A stretch of 64,000 bases of DNA from an uncultured Prevotellaceae bacterium (GTDB taxonomy: Bacteria > Bacteroidota > Bacteroidia > Bacteroidales > Bacteroidaceae), in NCBI GenBank assembly GCA_902784565.1, contig CACZVE010000013.1, positions 1,258 through 65,257 on the forward strand. Direction: 5' to 3'. Both the position numbers and the translations under genes were made by a program. How positions within the stretch are numbered: the stretch's first letter is position 1; every line of letters begins with the position of its first letter. This document shows, piece after piece, positions 1-64,000 of this stretch. The notes under the pieces are model-generated. The model ran no database searches. It was given only the letters and a program-made list of their open reading frames with translations, and was not told where the DNA came from.

Positions 1-5
1 AAACA

Positions 6-152
6 TGCCTTGGATTGGAGGGAAGAAATCCCGACCTCGGGAAAACGCGCCCCGGATTGGGGGGAAGATATTCCGACCCCGGGAAATCGTGCCTCCGTTC
101 TGGGGCATAAAATTCCGACCTGGGGATGGTGCGTCCCGGATTCGGGGCAGGT
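6..152. repeat. Degenerate tandem array, 42-bp period built from alternating 21-bp units; likely truncated by window edge
   Basis: CCGACC recurs at 31, 73 and 115 (exact 42-bp spacing); most 21-mers carry an imperfect CC..GGG dyad. Confidence 0.8.
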
Positions 153-183
153 TTTTCAATCGCATCAACGACCTCCCTTCATT

Positions 184-288
184 TTAGAACGCACAGGCCT
201 GGACGGCGACTGTTCCCACCACGGTAGAGATGATGGTGACAAGCACCTGGAGAACCTTCTTCACTGTTGACCACTTGATTTTTACCAT
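184..288 (-). CDS. Smalltalk-family small membrane peptide, 34 aa (not in ORF track)
   Basis: Manual translation MVKIKWSTVKKVLQVLVTIISTVVGTVAVQACAF; basic N-terminus, hydrophobic helix, near-terminal Cys; typical DUF4248/VirE/peptidoglycan hydrolase neighbourhood. Confidence 0.8.
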   Translation of the reverse strand: MVKIKWSTVKKVLQVLVTIISTVVGTVAVQACAF

Positions 289-377
289 ACGATTTTACTT
301 GTTTAAATTGTTAGACAAATGAGGGGCGGTTCGGATCGGACAGGCCTTCATGGCGGTCTTTTGGATGTTGTCGCAAC

Positions 378-405
378 TCTTAATTCTTAATTCTCAATTC
401 TTAAT
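378..405. repeat. Heptamer tandem repeat (TCTYAAT)x4
   Basis: tcttaat tcttaat tctcaat tcttaat. Confidence 0.85.
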
Positions 406-464
406 TGCCTCTTTCGCCATGGCCATGCCCCGGCTCCTTCCCCGCTCTCTCAGGATCTCGCCTA

Positions 465-530
465 CAAAGGTACAACATCCAGCACCTCCGAACCATACGC
501 ATCGTGCGCAAACGATACACAACGATACGA
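465..530 (-). promoter_or_regulatory. Bacteroidetes -7 element for smalltalk with 10-bp-phased direct repeats upstream
   Basis: TACCTTTG on minus strand at 465-472; AACSATAC at 491, 511 and 521. Confidence 0.6.
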
Positions 531-537
531 TAAACTG

Positions 538-570
538 AACCTATCAGGGGGCCTGGCCCCGTGATAGGTT
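538..570. repeat. REP-like palindrome, copy 1
   Basis: aacctatca-gggggcctggcccc-g-tgataggtt; abuts DUF4248 stop; near-identical copy at 5300-5331. Confidence 0.75.
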
Positions 571-783
571 TTACGGCTCGCCGAGGTAGTCGATGATGTG
601 ACGGACGGCCTTGGGGCTGAAGAACTTGGCACGGGGACTCTGGTGGCAATCGGCGAGAGCGTCGGCCAAAGGGCGACAACGGCGTATCCAGGCGTTCAGA
701 CGGTTGAGGGCCACATGCGGGTCGCTGTCAGGGAAGTAGAGCATGGCGAACTCCGACTTGCCATAGGGTTTGATCTTAAACAT
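571..783 (-). CDS. DUF4248 domain protein (putative small DNA-binding protein), 70 aa
   Basis: MFKIKPYGKSEFAMLYFP...FSPKAVRHIIDYLGEP matches YxKxELAxxYFP...LGEP family pattern; start set to ATG at 783. Confidence 0.85.
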   Translation of the reverse strand: MFKIKPYGKSEFAMLYFPDSDPHVALNRLNAWIRRCRPLADALADCHQSPRAKFFSPKAVRHIIDYLGEP

Positions 784-800
784 ATTCACTCCTTTTTTAG

Positions 801-912
801 TGACGGGTGACGGCAGTGACGGGGAAAATATAGAATCTCTTGCGTACTGCGTATATGCGTACACGGTACACGAAGACTCTTGTAAAAGTGCCGTCACTGC
901 CGTCACGCGTCA
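801..912. repeat. 22-bp inverted repeat pair (1 mismatch) with 68-bp spacer between VirE and DUF4248
   Basis: tgacgggtgacggcagtgacgg (801-822) vs ccgtcactgccgtcacgcgtca (891-912). Confidence 0.85.
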
Positions 913-921
913 TCGTTTTAC

Positions 922-2184
922 TTAAAATGTTTCATCATCGATTGCCAGTTGTTTCAGGCGCTCCTTGATCTGGGCACCATCCCGCTGAACAACGATATAT
1001 CCGCGCGAATGGGAGGTGCGCTTGAACTCGAAGCCCTGCGACGTGAACGCCTGACCGAGACGACTGGCATTGAGGTGCTGCGTGATGCTACCGCCGATGA
1101 TCTGCATGGCGCGGCTCACGGGCATATACTCGCCCGACTCCCTGTCATGCGGCCTGCGGAAGAACACATCCACCAGTTCCTGTTCTATCTGTGGCGTCTC
1201 AAACTGGCGGTTGTGTACGGCCAGGCGCTGGATGTCGGCCTGGTCGAACCAGAACTGGAAGCCCTGCTGGTAGAGGGCGTACGCCTGCGAGTAGATGCCC
1301 TCGTAGTCGAAGGGGTTCTCCCTGGGCGAGAGGATGCCGTCGACCTCGAAGGGCAGCCAGCGGCGGTTGCCTGTGGGGTCGGAGAGGAACTGCGCATTGT
1401 TGCCCGTGCCGCAGAACGAGGCGATGTGTTTGCGATGCTCGTGGAAATGCGCGTACGCCGCCCGCTCGTCGATGCAGGGCATGGTCACGGCGGCCTTCAG
1501 TTGGTTGAGTTCCGAGGGCCGCATGGTGTCGAGTTCCTCGCAGCACACCAGTCCGTACTGCGCCAGCGTCAACAGGTCGTCGCGCCCCATGCGGTTGGCG
1601 TTGGTCTTCGTATAGAAGTAGCGTGACAGTTCCGGGGGCAGAAGATAGTTGAACCAGGTCGTTTTGTACGAGCCCTGTGCGCCGATCAGTACGAGGATGA
1701 CGTTGTTGACGACGCTGTCGTCGACCCAGCCCGCCACCATGCCGACGAGCCACTTCGTCAGGTACTCGGCGAAGCACATCTGCTCGTCCACCCCACCCTT
1801 CACCATGACCGACATCGACAAAGCCATGATATGGTTCTCGCCGTTCCATGGCGGCAGGTGGTCGAGGTAGTGTCGGAACGGGTGGAAGTCGGGCACGAAG
1901 TCCGACTCGATGACGCGGTAGATGTCCTGTGCCCGCACGGATTTCTCCTTCGACAGTTCCGCCCAGAGGGTGTTCACGGTGCGGTCGTTGATGGGCTGCC
2001 ACTCCGTGCCGTCGTGTTCATAGTTCGATGGTATCCGGCACTCCACGCGCCCCGTGATGACGTTATGCCGCAGGTAGATCCTGTCGGCCAGAAACGCCTT
2101 GATATCCTCCACCGTCGCATACACCTCCTGCCAGTTCGGCTTGTGCTCTTTCTGGGGTGCCTCTTTCTTTTCCTTCTCCTTCAT
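922..2184 (-). CDS. VirE/VapE-family P-loop ATPase (helicase-like), no N-terminal primase-like extension
   Basis: Walker A GAQGSYKTT, Walker B VCCEE, HIASFCGTGNN...FLSDPTGNRRWLPF, PPWNGENHI. Confidence 0.9.
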   Translation of the reverse strand: MKEKEKKEAPQKEHKPNWQEVYATVEDIKAFLADRIYLRHNVITGRVECRIPSNYEHDGTEWQPINDRTVNTLWAELSKEKSVRAQDIYRVIESDFVPDFHPFRHYLDHLPPWNGENHIMALSMSVMVKGGVDEQMCFAEYLTKWLVGMVAGWVDDSVVNNVILVLIGAQGSYKTTWFNYLLPPELSRYFYTKTNANRMGRDDLLTLAQYGLVCCEELDTMRPSELNQLKAAVTMPCIDERAAYAHFHEHRKHIASFCGTGNNAQFLSDPTGNRRWLPFEVDGILSPRENPFDYEGIYSQAYALYQQGFQFWFDQADIQRLAVHNRQFETPQIEQELVDVFFRRPHDRESGEYMPVSRAMQIIGGSITQHLNASRLGQAFTSQGFEFKRTSHSRGYIVVQRDGAQIKERLKQLAIDDETF

Positions 2185-2193
2185 TTCTTCTCC

Positions 2194-2221
2194 TTTTCAC
2201 TTTTCACTATTCACTTTTCAC
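2194..2221. repeat. Heptamer repeat (TWTTCAC)x4 spanning the M15A stop codon
   Basis: ttttcac ttttcac tattcac ttttcac. Confidence 0.85.
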
Positions 2222-2692
2222 TACTTTAAAGGCTTTTCGGCGGTTCTTCGTGAGGTCGATGCGGCAACTGACGTGCACCCACCAGGTGGCGCCGCTGTGC
2301 TCGACGATCAGTTGGTCGTAGTCGGGCAGGCAGACGCGCATCCAGTCCCAGAGGATAAGGGCCATCTGTTCCTGCGTGGTCACACAGAACGGCCAGTACT
2401 TACGCGGCACCTGGATGTCGGCGGCCTCGCCGGTCATGTGCTGGGAGTTATGGACACCGCCCACGAGTTCGTTGAGCCGCGGACATCGGTAGCCGCTGGT
2501 CACTAGCAGGGGCAGGTTGAACCGCTGACGCGTGGGTTCGAGACAGCGCACGGCGAGGTTGCGCAGGCGCATGATGTGACACTTCAACGGCACGTTCGGG
2601 ATGCCGTGCTTCTCGGCCGTGTCGGATTTAAGGAACTCGCGGAGCGCAAAATGCGCCGTAAACCTTTCGGAGAGGTCAATACTATTCATCAT
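2207..2692 (-). CDS. Peptidase M15A-family (D-Ala-D-Ala metallohydrolase / endolysin-like) protein
   Basis: VTSGYRCPRLNELVGGVHNSQHMTGEAADI and WVHVS Zn motifs; no signal peptide. Confidence 0.9.
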   Translation of the reverse strand: MMNSIDLSERFTAHFALREFLKSDTAEKHGIPNVPLKCHIMRLRNLAVRCLEPTRQRFNLPLLVTSGYRCPRLNELVGGVHNSQHMTGEAADIQVPRKYWPFCVTTQEQMALILWDWMRVCLPDYDQLIVEHSGATWWVHVSCRIDLTKNRRKAFKVVKSE

Positions 2693-2737
2693 CTTGTTGG
2701 TTTTAATAAAACAATCTTTTTACCTTATTCAGCGCTG

Positions 2738-2798
2738 CAAAGATACGTAAAACGACAAAAAGAAAACCCCTGTATACCGGGTATACAGGGGGGGTATA
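2738..2798 (-). promoter_or_regulatory. -7 promoter element plus palindromic operator candidate upstream of M15A-VirE
   Basis: TATCTTTG on minus strand 2738-2745; palindrome cccctgtatac-cgg-gtatacagggg 2767-2791. Confidence 0.55.
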
Positions 2799-2821
2799 AC
2801 CTAGTGCGGATGCACGGTTTT

Positions 2822-4024
2822 CTATCCGAAAATCCTCTTCAGTTCCTCTTGAAAAGCCAATGACTGCTGCTGTCCGTATGCCTCATATATATCTTTATGC
2901 ATATTGCGGCGATTCCATAAATTCTCGAACACCTTCCACTTCTCTTTGATACCTAAACGCTCGGCCATCGCGTCGGCAAGCAGAGCCGCCTGTGTCCGCG
3001 AGAGTTTCGGCTGGAAGTGCTCATCCACGTAGCCAGCCTTCTGCACCTTCTTCCAGAGCCTCATGGCCTCGGGCGTGGCGAGCACGTCGGGGATGTGATC
3101 CTCGATTACACAACGTTCTTCGACGAGCGAAGCGGCAGAGCCGAGCGACTGTCCCTGCGTGAAAATTTGCATGTCCTGGTGGATCAGGTCCAGAGACACG
3201 AGTACTTCGATGAGTGCCACTTTCTGACTCTCAGTGAATTGATAGAAGTAGTTGGAGATGTATTTGCCGTATTTCTTCAAGTCCACGATCAGCATCCCGT
3301 CCTTCCTCGTGGCATACTTCAGGACCATATTTGTGTATGCCTTATGGTATTCCGTCGAATGCACGAAGTCAGAGTTCAGATGTCCTCTGTGGTAGTCATA
3401 ATCCACACTGTTCATCTTTTGTACCGACGGCTCATCCTCAAAGCACATAATGCCCTTCTTGAGATACTTCTCCAACTCCCGTTCCTGTCTTTCCAGAAGC
3501 ATGTCACGCGTCACCTCACTGTATTTGTCCTTCCATTCCTGATAGTTCTCCTTCACATCATTCCAGTTTCCCTCATGAATACGTTTCAGCACATAATCCT
3601 TAAAAAGGACCGGATCAGCCTTCTTTATTTCCCGACGGACCACTTTCACCAACTCCGTCATCTTCAGGGCATGGTCGTAGATATAGCGATAGATCTCCGG
3701 AAAAGTCATATCCAGGAATTCGCCATATTTCTTTTCAATATACTCTCTTAGAGTCATATTGCCATACGAAGCCATGTCACGTTCGAATTTGGGACTCATG
3801 ATGTTGTGGATGTGCTCCACGAAGGCATAATGAATATCCGGTATTTCACGACAGACCTTATTCTTGAGGTCAATGAGAAACTGTTCCATTTGGCCTACGA
3901 TGGTCACGATGGTTACGATAAAACTTAGCGCAAAGGGGATATGCATCGCTTCCTCATCCTCCAAGAGGTTTTCATACACCTGCATCCCTTCACAAAACTT
4001 CCTAATCTTACAACTGAAGTGCAT
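2822..4024 (-). CDS. Hypothetical helical protein, 400 aa (possible regulator of the module)
   Basis: Long ORF with A-rich start context and own promoter; no recognised catalytic motif. Confidence 0.7.
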   Translation of the reverse strand: MHFSCKIRKFCEGMQVYENLLEDEEAMHIPFALSFIVTIVTIVGQMEQFLIDLKNKVCREIPDIHYAFVEHIHNIMSPKFERDMASYGNMTLREYIEKKYGEFLDMTFPEIYRYIYDHALKMTELVKVVRREIKKADPVLFKDYVLKRIHEGNWNDVKENYQEWKDKYSEVTRDMLLERQERELEKYLKKGIMCFEDEPSVQKMNSVDYDYHRGHLNSDFVHSTEYHKAYTNMVLKYATRKDGMLIVDLKKYGKYISNYFYQFTESQKVALIEVLVSLDLIHQDMQIFTQGQSLGSAASLVEERCVIEDHIPDVLATPEAMRLWKKVQKAGYVDEHFQPKLSRTQAALLADAMAERLGIKEKWKVFENLWNRRNMHKDIYEAYGQQQSLAFQEELKRIFG

Positions 4025-4091
4025 TTTGTTGTTTTCTATTTTTGATTGTTGAATAACTTAGTTTGTTTTTCTCACACATTGCAAAAAAAGA

Positions 4092-4256
4092 AGACGTGGT
4101 GCATCCAATGACAAGACCTTACGGGCTAAATGACCAAATAAAGCCCTTTATCAAGAATACATACCACAGATGCCCACGTCTAAACGCGAGCGAAGTGGCC
4201 ATTCGGTATTCTTGAGATTCTACTTTTTTTTACTTGGTCATTTATTCGTAAGGTCT
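4092..4256 (-). ncRNA. Candidate structured 5' leader RNA with two competing stems
   Basis: Stem B 4114-4123/4247-4256, 4127-4137/4234-4244, 4151-4160/4206-4215; stem A 4092-4105/4169-4181; -7 element TATCTTTG on minus strand at 4298-4305. Confidence 0.55.
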
Positions 4257-4439
4257 CGAATAACTCTTGGCTCTATGTTGCAATAAACTTACGGATGCAA
4301 AGATAATCTAAATCTTCCAAACATCCAAATTTTTCCTTCTTTTTATTTCTTCATTGGCGCTCCTCCATTATTATTTATGTTTAAGATGCCAAATTGGAAT
4401 CTTAAACCTGATCTCTGTTCAAGGTCACAATTTGCGACT

Positions 4440-5018
4440 TCAAGATTTATCTTCTTCCTCTCTCCGTTTCTGAATGGCTGCATAACCAATCTCAGGAAGT
4501 GGTTCTTGCTGTTTCTCGCCAAGTTGAGTCAAGGCTTCATATACCTGAATGAGTTCTCTCTTGGTTTCTTTCACCTCTTCTCTTGTTGCCGTTCCAGACT
4601 CTTCAAGAGCCTTTATACGCTGGCGCAACTCCTCTATATCCTTTTGGGTAGCCAGAACAGGCAATGCCTGACGCACAGCCACAAAGGCACGCATAATAGA
4701 GATGTTAATTTGAATAGCAATGTTGCTATTCAGAATACCACTCAACATAGCAACACCCTGCTCCGTAAAAGCGTATGGTGGGCGTCTCAGACCTTTCATA
4801 TCTGCTTTGGAGGTCACAATTTGTGACTTCCAAAAAAGGAATTCTTCTTTTGATAACTGAAACATGAAATCCTCAGGAAAACGCAAAATATTACGTTTTA
4901 CTGCTTGTATCAGTGCTTTTGTTTCTACACCATACATGTTTGCCAAGTCGCGATCCAGCATCACGCGCTGGCCCCGAATCTCATAAATCTTCCGTTTGAT
5001 TGGTTCTAATGAGTCCAT
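4440..5018 (-). CDS. ORF6N domain protein with C-terminal coiled coil
   Basis: IYEIRGQRVMLDRDLANMYGVETK...RFPEDFMFQL...PYAFTEQGVAMLSGIL; start set to 5018 because the -7 element lies at 5084-5091. Confidence 0.92.
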   Translation of the reverse strand: MDSLEPIKRKIYEIRGQRVMLDRDLANMYGVETKALIQAVKRNILRFPEDFMFQLSKEEFLFWKSQIVTSKADMKGLRRPPYAFTEQGVAMLSGILNSNIAIQINISIMRAFVAVRQALPVLATQKDIEELRQRIKALEESGTATREEVKETKRELIQVYEALTQLGEKQQEPLPEIGYAAIQKRREEEDKS

Positions 5019-5211
5019 AAATTTGTTGTTAATGTTATGTCTTGTCATAGTCTCCCGAGTTAAGGTTGACATTTAGACGGCTACAAAAGTACTACTTTTT
5101 TGTAACCATTCCAAATCCCTCTTTTCACTTTATCGACGAAACCCCCGTTTTGCTCGATAAGATTTTTTATTTAACTATCTTTAATATCTCCAACACCTCA
5201 GATGTAACGGA

Positions 5212-5239
5212 GTATCATTGGGGTCAGACCCCGTGATAC
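5212..5239. repeat. REP-like palindrome, divergent copy
   Basis: gtatca-tt-ggggtcagacccc-g-tgatac. Confidence 0.7.
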
Positions 5240-5253
5240 CTTAGAACATAACA

Positions 5254-5284
5254 TAATCCCTCGTCGCAGCGCGGCGAGGGATTA
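5254..5284 (-). terminator. Intrinsic terminator-like hairpin
   Basis: taatccctcgtcgc-agc-gcggcgagggatta, U-rich tail on minus strand. Confidence 0.6.
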
Positions 5285-5299
5285 ATCATTCTGCCTCAG

Positions 5300-5331
5300 A
5301 CCTATCAGGGGGCCTGGCCCGAGTGATAGGT
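5300..5331. repeat. REP-like palindrome, copy 2
   Basis: acctatcagggggcctggcccgagtgataggt, near-identical to 539-569. Confidence 0.75.
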
Positions 5332-5337
5332 TAAGGC

Positions 5338-5469
5338 CTAAAAGTCGCGCTGCGCCTTCCCTAACAGTTCTTCCTGGGTGCTCCGCCTGGCAAGGAAAAA
5401 CTGTGCAGCCCCCATGGCCTCGAGCAGGAGGGCGGCTGCGATGATCAGCATCAAACTGTATTTCTTCAT
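5338..5469 (-). pseudogene. 43-aa N-terminal remnant resembling the first TM segment of a membrane sensor (SpoIIE/Cache-type)
   Basis: MKKYSLMLIIAAALLLEAMGAAQFFLARRSTQEELLGKAQRDF*; TM helix then start of periplasmic helix; stops 6 bp from REP copy. Confidence 0.5.
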
Positions 5470-5519
5470 ATCTCTCTCTGTTTTGGGGACAAGGGTACAC
5501 AAATTATTCGAAAAAGATT

Positions 5520-5601
5520 TGTCCGAAAACGTTAAAATTATGTCTGAAAACAAAAAAATTCTGTCTGTGCCATGGTAACACAGATTTTTTTTGTATCTTT
5601 G
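5520..5601 (+). promoter_or_regulatory. Lipoprotein promoter with three 21-bp-phased TGTCYG direct repeats
   Basis: TGTCYG at 5520, 5541, 5562; TATCTTTG at 5594-5601. Confidence 0.6.
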
Positions 5602-5640
5602 CAATATAATATCTTATTTTTTTAATAAAAACTTAAAATT

Positions 5641-7131
5641 ATGCGAACAAAAAGAATGATGGTAAAGTCGATGTTTATAAGCATCATTACCGCAGGTGTA
5701 TTCTGCTTCGGTCTGACGGCCTGCTCAAACCGTGACAATGGGGATACCCCAGAACCAGAACCGATTGGCGATTACTCAGAGTACGAGAGTTACGGTCTGA
5801 CCTATCCCTATTTTGACCATGCGGACGACGTGAAGATCCTCAATGCCGACACCACGGAGATTGCTGTGAAGAAATCGCTGGCCGACAAACTCGGCATCAA
5901 GACGTTTATCAACCACCCCATCGGCATCTGGGACGCTCCCACGCACCTGGCCTACGGACGTAAGGCCCTGGAAGAGCGGCTCGACGGCGACACATATATC
6001 CTGAAGGTGACGCCGGCCACTGTGGCCGAACTCATCGGTGACAAGGTTAGCCAACTGAGCACTGACATCTTCATCAACCGCGACGCCGACGCCGTGAAGA
6101 AGTTCACAACGCAGAATGGCGTGGCTGAATTTGCCGCCAAGTATATGGAAACCGACGGCACGATCCACCCGTGTATGGTGCATAAGACCGACCGCTTCGG
6201 TTACAAGAAAGACTACTATCTGGAAGGCGAAGACCACGATCCCGACCAGATTATGGCCCACAAGTTAGGCGAGTTCCAGTCGATGACGCCCGAGGAGATA
6301 CTCCAACAGCGCAACGCCTCAGAAAGAGTGCGTATCATCTCGCTGCACAACAACATCAAGTTCGATTATGATATCCCCATCGACGATGATTCGAAGGACT
6401 CCATCAACATCGCAGGCGAGATACCCATCGACTTCGATCTTGACTATTTCATCACCATCGATCCAGGCGTCGACTGGCACTGGTATGGTCCCGAGTTGAT
6501 TGTCGAAAAGTTCGAGACCGGTCTTGCCGGCGAATTCGGATTCCATCCCAGCCTCACTGTCGGCTTCAAAAAAGAACTGAAACTGGATGAGGACAAGGGT
6601 AAGATCCGCCTCGCTTCGTTCAACGGCTTCTCCTTCACCTTCACGGTGGGCATCGTCCCCGTGACCGTCGAGATATCACCGAGCCTGAACCTGGTATTCG
6701 ACGCAAGCGTCAGCGGTGAAGTGCAGTTGGGATTCCGCTACAACTACGCCAACTCGTTCCGTGCGGGTATCCGGTATAACTATGGTAAAGGCTGGGGCAC
6801 CATCAAAGAGTTTGAGGAGAAAGAGAATGAGTTTATCTTCGCACGTCCCGAATTGTCGTTCTCGGCAGAGGCCGGCGTCGGCTTCTTCCTAACGGCAGCC
6901 GCCAAGATCTACGGCGTGGCAGGACCGGAGTTGGGTATCGGACCGCGTCTCGGTGCCAAGGCAGACCTTCTGATCAGTCCCGACGGCGTGGACTGGAGCG
7001 GAGAGGTGAACATGACGCTGCAGGCCTGGGCCGGAGCCAAGGTCGAGATCCTGGGCTACGAACTGGCTGAGTGGAGCACGCGCTTCGACATCGCCGGGCC
7101 CTGGCAGATCCTGAAGTTCCCAACGGATTAA
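5641..7131 (+). CDS. Uncharacterised lipoprotein with Gly/Ala-rich beta-strand C-terminal half
   Basis: Lipobox GLTA|C28 then acidic tether; 496-aa ORF with host-like codon use. Confidence 0.85.
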   Translation: MRTKRMMVKSMFISIITAGVFCFGLTACSNRDNGDTPEPEPIGDYSEYESYGLTYPYFDHADDVKILNADTTEIAVKKSLADKLGIKTFINHPIGIWDAPTHLAYGRKALEERLDGDTYILKVTPATVAELIGDKVSQLSTDIFINRDADAVKKFTTQNGVAEFAAKYMETDGTIHPCMVHKTDRFGYKKDYYLEGEDHDPDQIMAHKLGEFQSMTPEEILQQRNASERVRIISLHNNIKFDYDIPIDDDSKDSINIAGEIPIDFDLDYFITIDPGVDWHWYGPELIVEKFETGLAGEFGFHPSLTVGFKKELKLDEDKGKIRLASFNGFSFTFTVGIVPVTVEISPSLNLVFDASVSGEVQLGFRYNYANSFRAGIRYNYGKGWGTIKEFEEKENEFIFARPELSFSAEAGVGFFLTAAAKIYGVAGPELGIGPRLGAKADLLISPDGVDWSGEVNMTLQAWAGAKVEILGYELAEWSTRFDIAGPWQILKFPTD

Positions 7132-7189
7132 CGAACACCGCGGTTCTGCGGATCATTTCTGATCAAATAACAGGTGTAGAATTCTGAAT

Positions 7190-7227
7190 AAAGAAAGGAA
7201 AAGTCCAATTGGACTTTTCCTTTCTTT
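7190..7227. terminator. Bidirectional terminator (perfect 38-bp palindrome)
   Basis: aaagaaaggaaaagtccaattggacttttcctttcttt between convergent genes. Confidence 0.85.
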
Positions 7228-7249
7228 GAATCCCTTCAACCGAACGATC

Positions 7250-7396
7250 TTACGCTAATTGATTCATGTCCTCGTTATTGGTCAGGCTGGGAATGTAAGT
7301 TCCTGGCTCTGGGCTGCTGCCAACGAATAGACGGGGTGTGTGACTTAATATGAACTCGCGCATAGCGGGCTTCTGATAATGTTTCTTCTCCTTCAT
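7250..7396 (-). CDS. 48-aa peptide with YxxP leader-like motif (not in ORF track)
   Basis: MKEKKHYQKPAMREFILSHTPRLFVGSSPEPGTYIPSLTNNEDMNQLA; ATG 10 bp after upstream stop; stop 22 bp before terminator. Confidence 0.75.
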   Translation of the reverse strand: MKEKKHYQKPAMREFILSHTPRLFVGSSPEPGTYIPSLTNNEDMNQLA

Positions 7397-7406
7397 TGCT
7401 ATTGTG

Positions 7407-10400
7407 TTATTTGTTAATCATTAATCTACCATTATCTATATAGACACCCTTGTGGGGCTTCGTCTTCAATTGTCGGCCCTGCAAGTCGAAGTAACGGTGC
7501 GTGCCGTCACGGTCGATGGTGACAACGGTGGGAGCAATACCCGTCGTTTCGTCGTCGATCTCTTCACCGTCGAAGGCATCAGCGGGGAATTCTTTCAATT
7601 TCAAACCGTCCTCGCCTGCACTCAGCCCCATTGCCATATACATCGATTGGAAGAATTCGAAACCATAAGGTTCTACGGGCAGGAAATAACAGCGGAATGG
7701 ATTCAAATACATCACGCGGTATTTCTCCTCATGGTTCTGTGCAAGCCTGAACTTACCTGTACTCTGCTGCATATAGATATTCTTCTCGGTACATTCGTCA
7801 TTACTGATGAAACTGAAGGTTCCCATCCAGTAACCTACATGGTTGTCACCCGCCTTCTTATAGTCGTCAACGGAGGCATAGACTTTTTCCATATATGGCA
7901 TAGTATTGATAGTAACGTCCTTGGCAGAGAGATCGGCATTTCCGTGGTTGACCACTATAACAGTTGGTTGACCAGCGGGTATCATGCTTGAAACATTGGT
8001 AAAGATGAGTTGCTTCTGTTCCTTGTCGGCAACAATAAGATTATAAGATTTCACCTGATTCCGATCGTCTTGATTAAAGAGGTCTATCTGGTATGGCAGG
8101 CAAATGGTGTATGCCATGCTCTTCCATGTGCCATCACCATTATCGATAGCAGAGAGTACGCGGTCGTAGTCAGCCTTGTCGGCATGGAAATCGTATGGCG
8201 GACAGAAGTCCCAGGATTCGGTGAGTTGCAGTTCAGAGCAGTTCTCGCCCAGGACGGTGTTTCTGGCGGCGGGGGCTTTCGCTTCGGGCAGATAGACCAT
8301 CGCACGCTCATCGATGCCGCTCAGCGGATTATCCTCGCCGCTGCGGTCGCTGCTGATGGGCTCCAGGTCGTCGAGGGCTGTCAGGTCGACACCCATGATG
8401 GTACCCTGGGCGTAACTGAAGGCACCGGAGGCAATCTGCGTCACGTTGACATCCTTCTCAACGCCACCGACCGTGGCGCTGACCATGGCAGGAACAGTGA
8501 CCTGACCGCCGTCGCCTTCGTACTTGGTCAGCACACCGAAGGCACGGTTGCCCGGCAACAGACTGTTGACGGTGAAGGTCATGTCATCGACGGTCACCGT
8601 GCCGCTCTCCTCAAGAGAGTACACCATGTCGTAGTGCGCATTGGCGGCAATGGCAGGATCCTTGTCGATGGTGTTGTAGCCCAGATAGCAGTGGTAGGGT
8701 GCTATCTCCTTGCCTGTCTCGAAGAGGAAACTAAACTGTCCCTCCTCGTTCATCTGCGGGGTCATGATACTGCCCTGTGCCGACGAGCCCTGATTGACGG
8801 GCAGGGGATCGCGCTCAACACCGACGAGCCAGTTCTGGTAGACGGGCCAGCGCTCCACCTCACCCTCGACGGGTGTCAGACGGTAGAGTCCCGGCTGGTC
8901 GGCAAGCACGACGACAGGCTGGATGGCAGGCACCAGACGGCTCTTCTCATAATAGTAGGCCTTATAGTTGTCCTCGTCGAGGTCGTTGACCACGCAGGGA
9001 ATAAGTTCGTCAGGCAACTGGGTGGGGAAACCAATGTAGAAGGTACCGACATAGCGCTTCTGACCTTCGAAGACGGTGGTGACGCCGTCAGGCACCCGCA
9101 ACGGGAAATACTGGTGTAACTTCCCGGCCGAGATATAGGGCTGCCACGACTCTTCCTCCTGGTATTCGGTCAGCAACGTATGGTCGGTGGTGGCGTCACT
9201 GACATAGACGTCCATCTGGGAACCGTCATCGGTGACGAGGGCGCCATCGGCCAGTTCGGGCACGGTGGTGTAGTCGTTGGTCTCGAAGTAGAGTTGACTG
9301 AGGTTGGGCACCTTGTAGAATGCCCCCGAGGCGATGCGTTTCACCGTACCGGTGATGGTAGCCTCAGTGTCGGTACGACCATTGGGGTATGCCGTGAGGA
9401 CATTCTTCTTGGTAAACAGCACGCCGTCACGTGAGGTGAAAGTCCCGTTGAGCGGGTCGACGGCGATGTCTTCTACTGACGAGCCATAGAACGCGCCGCC
9501 CTTGACAGCGGTGACCTTCGACGGTAAAGTGACCGTCGTGAGTTTGTCGCAGTCCTTGAAGGCCTCGGTACCGATGGTCTGCAAGGCGTAGGGCAGGCCG
9601 ACCGACTCGAGACTGCTCAGTCCGTTGAGTTGGGTGGTGAGTTCGCTCACGCTCTTGAAGTAGCGGAACTCGGGGAACTGCTTTATCTTACGGCCCGTGG
9701 CGGTCTGGAAGGCGGTGAGCGTCTGCTCGGTGGTGACGGCCTTCAACTCAGCCAGTGAGAGGTGCTCTGCATCGTCGTCGGTGTTAAAGGCGGCGAGACA
9801 GGCCTGACGGGCATTATCGTCGACAAAGGTGATGCCGGGGGTTACGGCTCCCTTGCTGGGCCGCATAGGGATGTAGTGTTTGGCCGTACCCAACGTGCCA
9901 ATCATGAACTGTAGGCCACCCAGTATCCTTGCTTTCGTATCAGGTTTGTAGTCGTAAGGATCGAAACTCGCTGAGACTGGTACGACAATGCCCATGTCAG
10001 CATCGCTCTCCATATAATCGTTATCTTCGTCGTCAGTACTTGTCCATGTGGCTGCTCCAGGCTCGAAAGGTATCTGGCGGCCAAAACCGTACAGGTAGTT
10101 GTCGGACGACTCTGTGGCGTCGTCATAGACATAGTCGATGTCGGTACGGAAGGGCACCATCAGCAGTTGGGCCATATCGCTCTTGGCAAAGGTCTTCAAT
10201 GTGGGGAAGTAGCCGGGTGTCCACTCCCAACGGTCACGGCTGCTGAGTGCGTTGCCTATCTCGTCGAGCGTCTGACCGCTGTTGGCTTCTTCATAGCCTT
10301 TCAACCAGTAACAGTCCTTGATGTAACTCTTGCCTGAAGCGGTGATGCCGCTGTTCTTGAATTCCTTGTCCTGGTGAGTCATGGGAACCACCGTCAGACA

Positions 10401-12980
10401 GTTGCTGACCTTGCCCTTATTGGCATCGGAGAGACTCACAAAGGATGTAAAGTCAGCAAAAGACCATGAGACAGTATAGACGGCCGCTATGCAGTCCTCG
10501 ATGAGGGCGTCGGCATTCGTCGGACCTACCAGAGAGCAGATACCGCCGGCAGACGCCATATAATAGTTGTCATCGTCGTGCAACCTGCCTACCGTACCCT
10601 GTGCGATGCAGTTGGTGATGGTACCGTCCATCCTGCCTGCAAACAGTCCACTATTCATCGAGGCATGGGTATCCACGATGCCCAGATTTGCCACGCTGCC
10701 GTTGGCGTCAATGTTACCGAAGAGCCCCAGACCCTCATAGGATATATAACCACCTTTTACGAAATGACCCTTACCGTCATAACTGGCTTGCCACGTTGCC
10801 GTCGTCTCCGGCCAGTTATTAAACCAAACATTGTCATTGCTGTTTGTGGGAGTTGCCTCGGAGTGGCGGTTTTCAAAGAGCGTGATATCACAGATCTGCT
10901 CATAGAACGCTCCCTGTTGGTTATTGAGTACGGCATAGGCCAACTGGGCACCATTCTTGATAATATACGGGTCCTCGGCCACACCCGTACCGCCGGCACA
11001 GGCCGTGGCGATAGAACCGTCCCACACCTCGCCATAGACAACGTTCAGGGGGAAGGACTTATGACCCTGCACACTGTAGGGACGACAGAAGGTGGCATCC
11101 ATCTCAGCCGTACTGCTGAGGTCAAGTACACACTGGCCTACAGAATGGGCTTTGACGGTGGCTTCGTCGACCTCAATGCACGACGCCTCAGGAATGATGC
11201 AGTCGCTGGTCAGACGCAAACGGCTGTCGTCGCTCAGTGTCACACTGGCTGTGGCCCGCTTCGTCTCGGCTGTCGACACGAAGTCCATGGCACAGTCGCC
11301 CTTTTGGATGACAACAGGAACGCTGCAGAGCCACGAATCGGCCAAACTGACGGTGTTGTCGGGCAGCATGTCGTAAGCACTGAATAACGCTCTGCATGCC
11401 TCGCTGCAACCGTCGGCCTGAAACTCCGACATGGCAGGCCACACGTTATTACTATACGCGCGCGGATAGAAACCTGACTGCAGCAACATGCCGTAGTCTT
11501 GAGTGTCATCGATGTCCAAGAGCGGCGTATCCGACTGGTCACCAGTGGTGAGTTGCTGGGTGAACAGCCACTTCACGGTGAAGTGCGTCTCCAATTCACT
11601 TGCCACCCTGCCAGGAGGGCAAATGGATTTGTCAATATAACAGTTGGTGATAACAGTCATAGGGTCTTTGTTGTACCCCAGAAGGATACCACTAGGGGCG
11701 TAGGCCGATGATCCGTCCACGGTGCCTAAGAACAGACAGTGATCAATGTACGCATTGTCATCCCAGAACATGGCGCCACAGAGGCCTCCTACCCCATATT
11801 CGGCATTGGTGCCATTGACGTGGCCGGTATAGACACAATAACTAATCTTTGATGTAAGCCCAGATGAGCCGCTATCGTTACTGTCACCCACAATGCCGCC
11901 AACGTAATTCTTTCCGGAAATGTTGGCTGAACTGGTGCAGGCTACGATAGGTACACTGCTCTCCTGCGAACCGCAGATGCCACCGGCAACAGTGACGTTG
12001 CTAAGACTGCCGGAGGAGGAACAGGCCTCGATACGAGTACCCGATTGGGCACTACCGACAATACCGCCTGTGTAGTTAGAGCCCGTGATCGTGACCTGAG
12101 CGGCACAGTCGAAGAGTGTGGCTTTGGTGTCTCTTTTTAACAAGCCGCAAATACCACCAACATCATGAAGATTAGAATACACTGCAGGGATGGCATCGAT
12201 GACGCCTGAGAACGTGGAGTGGCACACACCGTAAGCACCGTTCATTCCCACGATGCCGCCCATAGACAACAGATTCTCAGCAACAAGGTGGGCGTTTGTC
12301 ACCGAAACGGCATAGATGCCGACAGGTACCTGGAAAGTCTTTTCGCCTTCATCAACAGCCGTGACGACGGTTCCTGTTTGGTAGCCGCAAAGTGCGCCGA
12401 CATATCCGTCATACGCTTCATACGATGGATTTTCACTTCGGGCACTGATTTCAACACCATCCAGCCTCATATAGCCTAAGAAGCCGCAACAATAGCCAAA
12501 CAACCCGTACTTGTAGAGATATTTATTGTATTCTTTTGTAATAGGTATTTTGGCATTTATATAGATGTTGGAAATCTTGTGTGTACTCTGTTTCCAACCA
12601 TCCTGATTGGGATCCGTTCCTATGAATACACCCTGGAAACTGTGGGAAGCATTCTTGCCGATGGGAATCCACTGGACGGGCTCGTCACCGTAGGCAGAAC
12701 CGCTCAGGTCAATGTCGGCACCCAACACCACTACTTTGCCTGCGAAAGTATTGTCGGTCTCGTTGACGAGGTACGACAACTGGGCCAGTTGCTCAGGGGT
12801 GGTGATGACGATGGGGTCGGCAAGGCTGCCCTTGTCCTCCACACTGAACGACTCGTCGCGGTAGTCATACCACGTATTACCTTGGAAACCGTCGATTGCC
12901 TCTGCCGACAACGGCCCCATGACGGCCACAAGGACCATCAGCCATTTATACATCTTCTTTATCTTCATAGCCAATATCAT
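7407..12980 (-). CDS. Giant secreted surface protein: GLUG-like beta-helix repeats, BspA-type LRR, T9SS-like CTD
   Basis: Signal peptide; xGGIVG/xGGICG repeats; two G..DP.xI...QLA modules; LQTIGTEAFKDCDKLTTVTLPSKVTAVKGGAFYGS; TTGI...YFDLQGRQL...KGVYIDNG; alternative ATG at 12968. Confidence 0.9.
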   Translation of the reverse strand: MILAMKIKKMYKWLMVLVAVMGPLSAEAIDGFQGNTWYDYRDESFSVEDKGSLADPIVITTPEQLAQLSYLVNETDNTFAGKVVVLGADIDLSGSAYGDEPVQWIPIGKNASHSFQGVFIGTDPNQDGWKQSTHKISNIYINAKIPITKEYNKYLYKYGLFGYCCGFLGYMRLDGVEISARSENPSYEAYDGYVGALCGYQTGTVVTAVDEGEKTFQVPVGIYAVSVTNAHLVAENLLSMGGIVGMNGAYGVCHSTFSGVIDAIPAVYSNLHDVGGICGLLKRDTKATLFDCAAQVTITGSNYTGGIVGSAQSGTRIEACSSSGSLSNVTVAGGICGSQESSVPIVACTSSANISGKNYVGGIVGDSNDSGSSGLTSKISYCVYTGHVNGTNAEYGVGGLCGAMFWDDNAYIDHCLFLGTVDGSSAYAPSGILLGYNKDPMTVITNCYIDKSICPPGRVASELETHFTVKWLFTQQLTTGDQSDTPLLDIDDTQDYGMLLQSGFYPRAYSNNVWPAMSEFQADGCSEACRALFSAYDMLPDNTVSLADSWLCSVPVVIQKGDCAMDFVSTAETKRATASVTLSDDSRLRLTSDCIIPEASCIEVDEATVKAHSVGQCVLDLSSTAEMDATFCRPYSVQGHKSFPLNVVYGEVWDGSIATACAGGTGVAEDPYIIKNGAQLAYAVLNNQQGAFYEQICDITLFENRHSEATPTNSNDNVWFNNWPETTATWQASYDGKGHFVKGGYISYEGLGLFGNIDANGSVANLGIVDTHASMNSGLFAGRMDGTITNCIAQGTVGRLHDDDNYYMASAGGICSLVGPTNADALIEDCIAAVYTVSWSFADFTSFVSLSDANKGKVSNCLTVVPMTHQDKEFKNSGITASGKSYIKDCYWLKGYEEANSGQTLDEIGNALSSRDRWEWTPGYFPTLKTFAKSDMAQLLMVPFRTDIDYVYDDATESSDNYLYGFGRQIPFEPGAATWTSTDDEDNDYMESDADMGIVVPVSASFDPYDYKPDTKARILGGLQFMIGTLGTAKHYIPMRPSKGAVTPGITFVDDNARQACLAAFNTDDDAEHLSLAELKAVTTEQTLTAFQTATGRKIKQFPEFRYFKSVSELTTQLNGLSSLESVGLPYALQTIGTEAFKDCDKLTTVTLPSKVTAVKGGAFYGSSVEDIAVDPLNGTFTSRDGVLFTKKNVLTAYPNGRTDTEATITGTVKRIASGAFYKVPNLSQLYFETNDYTTVPELADGALVTDDGSQMDVYVSDATTDHTLLTEYQEEESWQPYISAGKLHQYFPLRVPDGVTTVFEGQKRYVGTFYIGFPTQLPDELIPCVVNDLDEDNYKAYYYEKSRLVPAIQPVVVLADQPGLYRLTPVEGEVERWPVYQNWLVGVERDPLPVNQGSSAQGSIMTPQMNEEGQFSFLFETGKEIAPYHCYLGYNTIDKDPAIAANAHYDMVYSLEESGTVTVDDMTFTVNSLLPGNRAFGVLTKYEGDGGQVTVPAMVSATVGGVEKDVNVTQIASGAFSYAQGTIMGVDLTALDDLEPISSDRSGEDNPLSGIDERAMVYLPEAKAPAARNTVLGENCSELQLTESWDFCPPYDFHADKADYDRVLSAIDNGDGTWKSMAYTICLPYQIDLFNQDDRNQVKSYNLIVADKEQKQLIFTNVSSMIPAGQPTVIVVNHGNADLSAKDVTINTMPYMEKVYASVDDYKKAGDNHVGYWMGTFSFISNDECTEKNIYMQQSTGKFRLAQNHEEKYRVMYLNPFRCYFLPVEPYGFEFFQSMYMAMGLSAGEDGLKLKEFPADAFDGEEIDDETTGIAPTVVTIDRDGTHRYFDLQGRQLKTKPHKGVYIDNGRLMINK

Positions 12981-13003
12981 TGAGTTTGTTTTGTCGTTTC
13001 CTA

Positions 13004-16000
13004 TTAATAGTTGAACTTGAACACTTCGCCACCGGCATTGAGGATGTACACGTCGTGACGGCGCAGGGGAACAAAGTGCGACGTACTGGAGGCATGGCCC
13101 AGATAGACGGCCCAGCCGGCATTGCTGAACACACGCACCTCATCGCCGGACGACAGACCGTTGAGCAGCACGCCGTCATCCTGGGCTGTGACACTGACAC
13201 GGTGGTCTTCAGGAAGGTTCACAACGGGATGGGTGATGCTGGTGGGTGTGTCACTGGGAAGCAGAGTCACATAAGAGACATGATTGCCTCTGTGTAAGTT
13301 GTTAACACCCTTTTCTTCCGCATTGTTAGTCTCGAGATCAACGACATGGGGCACGATATAGCCGTCAATAGGTTCGGTGACACCCGGGATGACAATCTCG
13401 GCATAGGCTTTGCGCACACCGCCGACACGACGGAAGTCACTGGGGAGCACTGTCGTCTGAGCCTCTTCGCTCAGCAAATCGAGGGCACTGGGGTGAGGGA
13501 AGATGCCCACTTCTACACCTGTGCCGGGAATCAGACCACGGGAAGAGTGGTCAATCACTTCCACGATAAACGTGTTGACACCGTCCTTTATATGGCGGCT
13601 GACCACGTTGCAGTCAATGTCGCCGGCAAGCACACGCTTACGCGGCATTTTGAGGCTCTGGAACCGCAGGTTGCGGGCGGTGGCACGGAATCCTTTCTGA
13701 CTGGTGGCTTTGAAGACATTGTCAAACTCCACACTCACACTGCTCTGGATGTAGCCGTCGAAATCGTCGGGAATGGGGTACTGCACGACAAATGTCTTCT
13801 CCGTCAAAGGCAGCACAAAACTATCGGCAATGTCGATGGACTGGCCGTTGATGGTCACACTGGCGGCCTTGATGGCCGACGTGCCCGTATTCCTGATAAA
13901 TACGTTGACGGGCAGGGCACTGCTACCGTCGAGGGCGGCACGGCTGTAGGTGACGTCACTTTCGAAACTGTTGGTGAACTCCTTCTCGTTCACCATGACG
14001 ACCGAACCACTGGTGACGGCATCCGTCAGGGTATAGACGACCCTGATGCGGGCATCGTCGAGATAGCCGTCGAAGTCGGTCATGATGAGACTGTCGCGTT
14101 CAGCACCAACCGTCAGCGGATAGGTCAGGCCAGGCGATTCCGACATGTGGATGCGGGTGGCGTTCAGCAGGGTGAGTTGATCCTTCAGACCCACGTTGCC
14201 GTTCTCGGCATCGCGTACCACATGGCTCTGCTCCGTCCACAGGAGGGCAAAGTCGTCGGTGTCCTCAGCAGAACGGTCACTGATAATCTTAATCTTGTAA
14301 GGCTTGCTCGTGCCAACGCCAAGGTCGCCACCGGCCAGACCGTCGATGTAACCGTCCATATTGACGGTCTTGAAATAAACCTCGCGTGTGCTGTCGGGCT
14401 TCTCATAGATCATAGCCACCACACCGTGTTGACCCGCACGACTCATGAAGAAGTCGACGGGATGCAGGTCATCATCGACATACTTCACGGTATGCTGCGT
14501 CTGGTTGCCGGCAATGGTCGACAGCGCCACAGAGGCATATTGCATGTGGTAGGCACCGGAGAAACTCTCAATCGGGGCATTGGCATCATTGAGCATAGCA
14601 CCCACCAGTACCGTGTCGTTACGCATAATCAAATCGTACTGAATGGGCCGTTTCGTGGCGTTAATGTCCCACAGGGCAGTAGGACTGCTCCAACCGGCAT
14701 CGGGTGTATAGGTGCGCATCATCAGTTGACCGACAAGCGTGCCCACGGTGTTGTTTTCACCTGGTTGACCGTTTTGCGAGTCCTGTGCGCCATGCTCATA
14801 GATGACGGCAGCCTTGCCGTCGTCCTGGATGGTGACGGCAGGATTCTGATCGATGAAACCGTCGTCGGCGGTCACCTCTGTCTGATGCCACGTTCCGTCA
14901 GACTGACGGATGGAGGCTTTAATCTGAAAATGCTCATGCATGAGGTTGTCAAGTTCAATGGCCGTATCGTCGGTCACGGCACTATTGTCTACCTGCTGAG
15001 CGGTCTGAGTGTAGACCACAATCTCATGGTCCCCACGCTTCGAACGCATGTGCTGACGAGCCTGGGTACCGGGAACGGAGAGAGATTCCGTGCTGACCAC
15101 GTCGTTCAGAGCAGCGGAACCGCTCTGGACTGAGGCATCGTCAGGCAAAGTGGCCATCGCCACATGGTCGTCGTTATAGTCATCAGCACTGCCCAGGTCG
15201 TTGAACACCACGCGATTGCTGCTCAGGAAGTGCGGGTTGGCGTCGTAGAACACATTGTTCAGCAAGGGCTGACCAAGGCTGGTGGGCTCAAGTGTAGGCG
15301 CCGGCTTGAACTTCTTGCCGATGAGTGACCGGGAGGAGTCTGGGTCAGGTAGCCAGTACGGGAACTTGCGATGGAACGGGTTTGAGTTATCATCGGGATA
15401 CAGGAACTCTTTTCCTGCACGCAATGCCGCGCGACCGCTAAAATCAAAGAAGCAAGAGCGAAGCGTCACATAGGCTTCAGCACCGGCACAGCCCATCAGT
15501 CGAAGACCAAATTGGGTCGGTTCGCTACAGAAAGGAATCATCACTCCGGCCGCGAACTGAGCTTTAAAACCGGCGCGTAAACCGGCTTCGAGATTGGCTA
15601 ATGGGCACTGAGGAGTGATGACGCCAAGCCAGGCTCCAGCACGTCCCGTAATCGTCAGGTTGGCAAAGACCCCCTTATCTTCGGTACTCCACTCAAACTT
15701 GTCCGCCTTGCCGTATGACTTGACGCCGAAGTCCACACGGCCATTTATGTCGACCACTGCACCAATATCCAACTTACACTTGAATGGGATGGGCAATTTC
15801 TCCAGCATGTCGTTAACTTTCTTGAATGCCCCCGTCATATTCGTCGGAGTCCAGAAGATGCCCCAACCGCCCTCAATGAAACCAGAGATCTCGTTAAGTT
15901 GCGTTTTGAGGGGTTGGGGAACCACCGGGATATAGTCGCCTATCAAGTTAGTCAGAGGCATCGACAAAGCAATTTTGCCACCGCCACCAACATACCATCC

Positions 16001-18118
16001 TACATGAACGCCCGATACGGCGAAGATGCTTTCCATCTCATCGATGACCCAGTCCTCGAATTTGATCTTGGGATCAGCAACGGTCACAGCGGTTGCTTTC
16101 TTTTCTTTACCTGTGCCCTCAGACTCGAATTCATTGTAGCGCCAGTTCGCTACCTCCTTGGCGTTTTTACGGGCATCATCATATTTTTGTTCGGTTTTTT
16201 CGTCTTTATCCATGTTTTTGCCAAGGTAGATATTGGCGTACGTGTCAAGCGTCTGCTTCCTGAAGTTCCAGATTGAACCTGTCTTGACAACAATACCACC
16301 AGGAATCGTAAATTTGAAATCTGTGGGTATTTGTATACCGAGGTCAAAATCAGCCATAGGACCAGCCACAGCCTCGCGGCTTATATCCGGCGAGAGGTTT
16401 TTCTCGGCATCATCTTCGGTTTCCTTCTTACGCTTCTCCGGGTCATCCTGAACGTTGGTGAATGAAGGGAACTGGTCGTACGATGCCGTCGGCGTATTCA
16501 GCGTCAAGCGGCACTCCTGGTTGTAAGGCAGAGCATTGCCCACATCATAGCGTACAAAATAGTAGTCACGGCTGAAGTTGGTAAACTCATTAGCAGCCAC
16601 CACACGCGTCTCCAAGGCCTCGACCTCATGGGTCTGCTGACTCACCGTCTCAGTCGCTGTCATGTTGCACTGCGGACTGCTGCCCCCCTTGGGAGAAGAG
16701 AACACCACCTCGAAATGCGCCAAATGCTCAACGGGCTTATTGTCCAACAACTTGGGGTAGTTGTTGCCGCCGTCGTCGGCAAAGACAACCTTCTCAGAAG
16801 GCAGTTTGCCGGAGATGTCCTCCTCCTTCAAGGTTACAATGTCGTAAGCCACATCACCGCGCATGACTGCGATGGTCTGATCCTCCAGGTATCGGAAGAA
16901 CTGATTGCTGACAGCAATGCCACCGTCGTCGGCATCGCCGGGACGCAGGGTAATACGGGCCGAACAGAGGTCGGCACTGACCACACGCGAGGTGCGGTCG
17001 GCGGCACCCTTGTAGCGATAGACCAGCGGCAGGTAGCCGTCGGTCAGGATCTCCACGTAGGCTGGATGGCCGTAGGTCAGTACCTTATGGTAATCGTCGT
17101 CGCTGTCGTAGCCTAAGTATTTCAACGTCTGGTCGGGAACCAGATTGCCTTGTTCGTCCACACGGTGTACATGCATCTCGGCATCCTTCACCTCCTTACC
17201 TCTCTCGTTGAACAACTTGATAAACAGCGTGTCGTACTTCTCGAACAAACCCGTGCCTATCCAGTTGAAGTTCATCAGTTCACGGTTCTCGTGCTTGGCC
17301 AGATTGAACTTCGTCGAGAGGTTCGGAACCTCCAACTGATTGTCAATGTCAATGTTTGGATGGATGTCGCTCATGTCCAACTGGAGTTTGACGTCACCCT
17401 CCTGGTCATTGCCCGTCAGGAAGTAGATGTCAGTCAGCGAATGACCCTTCGGCACGTAGAAACTCTGGAACTTCGTCTCCTTCAACTCCAGGACGGTCGA
17501 CTCAGAGTGTACCTCACCTTCCTCGTCCATGTAAGACGTAATATACTCCATCTTATAAGTGTCACCCGTCGCCTGGCGCTTCTGGTCAAGTTGGAAGATG
17601 TAAACGTCATCGTCGTCCCAGTCGTACACCCAGTAACGGAACTGGATGCGCTGCGTCGGATCCTTCCTGCGCCACACGTTGATGGTCACCGAGTCACAGG
17701 CCAACGGCATGTTGGCAAAGAAATACTTGCTGGTGTTCAGCGTCTGAAGCATGTCATTGCCATCATTGTCTTTGCCGTAGTCCACCTCCACGCAGAAACT
17801 GCCGCCGTTCGACTGCATGTCGTCGATGCGGAAGCACAACAGCATCTCATCACGCATCTTCCAGAACAACTGTTGGTCTTCCAGCCCCTTCATACGCGTC
17901 GAGGCCAGCATCTCCTTCACCTTGGTGACATCGTCCAGGTTGCCGTCAATGGAACCGTGAGTGACCTGACGCCAAGACAGTTGCTTGGCCATCTCTGTCA
18001 TATCGTCAAATACCGTCACGTCGGTGACATTCTTGGCATAGTAGAGTTGGAAGTCTTGTGCTGTCGTCGTCAATGTCAACAACAGGAGGATCATTAATGT
18101 ACTGGTTAGTCTTCTCAT
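13004..18118 (-). CDS. Giant secreted protein of unknown function (beta-sheet core, propeller-like region, CARDB-like Ig, T9SS-like CTD)
   Basis: Signal peptide ending TTA|QDF; VFIRNTG Ig motif; PTSI...VRVFSNAG...VYIL...FKFNY tail. Confidence 0.88.
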   Translation of the reverse strand: MRRLTSTLMILLLLTLTTTAQDFQLYYAKNVTDVTVFDDMTEMAKQLSWRQVTHGSIDGNLDDVTKVKEMLASTRMKGLEDQQLFWKMRDEMLLCFRIDDMQSNGGSFCVEVDYGKDNDGNDMLQTLNTSKYFFANMPLACDSVTINVWRRKDPTQRIQFRYWVYDWDDDDVYIFQLDQKRQATGDTYKMEYITSYMDEEGEVHSESTVLELKETKFQSFYVPKGHSLTDIYFLTGNDQEGDVKLQLDMSDIHPNIDIDNQLEVPNLSTKFNLAKHENRELMNFNWIGTGLFEKYDTLFIKLFNERGKEVKDAEMHVHRVDEQGNLVPDQTLKYLGYDSDDDYHKVLTYGHPAYVEILTDGYLPLVYRYKGAADRTSRVVSADLCSARITLRPGDADDGGIAVSNQFFRYLEDQTIAVMRGDVAYDIVTLKEEDISGKLPSEKVVFADDGGNNYPKLLDNKPVEHLAHFEVVFSSPKGGSSPQCNMTATETVSQQTHEVEALETRVVAANEFTNFSRDYYFVRYDVGNALPYNQECRLTLNTPTASYDQFPSFTNVQDDPEKRKKETEDDAEKNLSPDISREAVAGPMADFDLGIQIPTDFKFTIPGGIVVKTGSIWNFRKQTLDTYANIYLGKNMDKDEKTEQKYDDARKNAKEVANWRYNEFESEGTGKEKKATAVTVADPKIKFEDWVIDEMESIFAVSGVHVGWYVGGGGKIALSMPLTNLIGDYIPVVPQPLKTQLNEISGFIEGGWGIFWTPTNMTGAFKKVNDMLEKLPIPFKCKLDIGAVVDINGRVDFGVKSYGKADKFEWSTEDKGVFANLTITGRAGAWLGVITPQCPLANLEAGLRAGFKAQFAAGVMIPFCSEPTQFGLRLMGCAGAEAYVTLRSCFFDFSGRAALRAGKEFLYPDDNSNPFHRKFPYWLPDPDSSRSLIGKKFKPAPTLEPTSLGQPLLNNVFYDANPHFLSSNRVVFNDLGSADDYNDDHVAMATLPDDASVQSGSAALNDVVSTESLSVPGTQARQHMRSKRGDHEIVVYTQTAQQVDNSAVTDDTAIELDNLMHEHFQIKASIRQSDGTWHQTEVTADDGFIDQNPAVTIQDDGKAAVIYEHGAQDSQNGQPGENNTVGTLVGQLMMRTYTPDAGWSSPTALWDINATKRPIQYDLIMRNDTVLVGAMLNDANAPIESFSGAYHMQYASVALSTIAGNQTQHTVKYVDDDLHPVDFFMSRAGQHGVVAMIYEKPDSTREVYFKTVNMDGYIDGLAGGDLGVGTSKPYKIKIISDRSAEDTDDFALLWTEQSHVVRDAENGNVGLKDQLTLLNATRIHMSESPGLTYPLTVGAERDSLIMTDFDGYLDDARIRVVYTLTDAVTSGSVVMVNEKEFTNSFESDVTYSRAALDGSSALPVNVFIRNTGTSAIKAASVTINGQSIDIADSFVLPLTEKTFVVQYPIPDDFDGYIQSSVSVEFDNVFKATSQKGFRATARNLRFQSLKMPRKRVLAGDIDCNVVSRHIKDGVNTFIVEVIDHSSRGLIPGTGVEVGIFPHPSALDLLSEEAQTTVLPSDFRRVGGVRKAYAEIVIPGVTEPIDGYIVPHVVDLETNNAEEKGVNNLHRGNHVSYVTLLPSDTPTSITHPVVNLPEDHRVSVTAQDDGVLLNGLSSGDEVRVFSNAGWAVYLGHASSTSHFVPLRRHDVYILNAGGEVFKFNY

Positions 18119-18163
18119 CACTTATAATTTTTATGTTGAAGAAAAAAGGTTATAAAATCTTCG

Positions 18164-18231
18164 CAAATATACATAAAAAAAGGTGTATCACAACAAAATA
18201 GGCAAAAATGAAATACAATTCGGATACAATT
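18164..18231 (-). promoter_or_regulatory. Promoter of the giant-protein operon with 11-bp-phased direct repeat
   Basis: TATATTTG on minus strand 18164-18171; ATACAATT at 18213 and 18224. Confidence 0.55.
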
Positions 18232-18355
18232 TAAGTCCGGTTAACAAATTGAGAAACTTTTCTAACGTTCTTTAAACATTCTCCTACTTAGAGGAAACCC
18301 TACGATTTAGAAAATAAATCTTAATTTTTTATGATTTGTTGCTCATATACAATAA

Positions 18356-18634
18356 AATAGGTTCAACTTCCAGACCTGTTCGTTCATCCTCGGTGCCAGG
18401 GTTACAGCAGATATGCAGGGCATCTATGAAAGCGATTACTATGCCATCAGCATTCCCAAAAAGGGCCAGGACCCGCACGGCGTTGTCATCCCCTGCAAAT
18501 GGCAGTGGCCTACAGAGGCCACCTGCATCACCAATGCCTACCCGCAATTTGCTGACTGGGCACACGACATAAAGAATCCTACTTTCAAGAACTGGTACAT
18601 GTACCCAGAATCTGGTAAAGTGATGAATCGATAA
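18356..18634 (+). pseudogene. C-terminal remnant of DUF4842/LruC-like protein
   Basis: PHGVVIPCKWQWPTE..CITNAYPQFADW...NWY motif; frame open only back to TAA at 18353; no signal peptide. Confidence 0.7.
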
Positions 18635-18669
18635 AAGATCGGGGTTCCCCATATGGGAATCCCGATTTT
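18633..18669. terminator. Bidirectional terminator
   Basis: atcggggttccc / gggaatcccgat stem with A/T flanks between convergent ORFs. Confidence 0.75.
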
Positions 18670-19567
18670 ATTGTTGCATCTTCTGGATGGTATCGCGGCA
18701 CTGTTCCATGAGCCATTTGGGGGTAGAGGTGGCACCACAGATGCCTACTGTCTGGATGCCCTCCAACCACTCGGGTTGAATCTCACCTGGGTCTTCAATC
18801 AGGTGGGTGTTAGGGTTGACGCGCAGACACTCGTTGAAGAGCACCTTACCATTACTGCTCTTGCGTCCGCAGACGAAGAGAATGAGGTCGTGGCGGGTGG
18901 CAAACTGGGAGATGTTCGGCATGCGGTTGGCGACGGAACGACAGATGGTGTCGAAACTCTTGAAGGTAGCCTCCGGAGAGATATGCGACTGGATGTAGTC
19001 GATGATACGGTGGAACTCGTCGAGCGACTTCGTGGTCTGACTGTAGAGGTAGATGTCTTTAGAGAAGTCGAGTTTCTTCACCTCGTCGAAATTCTCGATG
19101 ACAATGGCACTGGAATGGGTCTGTCCGACAAGGCCGAGAACCTCTGCGTGACCTTTCTTGCCGAAAATCACAATTTGGGAGGGGCGTGTCTCCACCCCTG
19201 GTTCCTCCTCCCCGGTAGAGGGGAGTTGAGAAGTGTACTGTTGCTTGATGCGCTTCTGGAGTTGGAGCACCACCGGACAGGTGGCGTCGATAATCTCGAT
19301 GTTGTTGCGACGCGCCAGTTCGTAGGTCTCTGGCGGCTCACCGTGGGCCCGCAGGAGCACCTTTACATCGTGGAGTTCGCGGAGATCATCGTGATTGATG
19401 GTGATGAGTCCCATCTCACGGAGACGCTCACACTCCATGCCGTTGTGTACGATATCACCGAGGCAATACAACGTACCGCCATGAGCCAACTCTTCCTCGG
19501 CCTTATTGATGGCGGTGGTCACCCCGAAGCAGAAACCACTGCCGTTATCTATTTCAATCTGAATCAT
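18668..19567 (-). CDS. ispH: 4-hydroxy-3-methylbut-2-enyl diphosphate reductase
   Basis: GFCFGV, IVHN, RAHG, DATCP, SQTT, DTIC, SSN, GATSTP. Confidence 0.97.
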   Translation of the reverse strand: MIQIEIDNGSGFCFGVTTAINKAEEELAHGGTLYCLGDIVHNGMECERLREMGLITINHDDLRELHDVKVLLRAHGEPPETYELARRNNIEIIDATCPVVLQLQKRIKQQYTSQLPSTGEEEPGVETRPSQIVIFGKKGHAEVLGLVGQTHSSAIVIENFDEVKKLDFSKDIYLYSQTTKSLDEFHRIIDYIQSHISPEATFKSFDTICRSVANRMPNISQFATRHDLILFVCGRKSSNGKVLFNECLRVNPNTHLIEDPGEIQPEWLEGIQTVGICGATSTPKWLMEQCRDTIQKMQQ

Positions 19568-19576
19568 AGCCACAGA

Positions 19577-20677
19577 TTACACAGATTTCTTTAATAAGTC
19601 AAAATACATATCGAGGAGGTCTTGGGCGGCGACAAAGGAGGTCTTCTGGCCAGCGAGGACGGTCTGCTCTGCGGGCTGGAGTTGTGCCTTGATGAGAGGA
19701 TTGTTATAGAAGTTGAGGCGCAGATGTTCGTTGATACTCTCGTACATCCAGTACTTCGACTGTTCGTTACGCCGGTAGTCAAAGTAGCCGTTAGCCTTCA
19801 CGAAGTCGATATACTCATAGATCATGTCCCATATCTCCTTCACACCCGTCCCATAAAAACCGCTGTAGCAGAGCACCCTCGGACTCCAGCCGCTGTCGGG
19901 CATCGGGAAGAAATGGAGGGCATTGCGGAAGTTCGTCGCTGCCATCTGACAACGGTCCACATTGTCGCCATCGCATTTGTTGATGACAATGCCGTCGCTG
20001 ATCTCCATAATACCGCGCTTGATGCCTTGGAGTTCATCACCAGTCCCTGCCACCTGGATGAGCAGGAAGAAGTCCACCATCGAATGACAGGCCGTCTCGC
20101 TCTGTCCGACACCCACCGTCTCGACGAAGATCTTGTCGAAGCCTGCGGCCTCACAGAGGATGATGGTCTCACGGGTCTTGCGGGCCACACCCCCCAACGA
20201 ACCTGCCGAGGGACTAGGACGGATGAAGGAGTCAGGATGCAGGGCCAGTTTCTCCATACGTGTCTTATCGCCGAGGATGCTGCCCTTGGTACGTTCCGAC
20301 GAGGGGTCGATGGCGAGGACAGCAAGTTTGCCGCCTTTCTCCTTGAGTACGTGGATACCGAACTCGTCGATACTCGTGGACTTACCCGCTCCAGGCACAC
20401 CACTGATACCCACTCGGACGGAGTTGCCACTATAGGGCAGACACTTGTTGATGACCTCCTGCGCCTTCGCCTGATGGTCGGGGTTGACACTCTCGATAAG
20501 GGTCACGGCCTGCGAGAGAACGGTGACATCGCCCTTGAGGATGCCCTCCACCATCTCTGCCGCCGTGAGTTCACGGCGACGGTTACGCTTCAGGTAAGGG
20601 TTGACAATCGGTGGCTGCTTGACACCGCTGTTGACCTGCAGGCCTGCATATTCTGAACTATTCTCAGGATGTTCCAT
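19577..20677 (-). CDS. meaB: Methylmalonyl-CoA mutase-associated GTPase
   Basis: GVPGAGKST, DPSS..GSILGDKTRM, ETVGVGQSE, GDELQGIKRG. Confidence 0.96.
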   Translation of the reverse strand: MEHPENSSEYAGLQVNSGVKQPPIVNPYLKRNRRRELTAAEMVEGILKGDVTVLSQAVTLIESVNPDHQAKAQEVINKCLPYSGNSVRVGISGVPGAGKSTSIDEFGIHVLKEKGGKLAVLAIDPSSERTKGSILGDKTRMEKLALHPDSFIRPSPSAGSLGGVARKTRETIILCEAAGFDKIFVETVGVGQSETACHSMVDFFLLIQVAGTGDELQGIKRGIMEISDGIVINKCDGDNVDRCQMAATNFRNALHFFPMPDSGWSPRVLCYSGFYGTGVKEIWDMIYEYIDFVKANGYFDYRRNEQSKYWMYESINEHLRLNFYNNPLIKAQLQPAEQTVLAGQKTSFVAAQDLLDMYFDLLKKSV

Positions 20678-20687
20678 TATTCACTAT

Positions 20688-21791
20688 TCACTTTTCACTA
20701 TTTACTTTGATATTAATCACCACCTTGGCGTGGTCGGGATCGTTGGTAATCATGAGGATACGGGGTTTGGTGCGCAGTTTCTGGAGGTCTTCGGCATAAC
20801 CCGTCACCTTCAATGTCGTGGACAGCCCTGGCTCCAGTTCCTGTTTGCCTAACGTCACCTTCAGACCTTCCGTGAAGAGTTGCATAGAGGATATCTTCAA
20901 TGTGGTCTTGCCCGTATTGGAAAGCAACATCTCTACCGTCTTCTTTTTCTTGCCGCCGAAGTCGGTGAAGTCGATATCGGTGGAAGACATCTGGAGTTGC
21001 GGGGCGAGACCCTTACTGAACTCGTCGTAGTCCTGCAGATGGGGCAGCAATACTACAGAGACAGGTATCTCACTATCCTTGCTCACCTTCTCACCCAAGC
21101 GTCTGCCTAAATAAACGGAGGTCTGTGTCAGACCGAAATCACGCAACTTGTCGGAGTTCAGGGTGATAGAGATAGTACCACCCTTGCCGGGTTCCAGAAT
21201 CTCGGGCTTCGTGGTGGCGGAGAGGTACGGCGGCAGATGCATCAGATGGGGTTGCATAGGTTTCTCACCGTTGTTCATCACATGGATCTCCTGCATTGGC
21301 GTGTCGCCCTTGTTGACATCATCAAACTCCAGGACATTATTATCGTAGAGCATGTCACCCATCGTGAGGGGATAGTTACCGGTATAGTCAAGCACCTCCG
21401 GTACCACAACACCTCGCATCGTCAGATAGACGGGTTTCTGGGAACCGTTACTGACAACGGCAACCATCTTCTGGAAATGACCCAACATCTTGGCATCGTA
21501 TGTCATCCTGATGTTGAACTTATCGCCTGCGTCCACCTCCTTGGGGTACTCCACAGCCGTACAGCCGCAGTCGGGCTTCACGCTCTCGATAATGAGTTTC
21601 CGACGGCCTTTGTTGCGGAGTTCGAAGGTAGCCGTGATGGGCTGCTGGAATCCCGTACGACCGGCATTCACCTTGGTCTGCGTCACCTCTAAGGTCTGGG
21701 ACAGAGAAGTGAGAAGTGAAAAGTGATAAGTGATAAGTATCACTATCATCCTCAACATCCACTGCCATTTCATATTCTTCATTCGTTTCAT
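20688..21791 (-). CDS. DUF1573 domain protein (tandem Ig-like domains)
   Basis: Signal peptide; VKPDCGCT motif; usual neighbour of meaB in Bacteroidales. Confidence 0.88.
   Translation of the reverse strand: MKRMKNMKWQWMLRMIVILITYHFSLLTSLSQTLEVTQTKVNAGRTGFQQPITATFELRNKGRRKLIIESVKPDCGCTAVEYPKEVDAGDKFNIRMTYDAKMLGHFQKMVAVVSNGSQKPVYLTMRGVVVPEVLDYTGNYPLTMGDMLYDNNVLEFDDVNKGDTPMQEIHVMNNGEKPMQPHLMHLPPYLSATTKPEILEPGKGGTISITLNSDKLRDFGLTQTSVYLGRRLGEKVSKDSEIPVSVVLLPHLQDYDEFSKGLAPQLQMSSTDIDFTDFGGKKKKTVEMLLSNTGKTTLKISSMQLFTEGLKVTLGKQELEPGLSTTLKVTGYAEDLQKLRTKPRILMITNDPDHAKVVINIKVNSEK
21704..21738. repeat. Heptamer repeat (GANAAGT)x5 inside DUF1573 signal peptide
   Basis: gagaagt gagaagt gaaaagt gataagt gataagt. 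Confidence 0.8.
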
Positions 21792-21825
21792 ATCATTTAT
21801 ATTGCGGTAGCAAATTTTTCACTTT

Positions 21826-24800
21826 TCACTTCTCACTTTTCACTTCGAGTGTCAACGAGTGAGTGGTGCCGTGGAACTCCGGAGCGTAGGCACACTGGAC
21901 GGTACAGGTACCAGTCTCATAGACACCGGGACGATCGATGAAATATTCATTCTCGATGACGTGCGTACCCTTCGACATCATATCGAAGTAATAGTTCGTG
22001 GAATAGTCGCGTGGCGTACAATAGGATCCTCTGTAATAGCCACTCATCTGCTTGACGGGTTCCAGACAGGCAGCACGCTTGTCTACCACCTGTACGAAGT
22101 CGTAGTCACGGTCTGCCTCGATGGTGATGCGAATGGTGACACGGTCGCCCACAGAGAGAGGCGCATTACCGTTTGTCACGATTTCACGAGTCACTTTCAG
22201 ACCTGAAGACTGGTCGGCGACGGACTTCGTGGGCTGTGTGAACTGTGCATAGACAGCTCCCCACGATGTGCCATCGGAGGTCTTATCCACTGTCAGTGTC
22301 TTGCTCTCTACAGGCACCGGCGCCTTCACATAACCAATGGCAGCGGTGGTCTTCGGCATCTCCAGAGGCTTGGCATCGACGGTGATGGTGGCATTGTCGG
22401 CACTTAACAGCAACGGGGTGCCATTGAGGAAGGCATAGACGGCATTCACACTGTTGATGGGGGTATCCCAGACCTGTGTACGCTTCGACTGCAAGAGCCA
22501 GCGCTGCATCTCCTGGATGGTCTGCTGGTCATCAGGCGTCAGACGCTGCAAGGCCTCGATGACCATTGTCTGTGTGGGAATCTTATAGTCGCACCAGGAG
22601 TAGCCGGCACGTGGGGTGTCGTAATAGCGTCCCATCTCCTCGCGGTAGACGGTGTACTCCTTCAGACTCTTCACATATTCCAAAGAGCGTTTCGGTTCGG
22701 TCTTCGAGAGGATGATGGCTGTCAGGGCCTTCTCGTAGATGCTCTGATTCTTGATCTCTTTTTTCAACAACGGCATCAGGTAGTCGTTGGCAGCCTGCAC
22801 ATCCGAAGGCAACGTACGTCCGTCGAGGGTACAGAGATAGAGCCATTGCAGGGTTTTCAGACTCGGGAAGCCGGGCTTATAACCCTTCTTCGCCTGTTTC
22901 TTCATCTCCTTCACCATATCGACCACCTCATTGCCCATGAACCTAAAGGCACCGTTTAGCATCTCATTGGTCTGCGGTTTCGTGCCGGTGAGGGCATTCA
23001 GACGAACCAACATCTCAGAGACGGCCACTGTCATATAGAAGGAGCCAGGCATATCAGGCCACCAAGACCAACTGCCTTCGGTCTGTTGGAGTTTCCTCAT
23101 CTTGTCGAGGGCAGATGAGAGGCGCTGCTGCATCGTGTTCGTATCGAAGAAGTCTGCCAGACGCTGCTTCTGTTCCGCCTCTCCATCGGCATCCAGCACC
23201 CAAGGTGTCTCACTGAGAACCAATTCCTTCAAGTCCTGATTCTTCTCCAAGGCACTCATCAGCGAGGTCTCATCACCCTTCTCCTGCTGCCAGAGTTCAA
23301 AGGCGGTCTTTGCCTTCGGGTTCTGGTCGATGAGGTACTGTCCGATACTATTGGCATAATAAGAGGTGGCCTGCGAAATGACATCATCGTCGATGGGCTT
23401 GCCGATATACGGCAGTGTCTGGATCATCAGCCAAGCCGGATTATTGGTGTATTCCATCGTCAGTTTACCGTTCGTACCGTCGACAGGAATCAACTGTGAC
23501 AGGTCGATGGTCTTCGTACCGGGTTCTATCTGGGTGAAAGGCACGGTGACGAGGACGCGTTCCGTAGCAGGCAACAACGGCAGATAATGCTGTTCACCAT
23601 CGCTGAAGCCCTCACCTCTTGCCGTGACTTGACAAATAAGCAATGATGAAGGAGCCTTATCGAAGGACATACGGAACGAGGCCGTGGTAGTGGCACCTGC
23701 ACCCAGTGCAAACGGCTCTGTCTGTTCATAGACCACTGCATCGGTCTCTGGATTGATGAGTCGAAGGGTGGCCTTGCCACTGATGTCGTGATCACTGGTA
23801 TTGAAGATACGTGCCGTGATGGTAGCCTCGTCACCCTCACGGATGAAGCGTGGCATATTGGGTTGAATCATCACCTCCTTCTGGGCCACGGCACTGCCTT
23901 CGAGCATACCGTAGTACATATCCTTCGTATGGGCAAAACCCATGAAACGCCAGGTGGTGAGACTCTCCGGCAACGTGAACTTCACCGCTACTCTACCCTC
24001 CGCATCCGTCGTCAGTTGGGGATAGAAGAAGGCGGTCTCGTTGAGGTTCTCTCGGATCTGCACGGGTGGTTCCTTTTCCTCCATGTCCTGACGAACCATA
24101 TCCGATCCAGCAATACGGGTCTCCTCGACACCCGAGTCTATACCCGTGACAGCATTTTGCATCGAGGGACTCTCGACTGTAGCCACTTTCGCGACAGCAG
24201 CCTCATCGAGGACAGCCATCTCCTCCACTATAGGCAGTCCAGCTCCCATAGCACGGGATTCCAGAACGGCGGCCCCACGCACCCGTCTTTTACTATTGAT
24301 ACCGACATAGCCGACACTGTGCCATGACGGGAACACATCCCCGTCGAAATGACTCGGTATGAAATCCTTGTCTGACAGTCGTGTCCAAGCATGAGCACCC
24401 ATTATCGAGACACCGTAACGGGTTGGGAAAGACCACTGCACGGACGGCAGCCTAAGTTGGATATAAGGGAAGAAGCGCCATTGGTGCTTCGACAACTGAT
24501 CCAGACTCTGGTCGTAGAGCGTTGCCATCAGCATGGCATCGGCAGGTGTGCCGTCAACATGCTTCACGGTGAGGGTCCACTCTTCCTCCTGTCCCGGTGT
24601 CAGACGGTCACGGAAGGTGCTCCACTCCAGTTTGAGTTGCTTGAAGGGCATCGGACGGGTGATATTCTCCTCATGGTGGTAGCACTTGCCATTCTTCACC
24701 CAGGCAAAGTTAATGGTAACGCCATCATCATATTCCTCTTTATAGATGAACTTGCGGTTGATGAGTTCGTTGGACTTATCCACAGCCCCCGTCTCTATGA

Positions 24801-27351
24801 TCTTGTCATTGGCGACAATACTGTAGACGATATGCACATCCTTGTCTGACGAGCCCACCTGAACGGTGACAGGCGTCCCGTCTTCCGGGAACTGCATATG
24901 CGATACCCATATCCAGTCGTCGGTCTCTGTGGCTGGCTTAGTATCTTCTACGGAGAACACCACGAAGTCCTGCTTCAATGTGTCGCCTTCGCAGATTGCC
25001 TCTACGGTATGCTTACCGCTCTTCAGGCGCATTTCTGACAGTTCAATCTTCTTCTGCGTCGGCCAATCCCACCACCTTCGATTGTCATCTATCCTGTATT
25101 TCACACTGGCATCGATATCCTTGCCTGCGGCATTACGCAGATGGAAGGTCATCGTGGGATTCTTCTCCAACAGCACCTTATCATCAAGATCGACACTCAG
25201 TGCTGTCTTACGGTTACCCAACGGCAACGAGAACTGTTCCGTGTGGGACTCACCAGCCGTATCCGTCACATCTGCTACCACAACAAAGTTGAAGAACAAC
25301 GGATGCTCACTCTCCGGGATAATCATCGGCATCTTCACGACGAAGGAACCGTCAGCCTCTGTCACAGTCTCCCCGCTGAACACCTCTTCGTTATTACTTC
25401 CTATGCCAATAACCCCCATATCATAGTAGCGCATAGACTGCCACCACCAGAAGGCCACCCTGCGCTCTACCCGATATTCCACTTCGGCTCCCTGAACGGG
25501 GACGCCGGCGTATGTAAGGGCTTTGCCTCGAACCTCCACCGTGTCACCTGCCTCGTAGTGCTGCTTCACATCAGGGAACTCCACCTTGAAGGTAGGACGC
25601 TTGTATTCCTCGACTCTGAAATAGACAGTTTGGTTGTTCACCCGGATACTGTACCCTCCCGTCAGTCCTGTGGAAGGCAACGTGAAATCGACGGCACACA
25701 CACCGTATGCATCCGTCCGGGCCGTCTCTTTCTTCACCTCTTTCCTGTTGGCGTCGAGCAGAGAGAATGTCAACAGCCTCCCTTGGATGACATCGTGCTT
25801 ATAGCCGTCTATCACCTTATACATCATCGCTGCTGCGTGTACCGTCTGTCCAGGACGGTAGATGGCCCTGTCGGTAAACACATCCGTACGCTCCGGATTA
25901 TAGTTGTCTTCAGAATACCTGTATCGGTTGGCGACATTCATCTCCGGACAGGCCTTGTCGTCGTCGGTATAGGCAAACACCTCGCAACGTCCGTTGTGCT
26001 TGCTCTTGTAGAGATACTCTCCGTTGGCATCCGTCCGCACATTCGAGGTGTCGTACTTATTATAGGATACGTACTCCTCGATTCGCAGATGGGCATTGGC
26101 AATGGGTTGACCTGTGGTGGCACTGACCACCACATAACGGGTCGTCTTATCAGGCAGACTCTCTGCCATCGTATAGACATCCGTCACGAAATAGAGTTGA
26201 CGGATAGTCTCTGTAGAGGGATTCGTGGAGAACTCCAGCATATAGACGCCCACGGGCAGCCCTTCGAGCGTCAGGGAGTCCTTGAAGATGTCGTAAGGCT
26301 GCTTGCCTGTATAGACACGTTCCACCTTCACAGAGGTCTCACTCAACAGGGGTTTGATCTTCTTATAACCCTCTTCATAGTTCGGACGGATATTGATATC
26401 GCCATCGGCCTTCACCTTATAAACCTTCATCAGCACCGAAGACACGTTGCGCAACTCTTCCAACTTGATCTGCATCTCCTGCATCGGCTGGTTCACCTGA
26501 AGGTCGTAGGCCACACGGTACTGGGAGTTGATAAGACTGCTTTTCTCATTACGAAGAGTGTTCATGCGTTTCCACCCGCCCCAGCGTTTCAGGGCATTGT
26601 CGATATAACGTACCTTCTCTTCTGCCGTCACATCCCTTTTGGTGAGACGATAACGGACCAGAGCCAGTTCACCGGCCTCAGGCAGGTCGCCATAGAGTTC
26701 CATCAATGAGTCCAGTTTGTCGGCATGCCCCGCATCCCATTCGTACACCTTGGCAGCCACCACACAAGTCGCAGCCCGGTTGCCTGCCTTCTGATAGTAT
26801 TGATACAGGGGTTCGTAGTCGTCCAGTTCATATCCCACCACACTGAGCATGTCGTGGTCGAAGATCTTACTATCAGCCCCTTCTTTCACGAAGGGATCGT
26901 AGGTCTTGTCCTTCACTTGGGCAAGTTTCCGGCAAAGATCTTCCGTCAGTTCCGGCTTCTTGTATGCCGGTTCGCTGGCACCCTTGCCGGGTGTCACAAA
27001 CATCATGATATTGTTGTTGTATACCTTGTAGAGCACCGTCTGGTAGATGGTCTTCAACACCACATCCGTTGTCTCCTCAGCATGCTGACTGATACGTTCC
27101 ATCGCAGGCTTCAGCGAGTCGGGAGCAATGGATGTCATCGCCTGAGCACTGGCGAGTTCAGCCTCCAACAATTGTCCGTAGGCTTTCTCCTTCGTTGCTT
27201 TCTTCACAATCTTCTGCAATACCTCGTATTGGGTCTTTGGCAGGTCTTTGTCTCCAGCCTCACGTACTTTCTTCCATAGGTCACTGTATGTCTGTCCAAA
27301 TAATGCAAACGGCATAACTAACGAAATTAAAAAGACTAGATACTTCTTCAT
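21826..27351 (-). CDS. Alpha-2-macroglobulin family protein
   Basis: FTDRAIYRPGQTV, FRVEEYKRPTF, IRENLNETAFFYPQL, FTLPESLTTWR, QCAYAPEF; start set to MKKYLVF. Confidence 0.95.
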   Translation of the reverse strand: MKKYLVFLISLVMPFALFGQTYSDLWKKVREAGDKDLPKTQYEVLQKIVKKATKEKAYGQLLEAELASAQAMTSIAPDSLKPAMERISQHAEETTDVVLKTIYQTVLYKVYNNNIMMFVTPGKGASEPAYKKPELTEDLCRKLAQVKDKTYDPFVKEGADSKIFDHDMLSVVGYELDDYEPLYQYYQKAGNRAATCVVAAKVYEWDAGHADKLDSLMELYGDLPEAGELALVRYRLTKRDVTAEEKVRYIDNALKRWGGWKRMNTLRNEKSSLINSQYRVAYDLQVNQPMQEMQIKLEELRNVSSVLMKVYKVKADGDINIRPNYEEGYKKIKPLLSETSVKVERVYTGKQPYDIFKDSLTLEGLPVGVYMLEFSTNPSTETIRQLYFVTDVYTMAESLPDKTTRYVVVSATTGQPIANAHLRIEEYVSYNKYDTSNVRTDANGEYLYKSKHNGRCEVFAYTDDDKACPEMNVANRYRYSEDNYNPERTDVFTDRAIYRPGQTVHAAAMMYKVIDGYKHDVIQGRLLTFSLLDANRKEVKKETARTDAYGVCAVDFTLPSTGLTGGYSIRVNNQTVYFRVEEYKRPTFKVEFPDVKQHYEAGDTVEVRGKALTYAGVPVQGAEVEYRVERRVAFWWWQSMRYYDMGVIGIGSNNEEVFSGETVTEADGSFVVKMPMIIPESEHPLFFNFVVVADVTDTAGESHTEQFSLPLGNRKTALSVDLDDKVLLEKNPTMTFHLRNAAGKDIDASVKYRIDDNRRWWDWPTQKKIELSEMRLKSGKHTVEAICEGDTLKQDFVVFSVEDTKPATETDDWIWVSHMQFPEDGTPVTVQVGSSDKDVHIVYSIVANDKIIETGAVDKSNELINRKFIYKEEYDDGVTINFAWVKNGKCYHHEENITRPMPFKQLKLEWSTFRDRLTPGQEEEWTLTVKHVDGTPADAMLMATLYDQSLDQLSKHQWRFFPYIQLRLPSVQWSFPTRYGVSIMGAHAWTRLSDKDFIPSHFDGDVFPSWHSVGYVGINSKRRVRGAAVLESRAMGAGLPIVEEMAVLDEAAVAKVATVESPSMQNAVTGIDSGVEETRIAGSDMVRQDMEEKEPPVQIRENLNETAFFYPQLTTDAEGRVAVKFTLPESLTTWRFMGFAHTKDMYYGMLEGSAVAQKEVMIQPNMPRFIREGDEATITARIFNTSDHDISGKATLRLINPETDAVVYEQTEPFALGAGATTTASFRMSFDKAPSSLLICQVTARGEGFSDGEQHYLPLLPATERVLVTVPFTQIEPGTKTIDLSQLIPVDGTNGKLTMEYTNNPAWLMIQTLPYIGKPIDDDVISQATSYYANSIGQYLIDQNPKAKTAFELWQQEKGDETSLMSALEKNQDLKELVLSETPWVLDADGEAEQKQRLADFFDTNTMQQRLSSALDKMRKLQQTEGSWSWWPDMPGSFYMTVAVSEMLVRLNALTGTKPQTNEMLNGAFRFMGNEVVDMVKEMKKQAKKGYKPGFPSLKTLQWLYLCTLDGRTLPSDVQAANDYLMPLLKKEIKNQSIYEKALTAIILSKTEPKRSLEYVKSLKEYTVYREEMGRYYDTPRAGYSWCDYKIPTQTMVIEALQRLTPDDQQTIQEMQRWLLQSKRTQVWDTPINSVNAVYAFLNGTPLLLSADNATITVDAKPLEMPKTTAAIGYVKAPVPVESKTLTVDKTSDGTSWGAVYAQFTQPTKSVADQSSGLKVTREIVTNGNAPLSVGDRVTIRITIEADRDYDFVQVVDKRAACLEPVKQMSGYYRGSYCTPRDYSTNYYFDMMSKGTHVIENEYFIDRPGVYETGTCTVQCAYAPEFHGTTHSLTLEVKSEK

Positions 27352-27566
27352 CGTTTTGTTGTTTTTTGATTCAACTATGCAAAGGTAGCGAATTTCTTTG
27401 AATAACATTTGGAATTTATGAAATATTATATTATCTTGAATTTCATTCGAAGAAAACTTATTCTCTTTCTCATATATTGTACTGAAATGTAAATCGTCTG
27501 TTCAGCAAGCCCTCTATCAGACTGACTTCGGTTTTGCTCATCATCAATTCGGTCTTTATCTATATA

Positions 27567-27593
27567 TACGCAGAAAAGCGTGAAAACATTGCA
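27567..27593 (-). promoter_or_regulatory. Candidate ECF-sigma-type promoter facing the macroglobulin gene
   Basis: TGCAAT-N17-CGTA on minus strand. Confidence 0.35.
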
Positions 27594-27786
27594 ATAAGGA
27601 TGTTTTTTCAATAAAAGGCAGAAGATTGCGGACATGTCATCACAAGGGTTAGAAAACGTGAACTGAATAGTAAACAAAGAAAAACAAAGTGAAATCATAA
27701 GGGTCGGAGCAGATGGAATAAAAAAGTTGGATACAGTTTGGAAGTTACAAATAAAGTTCGTATCTTTGCACCAAATTGCAACATTT

Positions 27787-29847
27787 ATGATTAACCAAGA
27801 ACTACTAAACCCCCAGAGCATCGTCGTGATCGGCGGCTCTAACAACGTACACAAGCCCGGTGGCTCTATCGTACGAAACCTAATTAGTGGCTGTTATGCC
27901 GGCGAATTGCGTATCGTGAATCCAAAAGAAGACGAGGTGCAGGGCATCAAGGCATTCCACGATGCCAGGGAATTGCCCCCCACCGAACTGGCCATCCTCG
28001 TGGTGGCAGCCCGGTTCTGTCCCGACTACGTGGAACTACTCGCCAAGGAGAAGCAGACACGGGCCTTCATCATCATCTCTGCCGGATTCGGCGAGGAGAC
28101 GAAGGCTGGAGCAGAACTCGAGCAGAGGATTCTCGACACCTGTGAACAGTATGGGGCGGCACTCATCGGTCCCAACTGCATCGGCCTGTTGAACCGCAAC
28201 CACCACAGTGTCTTCACCCTCCCCATCCCGAATCTGCACCCCAGCGGGGCCGACTTCGTCAGTGGCTCCGGTGCCACGGCGGTATTCATCTTGGAGAGTG
28301 CCGTTATCAAGGGGCTGCGGTTTAATAGCGTGTGGAGCATCGGCAACGGCAAGCAGATCGGCATTGAGGATGTACTGCAGTATTTTGACGAGCACTTCAA
28401 CCCCGAGACGGATTCGAAAGTGAAACTACTCTATGTTGAGAATATCAGCAATCCTGACAAACTACTCTTTCACGCCAGTAACCTGATTAAGAAGGGCTGT
28501 CGCATTGCCGCCATCAAGGCGGGTTCCAGTGAAAGCGGTTCCCGTGCGGCATCGTCGCATACGGGTGCCATCGCTTCCTCGGATTCTGCCGTCGAGGCTC
28601 TGTTCCGTAAGGCTGGCATCGTACGCTGTTTCTCCCGTGAGGAACTCACCACTGTGGGGTGTATCTTCACCCTGCCGCCACTCAATGGCAAGAACTTTGC
28701 CATCGTCACCCATGCCGGAGGCCCCGGTGTAATGCTCACGGATGCCCTCTCGAAAGGTGGACTCAACGTGCCTCATATCGAAGGCCCCGTTGCCGATGAA
28801 CTAAAGACGCAGTTGTTTGCGGGTTCATCGGTGGCGAACCCCATCGACTTCCTCGCCACGGGAACGGCAGAACAACTGGGTACCATCATCGACTATTGTG
28901 ATAACAAATTCGATAATATCGATGCCATCGCCGTCATCTACGGCACACCGGGACTCACCCAACTCTACGAGGCCTACGGTGTGTTGGATCAAAAGATTAA
29001 AGAATGTAAGAAGCCGATCTTCCCCGTCCTGCCCAGTCTGCATACCGCAGGCGCCGAGGTGGCAGAGTTCCTGGCAAAGGGACATGTAAACTTCAGTGAC
29101 GAGGTGACATTGGCAACGGCGCTCTCTCAGATTATGCGCACTCCGAAACCCGCACCGCCTGAGGTACAACTCTACGGTATCGACATACCCCGGCTCCATA
29201 AGATTATCTCAGGCATCAAAGACAATGGCTACGTTCCGCCGCAGACCGTACGCGAAATCCTCTCCTGTGCCGGTATCCCCCTCGTACCGGAGATGGTAAG
29301 TACATCGAAGGAAGAACTGACGACCTTTGCGGCGAAGGTGGGCTATCCTGTTGTTGCCAAAGTAGTGGGTCCTGTGCATAAGAGTGATGTGGGCGGTGTG
29401 GCTCTGAACATCCGAACAGCAGAGCATCTCACCTTGGAGTTCGACCGCATGATGCAGATACCCGATGCCACCAGTGTGATGGTTCAGAAAATGCTGCGCG
29501 GCACAGAACTCTTCATCGGTGCCAAGTACGAGGAGCGCTTCGGACATGTCATCCTTTGCGGACTCGGCGGCATTTTCGTCGAGGTACTGAAGGATGTATC
29601 CTCTGGTCTGGCGCCCCTGAGTTATGGCGAAGCCTATTCGATGATCCACTCCCTGCGGGGCTATAAGATATTAAAAGGTACACGCGGCCAGAAAGGCATC
29701 AATGAAGAGAAATATGCCGAGATCATCGTACGTCTCTCCACTCTGCTCCGCTTCGCCACGGAAATCAAGGAGATGGATATCAACCCATTGCTTGCTGACG
29801 GTAGTGACATTGTCGCCGTCGATGCCCGAATCCTCATTGAGAAATAA
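27787..29847 (+). CDS. ADP-forming acetate/acyl-CoA ligase family protein (alpha-beta fusion)
   Basis: IGPNCIG, AASSHTGA, NPIDF, HKSDVGGV, EMDINPL; promoter TTTG-N20-TATCTTTG at 27737-27768. Confidence 0.93.
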   Translation: MINQELLNPQSIVVIGGSNNVHKPGGSIVRNLISGCYAGELRIVNPKEDEVQGIKAFHDARELPPTELAILVVAARFCPDYVELLAKEKQTRAFIIISAGFGEETKAGAELEQRILDTCEQYGAALIGPNCIGLLNRNHHSVFTLPIPNLHPSGADFVSGSGATAVFILESAVIKGLRFNSVWSIGNGKQIGIEDVLQYFDEHFNPETDSKVKLLYVENISNPDKLLFHASNLIKKGCRIAAIKAGSSESGSRAASSHTGAIASSDSAVEALFRKAGIVRCFSREELTTVGCIFTLPPLNGKNFAIVTHAGGPGVMLTDALSKGGLNVPHIEGPVADELKTQLFAGSSVANPIDFLATGTAEQLGTIIDYCDNKFDNIDAIAVIYGTPGLTQLYEAYGVLDQKIKECKKPIFPVLPSLHTAGAEVAEFLAKGHVNFSDEVTLATALSQIMRTPKPAPPEVQLYGIDIPRLHKIISGIKDNGYVPPQTVREILSCAGIPLVPEMVSTSKEELTTFAAKVGYPVVAKVVGPVHKSDVGGVALNIRTAEHLTLEFDRMMQIPDATSVMVQKMLRGTELFIGAKYEERFGHVILCGLGGIFVEVLKDVSSGLAPLSYGEAYSMIHSLRGYKILKGTRGQKGINEEKYAEIIVRLSTLLRFATEIKEMDINPLLADGSDIVAVDARILIEK

Positions 29848-29895
29848 TACTAACAATATTATCTTGCTGATTGGTAACACTATTCTCATAAAGAT

Positions 29896-32325
29896 TTGGA
29901 ATTATCAGATTTCGACGACCAGCACCGCGAGTATGTCATCACAGACCCGCAGACCCCTTGGCCCTGGATAAACTACTTAGGCAACGAGGACTTTTTCTCA
30001 CTCATCAGTAACACCGCAGGTGGCTATTCCTTCTATAAGGATGCCAAGTTCCGTCGCATCACACGTTATCGCTACAACAACGTACCGATGGACAATGGTG
30101 GACGATACTTTTATATCAAAGAAGGCGACACTGTCTGGAACCCAGGTTGGAAGCCTTGTAAGACCCCACTCGACTTCTACGAGTGTCGTCACGGTATGAG
30201 TTACACCCGTATCACAGGTCGCAAGAACGGCGTGGAAGCCTCTGTGCTCTTCTTCGTGCCGTTGAAGAAATGGTGCGAGGTGCAGAAACTCACATTAAAG
30301 AACGAGTCGTCTGAGGTAAAGCATCTGAAACTCTTCTCCTTCGAGGAATGGTGCCTGTGGAATGCTGCCACAGATATGGAGAACTTCCAAAGGAATTTCT
30401 CGACAGGTGAGGTAGAGATTGAAGGCTCGACAATCTATCATAAGACAGAGTATCGCGAGCGTCGTAACCACTATGCTTTCTATCATGTGAATGCCCCCAT
30501 CCAGGGCTTCGACACCGATCGTGAAACCTTCGTAGGACTTTACAACGAGTTTGCCAATCCTGATGCTGTCATGGAGGGTAAGCCTCGTAACAGCCATGCA
30601 CACGGTTGGAGTCCCATCGCCTCGCACTATATCGAGGTGACACTGCAACCAGGCGAGTCGAAGGACTTCGTGTTCCTCCTCGGCTATATCGAAAACGAAC
30701 AGGACAAGAAGTTTGAAAAGCCTCAAGTTATCAATAAGGACAAAGCCCATGCCCTCATCGCAGAACTCGACACCACCGCCAAGGTGGATAAGGCCTTCGC
30801 TGAACTCTGCACCTACTGGGATGCTCTCCTAAATATTTATAAGGTAAAGACGGGCAACGACAAACTGGACCGTATGGTGAACATCTGGAACCAGTACCAG
30901 TGTATGGTCACCTTCAACTTCTCCCGCTCAGCCTCGTTCTTCGAGAGTGGCGTGGGTCGTGGCATGGGCTTCCGCGACAGCAACCAGGACCTCGTGGGCT
31001 TCGTACATCAGATACCCCCACGTGCCCGTCAGCGTATCATCGACATCGCTTCGACGCAGTTCCCCGATGGTGGCTGCTATCACCAGTACCAGCCCCTCAC
31101 CAAACGCGGTAACAACGATATCGGTGGTGGTTTCAACGACGACCCCTGCTGGCTTATCTTCGGTACTGTAGCGTATATCAAGGAGACAGGCGACTTCTCT
31201 ATTCTCGACGAGATGGTGCCCTTCGACAACCAGCCCGGCTCTGAGGTAACCCTCTTCGAGCACTTGAGAATCTCGATGGATCACGTTATCAAGAACCTGG
31301 GTCCCCACATGTTGCCATTGATTGGTCGTGCCGACTGGAACGACTGCCTCAACCTGAACTGTTTCTCTTGGGATCCTAACGAAAGTTTCCAGACCACCGA
31401 GAATGTCAGCGAAGGCACCAAGGCAGAATCACTGATGATTGCTGGTCTTTTTGTCGTCACAGGGAAGGACTACGTGGCCCTCTGTAAGAAGATTGGCAAG
31501 ACTGACGAGGCTGCGCGTATGCAGGCTGCTGTCGATGCCATGATTGACGCTGTGAAGAAGCACGGCTGGGATGGTGAGTGGTATCTCCGCGCCTACGATT
31601 TCTATGGACGCAAGATTGGTTCCCACGAATGCGAGGAAGCCAAGATCTTCATCGAGTCGCAGGGCTGGTGTACGATGGCTGAGATCGGTGCCGAGGACGG
31701 CTTAGTGGCCAAGAGCCTCGACTCCTGCAAGAAGTACCTCGAATGCGAACATGGTATGGTGCTCAACAACCCAGCTTTCACCAAGTACATCTATGAATAC
31801 GGTGAGATCTCGTCATATCCCGAGGGCTACAAGGAGAACGCAGGTATCTTCTGCCACAACAATCCTTGGGTCATCATCGGTGAGTGTATCGCAGGTCGAG
31901 GCAACGATGCCTGGAGCCATTATGCCAAGATCCTACCCTCGTATGTGGAGGAGAAATACCAGACGCTGCACAAGGTGGAGCCCTACGTGAACTGTCAGAT
32001 GGTAGCCGGAAAGGATGCCTACAAACCCGGTGAGGGTAAGAACTCCTGGCTCACGGGTACTGCTGCCTGGATGTGGTACACCGTCTCGGAGTTCATCCTC
32101 GGCATCAAGCCCGACTACGACGGCATCCGTATCGATCCCTGTCTGCCAGAGACAGCCACCGACTACACCGTCCAGCGTAAGTTCCGCGAGGCAGAATACA
32201 CCATCACCATCCACCCCAACGGTGCACAGAAAGGCGTGAAATCCATCACCCTCGATGGTGCCAAGGTCGATGGTACGGTGATCCCCTACTCCGCTGGCAA
32301 GCACACCGTAGAGGTCACGATGTAA
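29896..32325 (+). CDS. GH94 cellobiose phosphorylase-like glycoside phosphorylase (atypical 5' end)
   Basis: [43 protein letters not shown]. Confidence 0.92.
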
Positions 32326-32332
32326 CTACAAT

Positions 32333-32363
32333 GAACCCCGAAAGTCGATAGCTTTCGGGGTTC
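32333..32363. terminator. Bidirectional terminator
   Basis: gaaccccgaaag-tcgatag-ctttcggggttc followed by T-run. Confidence 0.85.
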
Positions 32364-32371
32364 TTTTCAAA

Positions 32372-33826
32372 TTACTTTTTATCAATGCGTTTGGACAGGC
32401 CGATGGCACCGGCAGGGCAGACGATGCGACAGAGATGACAGCCGACACATTTGGTGCCGACGATGTGAGGTTGACGTGTGGCTTTATCGAAAGTAATAGC
32501 CTGATGACCACCATCGCGACAAGACAGTTCACAACGTCCGCAGCCCACACACCGCTCACGATCGATCTTCGGATAGACGATTGTCGTACGGTCCAGATCG
32601 GAAGGTGTGGTAAACGATGATAGTTCTGAGCCCACCAGATCGCTCAACTGACGGACACCGCGCTTCGCCATATAACGCTGCAAGCCCAATATCAGGTCGT
32701 CGATGATGCGATAGCCGTATTGCATCACCGCCGTACAGACCTGCACATTGCTACATCCCAACTGGATGAACTCCAAGGCATCGCGCCAAGTCTCGATGCC
32801 TCCGATACCACTCAACTGGATACCTTTCATGACCTGATTCTGCGCCATGTCCAGAATACAACGCAGGGCGATGGGTTTCACGGCACGACCCGAATAGCCG
32901 GAGATGGTGCGTTGTCCTGACACCTCAGCCTCATCAGCCATCGTAACCGACTTGATGGTGTTGATGGCAGAGATGGCATCAGCACCGGCAAAGAAGGCTG
33001 CCAGAGCAGGATGATAGATATGTGTGATGTTGGGTGTCATCTTCGGAATGACGGGTATCTTCACGGCTTTCTTAACAGCAAAGGTGTAGGTGACCACCAG
33101 TTCAGCATTTTGTCCTACATCGCTGCCCATACCTGTCATCTTCATCTGGGGACATGAGAAGTTCAATTCGACGGCATCACAGCCAGCCTGCTCGGCTCGT
33201 TGGGCCAGTTCTATCCATTGCTCCTCAGTTTGTCCCATAATGCTGGCTATAACGACCTTCGAGGGATAGTCCTCTTTGAGTCGGTGCAAGATGTCGAAAT
33301 CCATATCGACAGGATTCTCGCTCAACTGCTCCATATTGCGGAAACCATAGAAATCGCCATGCAGGCCATTGCAGTGAACGGCATCAAAACGGGGCGACAC
33401 CTCCTTGATTTCCTGTAAGCAGATGGTCTTATAGAACACACCGCCCCACCCTGCCTCAAAGGCACGCGCCACCATCTCGTGGTTGGTACACACCGCTGAG
33501 GAGGCCAGGAAAAAGGGGTTCTCACAGTGGATGCCGCAGAAATCGATTTCCAAACTGGGATAGTCGGCAGTGACATCGTCGGGACTAATGCTGCGAAGTA
33601 ACTCCTTCAACGGGATGGGCCCGTCGAAGCGGATGCAAGCCTGCTCGGCAGCCTTCAAGTCGGCATCGCTACACTCAGCCACCCACCGCGTAGCCAGTTT
33701 GTGGTTGTCAAAACGGATGGCACGAATGGCTCTCGCAGGGTCGCCCGTCTTACACGCTATCGTACAAGGCGCCTCCTGACACATCAGGCACCTGTTGGCC
33801 TCTTCGTAAATATTGATTCGTTTCAA
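32372..33826 (-). CDS. preA: Dihydropyrimidine dehydrogenase PreA-type subunit with N-terminal PreT-like Fe-S fragment
   Basis: EANRCLMCQEAPC..AC N-terminus; ELNFSCP, KMTPNIT, SGRAVKPIAL; two C-terminal CxxCxxC ferredoxin motifs; TTG start. Confidence 0.85.
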   Translation of the reverse strand: MKRINIYEEANRCLMCQEAPCTIACKTGDPARAIRAIRFDNHKLATRWVAECSDADLKAAEQACIRFDGPIPLKELLRSISPDDVTADYPSLEIDFCGIHCENPFFLASSAVCTNHEMVARAFEAGWGGVFYKTICLQEIKEVSPRFDAVHCNGLHGDFYGFRNMEQLSENPVDMDFDILHRLKEDYPSKVVIASIMGQTEEQWIELAQRAEQAGCDAVELNFSCPQMKMTGMGSDVGQNAELVVTYTFAVKKAVKIPVIPKMTPNITHIYHPALAAFFAGADAISAINTIKSVTMADEAEVSGQRTISGYSGRAVKPIALRCILDMAQNQVMKGIQLSGIGGIETWRDALEFIQLGCSNVQVCTAVMQYGYRIIDDLILGLQRYMAKRGVRQLSDLVGSELSSFTTPSDLDRTTIVYPKIDRERCVGCGRCELSCRDGGHQAITFDKATRQPHIVGTKCVGCHLCRIVCPAGAIGLSKRIDKK

Positions 33827-33838
33827 GGCTGTACTCCG

Positions 33839-34222
33839 TTAAATCGTAATTTCTATCAGATTGTCCTCAACACCCTTGATGGTGCTCTCATAGAAGCCGT
33901 CGCCAGTGGCACGAGGCTCACATTCCACATGGTAACCCTCGGCTTCGAGGCGTTCTGTCAGGTCATCGACTTTTTCCTTACTGCCTACGGAGATAGACAG
34001 GTGGGCGTAACCGGTGCGGTTGGGTTTCTTCGTATAGTCCAACATGACAGGACGGTTCATCAACTCTAGTTTTGATCCATCGTCGAAGGTCATGAAATAA
34101 GAACGGAAACCCGTCATGGGGTTGTGGTACTTGTCGCTCGACTTCGCCTCAAAATACCTGACGAAGAAATCCCTTGCAGCCTCAAGGTCATTGACATACA
34201 TTGCAATGTGATTGATTCTCAT
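33839..34222 (-). CDS. VOC/glyoxalase family protein
   Basis: INHIAMYV.DLE, GYAHL, PR.TGDGFYES, NLIEI. Confidence 0.92.
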   Translation of the reverse strand: MRINHIAMYVNDLEAARDFFVRYFEAKSSDKYHNPMTGFRSYFMTFDDGSKLELMNRPVMLDYTKKPNRTGYAHLSISVGSKEKVDDLTERLEAEGYHVECEPRATGDGFYESTIKGVEDNLIEITI

Positions 34223-34329
34223 ATCGTTTTGTTTTTAGTTTTCAATTGACAAAGATAGTCAAAAAGATTCTAAATGATGCTTTGGGACGTCAAAAATTAA
34301 GATTGTTTATGAATAAACGGGAAATGATA

Positions 34330-34392
34330 CTGACGAAAAGGCAGAGGACTCTGACGATTTGTCTGATAATAGCATTACGGCATACTCTTTGA
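34330..34392 (+). promoter_or_regulatory. Candidate sigma54-like promoter and paired dyad sites upstream of clpB
   Basis: ctgacgaaaaggcag (34330) and ctgacgatttgtctg (34351); GGCA-tactc-TTTGA at 34379-34392. Confidence 0.45.
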
Positions 34393-34435
34393 GCGACAAC
34401 AATCAGTAACATTTTAATTAAAGGAGGAATGACTT

Positions 34436-36943
34436 ATGACATTAGACAAGTTTACCATTAAAGCCCAGGAGGCCGTGCAACAGGCTGTGAATACGGCACA
34501 GTTGAACGGCCAGCAGGTGATAGAACCTGTACATATACTGAAAGGCGTTTTGGAGAAGGCGAAGGATGTATGTACCTTTATCTTCCAGAAACTCGGCGTG
34601 AATGCCCAGCAGATCGAGATGCTCGTGGACAACGAGATCAAGCATCTGCCGAAGGTACAGGGCGGACAGCCGTATCTCTCATCAGATAGTAATAATGTAC
34701 TCGTGCGCGCACAAGAGATGGCCCAGAAAGGTGGCGACGAGTTCGTCTCAGTGGAGCCCATCTTACAGGCCCTGCTCAGCGTGAACTCGACGGCTTCGAG
34801 GATTATGAAAGATGCGGGCTGCACGGAGAAGGATATGCAGAAGGCCATCCAGGAGTTGCGCCAGGGACAGAAGGTGAAGAGCCAGAGTGCCGACGACAAC
34901 TACCAGTCGTTGGAGAAGTACGCCAAGAACCTCGTAGACTTGGCCCGTCAGGGGAAACTCGACCCCGTGATAGGTCGTGATGACGAAATCCGCAGACTGT
35001 TGCAGATTCTCTCGCGACGCACCAAGAACAACCCGATATTGATTGGTGAGCCAGGTACGGGTAAAACGGCTATTGTGGAGGGTCTCGCAGGTCGTATCGT
35101 ACGAGGCGACGTGCCTGAGAATCTGAAAGACAAGCAGGTCTACTCACTCGATATGGGTGCGCTGGTGGCAGGAGCGAAATACAAGGGTGAATTTGAGGAG
35201 CGTCTAAAGAGTGTCATCAATGAGGTGACAAAGGCCGAGGGGCGTATCATCCTCTTCATCGATGAAATTCACACACTAGTAGGTGCCGGTGGCGGTGAGG
35301 GAGCAATGGACGCCGCCAACATCCTGAAACCAGCCCTCGCCCGTGGTGAACTGCGCGCCATCGGTGCCACCACACTGAATGAGTATCAGAAGTATTTTGA
35401 GAAGGACAAGGCCTTGGAGCGCCGTTTCCAAACGGTGATGGTGGATGAGCCGGATGAACTCAGTGCCATCTCGATCCTGCGAGGCTTGAAGGAACGCTAC
35501 GAGAACCACCACAAGGTACGTATCCAGGATGATGCCTGTATCGCTGCCGTACAACTCTCCGAGCGCTATATCTCCGAGCGCTTCCTGCCGGATAAGGCCA
35601 TCGACTTGATGGATGAGGCTGCCGCAAAACTGCGTATGGAACGTGACTCGGTGCCAGAGGAACTCGATGAGATCACCCGTCGTCTGGCTCAACTCGAAAT
35701 CGAGCGCGAAGCCATCAAACGCGAAGGCGATGAAACGAAGATAGCTCAGTTGGACAAGGACATTGCCGAACTGCGCGAACAGGAAACTCAGTTCCGCGCC
35801 AAGTGGGAGGGTGAGCGTCAACTCATCAACAAGATCCAACAGGACAAACAGGAGATGGAAAACCTGAAATTGGAGGCGGAGCGTGCAGAGCGCGAGGGCG
35901 ACTACGGAAAGGTGGCGGAGATACGCTACTCGAAACTGAAAGTGCTCGAAGACGATATCAAGACCATTCAGGCCCAACTGGCATCAGCACAGGACGGCAA
36001 TTCGCTCGTTCGTGAGGAAGTCACTGCGGATGATATCGCCGAGGTGGTGAGCCGTTGGACGGGCATCCCTGTAACCCGTATGATGCAGAGCGAGCGCGAG
36101 AAACTGCTCCATCTGGAAGAGGAACTCCATAAGCGTGTGATTGGTCAGGACGAGGCAATTACAGCCGTCTCTGATGCCGTACGCCGTTCAAGGGCAGGGT
36201 TGCAGGATCCCAAGCGACCTATCGCCTCGTTTATCTTCCTCGGTACGACGGGTGTGGGTAAGACAGAACTCGCCAAGACACTGGCCGACTATCTGTTTAA
36301 CGACGAGACGATGATGACGCGTATCGATATGTCGGAGTATCAGGAGAAATACAGTGTGAGTCGTCTGATTGGTGCGCCTCCGGGCTATGTGGGCTACGAC
36401 GAGGGCGGACAATTGACGGAGGCGGTGCGACGCAAACCATACTCGGTGGTGCTGTTCGATGAGATAGAGAAGGCGCATCCGGACGTGTTCAACATCCTTT
36501 TGCAGGTGTTGGACGACGGACGACTGACTGACAACAAAGGACGTACGGCCAACTTCAAGAACACCATCATCATCATGACGTCGAATGCCACCCGTGAACA
36601 ACTGCGCTCAACGATGCGTCCGGAATTCCTGAACCGTATCGACGAGATCATCACCTTCACGCCACTCACAAAAGAACAAATTGCCGATGTGGTGCGCCTG
36701 CAGATGAAGAAGGTAACGGAGATGTTGGAGCCGCAGGGCATCAAACTCGAATGTACCCAACAGGCCATCACCTACCTGGCAGAGGAAGGATATGACCCAG
36801 ACTATGGTGCAAGACCCGTTAAGCGTGCCATCCAACAGTTCGTACTGAATGACCTGTCGAAGAAATTGCTCGCTGATGAGGTAGACCGCACGAAGCCGAT
36901 TATCATCGATGAGTTCGGAGAAGGATTGGTATTCCGCAATTAA
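34436..36943 (+). CDS. clpB: Chaperone ClpB
   Basis: GEPGTGKT and GTTGVGKT Walker A motifs, coiled-coil M domain, [13 protein letters not shown]; no IGF loop. Confidence 0.97.
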
Positions 36944-36945
36944 AC

Positions 36946-36978
36946 AAAAGGTGTTCCGCCATCAACGGAACACCTTTT
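36946..36978. terminator. Bidirectional terminator overlapping M6 gene end
   Basis: aaaaggtgttccg-ccatcaa-cggaacacctttt. Confidence 0.85.
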
Positions 36979-38320
36979 TGGTTGTGCCATCAGGGTATTT
37001 GATGATATAGAGACCTGAAATCGCTGGAAGTGTCATAAGACGATGTCCCAGAAGGTCATAGACAACACTGAGACTACTGTCATCACATGACATACGAGCG
37101 ATACCTGTCGGCATAATCTCATCAGGCGTGAGACGTGTCACACGGAGATGGTCTGGGTCGTTGTTGACGGTGTTTTCCGTCCACGCCAGTTCATCGTAGT
37201 CGATATGCCAAGCCAACAGTCCTTCCTTGAGGATATATTGGTCCCAAGACTCTTTAAGGCGGTACTCAATGAGATAATAGTCGTTAGCATCAGGCGACAC
37301 ACGATAGAGGCAGGCATCAGGATATCTGATCAGCGGTCTGACGAGATGACTATCCGAAGGATGTATCAGTTCATCGTCTGGATCATAGCCGACAATAGCA
37401 TGAGGATCGTCGACCTCAACGGGTGTCAGCCAACCGCAGAGAAACCGTTCGTAGGAGGAATAACCTGAGGGACACCAGTTTTTGCCGTTATAACAACCCT
37501 GATCCATGATGTCATAATTGCCAACGATGGAGCCACCTTTTTCGGTGTTGTACAAGTCGGGCAAACCGAGACAGTGACTGAACTCATGGCAGAAGGTACC
37601 CATACCTACCAACTTCCCGGCATGATCGATTTCATTGCTACAAGCGTAGTTGTTGATATGTACGCCCTGCACAAGCAGACCGTCTTCATACCCCCAGTCC
37701 GTTATCATCGAAGCCATGTGAGGCCAGATGACGGTGGAATCCTTGCTCCAATAATCGTTCTCGCCATGCCCAGCATAGAGCAGGAACACTTGTTCCACCT
37801 CACCATCTTTATCCCAGTCATAATCGGCGAAACGTACCTGTTCGGAAACAGCCAGACAGGCCTCCTCCACCAGTTCGCCCACATTCTGGTCGAACCAACC
37901 TGTAGGGGCACCCCAGTCCTTATTCGTGCCATAATAGGCATAGTCATGCAGGGCCTCAACAGGACCGATGACATCGAAAGTCAGACGGAACTGACCGTAA
38001 CTCTGATCATAGAAATAGTCGCTGACACTGCCAGGCGCCTTGTTGTCAGAATAGCCCTCGAGGTTGATGATGTCAGACCAGGTATGAAACGCGTTTTCAT
38101 CCTTGAACCGGGCATTCGGAAACTCCACGAGGATGATCAGTCCACGTTTCTCACCGAGGAAAGCATTCTGTTGCGGTGCCTTTCCAAGACGGACACGTGA
38201 AGAGGCACCTCTGTCAGCCACATGACGACGGGCTAAGACGGAGGTGCCGCAGGGTTTCAAATCCTGAGCCTGCGAAAGAAGACATACTGTCGATAACAGG
38301 AACAGGAGCAGTCGTCTCAT
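36962..38320 (-). CDS. M6 family (immune inhibitor A-like) metalloprotease, T9SS-like tail
   Basis: GSVSDYFYDQS, CHEFSHCLGLPDLY, IMDQG. Confidence 0.93.
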   Translation of the reverse strand: MRRLLLFLLSTVCLLSQAQDLKPCGTSVLARRHVADRGASSRVRLGKAPQQNAFLGEKRGLIILVEFPNARFKDENAFHTWSDIINLEGYSDNKAPGSVSDYFYDQSYGQFRLTFDVIGPVEALHDYAYYGTNKDWGAPTGWFDQNVGELVEEACLAVSEQVRFADYDWDKDGEVEQVFLLYAGHGENDYWSKDSTVIWPHMASMITDWGYEDGLLVQGVHINNYACSNEIDHAGKLVGMGTFCHEFSHCLGLPDLYNTEKGGSIVGNYDIMDQGCYNGKNWCPSGYSSYERFLCGWLTPVEVDDPHAIVGYDPDDELIHPSDSHLVRPLIRYPDACLYRVSPDANDYYLIEYRLKESWDQYILKEGLLAWHIDYDELAWTENTVNNDPDHLRVTRLTPDEIMPTGIARMSCDDSSLSVVYDLLGHRLMTLPAISGLYIIKYPDGTTKKVFR

Positions 38321-39813
38321 CGGAATAACTTTCTGGTTGTACCGTCACTATACCTGATAATGTATAAGCCCTTGGCCGGAGGAACAGGAAGCCTACATCC
38401 CCGTAGGTCGTAATAGGCCACAAGACGTGCATTGGCAGAGAGGGAGGTGATACCTGTAGAAGCGTCACCGAAACGGAAGGATATCTTTCCACCTTCCTCG
38501 CGGATATCGCTCACTGTCTTACCCATCAGCGACACACCATCGGCACGCGGATTGAAAAGGATGGCAGCAGGGACGGATGCGTCTGTCAGAGAGTCGTGTC
38601 TGACACCCTCAGCATCGACATAAGGATAACTGGTGTACTGCAGACGCAGGTTTCTTCCGTCAACACCATAAGGACTGTTGTCGCCTAACAAATCATCATA
38701 ATAATCATAGTCGAAATTGTCGGCATGGAAATACTCAAAGCGGTGGTGTGTTTTATTGCTATTGACATCGTTTCCCTTCCAGATATCTTTATCGAAATCG
38801 ATATGGGTAATCAGCAGACCATGGTTCGGCAACATGAGATCCCAGCCCTCCCATTGGCGGTTCTCCAACAGATAATACTCATCAGGGTGCGCATCATTGA
38901 CAATACGATAGGCTTTGCCTCCACTCTCATAGGAAGGCATGTCGGTAACAACCTTAGCCTCTGTCAGGTCTTCCGGCACCTGCCATCCCAAATACTCCCT
39001 TTCATGAATAGACAGATTGGGCGGACACCAACCATTATCGGCATAGTTGCCGCCATCCATCAGATTCCACTCGTCAAGCACAGAGAACTCAGCCCCTGAC
39101 GTAGGATAGAGGTCCGGGATTCCCAGCACATGACAGAACTCATGGCAGATAGTGCCAATACCACAGGAGACATTCTCTACCCATAACTCCGGACTGGCAG
39201 AGTAACCACCAATCCCGACTCCGTCGAGTGAGAAATAGAGAGCGTCCGTATTCGGCCAGATACAGCCCTTGGCTGCATCTTCCTCTTCGTTACCGCCATA
39301 ACCGGCATAGATGATGATGACCGATTGGGCATTACCGTCATCATCCCAGTCATAGTCGGCATAGTTGAATTGCTCATCCGCCAGTTTGATGACTTCTATG
39401 ATTTGATTCGTGCCAAAATTATTATTACCGCCCTTCTGATTAGAGGTCACTTTGATGGGCCCTACCACATCGAACACCACATTGAACAGTCCCCGCGACT
39501 GGTCACGGAAATAGTCAGCCACACAACCAGGCCCGTGTCCGAGATTGAAGCCGCTCTCATTAAACAACCGATCGTAGAACTCCTTAGGATTCTCGCAACT
39601 GAAGTCACAGTCGGCAAATGACATAAGGATAACAGGCATACGATAGGTCTTCTCGGCATCCCACGAGGTGTATGGATTAAACAGAATACGATGAACAGCG
39701 GGACTACGCGTGATATGGAGTGTCGTACCATTAGCCTTACGATGTGTCTTTTGTCTGGCTGCGTGGGCAGTCAGACAAAAACATACGAGAAGGATACTGA
39801 TTAACGAGCGCAT
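38317..39813 (-). CDS. M6 family metalloprotease paralog, T9SS-like tail
   Basis: [30 protein letters not shown]; ATG 39813 overlaps fumarase end. Confidence 0.93.
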
Positions 39814-41450
39814 GGTGTCCAAGGTTTCAAGGTCTTGAAGAAGTCATTCCCCTTGTCATCGACGAGGATGAAAGCGGGGAAGTCTTCTACGTCAATCTTC
39901 CAAATGGCCTCCATACCAAGTTCGGGATATTCCACGCACTCAATGGCTCGTATGCTGCTCTGAGAGAGTACGGCTGCTACACCGCCAATGCTACCCAGAT
40001 AGAAGCCACCGTACTTCTTACAAGCCTCTGTGACAACATCCGAGCGATTACCCTTGGCAATCATCACCAATGAAGCACCCAACGACTGGAACTCATCCAC
40101 ATAGGGATCCATACGGTTGGCTGTGGTGGGACCCATCGAACCACAAGGATAGCCCTCCGGTGTCTTGGCGGGACCGGCATAGAGCACAGGATATTTCTTA
40201 AAGTAGTCTGGCATCGGCTCACCGGCATCGATACGAGCCTTCAACTTGGCGTGGGCGATGTCACGAGCCACAATAATAGTTCCCTTCAGATTGACACGTG
40301 TACTGACGGGATACTTTGAGAGTTCCTTGCGCACGGCATCGATGCCCTCGTTGAGGTCGATGGTAATGGTGTTGGCACCCTCGCCAGCCTTCGCGAACTC
40401 GGCAGGGATCAACTCAGAGGGATTCGAGTCCATCTTCTCCAACCAGATACCATCGGCATTGATCTTGGCCTTGATGTTACGGTCGGCAGAGCAAGACACG
40501 CCCATACCAATCGGACAAGAAGCACCATGACGCGGCAGACGGATGACACGGATATCGTGAGCCAGATACTTACCACCAAACTGGGCACCCAGACCAATCT
40601 TATGAGCCTCCTTGAGGAGTTTCTCCTCGAGATCGATATCACGGAAGGCACGACCTGTCTCATCACCTGTGGTGGGTAGACCATCATAGAACTTGATAGA
40701 GGCCAACTTCACTGTGAGCAGGTTCTTCTCTGCGGATGTACCACCAATCACGAAGGCAATATGATAAGGCGGACAGGCAGCAGTACCGAGACTCTTCATC
40801 TTCTCCACGAGGAACGGAATCAATGTTCCTTCGTTTTGAATCGTGGCCTTCGTCATCGGATAGAAGTAGGTCTTATTGGCACTACCACCACCCTTAGCAA
40901 CCATCACAAACTTATATTCAGCACCCTCGGTTGCCTCGATATCAATCTGAGCGGGCAGGTTACAACGGGTATTCACCTCGTCATACATGTTCAACGGGGC
41001 GTTCTGAGAGTAGCGCAGGTTGTCCTGGGTAAAGGTATTGAAGACACCCAATGAGAGAGCCTCCTCGTCCTCGAAACCTGTCCAAATCTGCTGACCTTTC
41101 TCACCATGGATAATCGCCGTACCTGTGTCCTGACAGAAAGGCAGGATGCCACGGGCTGCCACCTCGGCATTGCGCAGGAACTGCAAGGCGACATATTTGT
41201 CATTTTCTGAGGCCTCAGGATCATTCAGGATCTTGGCCACCTGAAGGTTATGCTCACGACGCAACATGAACTCCACATCATGGAAGGCCTGCTGGGCCAA
41301 AAGTGTCAGGGCCTCTTTCGAGACCTTTACGATCTGCTTTCCTTCAAACTCGGCGGTTGTCACGCCTTCCTTACTCAACAAGCGGTACTCCGTCTTGTCT
41401 TCGCCCACCTGAAACATCGGGGCATACTTAAATTCTACGTTTTTAGCCAT
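39801..41450 (-). CDS. Class I fumarate hydratase
   Basis: [31 protein letters not shown]. Confidence 0.96.
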
Positions 41451-41503
41451 AATAATATATTTATTTTTGTTCTTTCTAAATACGCTGGGCTATCCTAGGA
41501 GGC

Positions 41504-44401
41504 CTAGAACCCAAAAACCTCCTCTATCTTGAGCCTTCTAATCGGTCCGATCTTTTCGAGAGCCTTCATATCGAGTTCCTTCTCATCACCGAGGATGATA
41601 TAGCGATAGTGCTTATCGGCAATGCGCTGCTTGGCAAAGTCCACCACATCCTGAAGAGTGAGTTGTGGCAGTTGTTCATAGATCTTGGCATCCAGATCGT
41701 AGTCGATGCCCAGTTTCTGGGCAGCGAGATAACTCCAGATGATATTCATCTTGGTAGTACGTTCACTTGCCAACTGTTTGGTGAGTGCATCTTTGGCAAT
41801 CTGGAAAGCATTCTCACTGGCCGGCATCTGGTTCATAATCTCGTTGAAGTGGTTCACGGCATCCATCATCTTATCGTTCTGGGTAATGATGTGTGTCATA
41901 AACGACTCCTTACGTCCTTTCACCGACGGACGGTTGTAATAGGCATAGGCATTATAAGCCAATCCACGCGTCTCACGCATTTCCTGGAACACAATGCCGT
42001 TCATGCCTCCGCCAAAGTACTCATTGAACAAGGCCCGTACGGCTGACTCTTCCGGATTCCAGTCACGACCTTCATTATGATACATACGCATATAGATATT
42101 CTTGGCCTGATAAGGTGCAATCCATATCTCATTCTCGTTGGCCATCTGGTCCAGATAAGGTTTGTTCTCGAGTGCCGGCTTCAAATCTTTCGCAAAAAGA
42201 CCACTGACAGACTCGGATACATCATCCTCATCCTCCGGACCATAGTAGAGCACCTTATGCTGATATTGGCTCAAGCCTTTCAACAAGTCGACGAACACCT
42301 GTGGATCCGTCTCCTTAAGTTCCTGCTCCGTCATCATGTCGCGATAGGCGTTATGTTCGCCTTGAGAGCCATATCTGTACAGGAATTCAAAGTAGTTTTG
42401 CTGATTCTTCTTGGCATCGTTTCTTTTCTTCAGTGTCACATTCACCATTTCATTGTAGGCATCCTTATCCACCTTGGCATTCTGCAGGACATCCTGCATC
42501 AGGGCGATGGCAGGCTTCATATTCTCACTAAGGCCATACAGTCCCACGTTGGTATTCTCGGCCCCCACGCTGATGTAGATGTCACAAGCCAACTCATAGA
42601 ATTTCTGGCGCACATCAGCCGCAGAGAGTTTGTCGGTTCCGATATATTTGAAGTAGTTAGATGCCACATCATAACGACGGTCAGCACTCTGTCCGAAGTC
42701 ATACTGGAACACCAGTTCAAACAGTCCGTTGGTATTGTTCTTCACATAGTAGAGAGGTTGGTCGCAACCCGTCTTGCCCTTCTCCATATCTTTCTGGTAG
42801 TCCACAAACCGCGGTTGGATAGGATCCACCTTGGCCTCTTGTATCTCCTTGACGAAATCGCTCATCTGATCGCGATTAGCCTGGATCGGAGTGATGGCAG
42901 GCTTGTCGATCTTCTTCTGGGTGGTATCAATGCCCTGTTTCTTGAAGACAGTGACATAGCCCTCCGTGAAGAACCGGTTGGCGAAGTCAATCAGTTCCTG
43001 TTTGGTAATCTTCGAGATACGGTCGATTTTTCCTACCTCTTGTGTCCAATCTATCTCATTGATAAAGGCATCAACGAACATATCTGCCCTACCCTCGTTG
43101 CTCTCAATCAATTCGTAGTAATTGCGCTTTTTGTTGTTGATGATGCTGGCCAATAGGTTGTCGGGAAAGTCGCCCTTTTTCAGTTTGTCAATTTCTGCCA
43201 ACATCAGACTGCGCACCTCTTCCAATGTCTGTCCCTCCTTGGGTGTACCCATCAGGATAAAGCCGCCATGATCGTGCAACAACTCTGGTGTGGCAAAGGC
43301 CCGCTGTACCTTCATCGTCTGGTTCAGGTCGAGGTCGAACAATCCGGCCTTTCCATTGCTCAGCACACTCTCCATCAGTTCCAGCGTATCCGCCTGCTGG
43401 GTATTGGCCTGCAGGGCACGCCATCCTACCCATACTTGCTCTGCCTCCTGACCGATCACCGTGGTGTCCTGAGGCTGACTGAGTTCTGGTAGCGGATCGA
43501 AAGTTGGCTGGGTGACATCGTCGCCAGGTTTCCATTCAGCGAAATATTTCTCAAGGATGGCCATTGTCTTGTCTGGGTCCAGGTCACCACTCATACAGAT
43601 GGCCACATTGTTGGGTACATACCATTTCTTGAAATAGTTCTTGATATTCGTGATGGACGGATTCTTCAGGTGCTCCTGTGTACCAATGGTGGTCTGAGTA
43701 CCGTATGGGTGGTTGGGGAAGAGCATCTTACTGATAGTGTAGTACAACTTACGCTGGTCGCTGGTCAGTCCGATGTTGTACTCCTCGTACACAGCCTCCA
43801 ATTCTGTGTGGAAGCCACGGATCACCATATTCTGGAAACGGTCGCTTTGGATCTTCGCCCAGTTCTCCACCTCATTAGAGGGAATGTTCTCTGTGTAACA
43901 GGTCACATCGTTCGAGGTGTAAGCATTTGTACCTTCGGCACCGATGGCGGCCATCAGTTTATCATACTCATTGGGGATGAAGTACTTGGCAGCCTCCTGA
44001 CTGATGGAGTCGATCTCATGGTATGCCTGTTTACGGGCCTCAGGATCGGTCAACTTACGATAGGCCTCATAGCGCTGTTCTATCTCGTCGAGCAAGGGTT
44101 TCTCTGCCTCAGGGTTGTTGGTACCAAACTTACTGGTTCCCTTGAACATCAAATGCTCCAGATAATGCGCCAAACCGGTCGTCTCTGCAGGATCGTTCTT
44201 CGAGCCCGTCCGTACGGCGATATACGTCTGAATACGCGGTTGTTCCTTGTTCACACTCAGATACACCTTCAGTCCATTCTCGAGGGTATAGATACGCGTC
44301 TGCGTCATATCCCCCTTCACGGTCTCATACTTGTACTTGCTGCATGAACTTATGCCAAGCACCAGCACTGCACCGATAGTCAGTAAGATTTTCGTTCTCA
44401 T
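41504..44401 (-). CDS. M16 family zinc peptidase, lipoprotein
   Basis: LAHYLEHLMFKGT, NAYTS, lipobox ISS|C. Confidence 0.94.
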   Translation of the reverse strand: MRTKILLTIGAVLVLGISSCSKYKYETVKGDMTQTRIYTLENGLKVYLSVNKEQPRIQTYIAVRTGSKNDPAETTGLAHYLEHLMFKGTSKFGTNNPEAEKPLLDEIEQRYEAYRKLTDPEARKQAYHEIDSISQEAAKYFIPNEYDKLMAAIGAEGTNAYTSNDVTCYTENIPSNEVENWAKIQSDRFQNMVIRGFHTELEAVYEEYNIGLTSDQRKLYYTISKMLFPNHPYGTQTTIGTQEHLKNPSITNIKNYFKKWYVPNNVAICMSGDLDPDKTMAILEKYFAEWKPGDDVTQPTFDPLPELSQPQDTTVIGQEAEQVWVGWRALQANTQQADTLELMESVLSNGKAGLFDLDLNQTMKVQRAFATPELLHDHGGFILMGTPKEGQTLEEVRSLMLAEIDKLKKGDFPDNLLASIINNKKRNYYELIESNEGRADMFVDAFINEIDWTQEVGKIDRISKITKQELIDFANRFFTEGYVTVFKKQGIDTTQKKIDKPAITPIQANRDQMSDFVKEIQEAKVDPIQPRFVDYQKDMEKGKTGCDQPLYYVKNNTNGLFELVFQYDFGQSADRRYDVASNYFKYIGTDKLSAADVRQKFYELACDIYISVGAENTNVGLYGLSENMKPAIALMQDVLQNAKVDKDAYNEMVNVTLKKRNDAKKNQQNYFEFLYRYGSQGEHNAYRDMMTEQELKETDPQVFVDLLKGLSQYQHKVLYYGPEDEDDVSESVSGLFAKDLKPALENKPYLDQMANENEIWIAPYQAKNIYMRMYHNEGRDWNPEESAVRALFNEYFGGGMNGIVFQEMRETRGLAYNAYAYYNRPSVKGRKESFMTHIITQNDKMMDAVNHFNEIMNQMPASENAFQIAKDALTKQLASERTTKMNIIWSYLAAQKLGIDYDLDAKIYEQLPQLTLQDVVDFAKQRIADKHYRYIILGDEKELDMKALEKIGPIRRLKIEEVFGF

Positions 44402-44408
44402 TTGTATT

Positions 44409-46262
44409 TTAATTTTCGTAATCTATCTCATGGTCAAGTTTCGACAGGAAGTCCTCATAGACCTCCTGATCCACATCGCCCATCTGGAACTCCTTCTCGG
44501 CATCCTTACGAATCTCGGCAATCCAGGCACGACGAGCCTTCACATAGTCCTCACGGATACGCTCCGCATCGGCTGGTGTGATCTCATCCAGTCCGTAATA
44601 GTCAAGAATCAACTGATACGACCAGGCCCAACGGTAATCGCTGTAGTGATCGTTGATGTCAGTAAACCTGTCGAGCAACTGTTGCACATTCTCAATGGTA
44701 CCATTCTTGATATCCTCCACGATACGTTGTTCCTCACTCTCGGGAAGGAGCAGTCCACTGAGGTCTGACCAATGTCCTTTACCCACATCGCTCTTCGGCT
44801 GTCCGAAGAAACCTTCCTTCTGGGCACGTTTCAGGACGGCACCCATATAGATGCGCAGGGCGATATCGTAATACTTCAGACCCTTGCGGAGGGAAGTAGC
44901 ATTAATCACATACTCGTGGAAATTATAGGTGGAGACATTGTCGCCAGAGGCACTGCGCAACGACTTCAGGATCTCGATACCCTGCATGATCTCACCCACG
45001 GTAAACGGCGACAGCCAGTCGAAGTTGATGATACTCTTCTTCGACTGTTTCGAGCGTTTGTCACGCTTCGGCCATTTCTTGATGTCACGGTAGAGTCCCA
45101 CCGTCGTGATGTTACGTCCTGGCACCAGATAGCAGTCATCGCCGTAGGCCATCAGGTAGGAGAACGGCAGGTTACGGGTGTCTGGATGGTGCATCAATTT
45201 ACCGAAGCAGACACTGAAAGCACCGATGGTGGCAGGCATCAGGATATAAGAGCCAGAGGCCGTCTTTGTGCCACGCTCGAGTGTTCCCCAGTGCATGGGT
45301 CCCATCTTATAGGCATGGTTCGAGAAGTTGGTGTTTGAGCCTGCATTATAGAACGAGAACTCGCCGCCAATCAACAACGAACACTTATGGTGCGAAGCCG
45401 AGAAGGGACCACAGAAGGCGGCACAGGCCTCACCATTGGCCATAAAGGAGTTGGCGAAGAACAGACTGGCCTCTGCCGTGAAGCCATTGGTAATCTGACA
45501 AGCCTCTCCTACGAAACAGTCCTGCATCTTCACGGAGTTGTTGATCGAGCAACCGTCGCAGATGATGGAGTTCTCACAGATCACACCCGTACCGATGAAC
45601 ACGGGCGCATCCATCGACGACATCACCGTACACTCCGACAGTCTTGCGGCACCACTGATCTCGCAGTCGCCCTTGATGATGGTGTTGGTGATATCCTTGG
45701 CATTGATAATCTTCACATTGTTACCAATATAGCCACGGTCAGGGCGCGACACCCGCAACTCGTCCTCAATCATCTGCTGGAGGGTCTTCTTCAGTACCTT
45801 GTCATTGTGATGCTTTACCATGAAGGAAGCCAACTGACTGTTCAGTTCGCGAAAAATGGTCACGTTGCCGTCGCCCATCTCGTTCAACACGGAGATGACA
45901 GAGCCCTCACCATAGGTAGCGTCTTCTGTCGTTTCCAGCGTACAGATATTAGAGATGTAACAGTCGTTACCTATTGTATAATTATTGATGTAGTTGCCTA
46001 CCTTCTCAATCAGACAGTCATTGCCCACCGTCACATTCCGCAGCGTGGCATCGTTGATACCGGAGTGCTTGACGAAGCCCTTACTCACCTCAACCTGCTT
46101 ATTAAACTCTCCCAGGCGGATGTCGCCATAGAAGATGACACGGTGGAAATTATAGGGTTTGAAGCCTTCGGCCACCATCACTCGCTGCCAGTCCTCTGCC
46201 CAGCAGACATTGTTCTCTAATACTTCAATCTCGGTCTGTGTTAAGTTTCTGTAATCACTCAT
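44409..46262 (-). CDS. DUF4954 family protein
   Basis: beta-helix-like region, FYNAGSNTNFSNHAYKMGP; downstream of hflX; start set to MSDYRNL. Confidence 0.85.
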   Translation of the reverse strand: MSDYRNLTQTEIEVLENNVCWAEDWQRVMVAEGFKPYNFHRVIFYGDIRLGEFNKQVEVSKGFVKHSGINDATLRNVTVGNDCLIEKVGNYINNYTIGNDCYISNICTLETTEDATYGEGSVISVLNEMGDGNVTIFRELNSQLASFMVKHHNDKVLKKTLQQMIEDELRVSRPDRGYIGNNVKIINAKDITNTIIKGDCEISGAARLSECTVMSSMDAPVFIGTGVICENSIICDGCSINNSVKMQDCFVGEACQITNGFTAEASLFFANSFMANGEACAAFCGPFSASHHKCSLLIGGEFSFYNAGSNTNFSNHAYKMGPMHWGTLERGTKTASGSYILMPATIGAFSVCFGKLMHHPDTRNLPFSYLMAYGDDCYLVPGRNITTVGLYRDIKKWPKRDKRSKQSKKSIINFDWLSPFTVGEIMQGIEILKSLRSASGDNVSTYNFHEYVINATSLRKGLKYYDIALRIYMGAVLKRAQKEGFFGQPKSDVGKGHWSDLSGLLLPESEEQRIVEDIKNGTIENVQQLLDRFTDINDHYSDYRWAWSYQLILDYYGLDEITPADAERIREDYVKARRAWIAEIRKDAEKEFQMGDVDQEVYEDFLSKLDHEIDYEN

Positions 46263-47601
46263 AATCTTGATATAAAAAATCGTTATACGGATATTTCTGG
46301 ACGTGCAGTTCGCGCACCCGCTTATACAACACATCTCTTAATTCATCAATATTCTCCTTCTCTCTGGCCGAAATGAAGAGACACTCTGAATAGTGCTCAT
46401 TCGATCCACTCAACCCATTCGTCCCAATCCGACCCATCCACGTCCGCTTCAATTCTTCCAGCGTAATGTTTTCTTTCGTCTCAGGAGTCAGGTCGTCCTC
46501 CTCCTTCGGTACCCACGTATAGGCGTCGATCTTGTTGAAGACGATCATCGCCGGCGTATCGGCACAGCCCAATTCCTTCAGGGTGTTCTCCACCACACAG
46601 ATCTGCTCCTCGAAGTCTGGATGGGAGATGTCCACTACATGTACCAGCAGGTCCGCCTCGCGCACCTCGTCAAGTGTACTCTTGAAACTCTCCACCAGAT
46701 CGGAGGGCAGTTTACGGATGAAACCGACGGTATCTGCCAGAAGGAAGGGCAGGTTGTCAATAGTCATCTTGCGCACGGTAGTATCAAGGGTGGCGAAAAG
46801 TTTGTTCTCTGCAAACACCTCACTCTTGGCCAATAGGTTCATCAGGGTGGATTTCCCCACATTGGTATAGCCTACAAGCGCCACACGGATCAAACGACCA
46901 CGGTTCTTGCGCTGGGTCGTCTTCTGTTTGTCAATCTCGGCCAGACGCTGCTTCAACAGGGTGATGCGCTGGAGGATGATACGACGGTCCATCTCCAGCT
47001 GCGTCTCACCGGGACCGCGCAAACCTACACTACCCTTACCGCCACCTGAGCCAGAGCCACCACCCTGACGTTCCAAGTGCGTCCAGAGCCGTTGCAGTCG
47101 GGGCAGCATATAACGGTGCTGTGCCAACTCCACCTGTGCTTTGGCCTCGGCGGTTTGTGCCCGCATGGCGAAGATGTCCAGTATCAGCGAGGTACGGTCG
47201 AGGATCTTTACTTGCAGTTCCTTCTCGATATTACGGATCTGTTTGGCAGAGAGTTCGTCATCAAAGATAACCATACCCACAGGCTGTGGGGCCTTCCCCC
47301 CATCCAACCCATCAGGCTCATCAAACCCATTCATTCCATCTACCCACTCATCATAGGCATCCTGGCATTGCTTGATATACGCCTTGATCTCCTGAAGTTT
47401 TCCGCTACCCACATAGGTCGTCTGACTCGGCCCGCCCACCTTCTGGGTGAAGCGCTTCACGGTGACGGCTCCGGCGGTATCTGCCAGAAACTCCAGTTCG
47501 TCGAGATATTCCTTGGTCTTCGCCTCGTCCTGTTCCTTGGTGATGAGTCCTACCAACACCGCCGTCTCGGCCTTGGCTTCCGATATCACAAATTCTTTCA
47601 T
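46255..47601 (-). CDS. hflX: GTPase HflX
   Basis: GPGETQLE, GYTNVGKS, LFATLDTT, DTVGFI, NKID. Confidence 0.97.
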   Translation of the reverse strand: MKEFVISEAKAETAVLVGLITKEQDEAKTKEYLDELEFLADTAGAVTVKRFTQKVGGPSQTTYVGSGKLQEIKAYIKQCQDAYDEWVDGMNGFDEPDGLDGGKAPQPVGMVIFDDELSAKQIRNIEKELQVKILDRTSLILDIFAMRAQTAEAKAQVELAQHRYMLPRLQRLWTHLERQGGGSGSGGGKGSVGLRGPGETQLEMDRRIILQRITLLKQRLAEIDKQKTTQRKNRGRLIRVALVGYTNVGKSTLMNLLAKSEVFAENKLFATLDTTVRKMTIDNLPFLLADTVGFIRKLPSDLVESFKSTLDEVREADLLVHVVDISHPDFEEQICVVENTLKELGCADTPAMIVFNKIDAYTWVPKEEDDLTPETKENITLEELKRTWMGRIGTNGLSGSNEHYSECLFISAREKENIDELRDVLYKRVRELHVQKYPYNDFLYQDYE

Positions 47602-47764
47602 TTGGGTGCAAAGATAAGAAAAAAACACGGATTGTATGGATTCTATGGAAAGTTTTTTCTAGGAAACATAAAAAAATCCTTAAAATCTATATAATCCGTG
47701 TTTTATGAATAAGTTTTTTTTGTACTTTTGCAGCAGATTTTTAACGAACCAAAAACAAACGATT

Positions 47765-48559
47765 ATGAGAGTTATTATCCAATCTGACTATCAGAAGATG
47801 TCACAGTGGGCCGCAAACCACGTGATCCAGCGTATCAACGAGTTCAATCCGACACCCGATCACAAGTTTGTGCTTGGTCTGCCCACCGGTTCTTCACCCG
47901 TAGGCATGTACAATGCCCTCGTCGAGGCCAACCGTGCCGGCAAGGTATCGTTCAAGAATGTGCTCACCTTCAATATGGATGAGTATGTCGGTCTGCCCGA
48001 AACGCACCCCGAGAGTTATCATGCCTTCATGGCTCGTAACCTGTTCGACCACATCGACTGTCCGAAGGAGAATATCCATATCCTCAACGGTAATGCCCCC
48101 GACCTGCAGGCCGAGTGCAAGCACTATGAGGAGATGATTGAGGAGGCTGGCGGCATCGACCTGTTCATCGGCGGCATCGGCCCCGACGGTCACATCGCCT
48201 TCAATGAGCCGGGTTCTTCGCTCCGCAGCCGTACCCGTATGAAGACCCTCACCACTGACACCCGCATCGCCAACAGCCGTTTCTTCGGCGGTAAGCCTGA
48301 GAACGTACCTGCCCATGCCCTCACCGTCGGTGTCGGCACTGTGATGGATGCTCGTGAGGTGATGATCCTGGTGAACGGTCATGGCAAGGCTCGCGCACTT
48401 CAGGCTGCTGTAGAGGGAGCCATCAACCACATGTGGACTATCTCTGCCCTGCAGATGCATGAGCACGGCATCATCGTCAGCGATGAGGAGGCTGCTGACG
48501 AACTGAAGGTGTCGACCTATAAGTATTTCAAGGACATCGAGAGCGACCAGCTGTTCTGA
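47765..48559 (+). CDS. nagB: Glucosamine-6-phosphate deaminase
   Basis: [29 protein letters not shown]. Confidence 0.97.
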
Positions 48560-48589
48560 TGCCTCTTAGTTTCAGACTTAAGTTAAGTA

Positions 48590-48627
48590 AAAAATCCTCG
48601 AAAGTCGATGGACTTTTGAGGATTTTT
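48590..48627 (+). terminator. Terminator-like hairpin after nagB
   Basis: aaaaatcctcgaaagtc / gacttttgaggattttt. Confidence 0.7.
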
Positions 48628-48656
48628 CGTAACTTTGTACCCTGATAAATAACAAT

Positions 48657-50663
48657 ATGACAATGAAGAAACTGATTCTGATGGTAATGAGCCTGCTGGT
48701 GACGCTCGGCGCACTGGCGGGAACGGAGATGGCGGAGTCGCAAGACCTGCGGATAGAGTATAAACATAAAGTGGCATCGCCCGACGGTCGTCTCCAAGTG
48801 ACTGTGCTTTGCGACAATGGCCGACTGTTCTACGAAGCCACACTTGACGGGCAGAAGATGCTAGAACGCTCGGCTCTCGGACTGAAGACAAGCATCGGCG
48901 ACTTATCGCGCGACCTGAAGTGGACCAGCCACATCCCCGCGGAGCCCGTCACCAAACAATACAAGATGCGCGGTACCAAGGCAGCGAACGGCAACTACCA
49001 GGCAAACACCCTGACACTCACCTACGAGAACAAGGACAAGGTGGAGATGAGCGTCACCTTTCAGGTGAGCAATAACGACATCGCCTTCCGCTACACCATC
49101 CCAGAACAGAAGATAGGCCGTAAGGAGATGAAGCGCGCGAGGATCCTGAGCGAACTGAGCAGTTTCAACTTCCCCGACGGCACCACAACGTTCATCTCGC
49201 CGCAGATAGGTCCCGAGACGGGCTGGGAGCAGACGAAACCATCATATGAGGAAGGCTACAGCGCCGACGCACCGATGACAGATGCCTCGCAGTACAGACA
49301 TGGGTATATCTTCCCCGCCCTCTTCCACCTGCCGAACGGCTGGGCACTAGTGGCTGAGACGGGCGTAGGCTCGAACTACTGCGGTAGTCACCTCTCCGAC
49401 TTTCAGGCGGGCATAGGCTATACCGTAGCCTATCCCGATGCAGGCGAGAACAACGGCTTCGGCTCCGATTTCGCCGCTATTCCACTGCCGGGTGAGACAC
49501 CCTGGCGCACCATCACCCTCGGCACGACACTCAAACCCATCGTGGAGACCACCATCAGTTACGACTTGGTGGAGCCCCGCTATGAAGCATCGACCGACTA
49601 CAAGCCTGGACGTTACACATGGAGTTGGCTGATCTGGCAGGACAAAAGCATCAACTACAACGATCAGGTAAAATTCATTGACCTGGCCTCGGCAATGGGC
49701 TTCGAGTACTGTCTGGTGGACAACTGGTGGGACACGCAAATCGGACGCGACCGCATCGCAGAACTCTCGAAATACGCGCAGTCGAAAGGCGTACATCTCC
49801 TGTTATGGTACAACAGCAACGGCTATGCCAACGATGCACCACAGGGGCCGCAGGATTGTATGAATACCGCCATCGCCCGCGAACGGGAGATGAAGTGGAT
49901 GCAGTCAATCGGTATCAAGGGCATCAAGGTAGACTTCTTCGGCGGTGACAAGCAGGAGGTGATGCGACTATATGAGGATATCTTAAGCGACGCCAACCGC
50001 TACGGACTGCAGGTGGTGTTCCACGGCTGCACCATCCCACGCGGATGGGAACGGATGTATCCTAATTTCGTGGCTTCAGAGGCCGTACTGGCCTCGGAGA
50101 ATGTATTCTTCAACGAGGGCGCGGCCATCAAAGAGCCCTTCGACCTCTGCCTCCACCCCTTCTGCCGTAATGCGACGGCCTCGATGGATTGGGGCGGTAT
50201 CATCATGAACAAATACCTGGCACCCGACAATAAAAGTCGGCACCCGCGTCACACCACCGATATCTTCGAGATGGCCTCGGGTCTCATCATGCAGACCTCC
50301 GTGCAATGCGTAGCCATGCAGCCGAACAACCTCACGGAACTACCGCAGTGGGAAATGGACTTCCTGAAAACACTGCCCACGACATGGGAGGAGACACGTT
50401 ATATCGACGGCTACCCAGGTAAGTATGTGGTTCTGGCACGTAAGGCCCTAAATGGCAAATGGTACGTGGCAGGTCTCTCCGCTGAGAAGGAGTCCCTGAC
50501 GCTAACCCTCGACCTGCCGATGTTCGAGGCCGACGAGACATTGCAGTGCTATGTGGACGACAATAAGAGTGGCGAGCCGACGCTCACCACCCTAAAGATT
50601 GACAAGAAAGGCAAGACCAAGGTGACCCTACTGCCCAACGGCGGGATGATTCTGTGCAGATAG
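48657..50663 (+). CDS. GH97 glycoside hydrolase (probably retaining type)
   Basis: Signal peptide, SPDG, PWR, GIKVDFF, FHGC...ERMYPN..ASEAV. Confidence 0.92.
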   Translation: MTMKKLILMVMSLLVTLGALAGTEMAESQDLRIEYKHKVASPDGRLQVTVLCDNGRLFYEATLDGQKMLERSALGLKTSIGDLSRDLKWTSHIPAEPVTKQYKMRGTKAANGNYQANTLTLTYENKDKVEMSVTFQVSNNDIAFRYTIPEQKIGRKEMKRARILSELSSFNFPDGTTTFISPQIGPETGWEQTKPSYEEGYSADAPMTDASQYRHGYIFPALFHLPNGWALVAETGVGSNYCGSHLSDFQAGIGYTVAYPDAGENNGFGSDFAAIPLPGETPWRTITLGTTLKPIVETTISYDLVEPRYEASTDYKPGRYTWSWLIWQDKSINYNDQVKFIDLASAMGFEYCLVDNWWDTQIGRDRIAELSKYAQSKGVHLLLWYNSNGYANDAPQGPQDCMNTAIAREREMKWMQSIGIKGIKVDFFGGDKQEVMRLYEDILSDANRYGLQVVFHGCTIPRGWERMYPNFVASEAVLASENVFFNEGAAIKEPFDLCLHPFCRNATASMDWGGIIMNKYLAPDNKSRHPRHTTDIFEMASGLIMQTSVQCVAMQPNNLTELPQWEMDFLKTLPTTWEETRYIDGYPGKYVVLARKALNGKWYVAGLSAEKESLTLTLDLPMFEADETLQCYVDDNKSGEPTLTTLKIDKKGKTKVTLLPNGGMILCR

Positions 50664-51488
50664 GACCGCCTGACGGGGTCCTGTCACATCGAGCACAACC
50701 ACCTCGTTGAATCCGCGCTTCAGGTATCGGCGGTGCAAGGCCAGCGAGGGTTGGGCATTCGAGAAGTAGCCGATGGGATTGCCGTTGACGAACACTTGTC
50801 CCCTGCCGAAATTATCCATATTCAGATAGATATTGCCGCTACGACTGAACACAGTCTGAAAACGGTAATAACCCGGCATTCCTTGTGCGACGGGCTGGGC
50901 GATACTGTCTGACGCGATAACAGAAAGCGCTTTAGAGGCAGTGTCGTAGCCGTCTGGAACGGTGAGGATAGTCCAGCGCTTCATGGTCAGCGTGAGTTCG
51001 TTGCCATCGATGTCGGCAGTCAAGAAAAGGGGCTCCGAAATACCCACAAAGTCGTCGAGATTCCTGCGTCCTGTCGCCCCGACCAGTATCTTCAGTTCTT
51101 GACCATCGTGTACAGGAGGCAGTTTGAGCGTCTGTGGATGTTCCGATCCGTCTATTGGGCCCACATAGTCGTCATCGATAAACACCTGCGCAAAGTCGTG
51201 GCAAGTGCCGATGGTAAGCATACTGGGAACCTTCACGTCGGGCAGCATACAGACATAGATCATCGTGCCACTCGTCATACCCATCTCTCTTTTCGTGCGC
51301 AGGGGGGAGTTCATCACCACGCTGTCGGCACCGAAGATAATAGGAGCAAAGCCTTTCAGCTCTGATTTTTGGATGACCTCCTTGGCGACAACAGCCTTGC
51401 GAGTTCTGACGCGACGACGTCCTTCTGTCGTCTGTGCCAGTGACAGCAGTACCGTCAAGAAGACAGTTATGGTTAGAAATCTTTTCAT
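50628..51488 (-). CDS. Secreted protein with only GH35 beta-galactosidase C-terminal all-beta domains
   Basis: HDFAQVFIDD, ILVGATGR.N, YLNMDNFGRGQVFVNG, LKRGFNEVVVLD; no TIM barrel. Confidence 0.75.
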   Translation of the reverse strand: MKRFLTITVFLTVLLSLAQTTEGRRRVRTRKAVVAKEVIQKSELKGFAPIIFGADSVVMNSPLRTKREMGMTSGTMIYVCMLPDVKVPSMLTIGTCHDFAQVFIDDDYVGPIDGSEHPQTLKLPPVHDGQELKILVGATGRRNLDDFVGISEPLFLTADIDGNELTLTMKRWTILTVPDGYDTASKALSVIASDSIAQPVAQGMPGYYRFQTVFSRSGNIYLNMDNFGRGQVFVNGNPIGYFSNAQPSLALHRRYLKRGFNEVVVLDVTGPRQAVLSAQNHPAVGQ

Positions 51489-51574
51489 ACCTTCACAATT
51501 TTTCCTAAGTTTGGTGCAAAGGTACAAAAAATATTCGTATCTTTGCCACAAATTAAAAAAATAACGATTACAAC

Positions 51575-52240
51575 ATGAAGATTATCGTATCACAGGAGAT
51601 AGAACGTGTCTGTCCCTCCTTTGTGGGGGCGGCAGTAGAGGCACAGGTGGAGAACACGCCTTACTGTGCGGAATTGTGGGAGGAGATTCATGCCCTCGAA
51701 GAACGGTTCCGCAACGAACTTACAACAGAGAGTCTGAAGCAACTGCCCAGTATCGCTGCCACACGGAATGTCTATAAGGCCTGTGGGAAAGACCCATCGC
51801 GCTACCGCCCTGCCAGTGAACAACTCATCCGTCGGATGCTACAAGGCAAGGAGCTCTATCAGATAGATACCCTCGTTGACCTGGTGAATTTGGCTTCCAT
51901 CGCCTTCGGCTACAGCATCGGCGGCTTCGATGCGGATAAGTTCGTGGGAGATACACTGACACTGGGAGTCGGTCGCGAGGGAGAACCATACGAAGGGATT
52001 GGCAGAGGCATCATCAACATTGCCGGACTGCCTGTCTATCGTGATGCAGAAGGTGGTGTAGGCACCCCCACCAGCGACCACGAACGTACGAAGATGACAC
52101 TCAGCACCACCCACCTCGTGGTACTCATCAACGGCTACGACGGTAATGAGGCACGTGTGACGGACAATGCCCGCTTCATCCAGCAACTGCTAAAAAAATA
52201 CTGCCAGAGTGACGGCGGCACCGTCACCATCTATCGTTAA
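51575..52240 (+). CDS. B3/B4 domain (PheT-like editing domain) protein
   Basis: GKDPSRYRPASE.L.RR, LVDLVNLAS, GTPTSD. Confidence 0.9.
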   Translation: MKIIVSQEIERVCPSFVGAAVEAQVENTPYCAELWEEIHALEERFRNELTTESLKQLPSIAATRNVYKACGKDPSRYRPASEQLIRRMLQGKELYQIDTLVDLVNLASIAFGYSIGGFDADKFVGDTLTLGVGREGEPYEGIGRGIINIAGLPVYRDAEGGVGTPTSDHERTKMTLSTTHLVVLINGYDGNEARVTDNARFIQQLLKKYCQSDGGTVTIYR

Positions 52241-53316
52241 ACTGTAATCTCACCAGACCCTAAGCAACGGTGATAGTTGGCGTCGTAGATGACACAGAAC
52301 TGACCCGGCGCCACACCGTGAATCTTTTCCTTCGAATGCACAATAAAAGCATTCTCGCCCGTCCACTCTAAAGTGGCAGGGTGATACTCTGGCGTATGAC
52401 GGATCTTAAATGTCACCTCACAAAGTGTCAGACACTTTGTGAGGAAATGGAAGTCACGTACGGCAAAGTCCTGCTTATAAGCCGTCTCGGGATCGTAACC
52501 GTGCGAGACATAAAGGATATTTTGGGCCACATCTTTTTTGACGACAAACCAGGGACCGCCGCCAAAACCCATGCCCTTGCGCTGACCGATGGTATGGAAC
52601 CAGAGTCCCTTGTGCTCTCCAATGCGTTTGCCTGTCTCTAACTCGATGACGTCACCAGGCTGTTCACCTAGGTATCGACGGATATAGTCGTTGTAATTGA
52701 TCTTGCCCAGGAAACAGATGCCCTGCGAGTCCTTGCGCTTCGCATTCACCAGATGCTCCTGCTCGGCGATGACTCGTACCTCATCCTTCACATAGTGTCC
52801 GATAGGAAAGAGGGCCTTTCGGAGTTGCCAGTCGGCAATCTGTGCCAGAAAATCCGTCTGGTCTTTTACGGGGTCAGGACTTGTCACGAGCCATTTCCTG
52901 CCTTCGGCGTCGATTTCCGTCTGGGCATAATGGCCTGTGGCGATGAGGTCATAGTCATGTCCGCGTTTCTCGTCGAAAGCCCCGAACTTGATAAGCCGGT
53001 TGCACATCACATCCGGATTGGGGGTCAGTCCGGCACGTACCTTATCCATCGTGTACTTCGTCACCTGATCCCAGTATTCCTTGTGACAGTCGATGACCTC
53101 TAACCTGCACCCGTATTTGTGTGCCACTGCCGTTGCCATCTCCAAATCCTCCTCACTGGAGCAGTCCCACTCTTCTTCCTCCTCAGGTCCTATCTTGATG
53201 TAGAAGCAGTCGGGGTGCAGACCAAGTTTCGCAAACTCATACACCACAACGCTACTGTCCACTCCGCCGGAAAGTAGTATGGCAATCTTCTTATTCTCTA
53301 TCTCTGCTATATTCAT
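52237..53316 (-). CDS. mnmA: tRNA 2-thiouridylase
   Basis: LSGGVDS, TPNPDVMCN, ATGHYA, KDQT, DSQGICF, APGQ. Confidence 0.96.
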   Translation of the reverse strand: MNIAEIENKKIAILLSGGVDSSVVVYEFAKLGLHPDCFYIKIGPEEEEEWDCSSEEDLEMATAVAHKYGCRLEVIDCHKEYWDQVTKYTMDKVRAGLTPNPDVMCNRLIKFGAFDEKRGHDYDLIATGHYAQTEIDAEGRKWLVTSPDPVKDQTDFLAQIADWQLRKALFPIGHYVKDEVRVIAEQEHLVNAKRKDSQGICFLGKINYNDYIRRYLGEQPGDVIELETGKRIGEHKGLWFHTIGQRKGMGFGGGPWFVVKKDVAQNILYVSHGYDPETAYKQDFAVRDFHFLTKCLTLCEVTFKIRHTPEYHPATLEWTGENAFIVHSKEKIHGVAPGQFCVIYDANYHRCLGSGEITV

Positions 53317-53323
53317 GTCTTCT

Positions 53324-54205
53324 TTATTTCGGTTCCACATGCACGGCGATGTGCGTCTCTTCGCCATAACGCTCTCTCAACAGATCCTCCACCTCCGAGG
53401 CCTTGTCGTGGGCTTCCCTCAGGGTGATGTCGCCATCCATCAGGATATGTAGTTCGATGGCATAGTGATTACCAATCCGTCGGGTACGTAAATCGTGCGG
53501 TTCCACCACATCTGGCAAGGATGCCACCAGACCAAGGATCTCATCCTCTATGACATCGGGCAGTGACTGTTCCATCAGGTCGCCGATACCATCACGCAGC
53601 AGGTCGATAGAGACCTTTACGATAAACAGACCCACAATGACAGAGGCAATAGGGTCGAGTACCGTCCACCGCTGTCCTAGGAAAATGGCACCGCCAATGC
53701 CCACTGCCGTACCAATCGACGACAAGGCATCGCTACGGTGATGCCACGCATTTGCCTCCACTGCCTGGGATTTCAACTGACGGGCCTTAACCATCGAATA
53801 ACGATAGACACCTTCCTTCAGAAGCACGGACAACAAGGCTGCCCATAATGCCAACATCCCCGGTGCCTCCAACTGTGCGCCGTTGGCCCAGGCAATGATC
53901 TTCGTCATGCCGCTATACACGATACCGATAGCTACCGCCAACAATGCCATGCCGATGATGGTCATCGCTAACGTCTCGTACTTGCCGTGTCCGTAATCGT
54001 GTGATTTGTCTTCGGGTTTGCCGCTGATACGGACAAACACCAGTACAATCAGGTCTGTCACGAAATCGGATAGGGAGTGAATGGCATCTGCCACCATCGC
54101 AGCACTATGTCCCACAATACCGGCCACGAACTTGAAGAGCAGCAGGATGACGTTCACTGCTCCCCCCACCAGCGTCACCTTATAAATTTCCTTGCATCGT
54201 TCCAT
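53324..54205 (-). CDS. Cation diffusion facilitator transporter
   Basis: ADAIHSLSD, YGHGKYE, HHRSDA, HDLRTR, VHVEP. Confidence 0.95.
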   Translation of the reverse strand: MERCKEIYKVTLVGGAVNVILLLFKFVAGIVGHSAAMVADAIHSLSDFVTDLIVLVFVRISGKPEDKSHDYGHGKYETLAMTIIGMALLAVAIGIVYSGMTKIIAWANGAQLEAPGMLALWAALLSVLLKEGVYRYSMVKARQLKSQAVEANAWHHRSDALSSIGTAVGIGGAIFLGQRWTVLDPIASVIVGLFIVKVSIDLLRDGIGDLMEQSLPDVIEDEILGLVASLPDVVEPHDLRTRRIGNHYAIELHILMDGDITLREAHDKASEVEDLLRERYGEETHIAVHVEPK

Positions 54206-54305
54206 TGCGGTGCAAAATTACAAATAAGTGAGCGAATAACCAAATATAATCTATAAAGATTGTTAAAGTTTGAACCAAAACCATTGTCGGATGAGAAATA
54301 GTTCA

Positions 54306-54331
54306 TATCTTTGCGATATCAAAATGATATC
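54306..54331 (+). promoter_or_regulatory. -7 promoter and overlapping operator GATATC-N5-GATATC
   Basis: TATCTTTG 54306-54313; gatatcaaaatgatatc 54315-54331. Confidence 0.7.
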
Positions 54332-54364
54332 ATATCAAATTATGAATTTATAATTAAGAGAATT

Positions 54365-55333
54365 ATGGGAACAAAAGAGTATGCTTTCAAAGGAACAGTG
54401 ATGAACGGCTTCGTGATGCTGTTCGTCAATCTGGCTGTTATTATCTTAGCCGTTGTCGGTATCGTGAATAGTATTATCGAACTGGATCGCACTGACGGAC
54501 ATCAGGGAGGTTGGCTACTGGGCGGGTGTATCCTGCTCATCCTTGTTAATATAATAATGTGGTGCGGACACATGCAATTGGAACCCAACGAGGCCAGGGT
54601 GACTACGTGGTTCGGTAAATACGCTGGTACCTTCGCCAAGACAGGCTTCTATTGGATCAACCCGTTCTATGGAACCAAGAAAGTCAGCCTTCGTGCTCGT
54701 AACCTTGATGCCGAGCCTATCAAGGTGAACGATAAGACGGGTAATCCCGTGATGATCGGTCTCGTGCTGGTATGGAAACTGAAGGACACCTACAAGGCTC
54801 TCTTCGAAGTAGACACACAGACGATGGCTGCCGCTCCCAACACCGTCGGGTCAGACACGAAGGGACTGATGAACGCACTGGAGAACTTCGTCCGCGTGCA
54901 GAGTGATGCGGCCTTGCGTCAGGTGGCAGGACAGTATGCCTACGATGATGAGGACAACAAGCGTGAGGACGAGCCGACACTGCGTTCGAGTGCCGACGAG
55001 ATTAACCAGCAGTTGGAGGAGAAACTCGACGAGCGTCTGGCACTGGCTGGCATCGAAGTGGTGGAGGCACGTATCAACTATCTGGCATACGCCCCTGAGA
55101 TTGCTGCCGTGATGCTGCGCCGCCAACAGGCTTCGGCTATCATCACTGCCCGTGAGAAGATTGTGGAGGGTGCCGTGTCGATGGTGAAGATGGCGCTCGA
55201 CAAACTCTCAAAGGATAATATCGTGGATCTGGACGACGACAAGAAGGCTGCTATGGTGAGTAACCTGCTTGTGGTGCTCTGCGGCGACGACTCTGCACAG
55301 CCAGTGGTGAACACGGGAACGCTGAATCACTAA
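54365..55333 (+). CDS. SPFH domain membrane protein
   Basis: Two TM helices, KVNDKTGNP, LAYAPEIAAVMLRRQQA, VSNLLVVLC. Confidence 0.93.
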   Translation: MGTKEYAFKGTVMNGFVMLFVNLAVIILAVVGIVNSIIELDRTDGHQGGWLLGGCILLILVNIIMWCGHMQLEPNEARVTTWFGKYAGTFAKTGFYWINPFYGTKKVSLRARNLDAEPIKVNDKTGNPVMIGLVLVWKLKDTYKALFEVDTQTMAAAPNTVGSDTKGLMNALENFVRVQSDAALRQVAGQYAYDDEDNKREDEPTLRSSADEINQQLEEKLDERLALAGIEVVEARINYLAYAPEIAAVMLRRQQASAIITAREKIVEGAVSMVKMALDKLSKDNIVDLDDDKKAAMVSNLLVVLCGDDSAQPVVNTGTLNH

Positions 55334-55336
55334 TTT

Positions 55337-55525
55337 ATGGCTGAGAAGAGCACCAAGAGTTTTATCCTCCGCGTTGACGCTGAGACGATGAATGCGATAG
55401 AGGCCTGGGCTGCGGATGAATTCCGCAGCACCAACGGCCAGTTGCAGTGGATCATCACCGAGGCCCTGCGCAAAGCCAAGCGTTTGCCCAAGAAAAAGCA
55501 AAACAATGGAACAGAACAAGTTTGA
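55337..55525 (+). CDS. Arc-family ribbon-helix-helix DNA-binding protein
   Basis: KSFILRVD...WAADEFRSTNGQL. Confidence 0.9.
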   Translation: MAEKSTKSFILRVDAETMNAIEAWAADEFRSTNGQLQWIITEALRKAKRLPKKKQNNGTEQV

Positions 55526-55991
55526 TATTAAGAAAGTAAAGGTGCATCGCACCACATCGGGTACTGTCTTAGAGATTGCATTTGTCCTAACAGCCCTCAT
55601 CGTTTGGGGATTGATCATCTGGATGGTACATCAGGCACCAGACATTGTGCCCACCCATTTCGACGGATCAGGTAACCCCAATGCATACGGCTCACCTGTA
55701 AGAGTCACCATTCCCTGCATTATCATAACGATAGCAGCCATTGGTTGTATGGTAGTGGCTTATTTCCCACGATACATCAATATGCCAGTAGAGATTACGA
55801 ATATCCGACAGGTAAGACTGACCATCACCAGTGTCCGGGTGGCAGGCATCACCCTATTGCTGATGGTCCTGGCTGTGGCATATACCATGCTGGGGATGAG
55901 TTCGCCTAATCCAATTCCCATATTGGCGGTAGTAGGACTTCTCCTTGTGGAAATCATCGTTTTTACGGTACTCATCCACAAGGCAAAGTAA
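55506..55991 (+). CDS. DUF1648 (SdpI-like) membrane protein
   Basis: PDIVPTHFDGSGNPNAYG and four hydrophobic segments. Confidence 0.85.
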   Translation: MEQNKFDIKKVKVHRTTSGTVLEIAFVLTALIVWGLIIWMVHQAPDIVPTHFDGSGNPNAYGSPVRVTIPCIIITIAAIGCMVVAYFPRYINMPVEITNIRQVRLTITSVRVAGITLLLMVLAVAYTMLGMSSPNPIPILAVVGLLLVEIIVFTVLIHKAK

Positions 55992-55994
55992 CCG

Positions 55995-58499
55995 CTAATC
56001 CTGGAAGTAGACGCGCTTGACGCGGTTGCTGACACCTGTAAGCACCTCGTACGGGATGGTGTCGAGGACATCGGACAGAACGGTTACTGGCAAATGTTCG
56101 CCGAAGATCTCCACCTGATCACCCTCATGACAGTCGATATCCGTCACGTCAATCAGTGCCACATCCATACAGATATTACCCACATACTCGGCCTTCTGAC
56201 CATTCACAAGACAATAGCAGTGACGATTGCCGAGATGTCGGTTCAGTCCGTCAGCATAGCCAATAGGGATGGCACCTATCACGCTGTCCCTTTCTAATAT
56301 CCCCTTACGACTATACCCTACCGTCTCACCTGCAGGCACATGGCGCAACTGCAGAATGGTAGTCTTCAAAGTAGAAACGGTAGATAAGATACGATTATCA
56401 CGGGGATCAACACCATACAGACCTATTCCCAGACGACACATATCCATCTGACGCTCCGGGAAGTGTTCGATGCCTGCCGAGTTATCCATGTGTCGCAGGA
56501 TCTTATGACTGAAGGCTGCCTGCAACTTCTGACTTCCCTCCTCGAAGAGCGCAAACTGCTGGGCGGAGAACGCATCGAATCCGTCACTGTCGGAACCCAC
56601 AAAGTGACTGAAAACACTGCGCGGGATGATGGCATTCTGATGTTTCAAACGGTCTATCAACTCGTCGATATCGTTGACAGGATCAAAGCCCAGACGGTGC
56701 ATGCCCGTGTCGAATTTGATATGTACGGGCCAGCCTGTGATACCTTCTTTGCGCGCCGCCTTGATGAGGGCATCGAGCAGACGGAAGGAGTAAACCTCTG
56801 GCTCGAGGTCGTAGTCAAACATCGTCTTGAAAGCCGTCATCTCCGGATTCATAATCATGATATTCGCCGTGATACCTGCCTTACGTAGTTCCACACCCTC
56901 GTCGGCTACCGCCACCGCGAGATAATCGACACGGTGATCCTGAAGGGTCTTGCCAATCTCCACCGCTCCAGCACCGTAGGCATCAGCCTTGATCATACAC
57001 ACCATCTTGGTCTCTGGCTTCAGGAACGAACGGTAGTAGTTCAGGTTGTCAACTACCGCATTGAGGTTCACCTCGAGGATTGTCTCATGTACCTTCTGTT
57101 CTAATTGTTCCGTAATCTGGTCGAAGCCGAAACGCCGTGCTCCCTTCAACAAAATCAGTTCATTACGCAGACTACTGAACACATCACTCGAGAGGAAGTG
57201 CGGCACATCCTGGAAGAACTGCTTATCGCTAATCTGTATCCTGTCTGCCTGTGCCGTGAGTTCAGGACCAATGCCAATGAACTTCTGTATGCCTCTTTTC
57301 ACGCAGAGATCCGACACCTGTGCGTAGAGTGTCTCAGGTGTGATACCTGTCTGGTACATATCACTGAGGACGATGGTCTTCTTGAAGGTGTTGGGTGTTG
57401 GGTGTTGGGTGTTGGCAGTATCAAACCGACGGTTCAGGAAGTCGAGGGCAATGTCGAGGGAGTTGATATCAGAATTATACGAGTCGTTGACGAGGATACA
57501 ACCGCGCTGTCCCTCTTTCACCTCCAGACGCATGGCCACTGGTTCCAGAGTCGGCATACGCTCAGCCAACTGCTGCGGTGTCACACCGAGATAGAGAGCC
57601 GTCGCAGCACAAGTGATACAATCCTCTATCGAAGCCTCATCACTGAAGGGGATGTCGAAGGCACTGTCCTTACCCTTATAGCGGTAGGAGATGGTCTTCC
57701 CTTCGACAGACTTCACAAACAATGCCACCTGCTCGTCGCACAGTGACCACGCTATCTTCTCACCCTTATAGCGAAGTCGGCGGATACAACGACTCACGAT
57801 ATCGTTGTCAGAACAATAGATCATCGCCTGTGTGTCATGCATCAGTTCGAGTTTCTCCATACATTTCTCTTCCATCGAACGGAAGTTCTCCTGATGCGCC
57901 GCACCCAACGAGGTGAATACCCCCACTGTGGGTTGGATGATATCCCGCAGAGCCATCATCTCTCCTGGGTCGGAAATACCCGCCTCGAAGATACCCACCT
58001 CTGTTTGTTCATTGAGGAGCCATACCGAGAGGGGTACGCCTATCTGTGAGTTATAACTCTTCGGTGAACGCACAATCTTCTGCGAGGGTAGGAGCACCTG
58101 ATAGAGCCACTCTTTCACCATCGTCTTGCCGTTGGAGCCAGTGATTCCCACGATAGGGATGTCGAATTCGTCACGATGACGCTCAGCCAGTCGTTGTAAG
58201 GCAGCCAACGGTGAGGGAACGATGAGGAAATTGGCGTCCTTCATGCTCTCCACCGAACCATCAGGACAGAATTCCAGAATGCCTCTCGACTCTACTACGA
58301 AGTTACGCACACCTCTGCGATAGAGGTCTGCGATATATTTGTGGCCGTCGTTGCGTGCGGACTTTAAAGCAAAAAACAATGTTTCCTCCGGGAAACAAAG
58401 TGAACGACTGTCTGTCAACAGCCATCCTATCTGTGCATCGGCTGTTCCAACGCGACGTGCGCCGATCAGTGTTGTGATTTTCTCTATTGAATAGTTCAT
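55995..58499 (-). CDS. alr: Bifunctional MurF-like ligase / alanine racemase
   Basis: GITGSNGKT, SYNSQIGVP, NDSYN; IKADAYGAG, DTGMHRLG, IGYADG, CMD. Confidence 0.95.
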   Translation of the reverse strand: MNYSIEKITTLIGARRVGTADAQIGWLLTDSRSLCFPEETLFFALKSARNDGHKYIADLYRRGVRNFVVESRGILEFCPDGSVESMKDANFLIVPSPLAALQRLAERHRDEFDIPIVGITGSNGKTMVKEWLYQVLLPSQKIVRSPKSYNSQIGVPLSVWLLNEQTEVGIFEAGISDPGEMMALRDIIQPTVGVFTSLGAAHQENFRSMEEKCMEKLELMHDTQAMIYCSDNDIVSRCIRRLRYKGEKIAWSLCDEQVALFVKSVEGKTISYRYKGKDSAFDIPFSDEASIEDCITCAATALYLGVTPQQLAERMPTLEPVAMRLEVKEGQRGCILVNDSYNSDINSLDIALDFLNRRFDTANTQHPTPNTFKKTIVLSDMYQTGITPETLYAQVSDLCVKRGIQKFIGIGPELTAQADRIQISDKQFFQDVPHFLSSDVFSSLRNELILLKGARRFGFDQITEQLEQKVHETILEVNLNAVVDNLNYYRSFLKPETKMVCMIKADAYGAGAVEIGKTLQDHRVDYLAVAVADEGVELRKAGITANIMIMNPEMTAFKTMFDYDLEPEVYSFRLLDALIKAARKEGITGWPVHIKFDTGMHRLGFDPVNDIDELIDRLKHQNAIIPRSVFSHFVGSDSDGFDAFSAQQFALFEEGSQKLQAAFSHKILRHMDNSAGIEHFPERQMDMCRLGIGLYGVDPRDNRILSTVSTLKTTILQLRHVPAGETVGYSRKGILERDSVIGAIPIGYADGLNRHLGNRHCYCLVNGQKAEYVGNICMDVALIDVTDIDCHEGDQVEIFGEHLPVTVLSDVLDTIPYEVLTGVSNRVKRVYFQD
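57387..57414. repeat. Heptamer repeat (GGTGTTG)x4 inside murF-alr
   Basis: Four exact units, encoding ANTQHPTPNT. Confidence 0.9.
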
Positions 58500-59323
58500 A
58501 TTTCTTTTATTGCTGGATATTTCTCTTGTAGTTCTTTCAGACGAAGACGGGTCTGTTCCTGGAAACGACGGTATTCGTCAGATTCTGGATCAAAGGGTTT
58601 GTGATTCAGGGCTTGTTTGATGGGGCGCCACTCTTCCAAGAAAGTCTTGGCCTCGGCAGAGAAGTAGGTTTCCACCAGACGCTCCCAGATATAATCCACC
58701 GCCTGCTGCGAGGGGTGCAGCATATCATCTTGATAGAAACGGTAGTCACGCAATTCATCATTTATAATCTCATAGGCGGGAAAATAAGCCACAGACTGAC
58801 ACAGATGATCACAGACTTTACGAACCGCGAGAAGAAGCGTCGCCTTGGAGAGTTGTGAGCCGTGATAACCGTATTTCCGGTAACGGATAGGACTCACGGT
58901 TAGGACGATGTGTATCTCTGGATTCATCTGGCGGAGGATATCGATGGCCTGCCGCAGATAGTCTGCACATTCATCTACTGAGAGTTCTTCCTCAGTAAAA
59001 AGCGACTGCGGACGCTTCTGACAATTATCGACAATCTCGCCCGTCTCTTTCAGACGATAGACATGGTTTGTGCCGAGTGTAAGGAATGCGGTCTTAGTGG
59101 ATTGCAAATCCGATGAAGCAGCGGAATACAGGCGCTGAATGGTATGGAGAATAGAGACGGGGTTATACATCACGCCAAAGGGATTGACCGTCACATGGAA
59201 CTGTTCTTCCTGAAAGCGTCGTCCAATCTCCGTGGCAAAACACGACCCTACGAAAAGCATCTCCTCGCACGGTCCAATCTTAAACCCCGGATCCTCTATG
59301 TCTACAATCGTCCTGAACTCCAT
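58496..59323 (-). CDS. GSCFA domain protein
   Basis: GSCFA, NPFG..YNP, TVSPIR, YFPAYEI..DELRDYRFY. Confidence 0.93.
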   Translation of the reverse strand: MEFRTIVDIEDPGFKIGPCEEMLFVGSCFATEIGRRFQEEQFHVTVNPFGVMYNPVSILHTIQRLYSAASSDLQSTKTAFLTLGTNHVYRLKETGEIVDNCQKRPQSLFTEEELSVDECADYLRQAIDILRQMNPEIHIVLTVSPIRYRKYGYHGSQLSKATLLLAVRKVCDHLCQSVAYFPAYEIINDELRDYRFYQDDMLHPSQQAVDYIWERLVETYFSAEAKTFLEEWRPIKQALNHKPFDPESDEYRRFQEQTRLRLKELQEKYPAIKEI

Positions 59324-61860
59324 CAACTTCTACTTATCTGCAGTCCTGTTGGCGAGAGTGACATCTCCACAAACCGCGCATTCTTATTAATCCGGTGTTC
59401 CGTCAGTATCTGTTTGATACGGGCAGCAGCCTCTGGATCCTTGGCAATCATATACAGATAACCTCCACCGCCAGCCCCAGGCAACTTATAGCCGAGACAC
59501 AGATCGTCGATAAGGTCTGTCAGTGATGCCACCGCCAGAGGATTTGTTCCGGTGTCAAGCATCTGGTTCTGCTGCCACGTCTTCCTGACGAGTCCACCCA
59601 TCTGTTGGAAGTCATTCCGTTGGATGGCTTCGTACATCGCCATCGTATGCTCTTTCATCTCACGGAGCAAACGCAGTTCCTTGTTGTGGTTAAGGAACAT
59701 CCTTCGTACGATTTCCGCGAGAATCTGTTTGGCTGTACGGGTGATACCTGTATAATATAAGAGGTGGCAGGCCTTGTATTCGGGTTGGGTCCAGATATCA
59801 TTGGGTAGCCAACGCACCTGCGGACTCTGATTGAAGCCACGACCCGTCTGTAACAGTTTCACCCCACTGAGGACTCCACCAAACTGATCCTGCCAGCCTC
59901 CTCCTGTAGTAAGCATCTGTTCCAGCATCAGGGTACGGTGCCCGATCTCGTTCTTATCCCAACCCAGACCGCAGAAATCACTGAGTGCTCCGAGAACGGT
60001 AGCCGCAAGGATACTCGATGTGCCTAATCCGCTCCCTGCAGGGACGGCAGAGAGCAGGGTGAGTTCGATGCCGCAACCGAAGGATTCAAGTTGTTCTTTT
60101 AATGGAGAGTTGCCGAAGCCTGCGAGGACAAGGGCAGCCTTGGGGATAGAGAAAGGCGAACCCACATGCATGAAGTCCATCAACTGCGCTGATGTCTCCA
60201 CTACTTCCATAGCCCCAAGGTCAATGCTACGAAGCACGATATGACAAGCCTTCGACGGCTTCACATAGACCTGAAGTGGAGGTTGTCCGTTGAGTTCGAT
60301 GGCGAAGTTGATGACGTTACCACCCTCCATCAGACAGTATGGCGGCGTATCCGTCCACCCACCAGCAATATCGATGCGCACAGGACTGCGTCCCCAGACG
60401 ATCTGGTCGCTGCTGACACAGAGGGACGGCTGCTGCTGAGTAGCAGCAGCACGAGTACAAAGACCCTGGCGAAGGAGTGCGAAAGCCTTGTCACTCTCCC
60501 CTCGGAACATAGCGTTGTGGATGCGTGTCATCAGCGGTGCATCCTCTGGTAGTGCCTCCGGTAGGGGTATCTGGTTTTTCTTGAATTCCTCAGCAGCATC
60601 TGCCAGGTCGAGTTGATAGAACACACTGTGTCGCCAGTTCTTCGCCAAGGCATACCAGTTCTGTTTCCGGAAAGCCTGACGCTGGGCAAACAATCGTCGC
60701 AGATTGGCCCGCTCCGCCACCTCGTTGCTGTTGAGAGGCTCATCGATACGGTAGCGGCGAGTCTCATAGTCATTGTCACCCACAGGTACCACGTCGATGC
60801 ACTCACCAGGTTCCAGAGTAATCTCCCAGTCGTTCTCTGGCACACCCGTCAGCACATTGTCGTGCGTCAGATGCCACTTGGGACCAATAAAACTGTTCTC
60901 TATCCAGATATGGCTGTTCTCCTCCGTAAAGGGAATCTTCATCATCGCGTTCTGCACGAAGATAGAAGGATGCGGTTTACGATCCAGGTGCATGATCTCC
61001 CGTTGGTCGTTGACGAGGTTCTGGAGCCTCAGCGTTGAGGAGATCATTTCCCGTGAGGTGCCGAAGTGATAGAACTCCTCACCATTCAGCGGCACAATGG
61101 CGACACTCAGTGCCTGCAGTTCGGGATCGTCGAGGATAGGCTCAGTGCCGAGAGCACAGCCGAACTCGGAGTAGAGGTCGTATTCTTTTCCATTGCTGCG
61201 TTGCATCAGCAGACTTACCGCCTTATCACTCAGCAGCCACACCCCGATATCCGTCAGATAGAAATGATCGCGCTGGAGGTCTGCGAGCATCTGTACCGAT
61301 GGTTTCTGGAGCATCTGTTTCAGCACCGATGGCGAACGACGGCTGCTGACGAACACCCCGTGATTCTTCGCCACAGAGGCATCGAGCCACAGACCGTAGC
61401 AGACCACATCCACCTCGGGAATCGGTTGGAGGGGTTGTGTCGTACGGATAAGCACATCACCGCTGACCACCATCGTATGGATACTGTCAGGTGCCATCTG
61501 CATCATCTGCTCATACAACGGCAACTGTACACTGAGCAGATTCTGCGAGAGACGCTGTCCCCTCTCCCACCGAAACACCGGCAGGGGCATCAATACCTTT
61601 CCCGATACCGCATAACTGGGCAGGCGTTTACTCTGTCCACCGGCATGGATCAGGATGCGTTTCTCCTTCGAGAGCCAACTCTCCATGTCCGTTGCACCCT
61701 CGGTACGACAGGCTTCCTGTAAGAGCCACGTAGTACCCCCGCCACTTCCGAGCCGATGACCTATCGGGTCGCAGGTACAGAAGTATTCCTCACGGGAGAG
61801 TCCCGTCACTTCATGAAAGGCCTCCACCAGATTCGGTGGCAACGACAGTAACTTTTTCAC
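59323..61860 (-). CDS. fkp: Bifunctional L-fucokinase / L-fucose-1-P guanylyltransferase
   Basis: LGSGGGT, HAGGQSKRLP, RIDIAGGWTD, PAGSGLGTSS, GGGWQDQ, GAGGGG; GTG start. Confidence 0.95.
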   Translation of the reverse strand: MKKLLSLPPNLVEAFHEVTGLSREEYFCTCDPIGHRLGSGGGTTWLLQEACRTEGATDMESWLSKEKRILIHAGGQSKRLPSYAVSGKVLMPLPVFRWERGQRLSQNLLSVQLPLYEQMMQMAPDSIHTMVVSGDVLIRTTQPLQPIPEVDVVCYGLWLDASVAKNHGVFVSSRRSPSVLKQMLQKPSVQMLADLQRDHFYLTDIGVWLLSDKAVSLLMQRSNGKEYDLYSEFGCALGTEPILDDPELQALSVAIVPLNGEEFYHFGTSREMISSTLRLQNLVNDQREIMHLDRKPHPSIFVQNAMMKIPFTEENSHIWIENSFIGPKWHLTHDNVLTGVPENDWEITLEPGECIDVVPVGDNDYETRRYRIDEPLNSNEVAERANLRRLFAQRQAFRKQNWYALAKNWRHSVFYQLDLADAAEEFKKNQIPLPEALPEDAPLMTRIHNAMFRGESDKAFALLRQGLCTRAAATQQQPSLCVSSDQIVWGRSPVRIDIAGGWTDTPPYCLMEGGNVINFAIELNGQPPLQVYVKPSKACHIVLRSIDLGAMEVVETSAQLMDFMHVGSPFSIPKAALVLAGFGNSPLKEQLESFGCGIELTLLSAVPAGSGLGTSSILAATVLGALSDFCGLGWDKNEIGHRTLMLEQMLTTGGGWQDQFGGVLSGVKLLQTGRGFNQSPQVRWLPNDIWTQPEYKACHLLYYTGITRTAKQILAEIVRRMFLNHNKELRLLREMKEHTMAMYEAIQRNDFQQMGGLVRKTWQQNQMLDTGTNPLAVASLTDLIDDLCLGYKLPGAGGGGYLYMIAKDPEAAARIKQILTEHRINKNARFVEMSLSPTGLQISRS

Positions 61861-61864
61861 CTTT

Positions 61865-64000
61865 TCACCCTTTCACTTTTTGACCTTTCCTCCGGCGGTA
61901 TTCCATAAAGACAGCACCGAGCAATACAAGTATCAACACCCCGTAGGCCGTATAGGCGATGGTCTCGGTAGTATCCACCGACTTCGGGAAGAAACTCAGT
62001 ACCACCTCGTGCTTACCTGGCTTCACATTCAGCGCACGAAGGATATAGTTCACACGTCCTAACTCTGCAGGTTCGCCATCGACGGTGGCTGTCCATCCGG
62101 GATAATAGATCTCGGAGAACACGATCACACCACCCTTGCCGGAATTCACGTCGTACTTCAACTGGTTCGGCTCGTAGTCGGTAATCGTCACAATACTGGC
62201 AGTATCCTGTTCGATCGCCTCCCCTAATAACTCCTTGAACTTCGTATCGGCCACAGCCTCATGGCGCAGGTCAATCTGGCCCACACCGTCCATCTCCTCA
62301 TTGGCATTCTGCACATATCGGATCTTGTCGACAAACCACGCGTTACCATAGGTATAGGGATTCTGCAACGGGACGGTCTGTCCGTTCTGCAACGGGAAGA
62401 TGATATATTTCGTGTTAAGCATGTTAAGAACGGGGAAGATGCTGTCGCCCTTCACCTGTGTCATGTCTCCGCCAGCCTCTGCCACAGCATTCATCATCTG
62501 TTGCATCTCGGGCGATATATACTCTTCGATCATCTCCTGATAACGACGTAGTTTGGCTGCGTGGTAACCACCGATGCTCTTATGGTAGTAACTCGTCTCG
62601 TTCTCGTTGAACGTGTTCGAGGCGAGATTCAGGACACGGTAGTCAAGACTCTTATCGTGCAGGATCTGCTCGTCGGCCTGTGTCATCTGCTGCGGTGCCT
62701 CACGCTCACTCTTCGGCACGAACATCTCGTCGTTGAGGTAACGCTTGTTCACCGTCCACAGGTCCACAAGACAGAGCACGAAGATGATGGCAACAGTATA
62801 TTCCTTCTTCAGTTTGCCGTAGACGAAGCCCAGCAGGACACCCGTTCCCACCAGGATGATATAGAACGAACGCAGGGCATCGCTCGTAAACATCGCCTGA
62901 CGCATCTCCGTCAGGTTAGTCATCACAGGCTGCAGATACTCGCCGGGCAGTCCCTTCAGCGCATTCAATTCACTCGTAGAGATATAACTGTCGAAGAACA
63001 TCGTCGGCATCAACGAGAAGAGCAGGGCCACGACACCCGTCAGACAGAAACTGATGAGGACATACTTCATCCTCGGCTTGATCTGTTCAGGTTCTTCGAG
63101 GAACTTCTTCAGTGCCAACATCGCCAGCAGGGGGATGGTAAACTCCGCGATGACGAGGATTGACGCTACCGTACGGAACTTCGCATACATCGGCACGTAA
63201 TCGAGGAAGAAATCCGTCAGTCCCATGAAGTTCTTACCCCACGACAACATAATCGACAATACCGTAGCCGCTACCAGTGCCCACTTCACAGGTCCTTTCA
63301 CAATAAACAGACCCAGGATAAACAGGAACATCACGAAGGCACCCACATACACCGGACCACTCGTGCCGGGCTGTTCACCCCAGTACTGTCCGATCTGGTC
63401 GTAGAGACTCAGGAAATTATTGTCTGCCTTCGCCATTGCCGTCTCATTGCGACTCAGCGGCACTGAAGCACCACCCTTCGTATTCGGCACCAACAACGTC
63501 CATGTCTCACCGATGCCGTAACTCCACTGTGTGATATAGTCGCGTTCCAATCCGCTACTGGTCTGGTTGGCCGCATTCTGCTTCACCAGTTCACTCTTAC
63601 CACGCATCGACTCCTGTCCGTACTGCCAGGTATGGTAGAGGTTCGAGAGGTTCAGACACACACCGATGGCTGCCGCTGCCAGACAGACTCCTGTTGCCTT
63701 CACAAAATGCAACAGTTCCTTCTTCTGGAATGCCTCCACGAACCACGCGATGACAAGGAACAGGATAATAAAGAGGTAATAGTACGTCATCTGTACATGG
63801 TTGGCATTGATCTCAAACGCTGTGAAGATTGCCGTCACAATGAAGCCCCACAGGTATTTCCCCCGATAAGCCAACGCGATACCTGCAATCATCGGGGGCA
63901 GATAGGCCAATGCCCACACCTTCCAGATATGTCCGGCAGCGATGATAATCAAAAAATAGGTGGAAAAAGCCCATAGCACGGAACCCAGTGCTGCCAGGTG
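61865..64000 (-). CDS. YfhO-like polytopic membrane protein (5' end outside window)
   Basis: Many TM segments, YWGEQP, SIGGYHAAKL, FSEIYYPGW. Confidence 0.88.
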   Translation of the reverse strand, partial: HLAALGSVLWAFSTYFLIIIAAGHIWKVWALAYLPPMIAGIALAYRGKYLWGFIVTAIFTAFEINANHVQMTYYYLFIILFLVIAWFVEAFQKKELLHFVKATGVCLAAAAIGVCLNLSNLYHTWQYGQESMRGKSELVKQNAANQTSSGLERDYITQWSYGIGETWTLLVPNTKGGASVPLSRNETAMAKADNNFLSLYDQIGQYWGEQPGTSGPVYVGAFVMFLFILGLFIVKGPVKWALVAATVLSIMLSWGKNFMGLTDFFLDYVPMYAKFRTVASILVIAEFTIPLLAMLALKKFLEEPEQIKPRMKYVLISFCLTGVVALLFSLMPTMFFDSYISTSELNALKGLPGEYLQPVMTNLTEMRQAMFTSDALRSFYIILVGTGVLLGFVYGKLKKEYTVAIIFVLCLVDLWTVNKRYLNDEMFVPKSEREAPQQMTQADEQILHDKSLDYRVLNLASNTFNENETSYYHKSIGGYHAAKLRRYQEMIEEYISPEMQQMMNAVAEAGGDMTQVKGDSIFPVLNMLNTKYIIFPLQNGQTVPLQNPYTYGNAWFVDKIRYVQNANEEMDGVGQIDLRHEAVADTKFKELLGEAIEQDTASIVTITDYEPNQLKYDVNSGKGGVIVFSEIYYPGWTATVDGEPAELGRVNYILRALNVKPGKHEVVLSFFPKSVDTTETIAYTAYGVLILVLLGAVFMEYRRRKGQKVKG

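What the first reader, a model, noticed from the sequence alone, without database searches (positions are those of the whole stretch)
7250..7396. Orphan peptide with RiPP-leader-like YxxP motif, missed by the ORF track
Seen: basic N-terminus, Y-Q-K-P-A-M, hydrophobic LFVG-S, then a polar tail ending YIP...EDMNQLA. It fills the space between the last giant gene and the terminator. Known: YxxPxL is the motif bound by RRE/PqqD-like domains in lasso-type leaders. There is no RRE, peptidase or cyclase nearby. Inference: processed in trans, or a signalling or chaperone peptide co-produced with T9SS cargo.
Basis: partly seen in the sequence, partly recalled or inferred. Interest (0 to 1): 0.7.

Follow-up and report, generated by a model that had tools for sequence, protein, structure and literature searches.

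The report
Stray precursor of phosphorylated linear peptide
The 48-codon gene is real: it most likely encodes the raw material for a small modified, exported peptide whose processing enzymes sit elsewhere in this rumen Prevotella genome, extending a peptide pathway described in 2026 (for Bacillota only) to gut and rumen Bacteroidota.

Summary
The ORF (7250-7396, minus strand, 48 aa) is as described: 10 nt after the stop of a 1857-aa surface-protein gene and 22 nt before a strong terminator hairpin. It is not an orphan. It belongs to a very large small-peptide family with no Pfam or NCBIfam model (>3,700 clusters at 50% identity). Members have a conserved leader, MKKK-Y-x-K-P-x-M-x-VV-x-LQH-x3-LL-x-G-S, and a hypervariable tail. 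The leader is under purifying selection (dN/dS 0.03-0.24).

The same genome carries, on another contig, its only PqqD gene in an operon PqqD / HprK-like kinase / Ser-His-Asp signal-peptidase-like protease / ABC exporter. This is the gene set of the 'linear polyphosphorylated peptide' (LPP) pathway (Popov et al. 2026, PMC13381572), there called restricted to Bacillota.

In at least seven other genomes a family peptide is the first gene of this operon. 136 of 140 peptide-positive genomes carry the kinase. Most members lie beside giant surface-protein or lipoprotein genes, as here.

Best reading: an LppA-like precursor processed in trans. It is not a lasso peptide. Binding, phosphorylation, cleavage and the mature peptide's role are untested. 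Earlier agents of this scan reached the same cassette and precursor family from other genomes.

The parts
7250..7396 (-). 48-codon LppA-like precursor peptide gene (stop codon included)
   Evidence: ORF list and sequence. 27 bits to an independent leader HMM. Relatives P0002-P0004 at 94-69% identity. Same tail subfamily in L067, L152 and L154.
7325..7396 (-). Predicted leader, M1-F24, with Y7-x-x-P10-x-M12 as the RRE-binding motif (the boundary is inferred)
   Evidence: Family logo. Leader dN/dS 0.03-0.24 in 12 pairs. Boundary set by analogy with LppA, which is cleaved two residues before the phosphorylated Ser3 (PMC13381572).
7253..7324 (-). Predicted core, V25-A48. S27 is the family's near-invariant Ser, predicted core Ser3 and phospho-acceptor. 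The tail YIPSLTNNEDMNQLA is subfamily-specific.
   Evidence: Ser is 94% conserved at Y+20. The tail class is conserved across genera and resembles in-operon Fibrobacter tails. The phosphorylation site is inference only.
7397..7406 (-). 10-nt spacer between the giant gene's stop codon and the peptide ATG
   Evidence: The same tight spacing (-1 to 41 nt) after a large gene on the same strand occurs in 19 of 45 family loci.
7190..7227 (.). Bidirectional terminator-like hairpin (17-bp stem, AAUU loop)
   Evidence: Fold z = -5.3; 0 of 200 shuffles fold as well.
7407..12980 (-). Upstream co-oriented 1857-aa surface-type protein (BspA-type LRR_5), probably co-transcribed
   Evidence: Pfam LRR_5, E 7e-12. 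A metatranscriptome contig spans 7310-7460 across the gene junction (weak evidence).
13004..18121 (-). First giant gene (1705 aa) of the same putative operon
   Evidence: ORF list. No Pfam or NCBIfam family. 23-nt gap to the next gene.

Best explanation
The ORF encodes a precursor of a linear, probably Ser-phosphorylated, exported peptide. It is a Bacteroidota counterpart of LppA, the precursor of the 'linear polyphosphorylated peptide' (LPP) pathway. It is transcribed as the last gene of a two-giant-gene surface-protein operon. Inferred steps: (1) The leader (about M1-F24, motif Y7-x-x-P10-x-M12) is bound in trans by the genome's single PqqD-family RRE, encoded on contig C14. (2) The adjacent HprK/PEPCK-fold P-loop kinase phosphorylates the near-invariant Ser (S27, predicted core residue 3). 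(3) The adjacent Ser/His/Asp archaeal-type signal-peptidase-like protease removes the leader. (4) The MsbA-like ABC exporter in the same operon secretes the 24-residue core. Shown here: the gene, family membership, selection on the leader, the operon in the same genome, operon-embedded family members elsewhere, and genome-level co-occurrence. Inferred only: binding, phosphorylation, cleavage site and export. The role of the mature peptide is unknown. Its constant placement beside surface-protein genes suggests a cell-surface or cell-cell role tied to expression of those genes.
For: Family: a profile search finds matches in 141 of 401 genomes of the family, up to 13 copies per genome; 584 proteins; 3,703 cluster representatives. 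An independent leader HMM scores the window peptide 27 bits. Leader dN/dS is 0.03-0.24 and tail 0.17-1.15. The peptide alone is predicted extended and unstructured.

Operon in the same genome (L102): PqqD PF05402 at E 1.4e-15; P-loop protein with weak ScmC, HprK_rel_A and HprK_rel_B hits; S24/S26-like peptidase; ABC exporter. The kinase model has pLDDT 95 and its best fold matches are PEP carboxykinases, the HprK-related superfamily. The peptidase has invariant S28, H66 and D81 in 23 homologues. This is the only PqqD gene in the genome.

Physical linkage: a family peptide is the first gene of the operon in L103 and in L165, L171, L175, L176 and L192. It is convergent next to the operon in four species of one genus. 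In three species of another genus it sits in PEP - NTP_transf_5 - S24 satellites. The window's tail class recurs in operon-encoded Fibrobacter peptides.

Co-occurrence: 136 of 140 peptide-positive versus 180 of 260 peptide-negative genomes carry the kinase; a within-genus CMH test gives p = 5e-4. At order level, 3 of 3 peptide-positive genomes fall among the 30 of 190 kinase-positive ones (p = 0.004).

Literature: the LPP cluster lppA-K-B-S-D-N has the same enzyme set, a Y-x-x-P leader, a conserved Ser at core position 3 that is polyphosphorylated, and RRE-dependent cleavage by a Ser/His/Asp SpI-like peptidase (PMC13381572). In genome G360 the two best genome-wide matches of the paeninodin leader model NF033524 fall on family peptides (14 bits, below its cut-off).
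Against: No enzyme-substrate interaction was tested. In this genome the peptide and the operon lie on different contigs. About 90% of the operons examined have no detectable family peptide within 5-7 kb, so trans action is assumed, not shown. The window peptide is a divergent member: R-E-F where the family has x-V-V, no C-terminal Trp or acidic end, 27 bits against 40-59 for typical members. The leader spacing differs from Bacillota LppA (conserved Ser at Y+20, not Y+18), and the residues before the predicted cleavage site are L-L, not F-E-T. No NTP_transf_5 gene was found in this genome, which is 79% complete. The co-occurrence figures are confounded by phylogeny and by MAG incompleteness. 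Direct sequence homology to Bacillota Lpp proteins was not measured. The RNA evidence is a single 151-nt contig at depth 2 from a related strain.
Confidence: 0.65

Rival explanations
1. A small, unprocessed accessory protein of the neighbouring surface-protein genes, for example an assembly or secretion helper, an inhibitor, or a ligand of the membrane AraC-type regulators seen in some loci. Its resemblance to RRE-binding leaders would be incidental.
For: The dominant context is not the enzyme operon. In 19 of 45 loci the peptide follows a giant surface protein by -1 to 41 nt, and in about 24 of 45 it precedes a lipoprotein gene by 9-80 nt. Tail classes track the neighbour type. Membrane AraC regulators lie nearby in 6 loci.
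Against: This does not explain the operon-embedded members, the near-nested co-occurrence with the kinase, or the exact Y-x-x-P-x-hydrophobic motif and conserved Ser shared with LppA. The peptide is predicted unstructured on its own. The two readings are not exclusive: a processed peptide could still act on its neighbours.
Confidence: 0.2
2. A family member that has degenerated in this genome: still open, but no longer recognised or used.
For: It has the lowest leader score among the members examined (27 bits). V-V is replaced by E-F and the usual Trp/acidic C-terminus is missing.
Against: The same variant leader and tail are kept in P0002-P0004. The tail class is kept across genera and in metagenomes, with saturated synonymous sites (window versus L154 tail dN/dS 0.18; L152 versus L154 overall 0.14). 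The spacing to the upstream gene and the terminator is intact.
Confidence: 0.1
3. A true lasso-peptide precursor.
For: The Y-x-x-P-x-[ML] motif matches the Y(-17), P(-14), L(-12) determinants of lasso B1 binding (PMC10368454). There are weak matches to the paeninodin leader model.
Against: The genome has no PF13471 B2 protease. Its only clear Asn synthase hit (PF00733), on contig C61, lies outside both the window and the C14 operon. In the lasso register, the -2 position is H/Q and core residue 1 is Leu. The window core has no Asp/Glu 7-9 residues after G26 or S27. The NF033524 score of 14 bits is below its 27-bit cut-off.
Confidence: 0.02
4. A chance open frame in an intergenic spacer.
For: It is short and gene callers often skip it; no Pfam or NCBIfam model matches.
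Against: Thousands of homologues exist, Y and P are invariant, and the leader has dN/dS well below 1 at saturated synonymous sites.
Confidence: 0.01

Closest known systems
LPP (linear polyphosphorylated peptide) clusters of Bacillota, lppA-K-B-S-D-N of Paenibacillus alginolyticus (Popov et al., Nat Commun 2026, PMC13381572)
   Same: [quoted passage not shown] The precursors have a conserved N-terminal Y-x-x-P leader, a conserved Ser shortly after the leader, and hypervariable C-termini. Both sit near cell-surface loci (capsule loci there, surface-protein operons here).
   Different: Different phylum: the paper calls LPP restricted to Bacillota. Here the operon occurs in 317 of 401 sampled genomes of the family, whereas it is patchy in Bacilli. 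Most precursors are scattered, multi-copy and remote from the enzymes. The leader is two residues longer between P and the Ser, and L-L replaces F-E-T before the predicted cleavage site. Direct sequence homology to the Bacillota proteins was not measured here.
Kinase-containing lasso-peptide clusters (paeninodin pade, pseudomycoidin psm, Bradymonas bsf; PMC10368454, PMC7533575)
   Same: The Y-x-x-P-x-L leader motif bound by a split PqqD B1 protein. An RRE-dependent HprK-like kinase that phosphorylates a precursor Ser (Ser3 in BsfA). An NTP transferase and an ABC exporter.
   Different: No macrolactam synthetase and no B2 cysteine protease. No Thr/Ile at -2 and no [GA]x7D ring motif. The product is expected to be linear.
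antiSMASH 'RRE-containing / Stand_Alone_Lasso_RRE' protoclusters of Prevotella, Segatella and gut Bacteroidales (bioRxiv 10.1101/2025.09.04.674288; 10.1101/2025.01.13.632881)
   Same: Most likely the same PqqD plus Peptidase_S24 operon, which those surveys report without a known product.
   Different: Those reports name no precursor. One proposes an encrypted peptide inside a neighbouring protein. Here the candidate precursors are the scattered Y-x-K-P peptides.
Double-glycine leader peptides exported by peptidase-containing ABC transporters (bacteroidetocins and GG-motif RiPP precursors of Bacteroidales, PMC10352776)
   Same: Small leader-plus-core peptides of Bacteroidales that are exported by an ABC transporter after leader removal.
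   Different: No GG motif; the conserved pair here is x-G-S with an invariant Ser. The exporter has no C39 peptidase domain. The system has a separate RRE, kinase and serine peptidase.

Membership tests
LPP precursor (LppA-like) | Conserved N-terminal leader with the RRE-binding Y-x-x-P-x-hydrophobic motif | tested here: met
   Window peptide has Y7, P10 and M12. Y and P are 100% and M 94% conserved in 270 family members. Motif as defined in PMC13381572.
LPP precursor (LppA-like) | Extended leader consensus YxxPxVLxHQxIxFETxxS with Ser at core position 3 | tested here: inconclusive
   The family consensus is YxKPxMxVVxLQ[HQ]xxxLLxGS. It shares Y, P, the hydrophobic pair, the Q/H pair and the terminal conserved Ser. 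It is two residues longer, and L-L replaces F-E-T. No Bacillota LppA sequence was available for a profile comparison.
LPP precursor (LppA-like) | Hypervariable C-terminal core; total length 35-200 aa | tested here: met
   Members are 38-117 aa with a median tail of 22 aa. Tail dN/dS reaches about 1 while the leader stays at 0.24 or below.
LPP precursor (LppA-like) | Encoded within or beside an lppK/B/S/D(/N) cluster | tested here: not met
   Not met for the window peptide: the operon is on contig C14 and the peptide on C13. Met for relatives L103, L165, L171, L175, L176 and L192.
LPP precursor (LppA-like) | Genome encodes the RRE, HprK-like kinase, SpI-like Ser/His/Asp peptidase and exporter | tested here: met
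   L102 8783-11923. Kinase fold. Peptidase S28, H66 and D81 invariant. NTP transferase not found in this genome.
LPP precursor (LppA-like) | Polyphosphorylation of Ser3 and RRE-dependent leader cleavage | not testable with these tools
   Requires co-expression and mass spectrometry.
Lasso peptide precursor | Thr (rarely Ile/Val) at -2 and Gly/Ala/Ser/Cys at core position 1, 17 residues after the motif Tyr | tested here: not met
   At Y+15 the family has H 0.48 and Q 0.24. At Y+17 it has L 0.81. The window peptide has R22 and F24 at these positions.
Lasso peptide precursor | Macrolactam synthetase (Asn-synthase homologue) and B2 transglutaminase-like protease in the cluster or genome | tested here: not met
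   PF13471 is not found. The only clear PF00733 match is on contig C61, outside the window and the C14 operon. The genome is 79% complete.
Paeninodin-family lasso peptide (NCBIfam NF033524) | Score at or above the curated cut-off of 27 bits | tested here: not met
   Best family members reach 14 bits, over model positions 1-16 only. The window peptide has no hit.
T9SS cargo (for the upstream giant proteins) | Recognisable T9SS C-terminal sorting domain | tested here: inconclusive
   Pfam and NCBIfam give no match on the whole proteins or on their last 110 residues. The C-terminal pattern ...KGVYIDNGRLMINK only resembles such domains (my reading).

The most novel reading that the evidence does not exclude
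One near-universal LPP machine in Prevotella and relatives serves dozens of dispersed precursors. Each precursor is hard-wired to a different giant adhesin or lipoprotein operon. Expression of a given surface-protein set would then be broadcast, or completed, by a matching secreted phosphopeptide. This could be a peptide signalling or surface-coding system in Gram-negative gut and rumen anaerobes, possibly read by the membrane AraC-type regulators found in some loci.
Probability: 0.15. Interest if true: 0.85.

Novelty: new variant of a known kind. Interest (0 to 1): 0.66.

Why it matters
The LPP pathway was described in 2026 as a Bacillota-only curiosity of unknown role. Here its enzyme set turns out to be close to a core feature of Prevotella and its relatives, found in 317 of 401 sampled genomes of the family. 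It has a very large pool of candidate substrates that gene callers and domain libraries miss.

This gives the 'RRE-containing' clusters that antiSMASH reports in Prevotella and Segatella, so far without a product, a testable set of precursors. In one oral-microbiome survey such clusters were associated with dental caries.

It also shows a RiPP-type system in which most precursors are dispersed and act in trans, each tied to a surface-protein operon. In Bacilli the same pathway sits in capsule loci, so both point to a function at the cell surface.

Finally, it marks a family of translated small ORFs that should be added to annotation pipelines.

Tried and rejected
- **Domain libraries:** Pfam and NCBIfam give nothing for the peptide or its relatives. 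Across 37 members only stray weak hits appear, two of them to lasso-precursor models.
- **Metagenome scans:** the first scan with the single peptide found nothing. The second, with alignment A3, found four loci.
- I stopped that step and re-derived the peptides from the stored loci by program.
- **Malformed calls:** one search was rejected for bad coordinates, for too many terms, and because alignment A5 has no stretch conserved enough to search with.
- **Lasso reading:** rejected.
- **Other precursor types:** a double-glycine leader was rejected, because the residue before the conserved Ser is variable and the exporter has no C39 domain. Thioether or sactipeptide chemistry is unlikely, since only 3% of tails contain Cys.
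- **Window context:** T9SS sorting domains in the giant proteins were not detected. No AraC-type regulator and no similarity of the window giants to the sampled giant-protein cluster was found.
- **RNA families and promoters:** only sub-threshold hairpin matches in Rfam. No sigma-70-like promoter between the giant gene and the peptide.
- **Other precursors:** a regex search for other small precursors next to 39 precursor-less operons found nothing convincing.
- **PDB sequence searches:** searches with the kinase and with PqqD were uninformative.
- **RNA coverage:** the uncovered stretches say nothing.

Full report
**1. The observation**

The minus-strand ORF 7396..7250 encodes MKEKKHYQKPAMREFILSHTPRLFVGSSPEPGTYIPSLTNNEDMNQLA.
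- Its ATG lies 10 nt after the TAA of a 1857-aa gene (7407..12980) that carries a BspA-type LRR_5 region.
- That gene follows a 1705-aa gene (13004..18121) after a 23-nt gap.
- 22 nt after the peptide's stop codon lies a 17-bp perfect hairpin, 7190-7227 (-33 kcal/mol, z = -5.3). It is shared with the convergent gene 5641..7131.
- No sigma-70-like promoter lies between the giant gene and the peptide, and no Rfam family reaches threshold here.

The layout indicates co-transcription with the two giant genes. A 151-nt contig from a bovine metatranscriptome spans 7310-7460 across the gene junction. It comes from a related strain whose differences give K2M and one synonymous change. This is weak support only.

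**2. It is not an orphan**

A direct search gave only three close relatives at 94, 77 and 69% identity. A six-frame search of 400 genomes of the same family, however, showed many small open frames sharing the first ~27 residues.
- A profile of these found matches at E <= 0.01 in 141 of 401 genomes, up to 13 per genome.
- It found 584 proteins in the 5.8-billion-protein collection, all nameless and without Pfam domains.
- It found 3,703 cluster representatives at 50% identity in an exhaustive HMMER scan, almost all 38-117 aa long.
- A leader HMM built only from other genera scores the window peptide 27 bits, E 1e-10.

The logo over 270 members is M-K-K-K-x-Y-[QE]-K-P-T-M-x-V-V-x-L-Q-[HQ]-x3-[LI]-L-x-G-S. 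Y and P are 100% conserved, and M and the final S 94%. The tail that follows has a median of 22 residues and is rich in Gly, Glu, Asp and Ser. It contains Cys in only 3% of members, and in 80% it has a Trp among the last eight residues.

Twelve informative pairwise comparisons give leader dN/dS of 0.03-0.24, with synonymous sites often saturated. Tails give 0.17-1.15. This is a translated family with a constrained leader and a diversifying core. Alone, the peptide is predicted extended and unstructured, as expected of a leader peptide.

The window peptide belongs to a minority subfamily with the tail ...Y-I-P-x(5-6)-[DE]-hydrophobic-N-x-hydrophobic-A. This tail is conserved in another genus (L067) and in metagenome contigs L152-L154. 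In each case the peptide directly follows a giant gene that ends ...G-[IVL]-Y-I-x-N-x-x-x-V-I-K.

**3. Where family members sit**

In 45 members with 10-20 kb of context:
- 19 follow a large gene on the same strand by -1 to 41 nt. These genes carry GLUG, Calx-beta, InlB B-repeat or DUF285 domains. This is the arrangement in the window.
- About 24 precede a gene on the same strand by 9-80 nt. It is usually a 280-770-aa lipoprotein with no Pfam family.
- Membrane-anchored AraC-type regulators occur in six loci, but none in the window.
- Pfam and NCBIfam detect no T9SS C-terminal domain in the giant proteins.

**4. The missing enzymes are on another contig**

Two sampled loci placed family peptides beside an NTP_transf_5 gene, an S24-like peptidase and a P-loop protein with weak HprK matches. 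Searching the window's own genome with these found one operon on contig C14 (L102):
- An 88-aa PqqD protein (PF05402, 57.8 bits, E 1.4e-15).
- A 283-aa P-loop protein with weak matches to ScmC, HprK_rel_A, HprK_rel_B and PEPCK.
- A 141-aa S24/S26-like peptidase, with matches to bacterial and archaeal signal peptidase I.
- A 556-aa MsbA-like ABC exporter.

Further points:
- It is the only PqqD gene in the genome.
- The kinase model has pLDDT 95. Its best fold matches are PEP carboxykinases, the superfamily that includes HprK.
- In 23 homologues the peptidase keeps S28, H66-R67 and G80-D81-G82-N83 invariant, a Ser/His/Asp set.
- The trio of kinase, peptidase and PqqD is syntenic in nearly all of the roughly 130 operon loci fetched, often with the exporter and sometimes with NTP_transf_5.

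**5. Link between peptides and operon**

(a) Physical linkage.
- A family peptide is the first gene of the operon in L103: PEP - NTP5 - kinase - S24 - PqqD - ABC.
- The same holds in two Prevotellaceae MAGs (L165, with two tandem peptides directly upstream of the kinase, and L171) and in three Fibrobacter MAGs (L175, L176, L192).
- In one genus, four species have the peptide convergent just past the exporter.
- In another genus, three species have a PEP - NTP_transf_5 - S24 satellite.
- Operon-encoded Fibrobacter tails (...GLAPTHNDDRLA...GLAPMPKDHLA) resemble the window's ...YIPSLTNNEDMNQLA.
- With a few peptides per 3-Mb genome, chance adjacency within 3 kb is expected in well under 1% of genomes.

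(b) Co-occurrence.
- 136 of 140 peptide-positive genomes carry the kinase, against 180 of 260 peptide-negative ones (odds ratio 15).
- The four exceptions are MAGs that are 82-93% complete.
- A within-genus Cochran-Mantel-Haenszel test gives p = 5e-4.
- Across 190 genomes of the order, the peptide was found in 3 and the kinase in 30. All 3 peptide-positive genomes are kinase-positive, in three different families (p = 0.004).
- These tests are weakened by shared ancestry and by incomplete genomes.

(c) Most operons have no detectable peptide within 5-7 kb. If the peptides are the substrates, they are usually supplied in trans, as they would be in this genome.

**6. What is known**

The motif matches the Tyr(-17), Pro(-14), Leu(-12) determinants of lasso-leader binding by PqqD-type B1 proteins. 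HprK-like kinases of lasso clusters phosphorylate a precursor Ser in an RRE-dependent way (PMC10368454; PMC7533575).

A look-up of earlier notes of this scan pointed me to Popov et al., Nat Commun 2026 (PMC13381572), which I then read. That paper defines 'linear polyphosphorylated peptides':
- The clusters are lppA (precursor), lppK (HprK-like kinase), lppB (RRE), lppS (archaeal-type signal-peptidase-like leader peptidase; S29, H68 and D93 are essential), lppD (MsbA-like exporter) and lppN (NTP transferase).
- There is no cyclase.
- The leader motif is YxxPxVLxHQxIxFETxxS, with cleavage after T(-1) and polyphosphorylation of core Ser3.
- Cleavage depends on the RRE.
- The clusters often lie in capsule loci, and their role is unknown.
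- The family is described as restricted to Bacillota.

The gene set on contig C14 is the same. The family's conserved Ser sits two residues further from the Tyr than in LppA. Counting back from that Ser as Ser3, V(-11), a hydrophobic residue at (-10) and Q(-7) coincide with the LppA consensus. The predicted cut falls after L-L. In the window peptide that means after F24, giving the core V25-G26-S27... This register is inference.

The lasso reading fails:
- There is no B2 protease.
- The only clear Asn synthase match lies on contig C61, outside the window and the operon.
- In the lasso register the family has H/Q at -2 and Leu at core position 1.
- The paeninodin leader model reaches only 14 bits. 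Even so, its two best matches in genome G360 land on family peptides.

Surveys report 'RRE-containing' clusters in Prevotella and Segatella and a PqqD/Peptidase_S24 protocluster in gut bacteria, without naming a precursor.

**7. Verdict**

The ORF is a genuine, selected gene. It is most probably a dispersed LppA-like precursor served in trans by the C14 operon (confidence 0.65). Rivals and their weights are listed in the Rival explanations section.

The organism is a rumen Prevotella: the nearest kinase homologues are in goat, deer and cattle rumen Prevotella MAGs, and the runs that hold the sequence are bovine.

Novelty lies in the phylum, in the near-universality of the operon within the family, and in the dispersed, surface-operon-linked precursors. 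It does not lie in the chemistry, which is inferred from the Bacillota work. Earlier agents of this scan reached the same cassette, and in two cases the same kind of precursor, from other genomes. Apart from the paper lead, my evidence was gathered independently.

Noticed in passing
L102:8319-8583 (own genome, contig C14, about 200 bp upstream of the PqqD gene): A 43-bp unit repeated about 6 times in tandem (66-77% matches) sits in the otherwise gene-free 775 bp before the PqqD-kinase-peptidase-exporter operon. It could be a regulatory element.
   Followed up: partly
L175, L176, L178, L179, L181, L185, L192 (Fibrobacter MAG contigs): Kinase homologues 54-60% identical to the Prevotella one occur in several independent Fibrobacter succinogenes and Fibrobacter sp. 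rumen MAGs. In three of these loci they come with family precursors and NTP_transf_5. This suggests transfer between phyla in the rumen, or mis-binned contigs.
   Followed up: partly
L155:3052-3400: Two family peptides with different tails lie in tandem directly after a large gene that ends ...GVYIYNGVKTVIK.
   Followed up: no
L171:869-1018: An operon-encoded family peptide has Y-E-K-L in place of Y-x-x-P, a natural variant lacking the otherwise invariant Pro.
   Followed up: no
L060, L061, L064 (three species of one genus): These loci hold a second, partial enzyme set (NTP_transf_5 plus an extra S24-like peptidase) directly after a family peptide. It is in addition to the main kinase-peptidase-PqqD operon elsewhere in the genome (L108, L144). 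Two different family peptides lie 3 kb apart in L060 and L061.
   Followed up: partly
L065, L067, L069, L078, L083: Multi-pass membrane proteins with a C-terminal AraC-type HTH domain (360-430 aa) recur next to the giant-protein and peptide loci. They are candidate regulators or sensors.
   Followed up: partly
window 922-5072 (-): A run of mobile-element or phage-type genes: VapE-like domain (922-2184), Peptidase_M15_3 (2207-2692), an unassigned 400-aa gene, and an ORF6N-domain protein (4440-5072). It lies just beyond the convergent lipoprotein gene.
   Followed up: no
window 5641-7131 (+): A 496-aa lipoprotein, convergent on the peptide and sharing its terminator, has no family. Its only hit is a weak TonB-receptor barrel match (E 0.11).
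   Followed up: no
window 19577-27408 (-): The third 'giant' gene (21826-27408) is a bacterial alpha-2-macroglobulin. It is followed by a DUF1573/Ig-like protein and a MeaB GTPase, and is unrelated to the peptide operon.
   Followed up: partly
P0128: A 1683-aa protein matches profile positions 14-37 in 13 separate stretches. This is probably a low-complexity artefact, but it was not examined.
   Followed up: no
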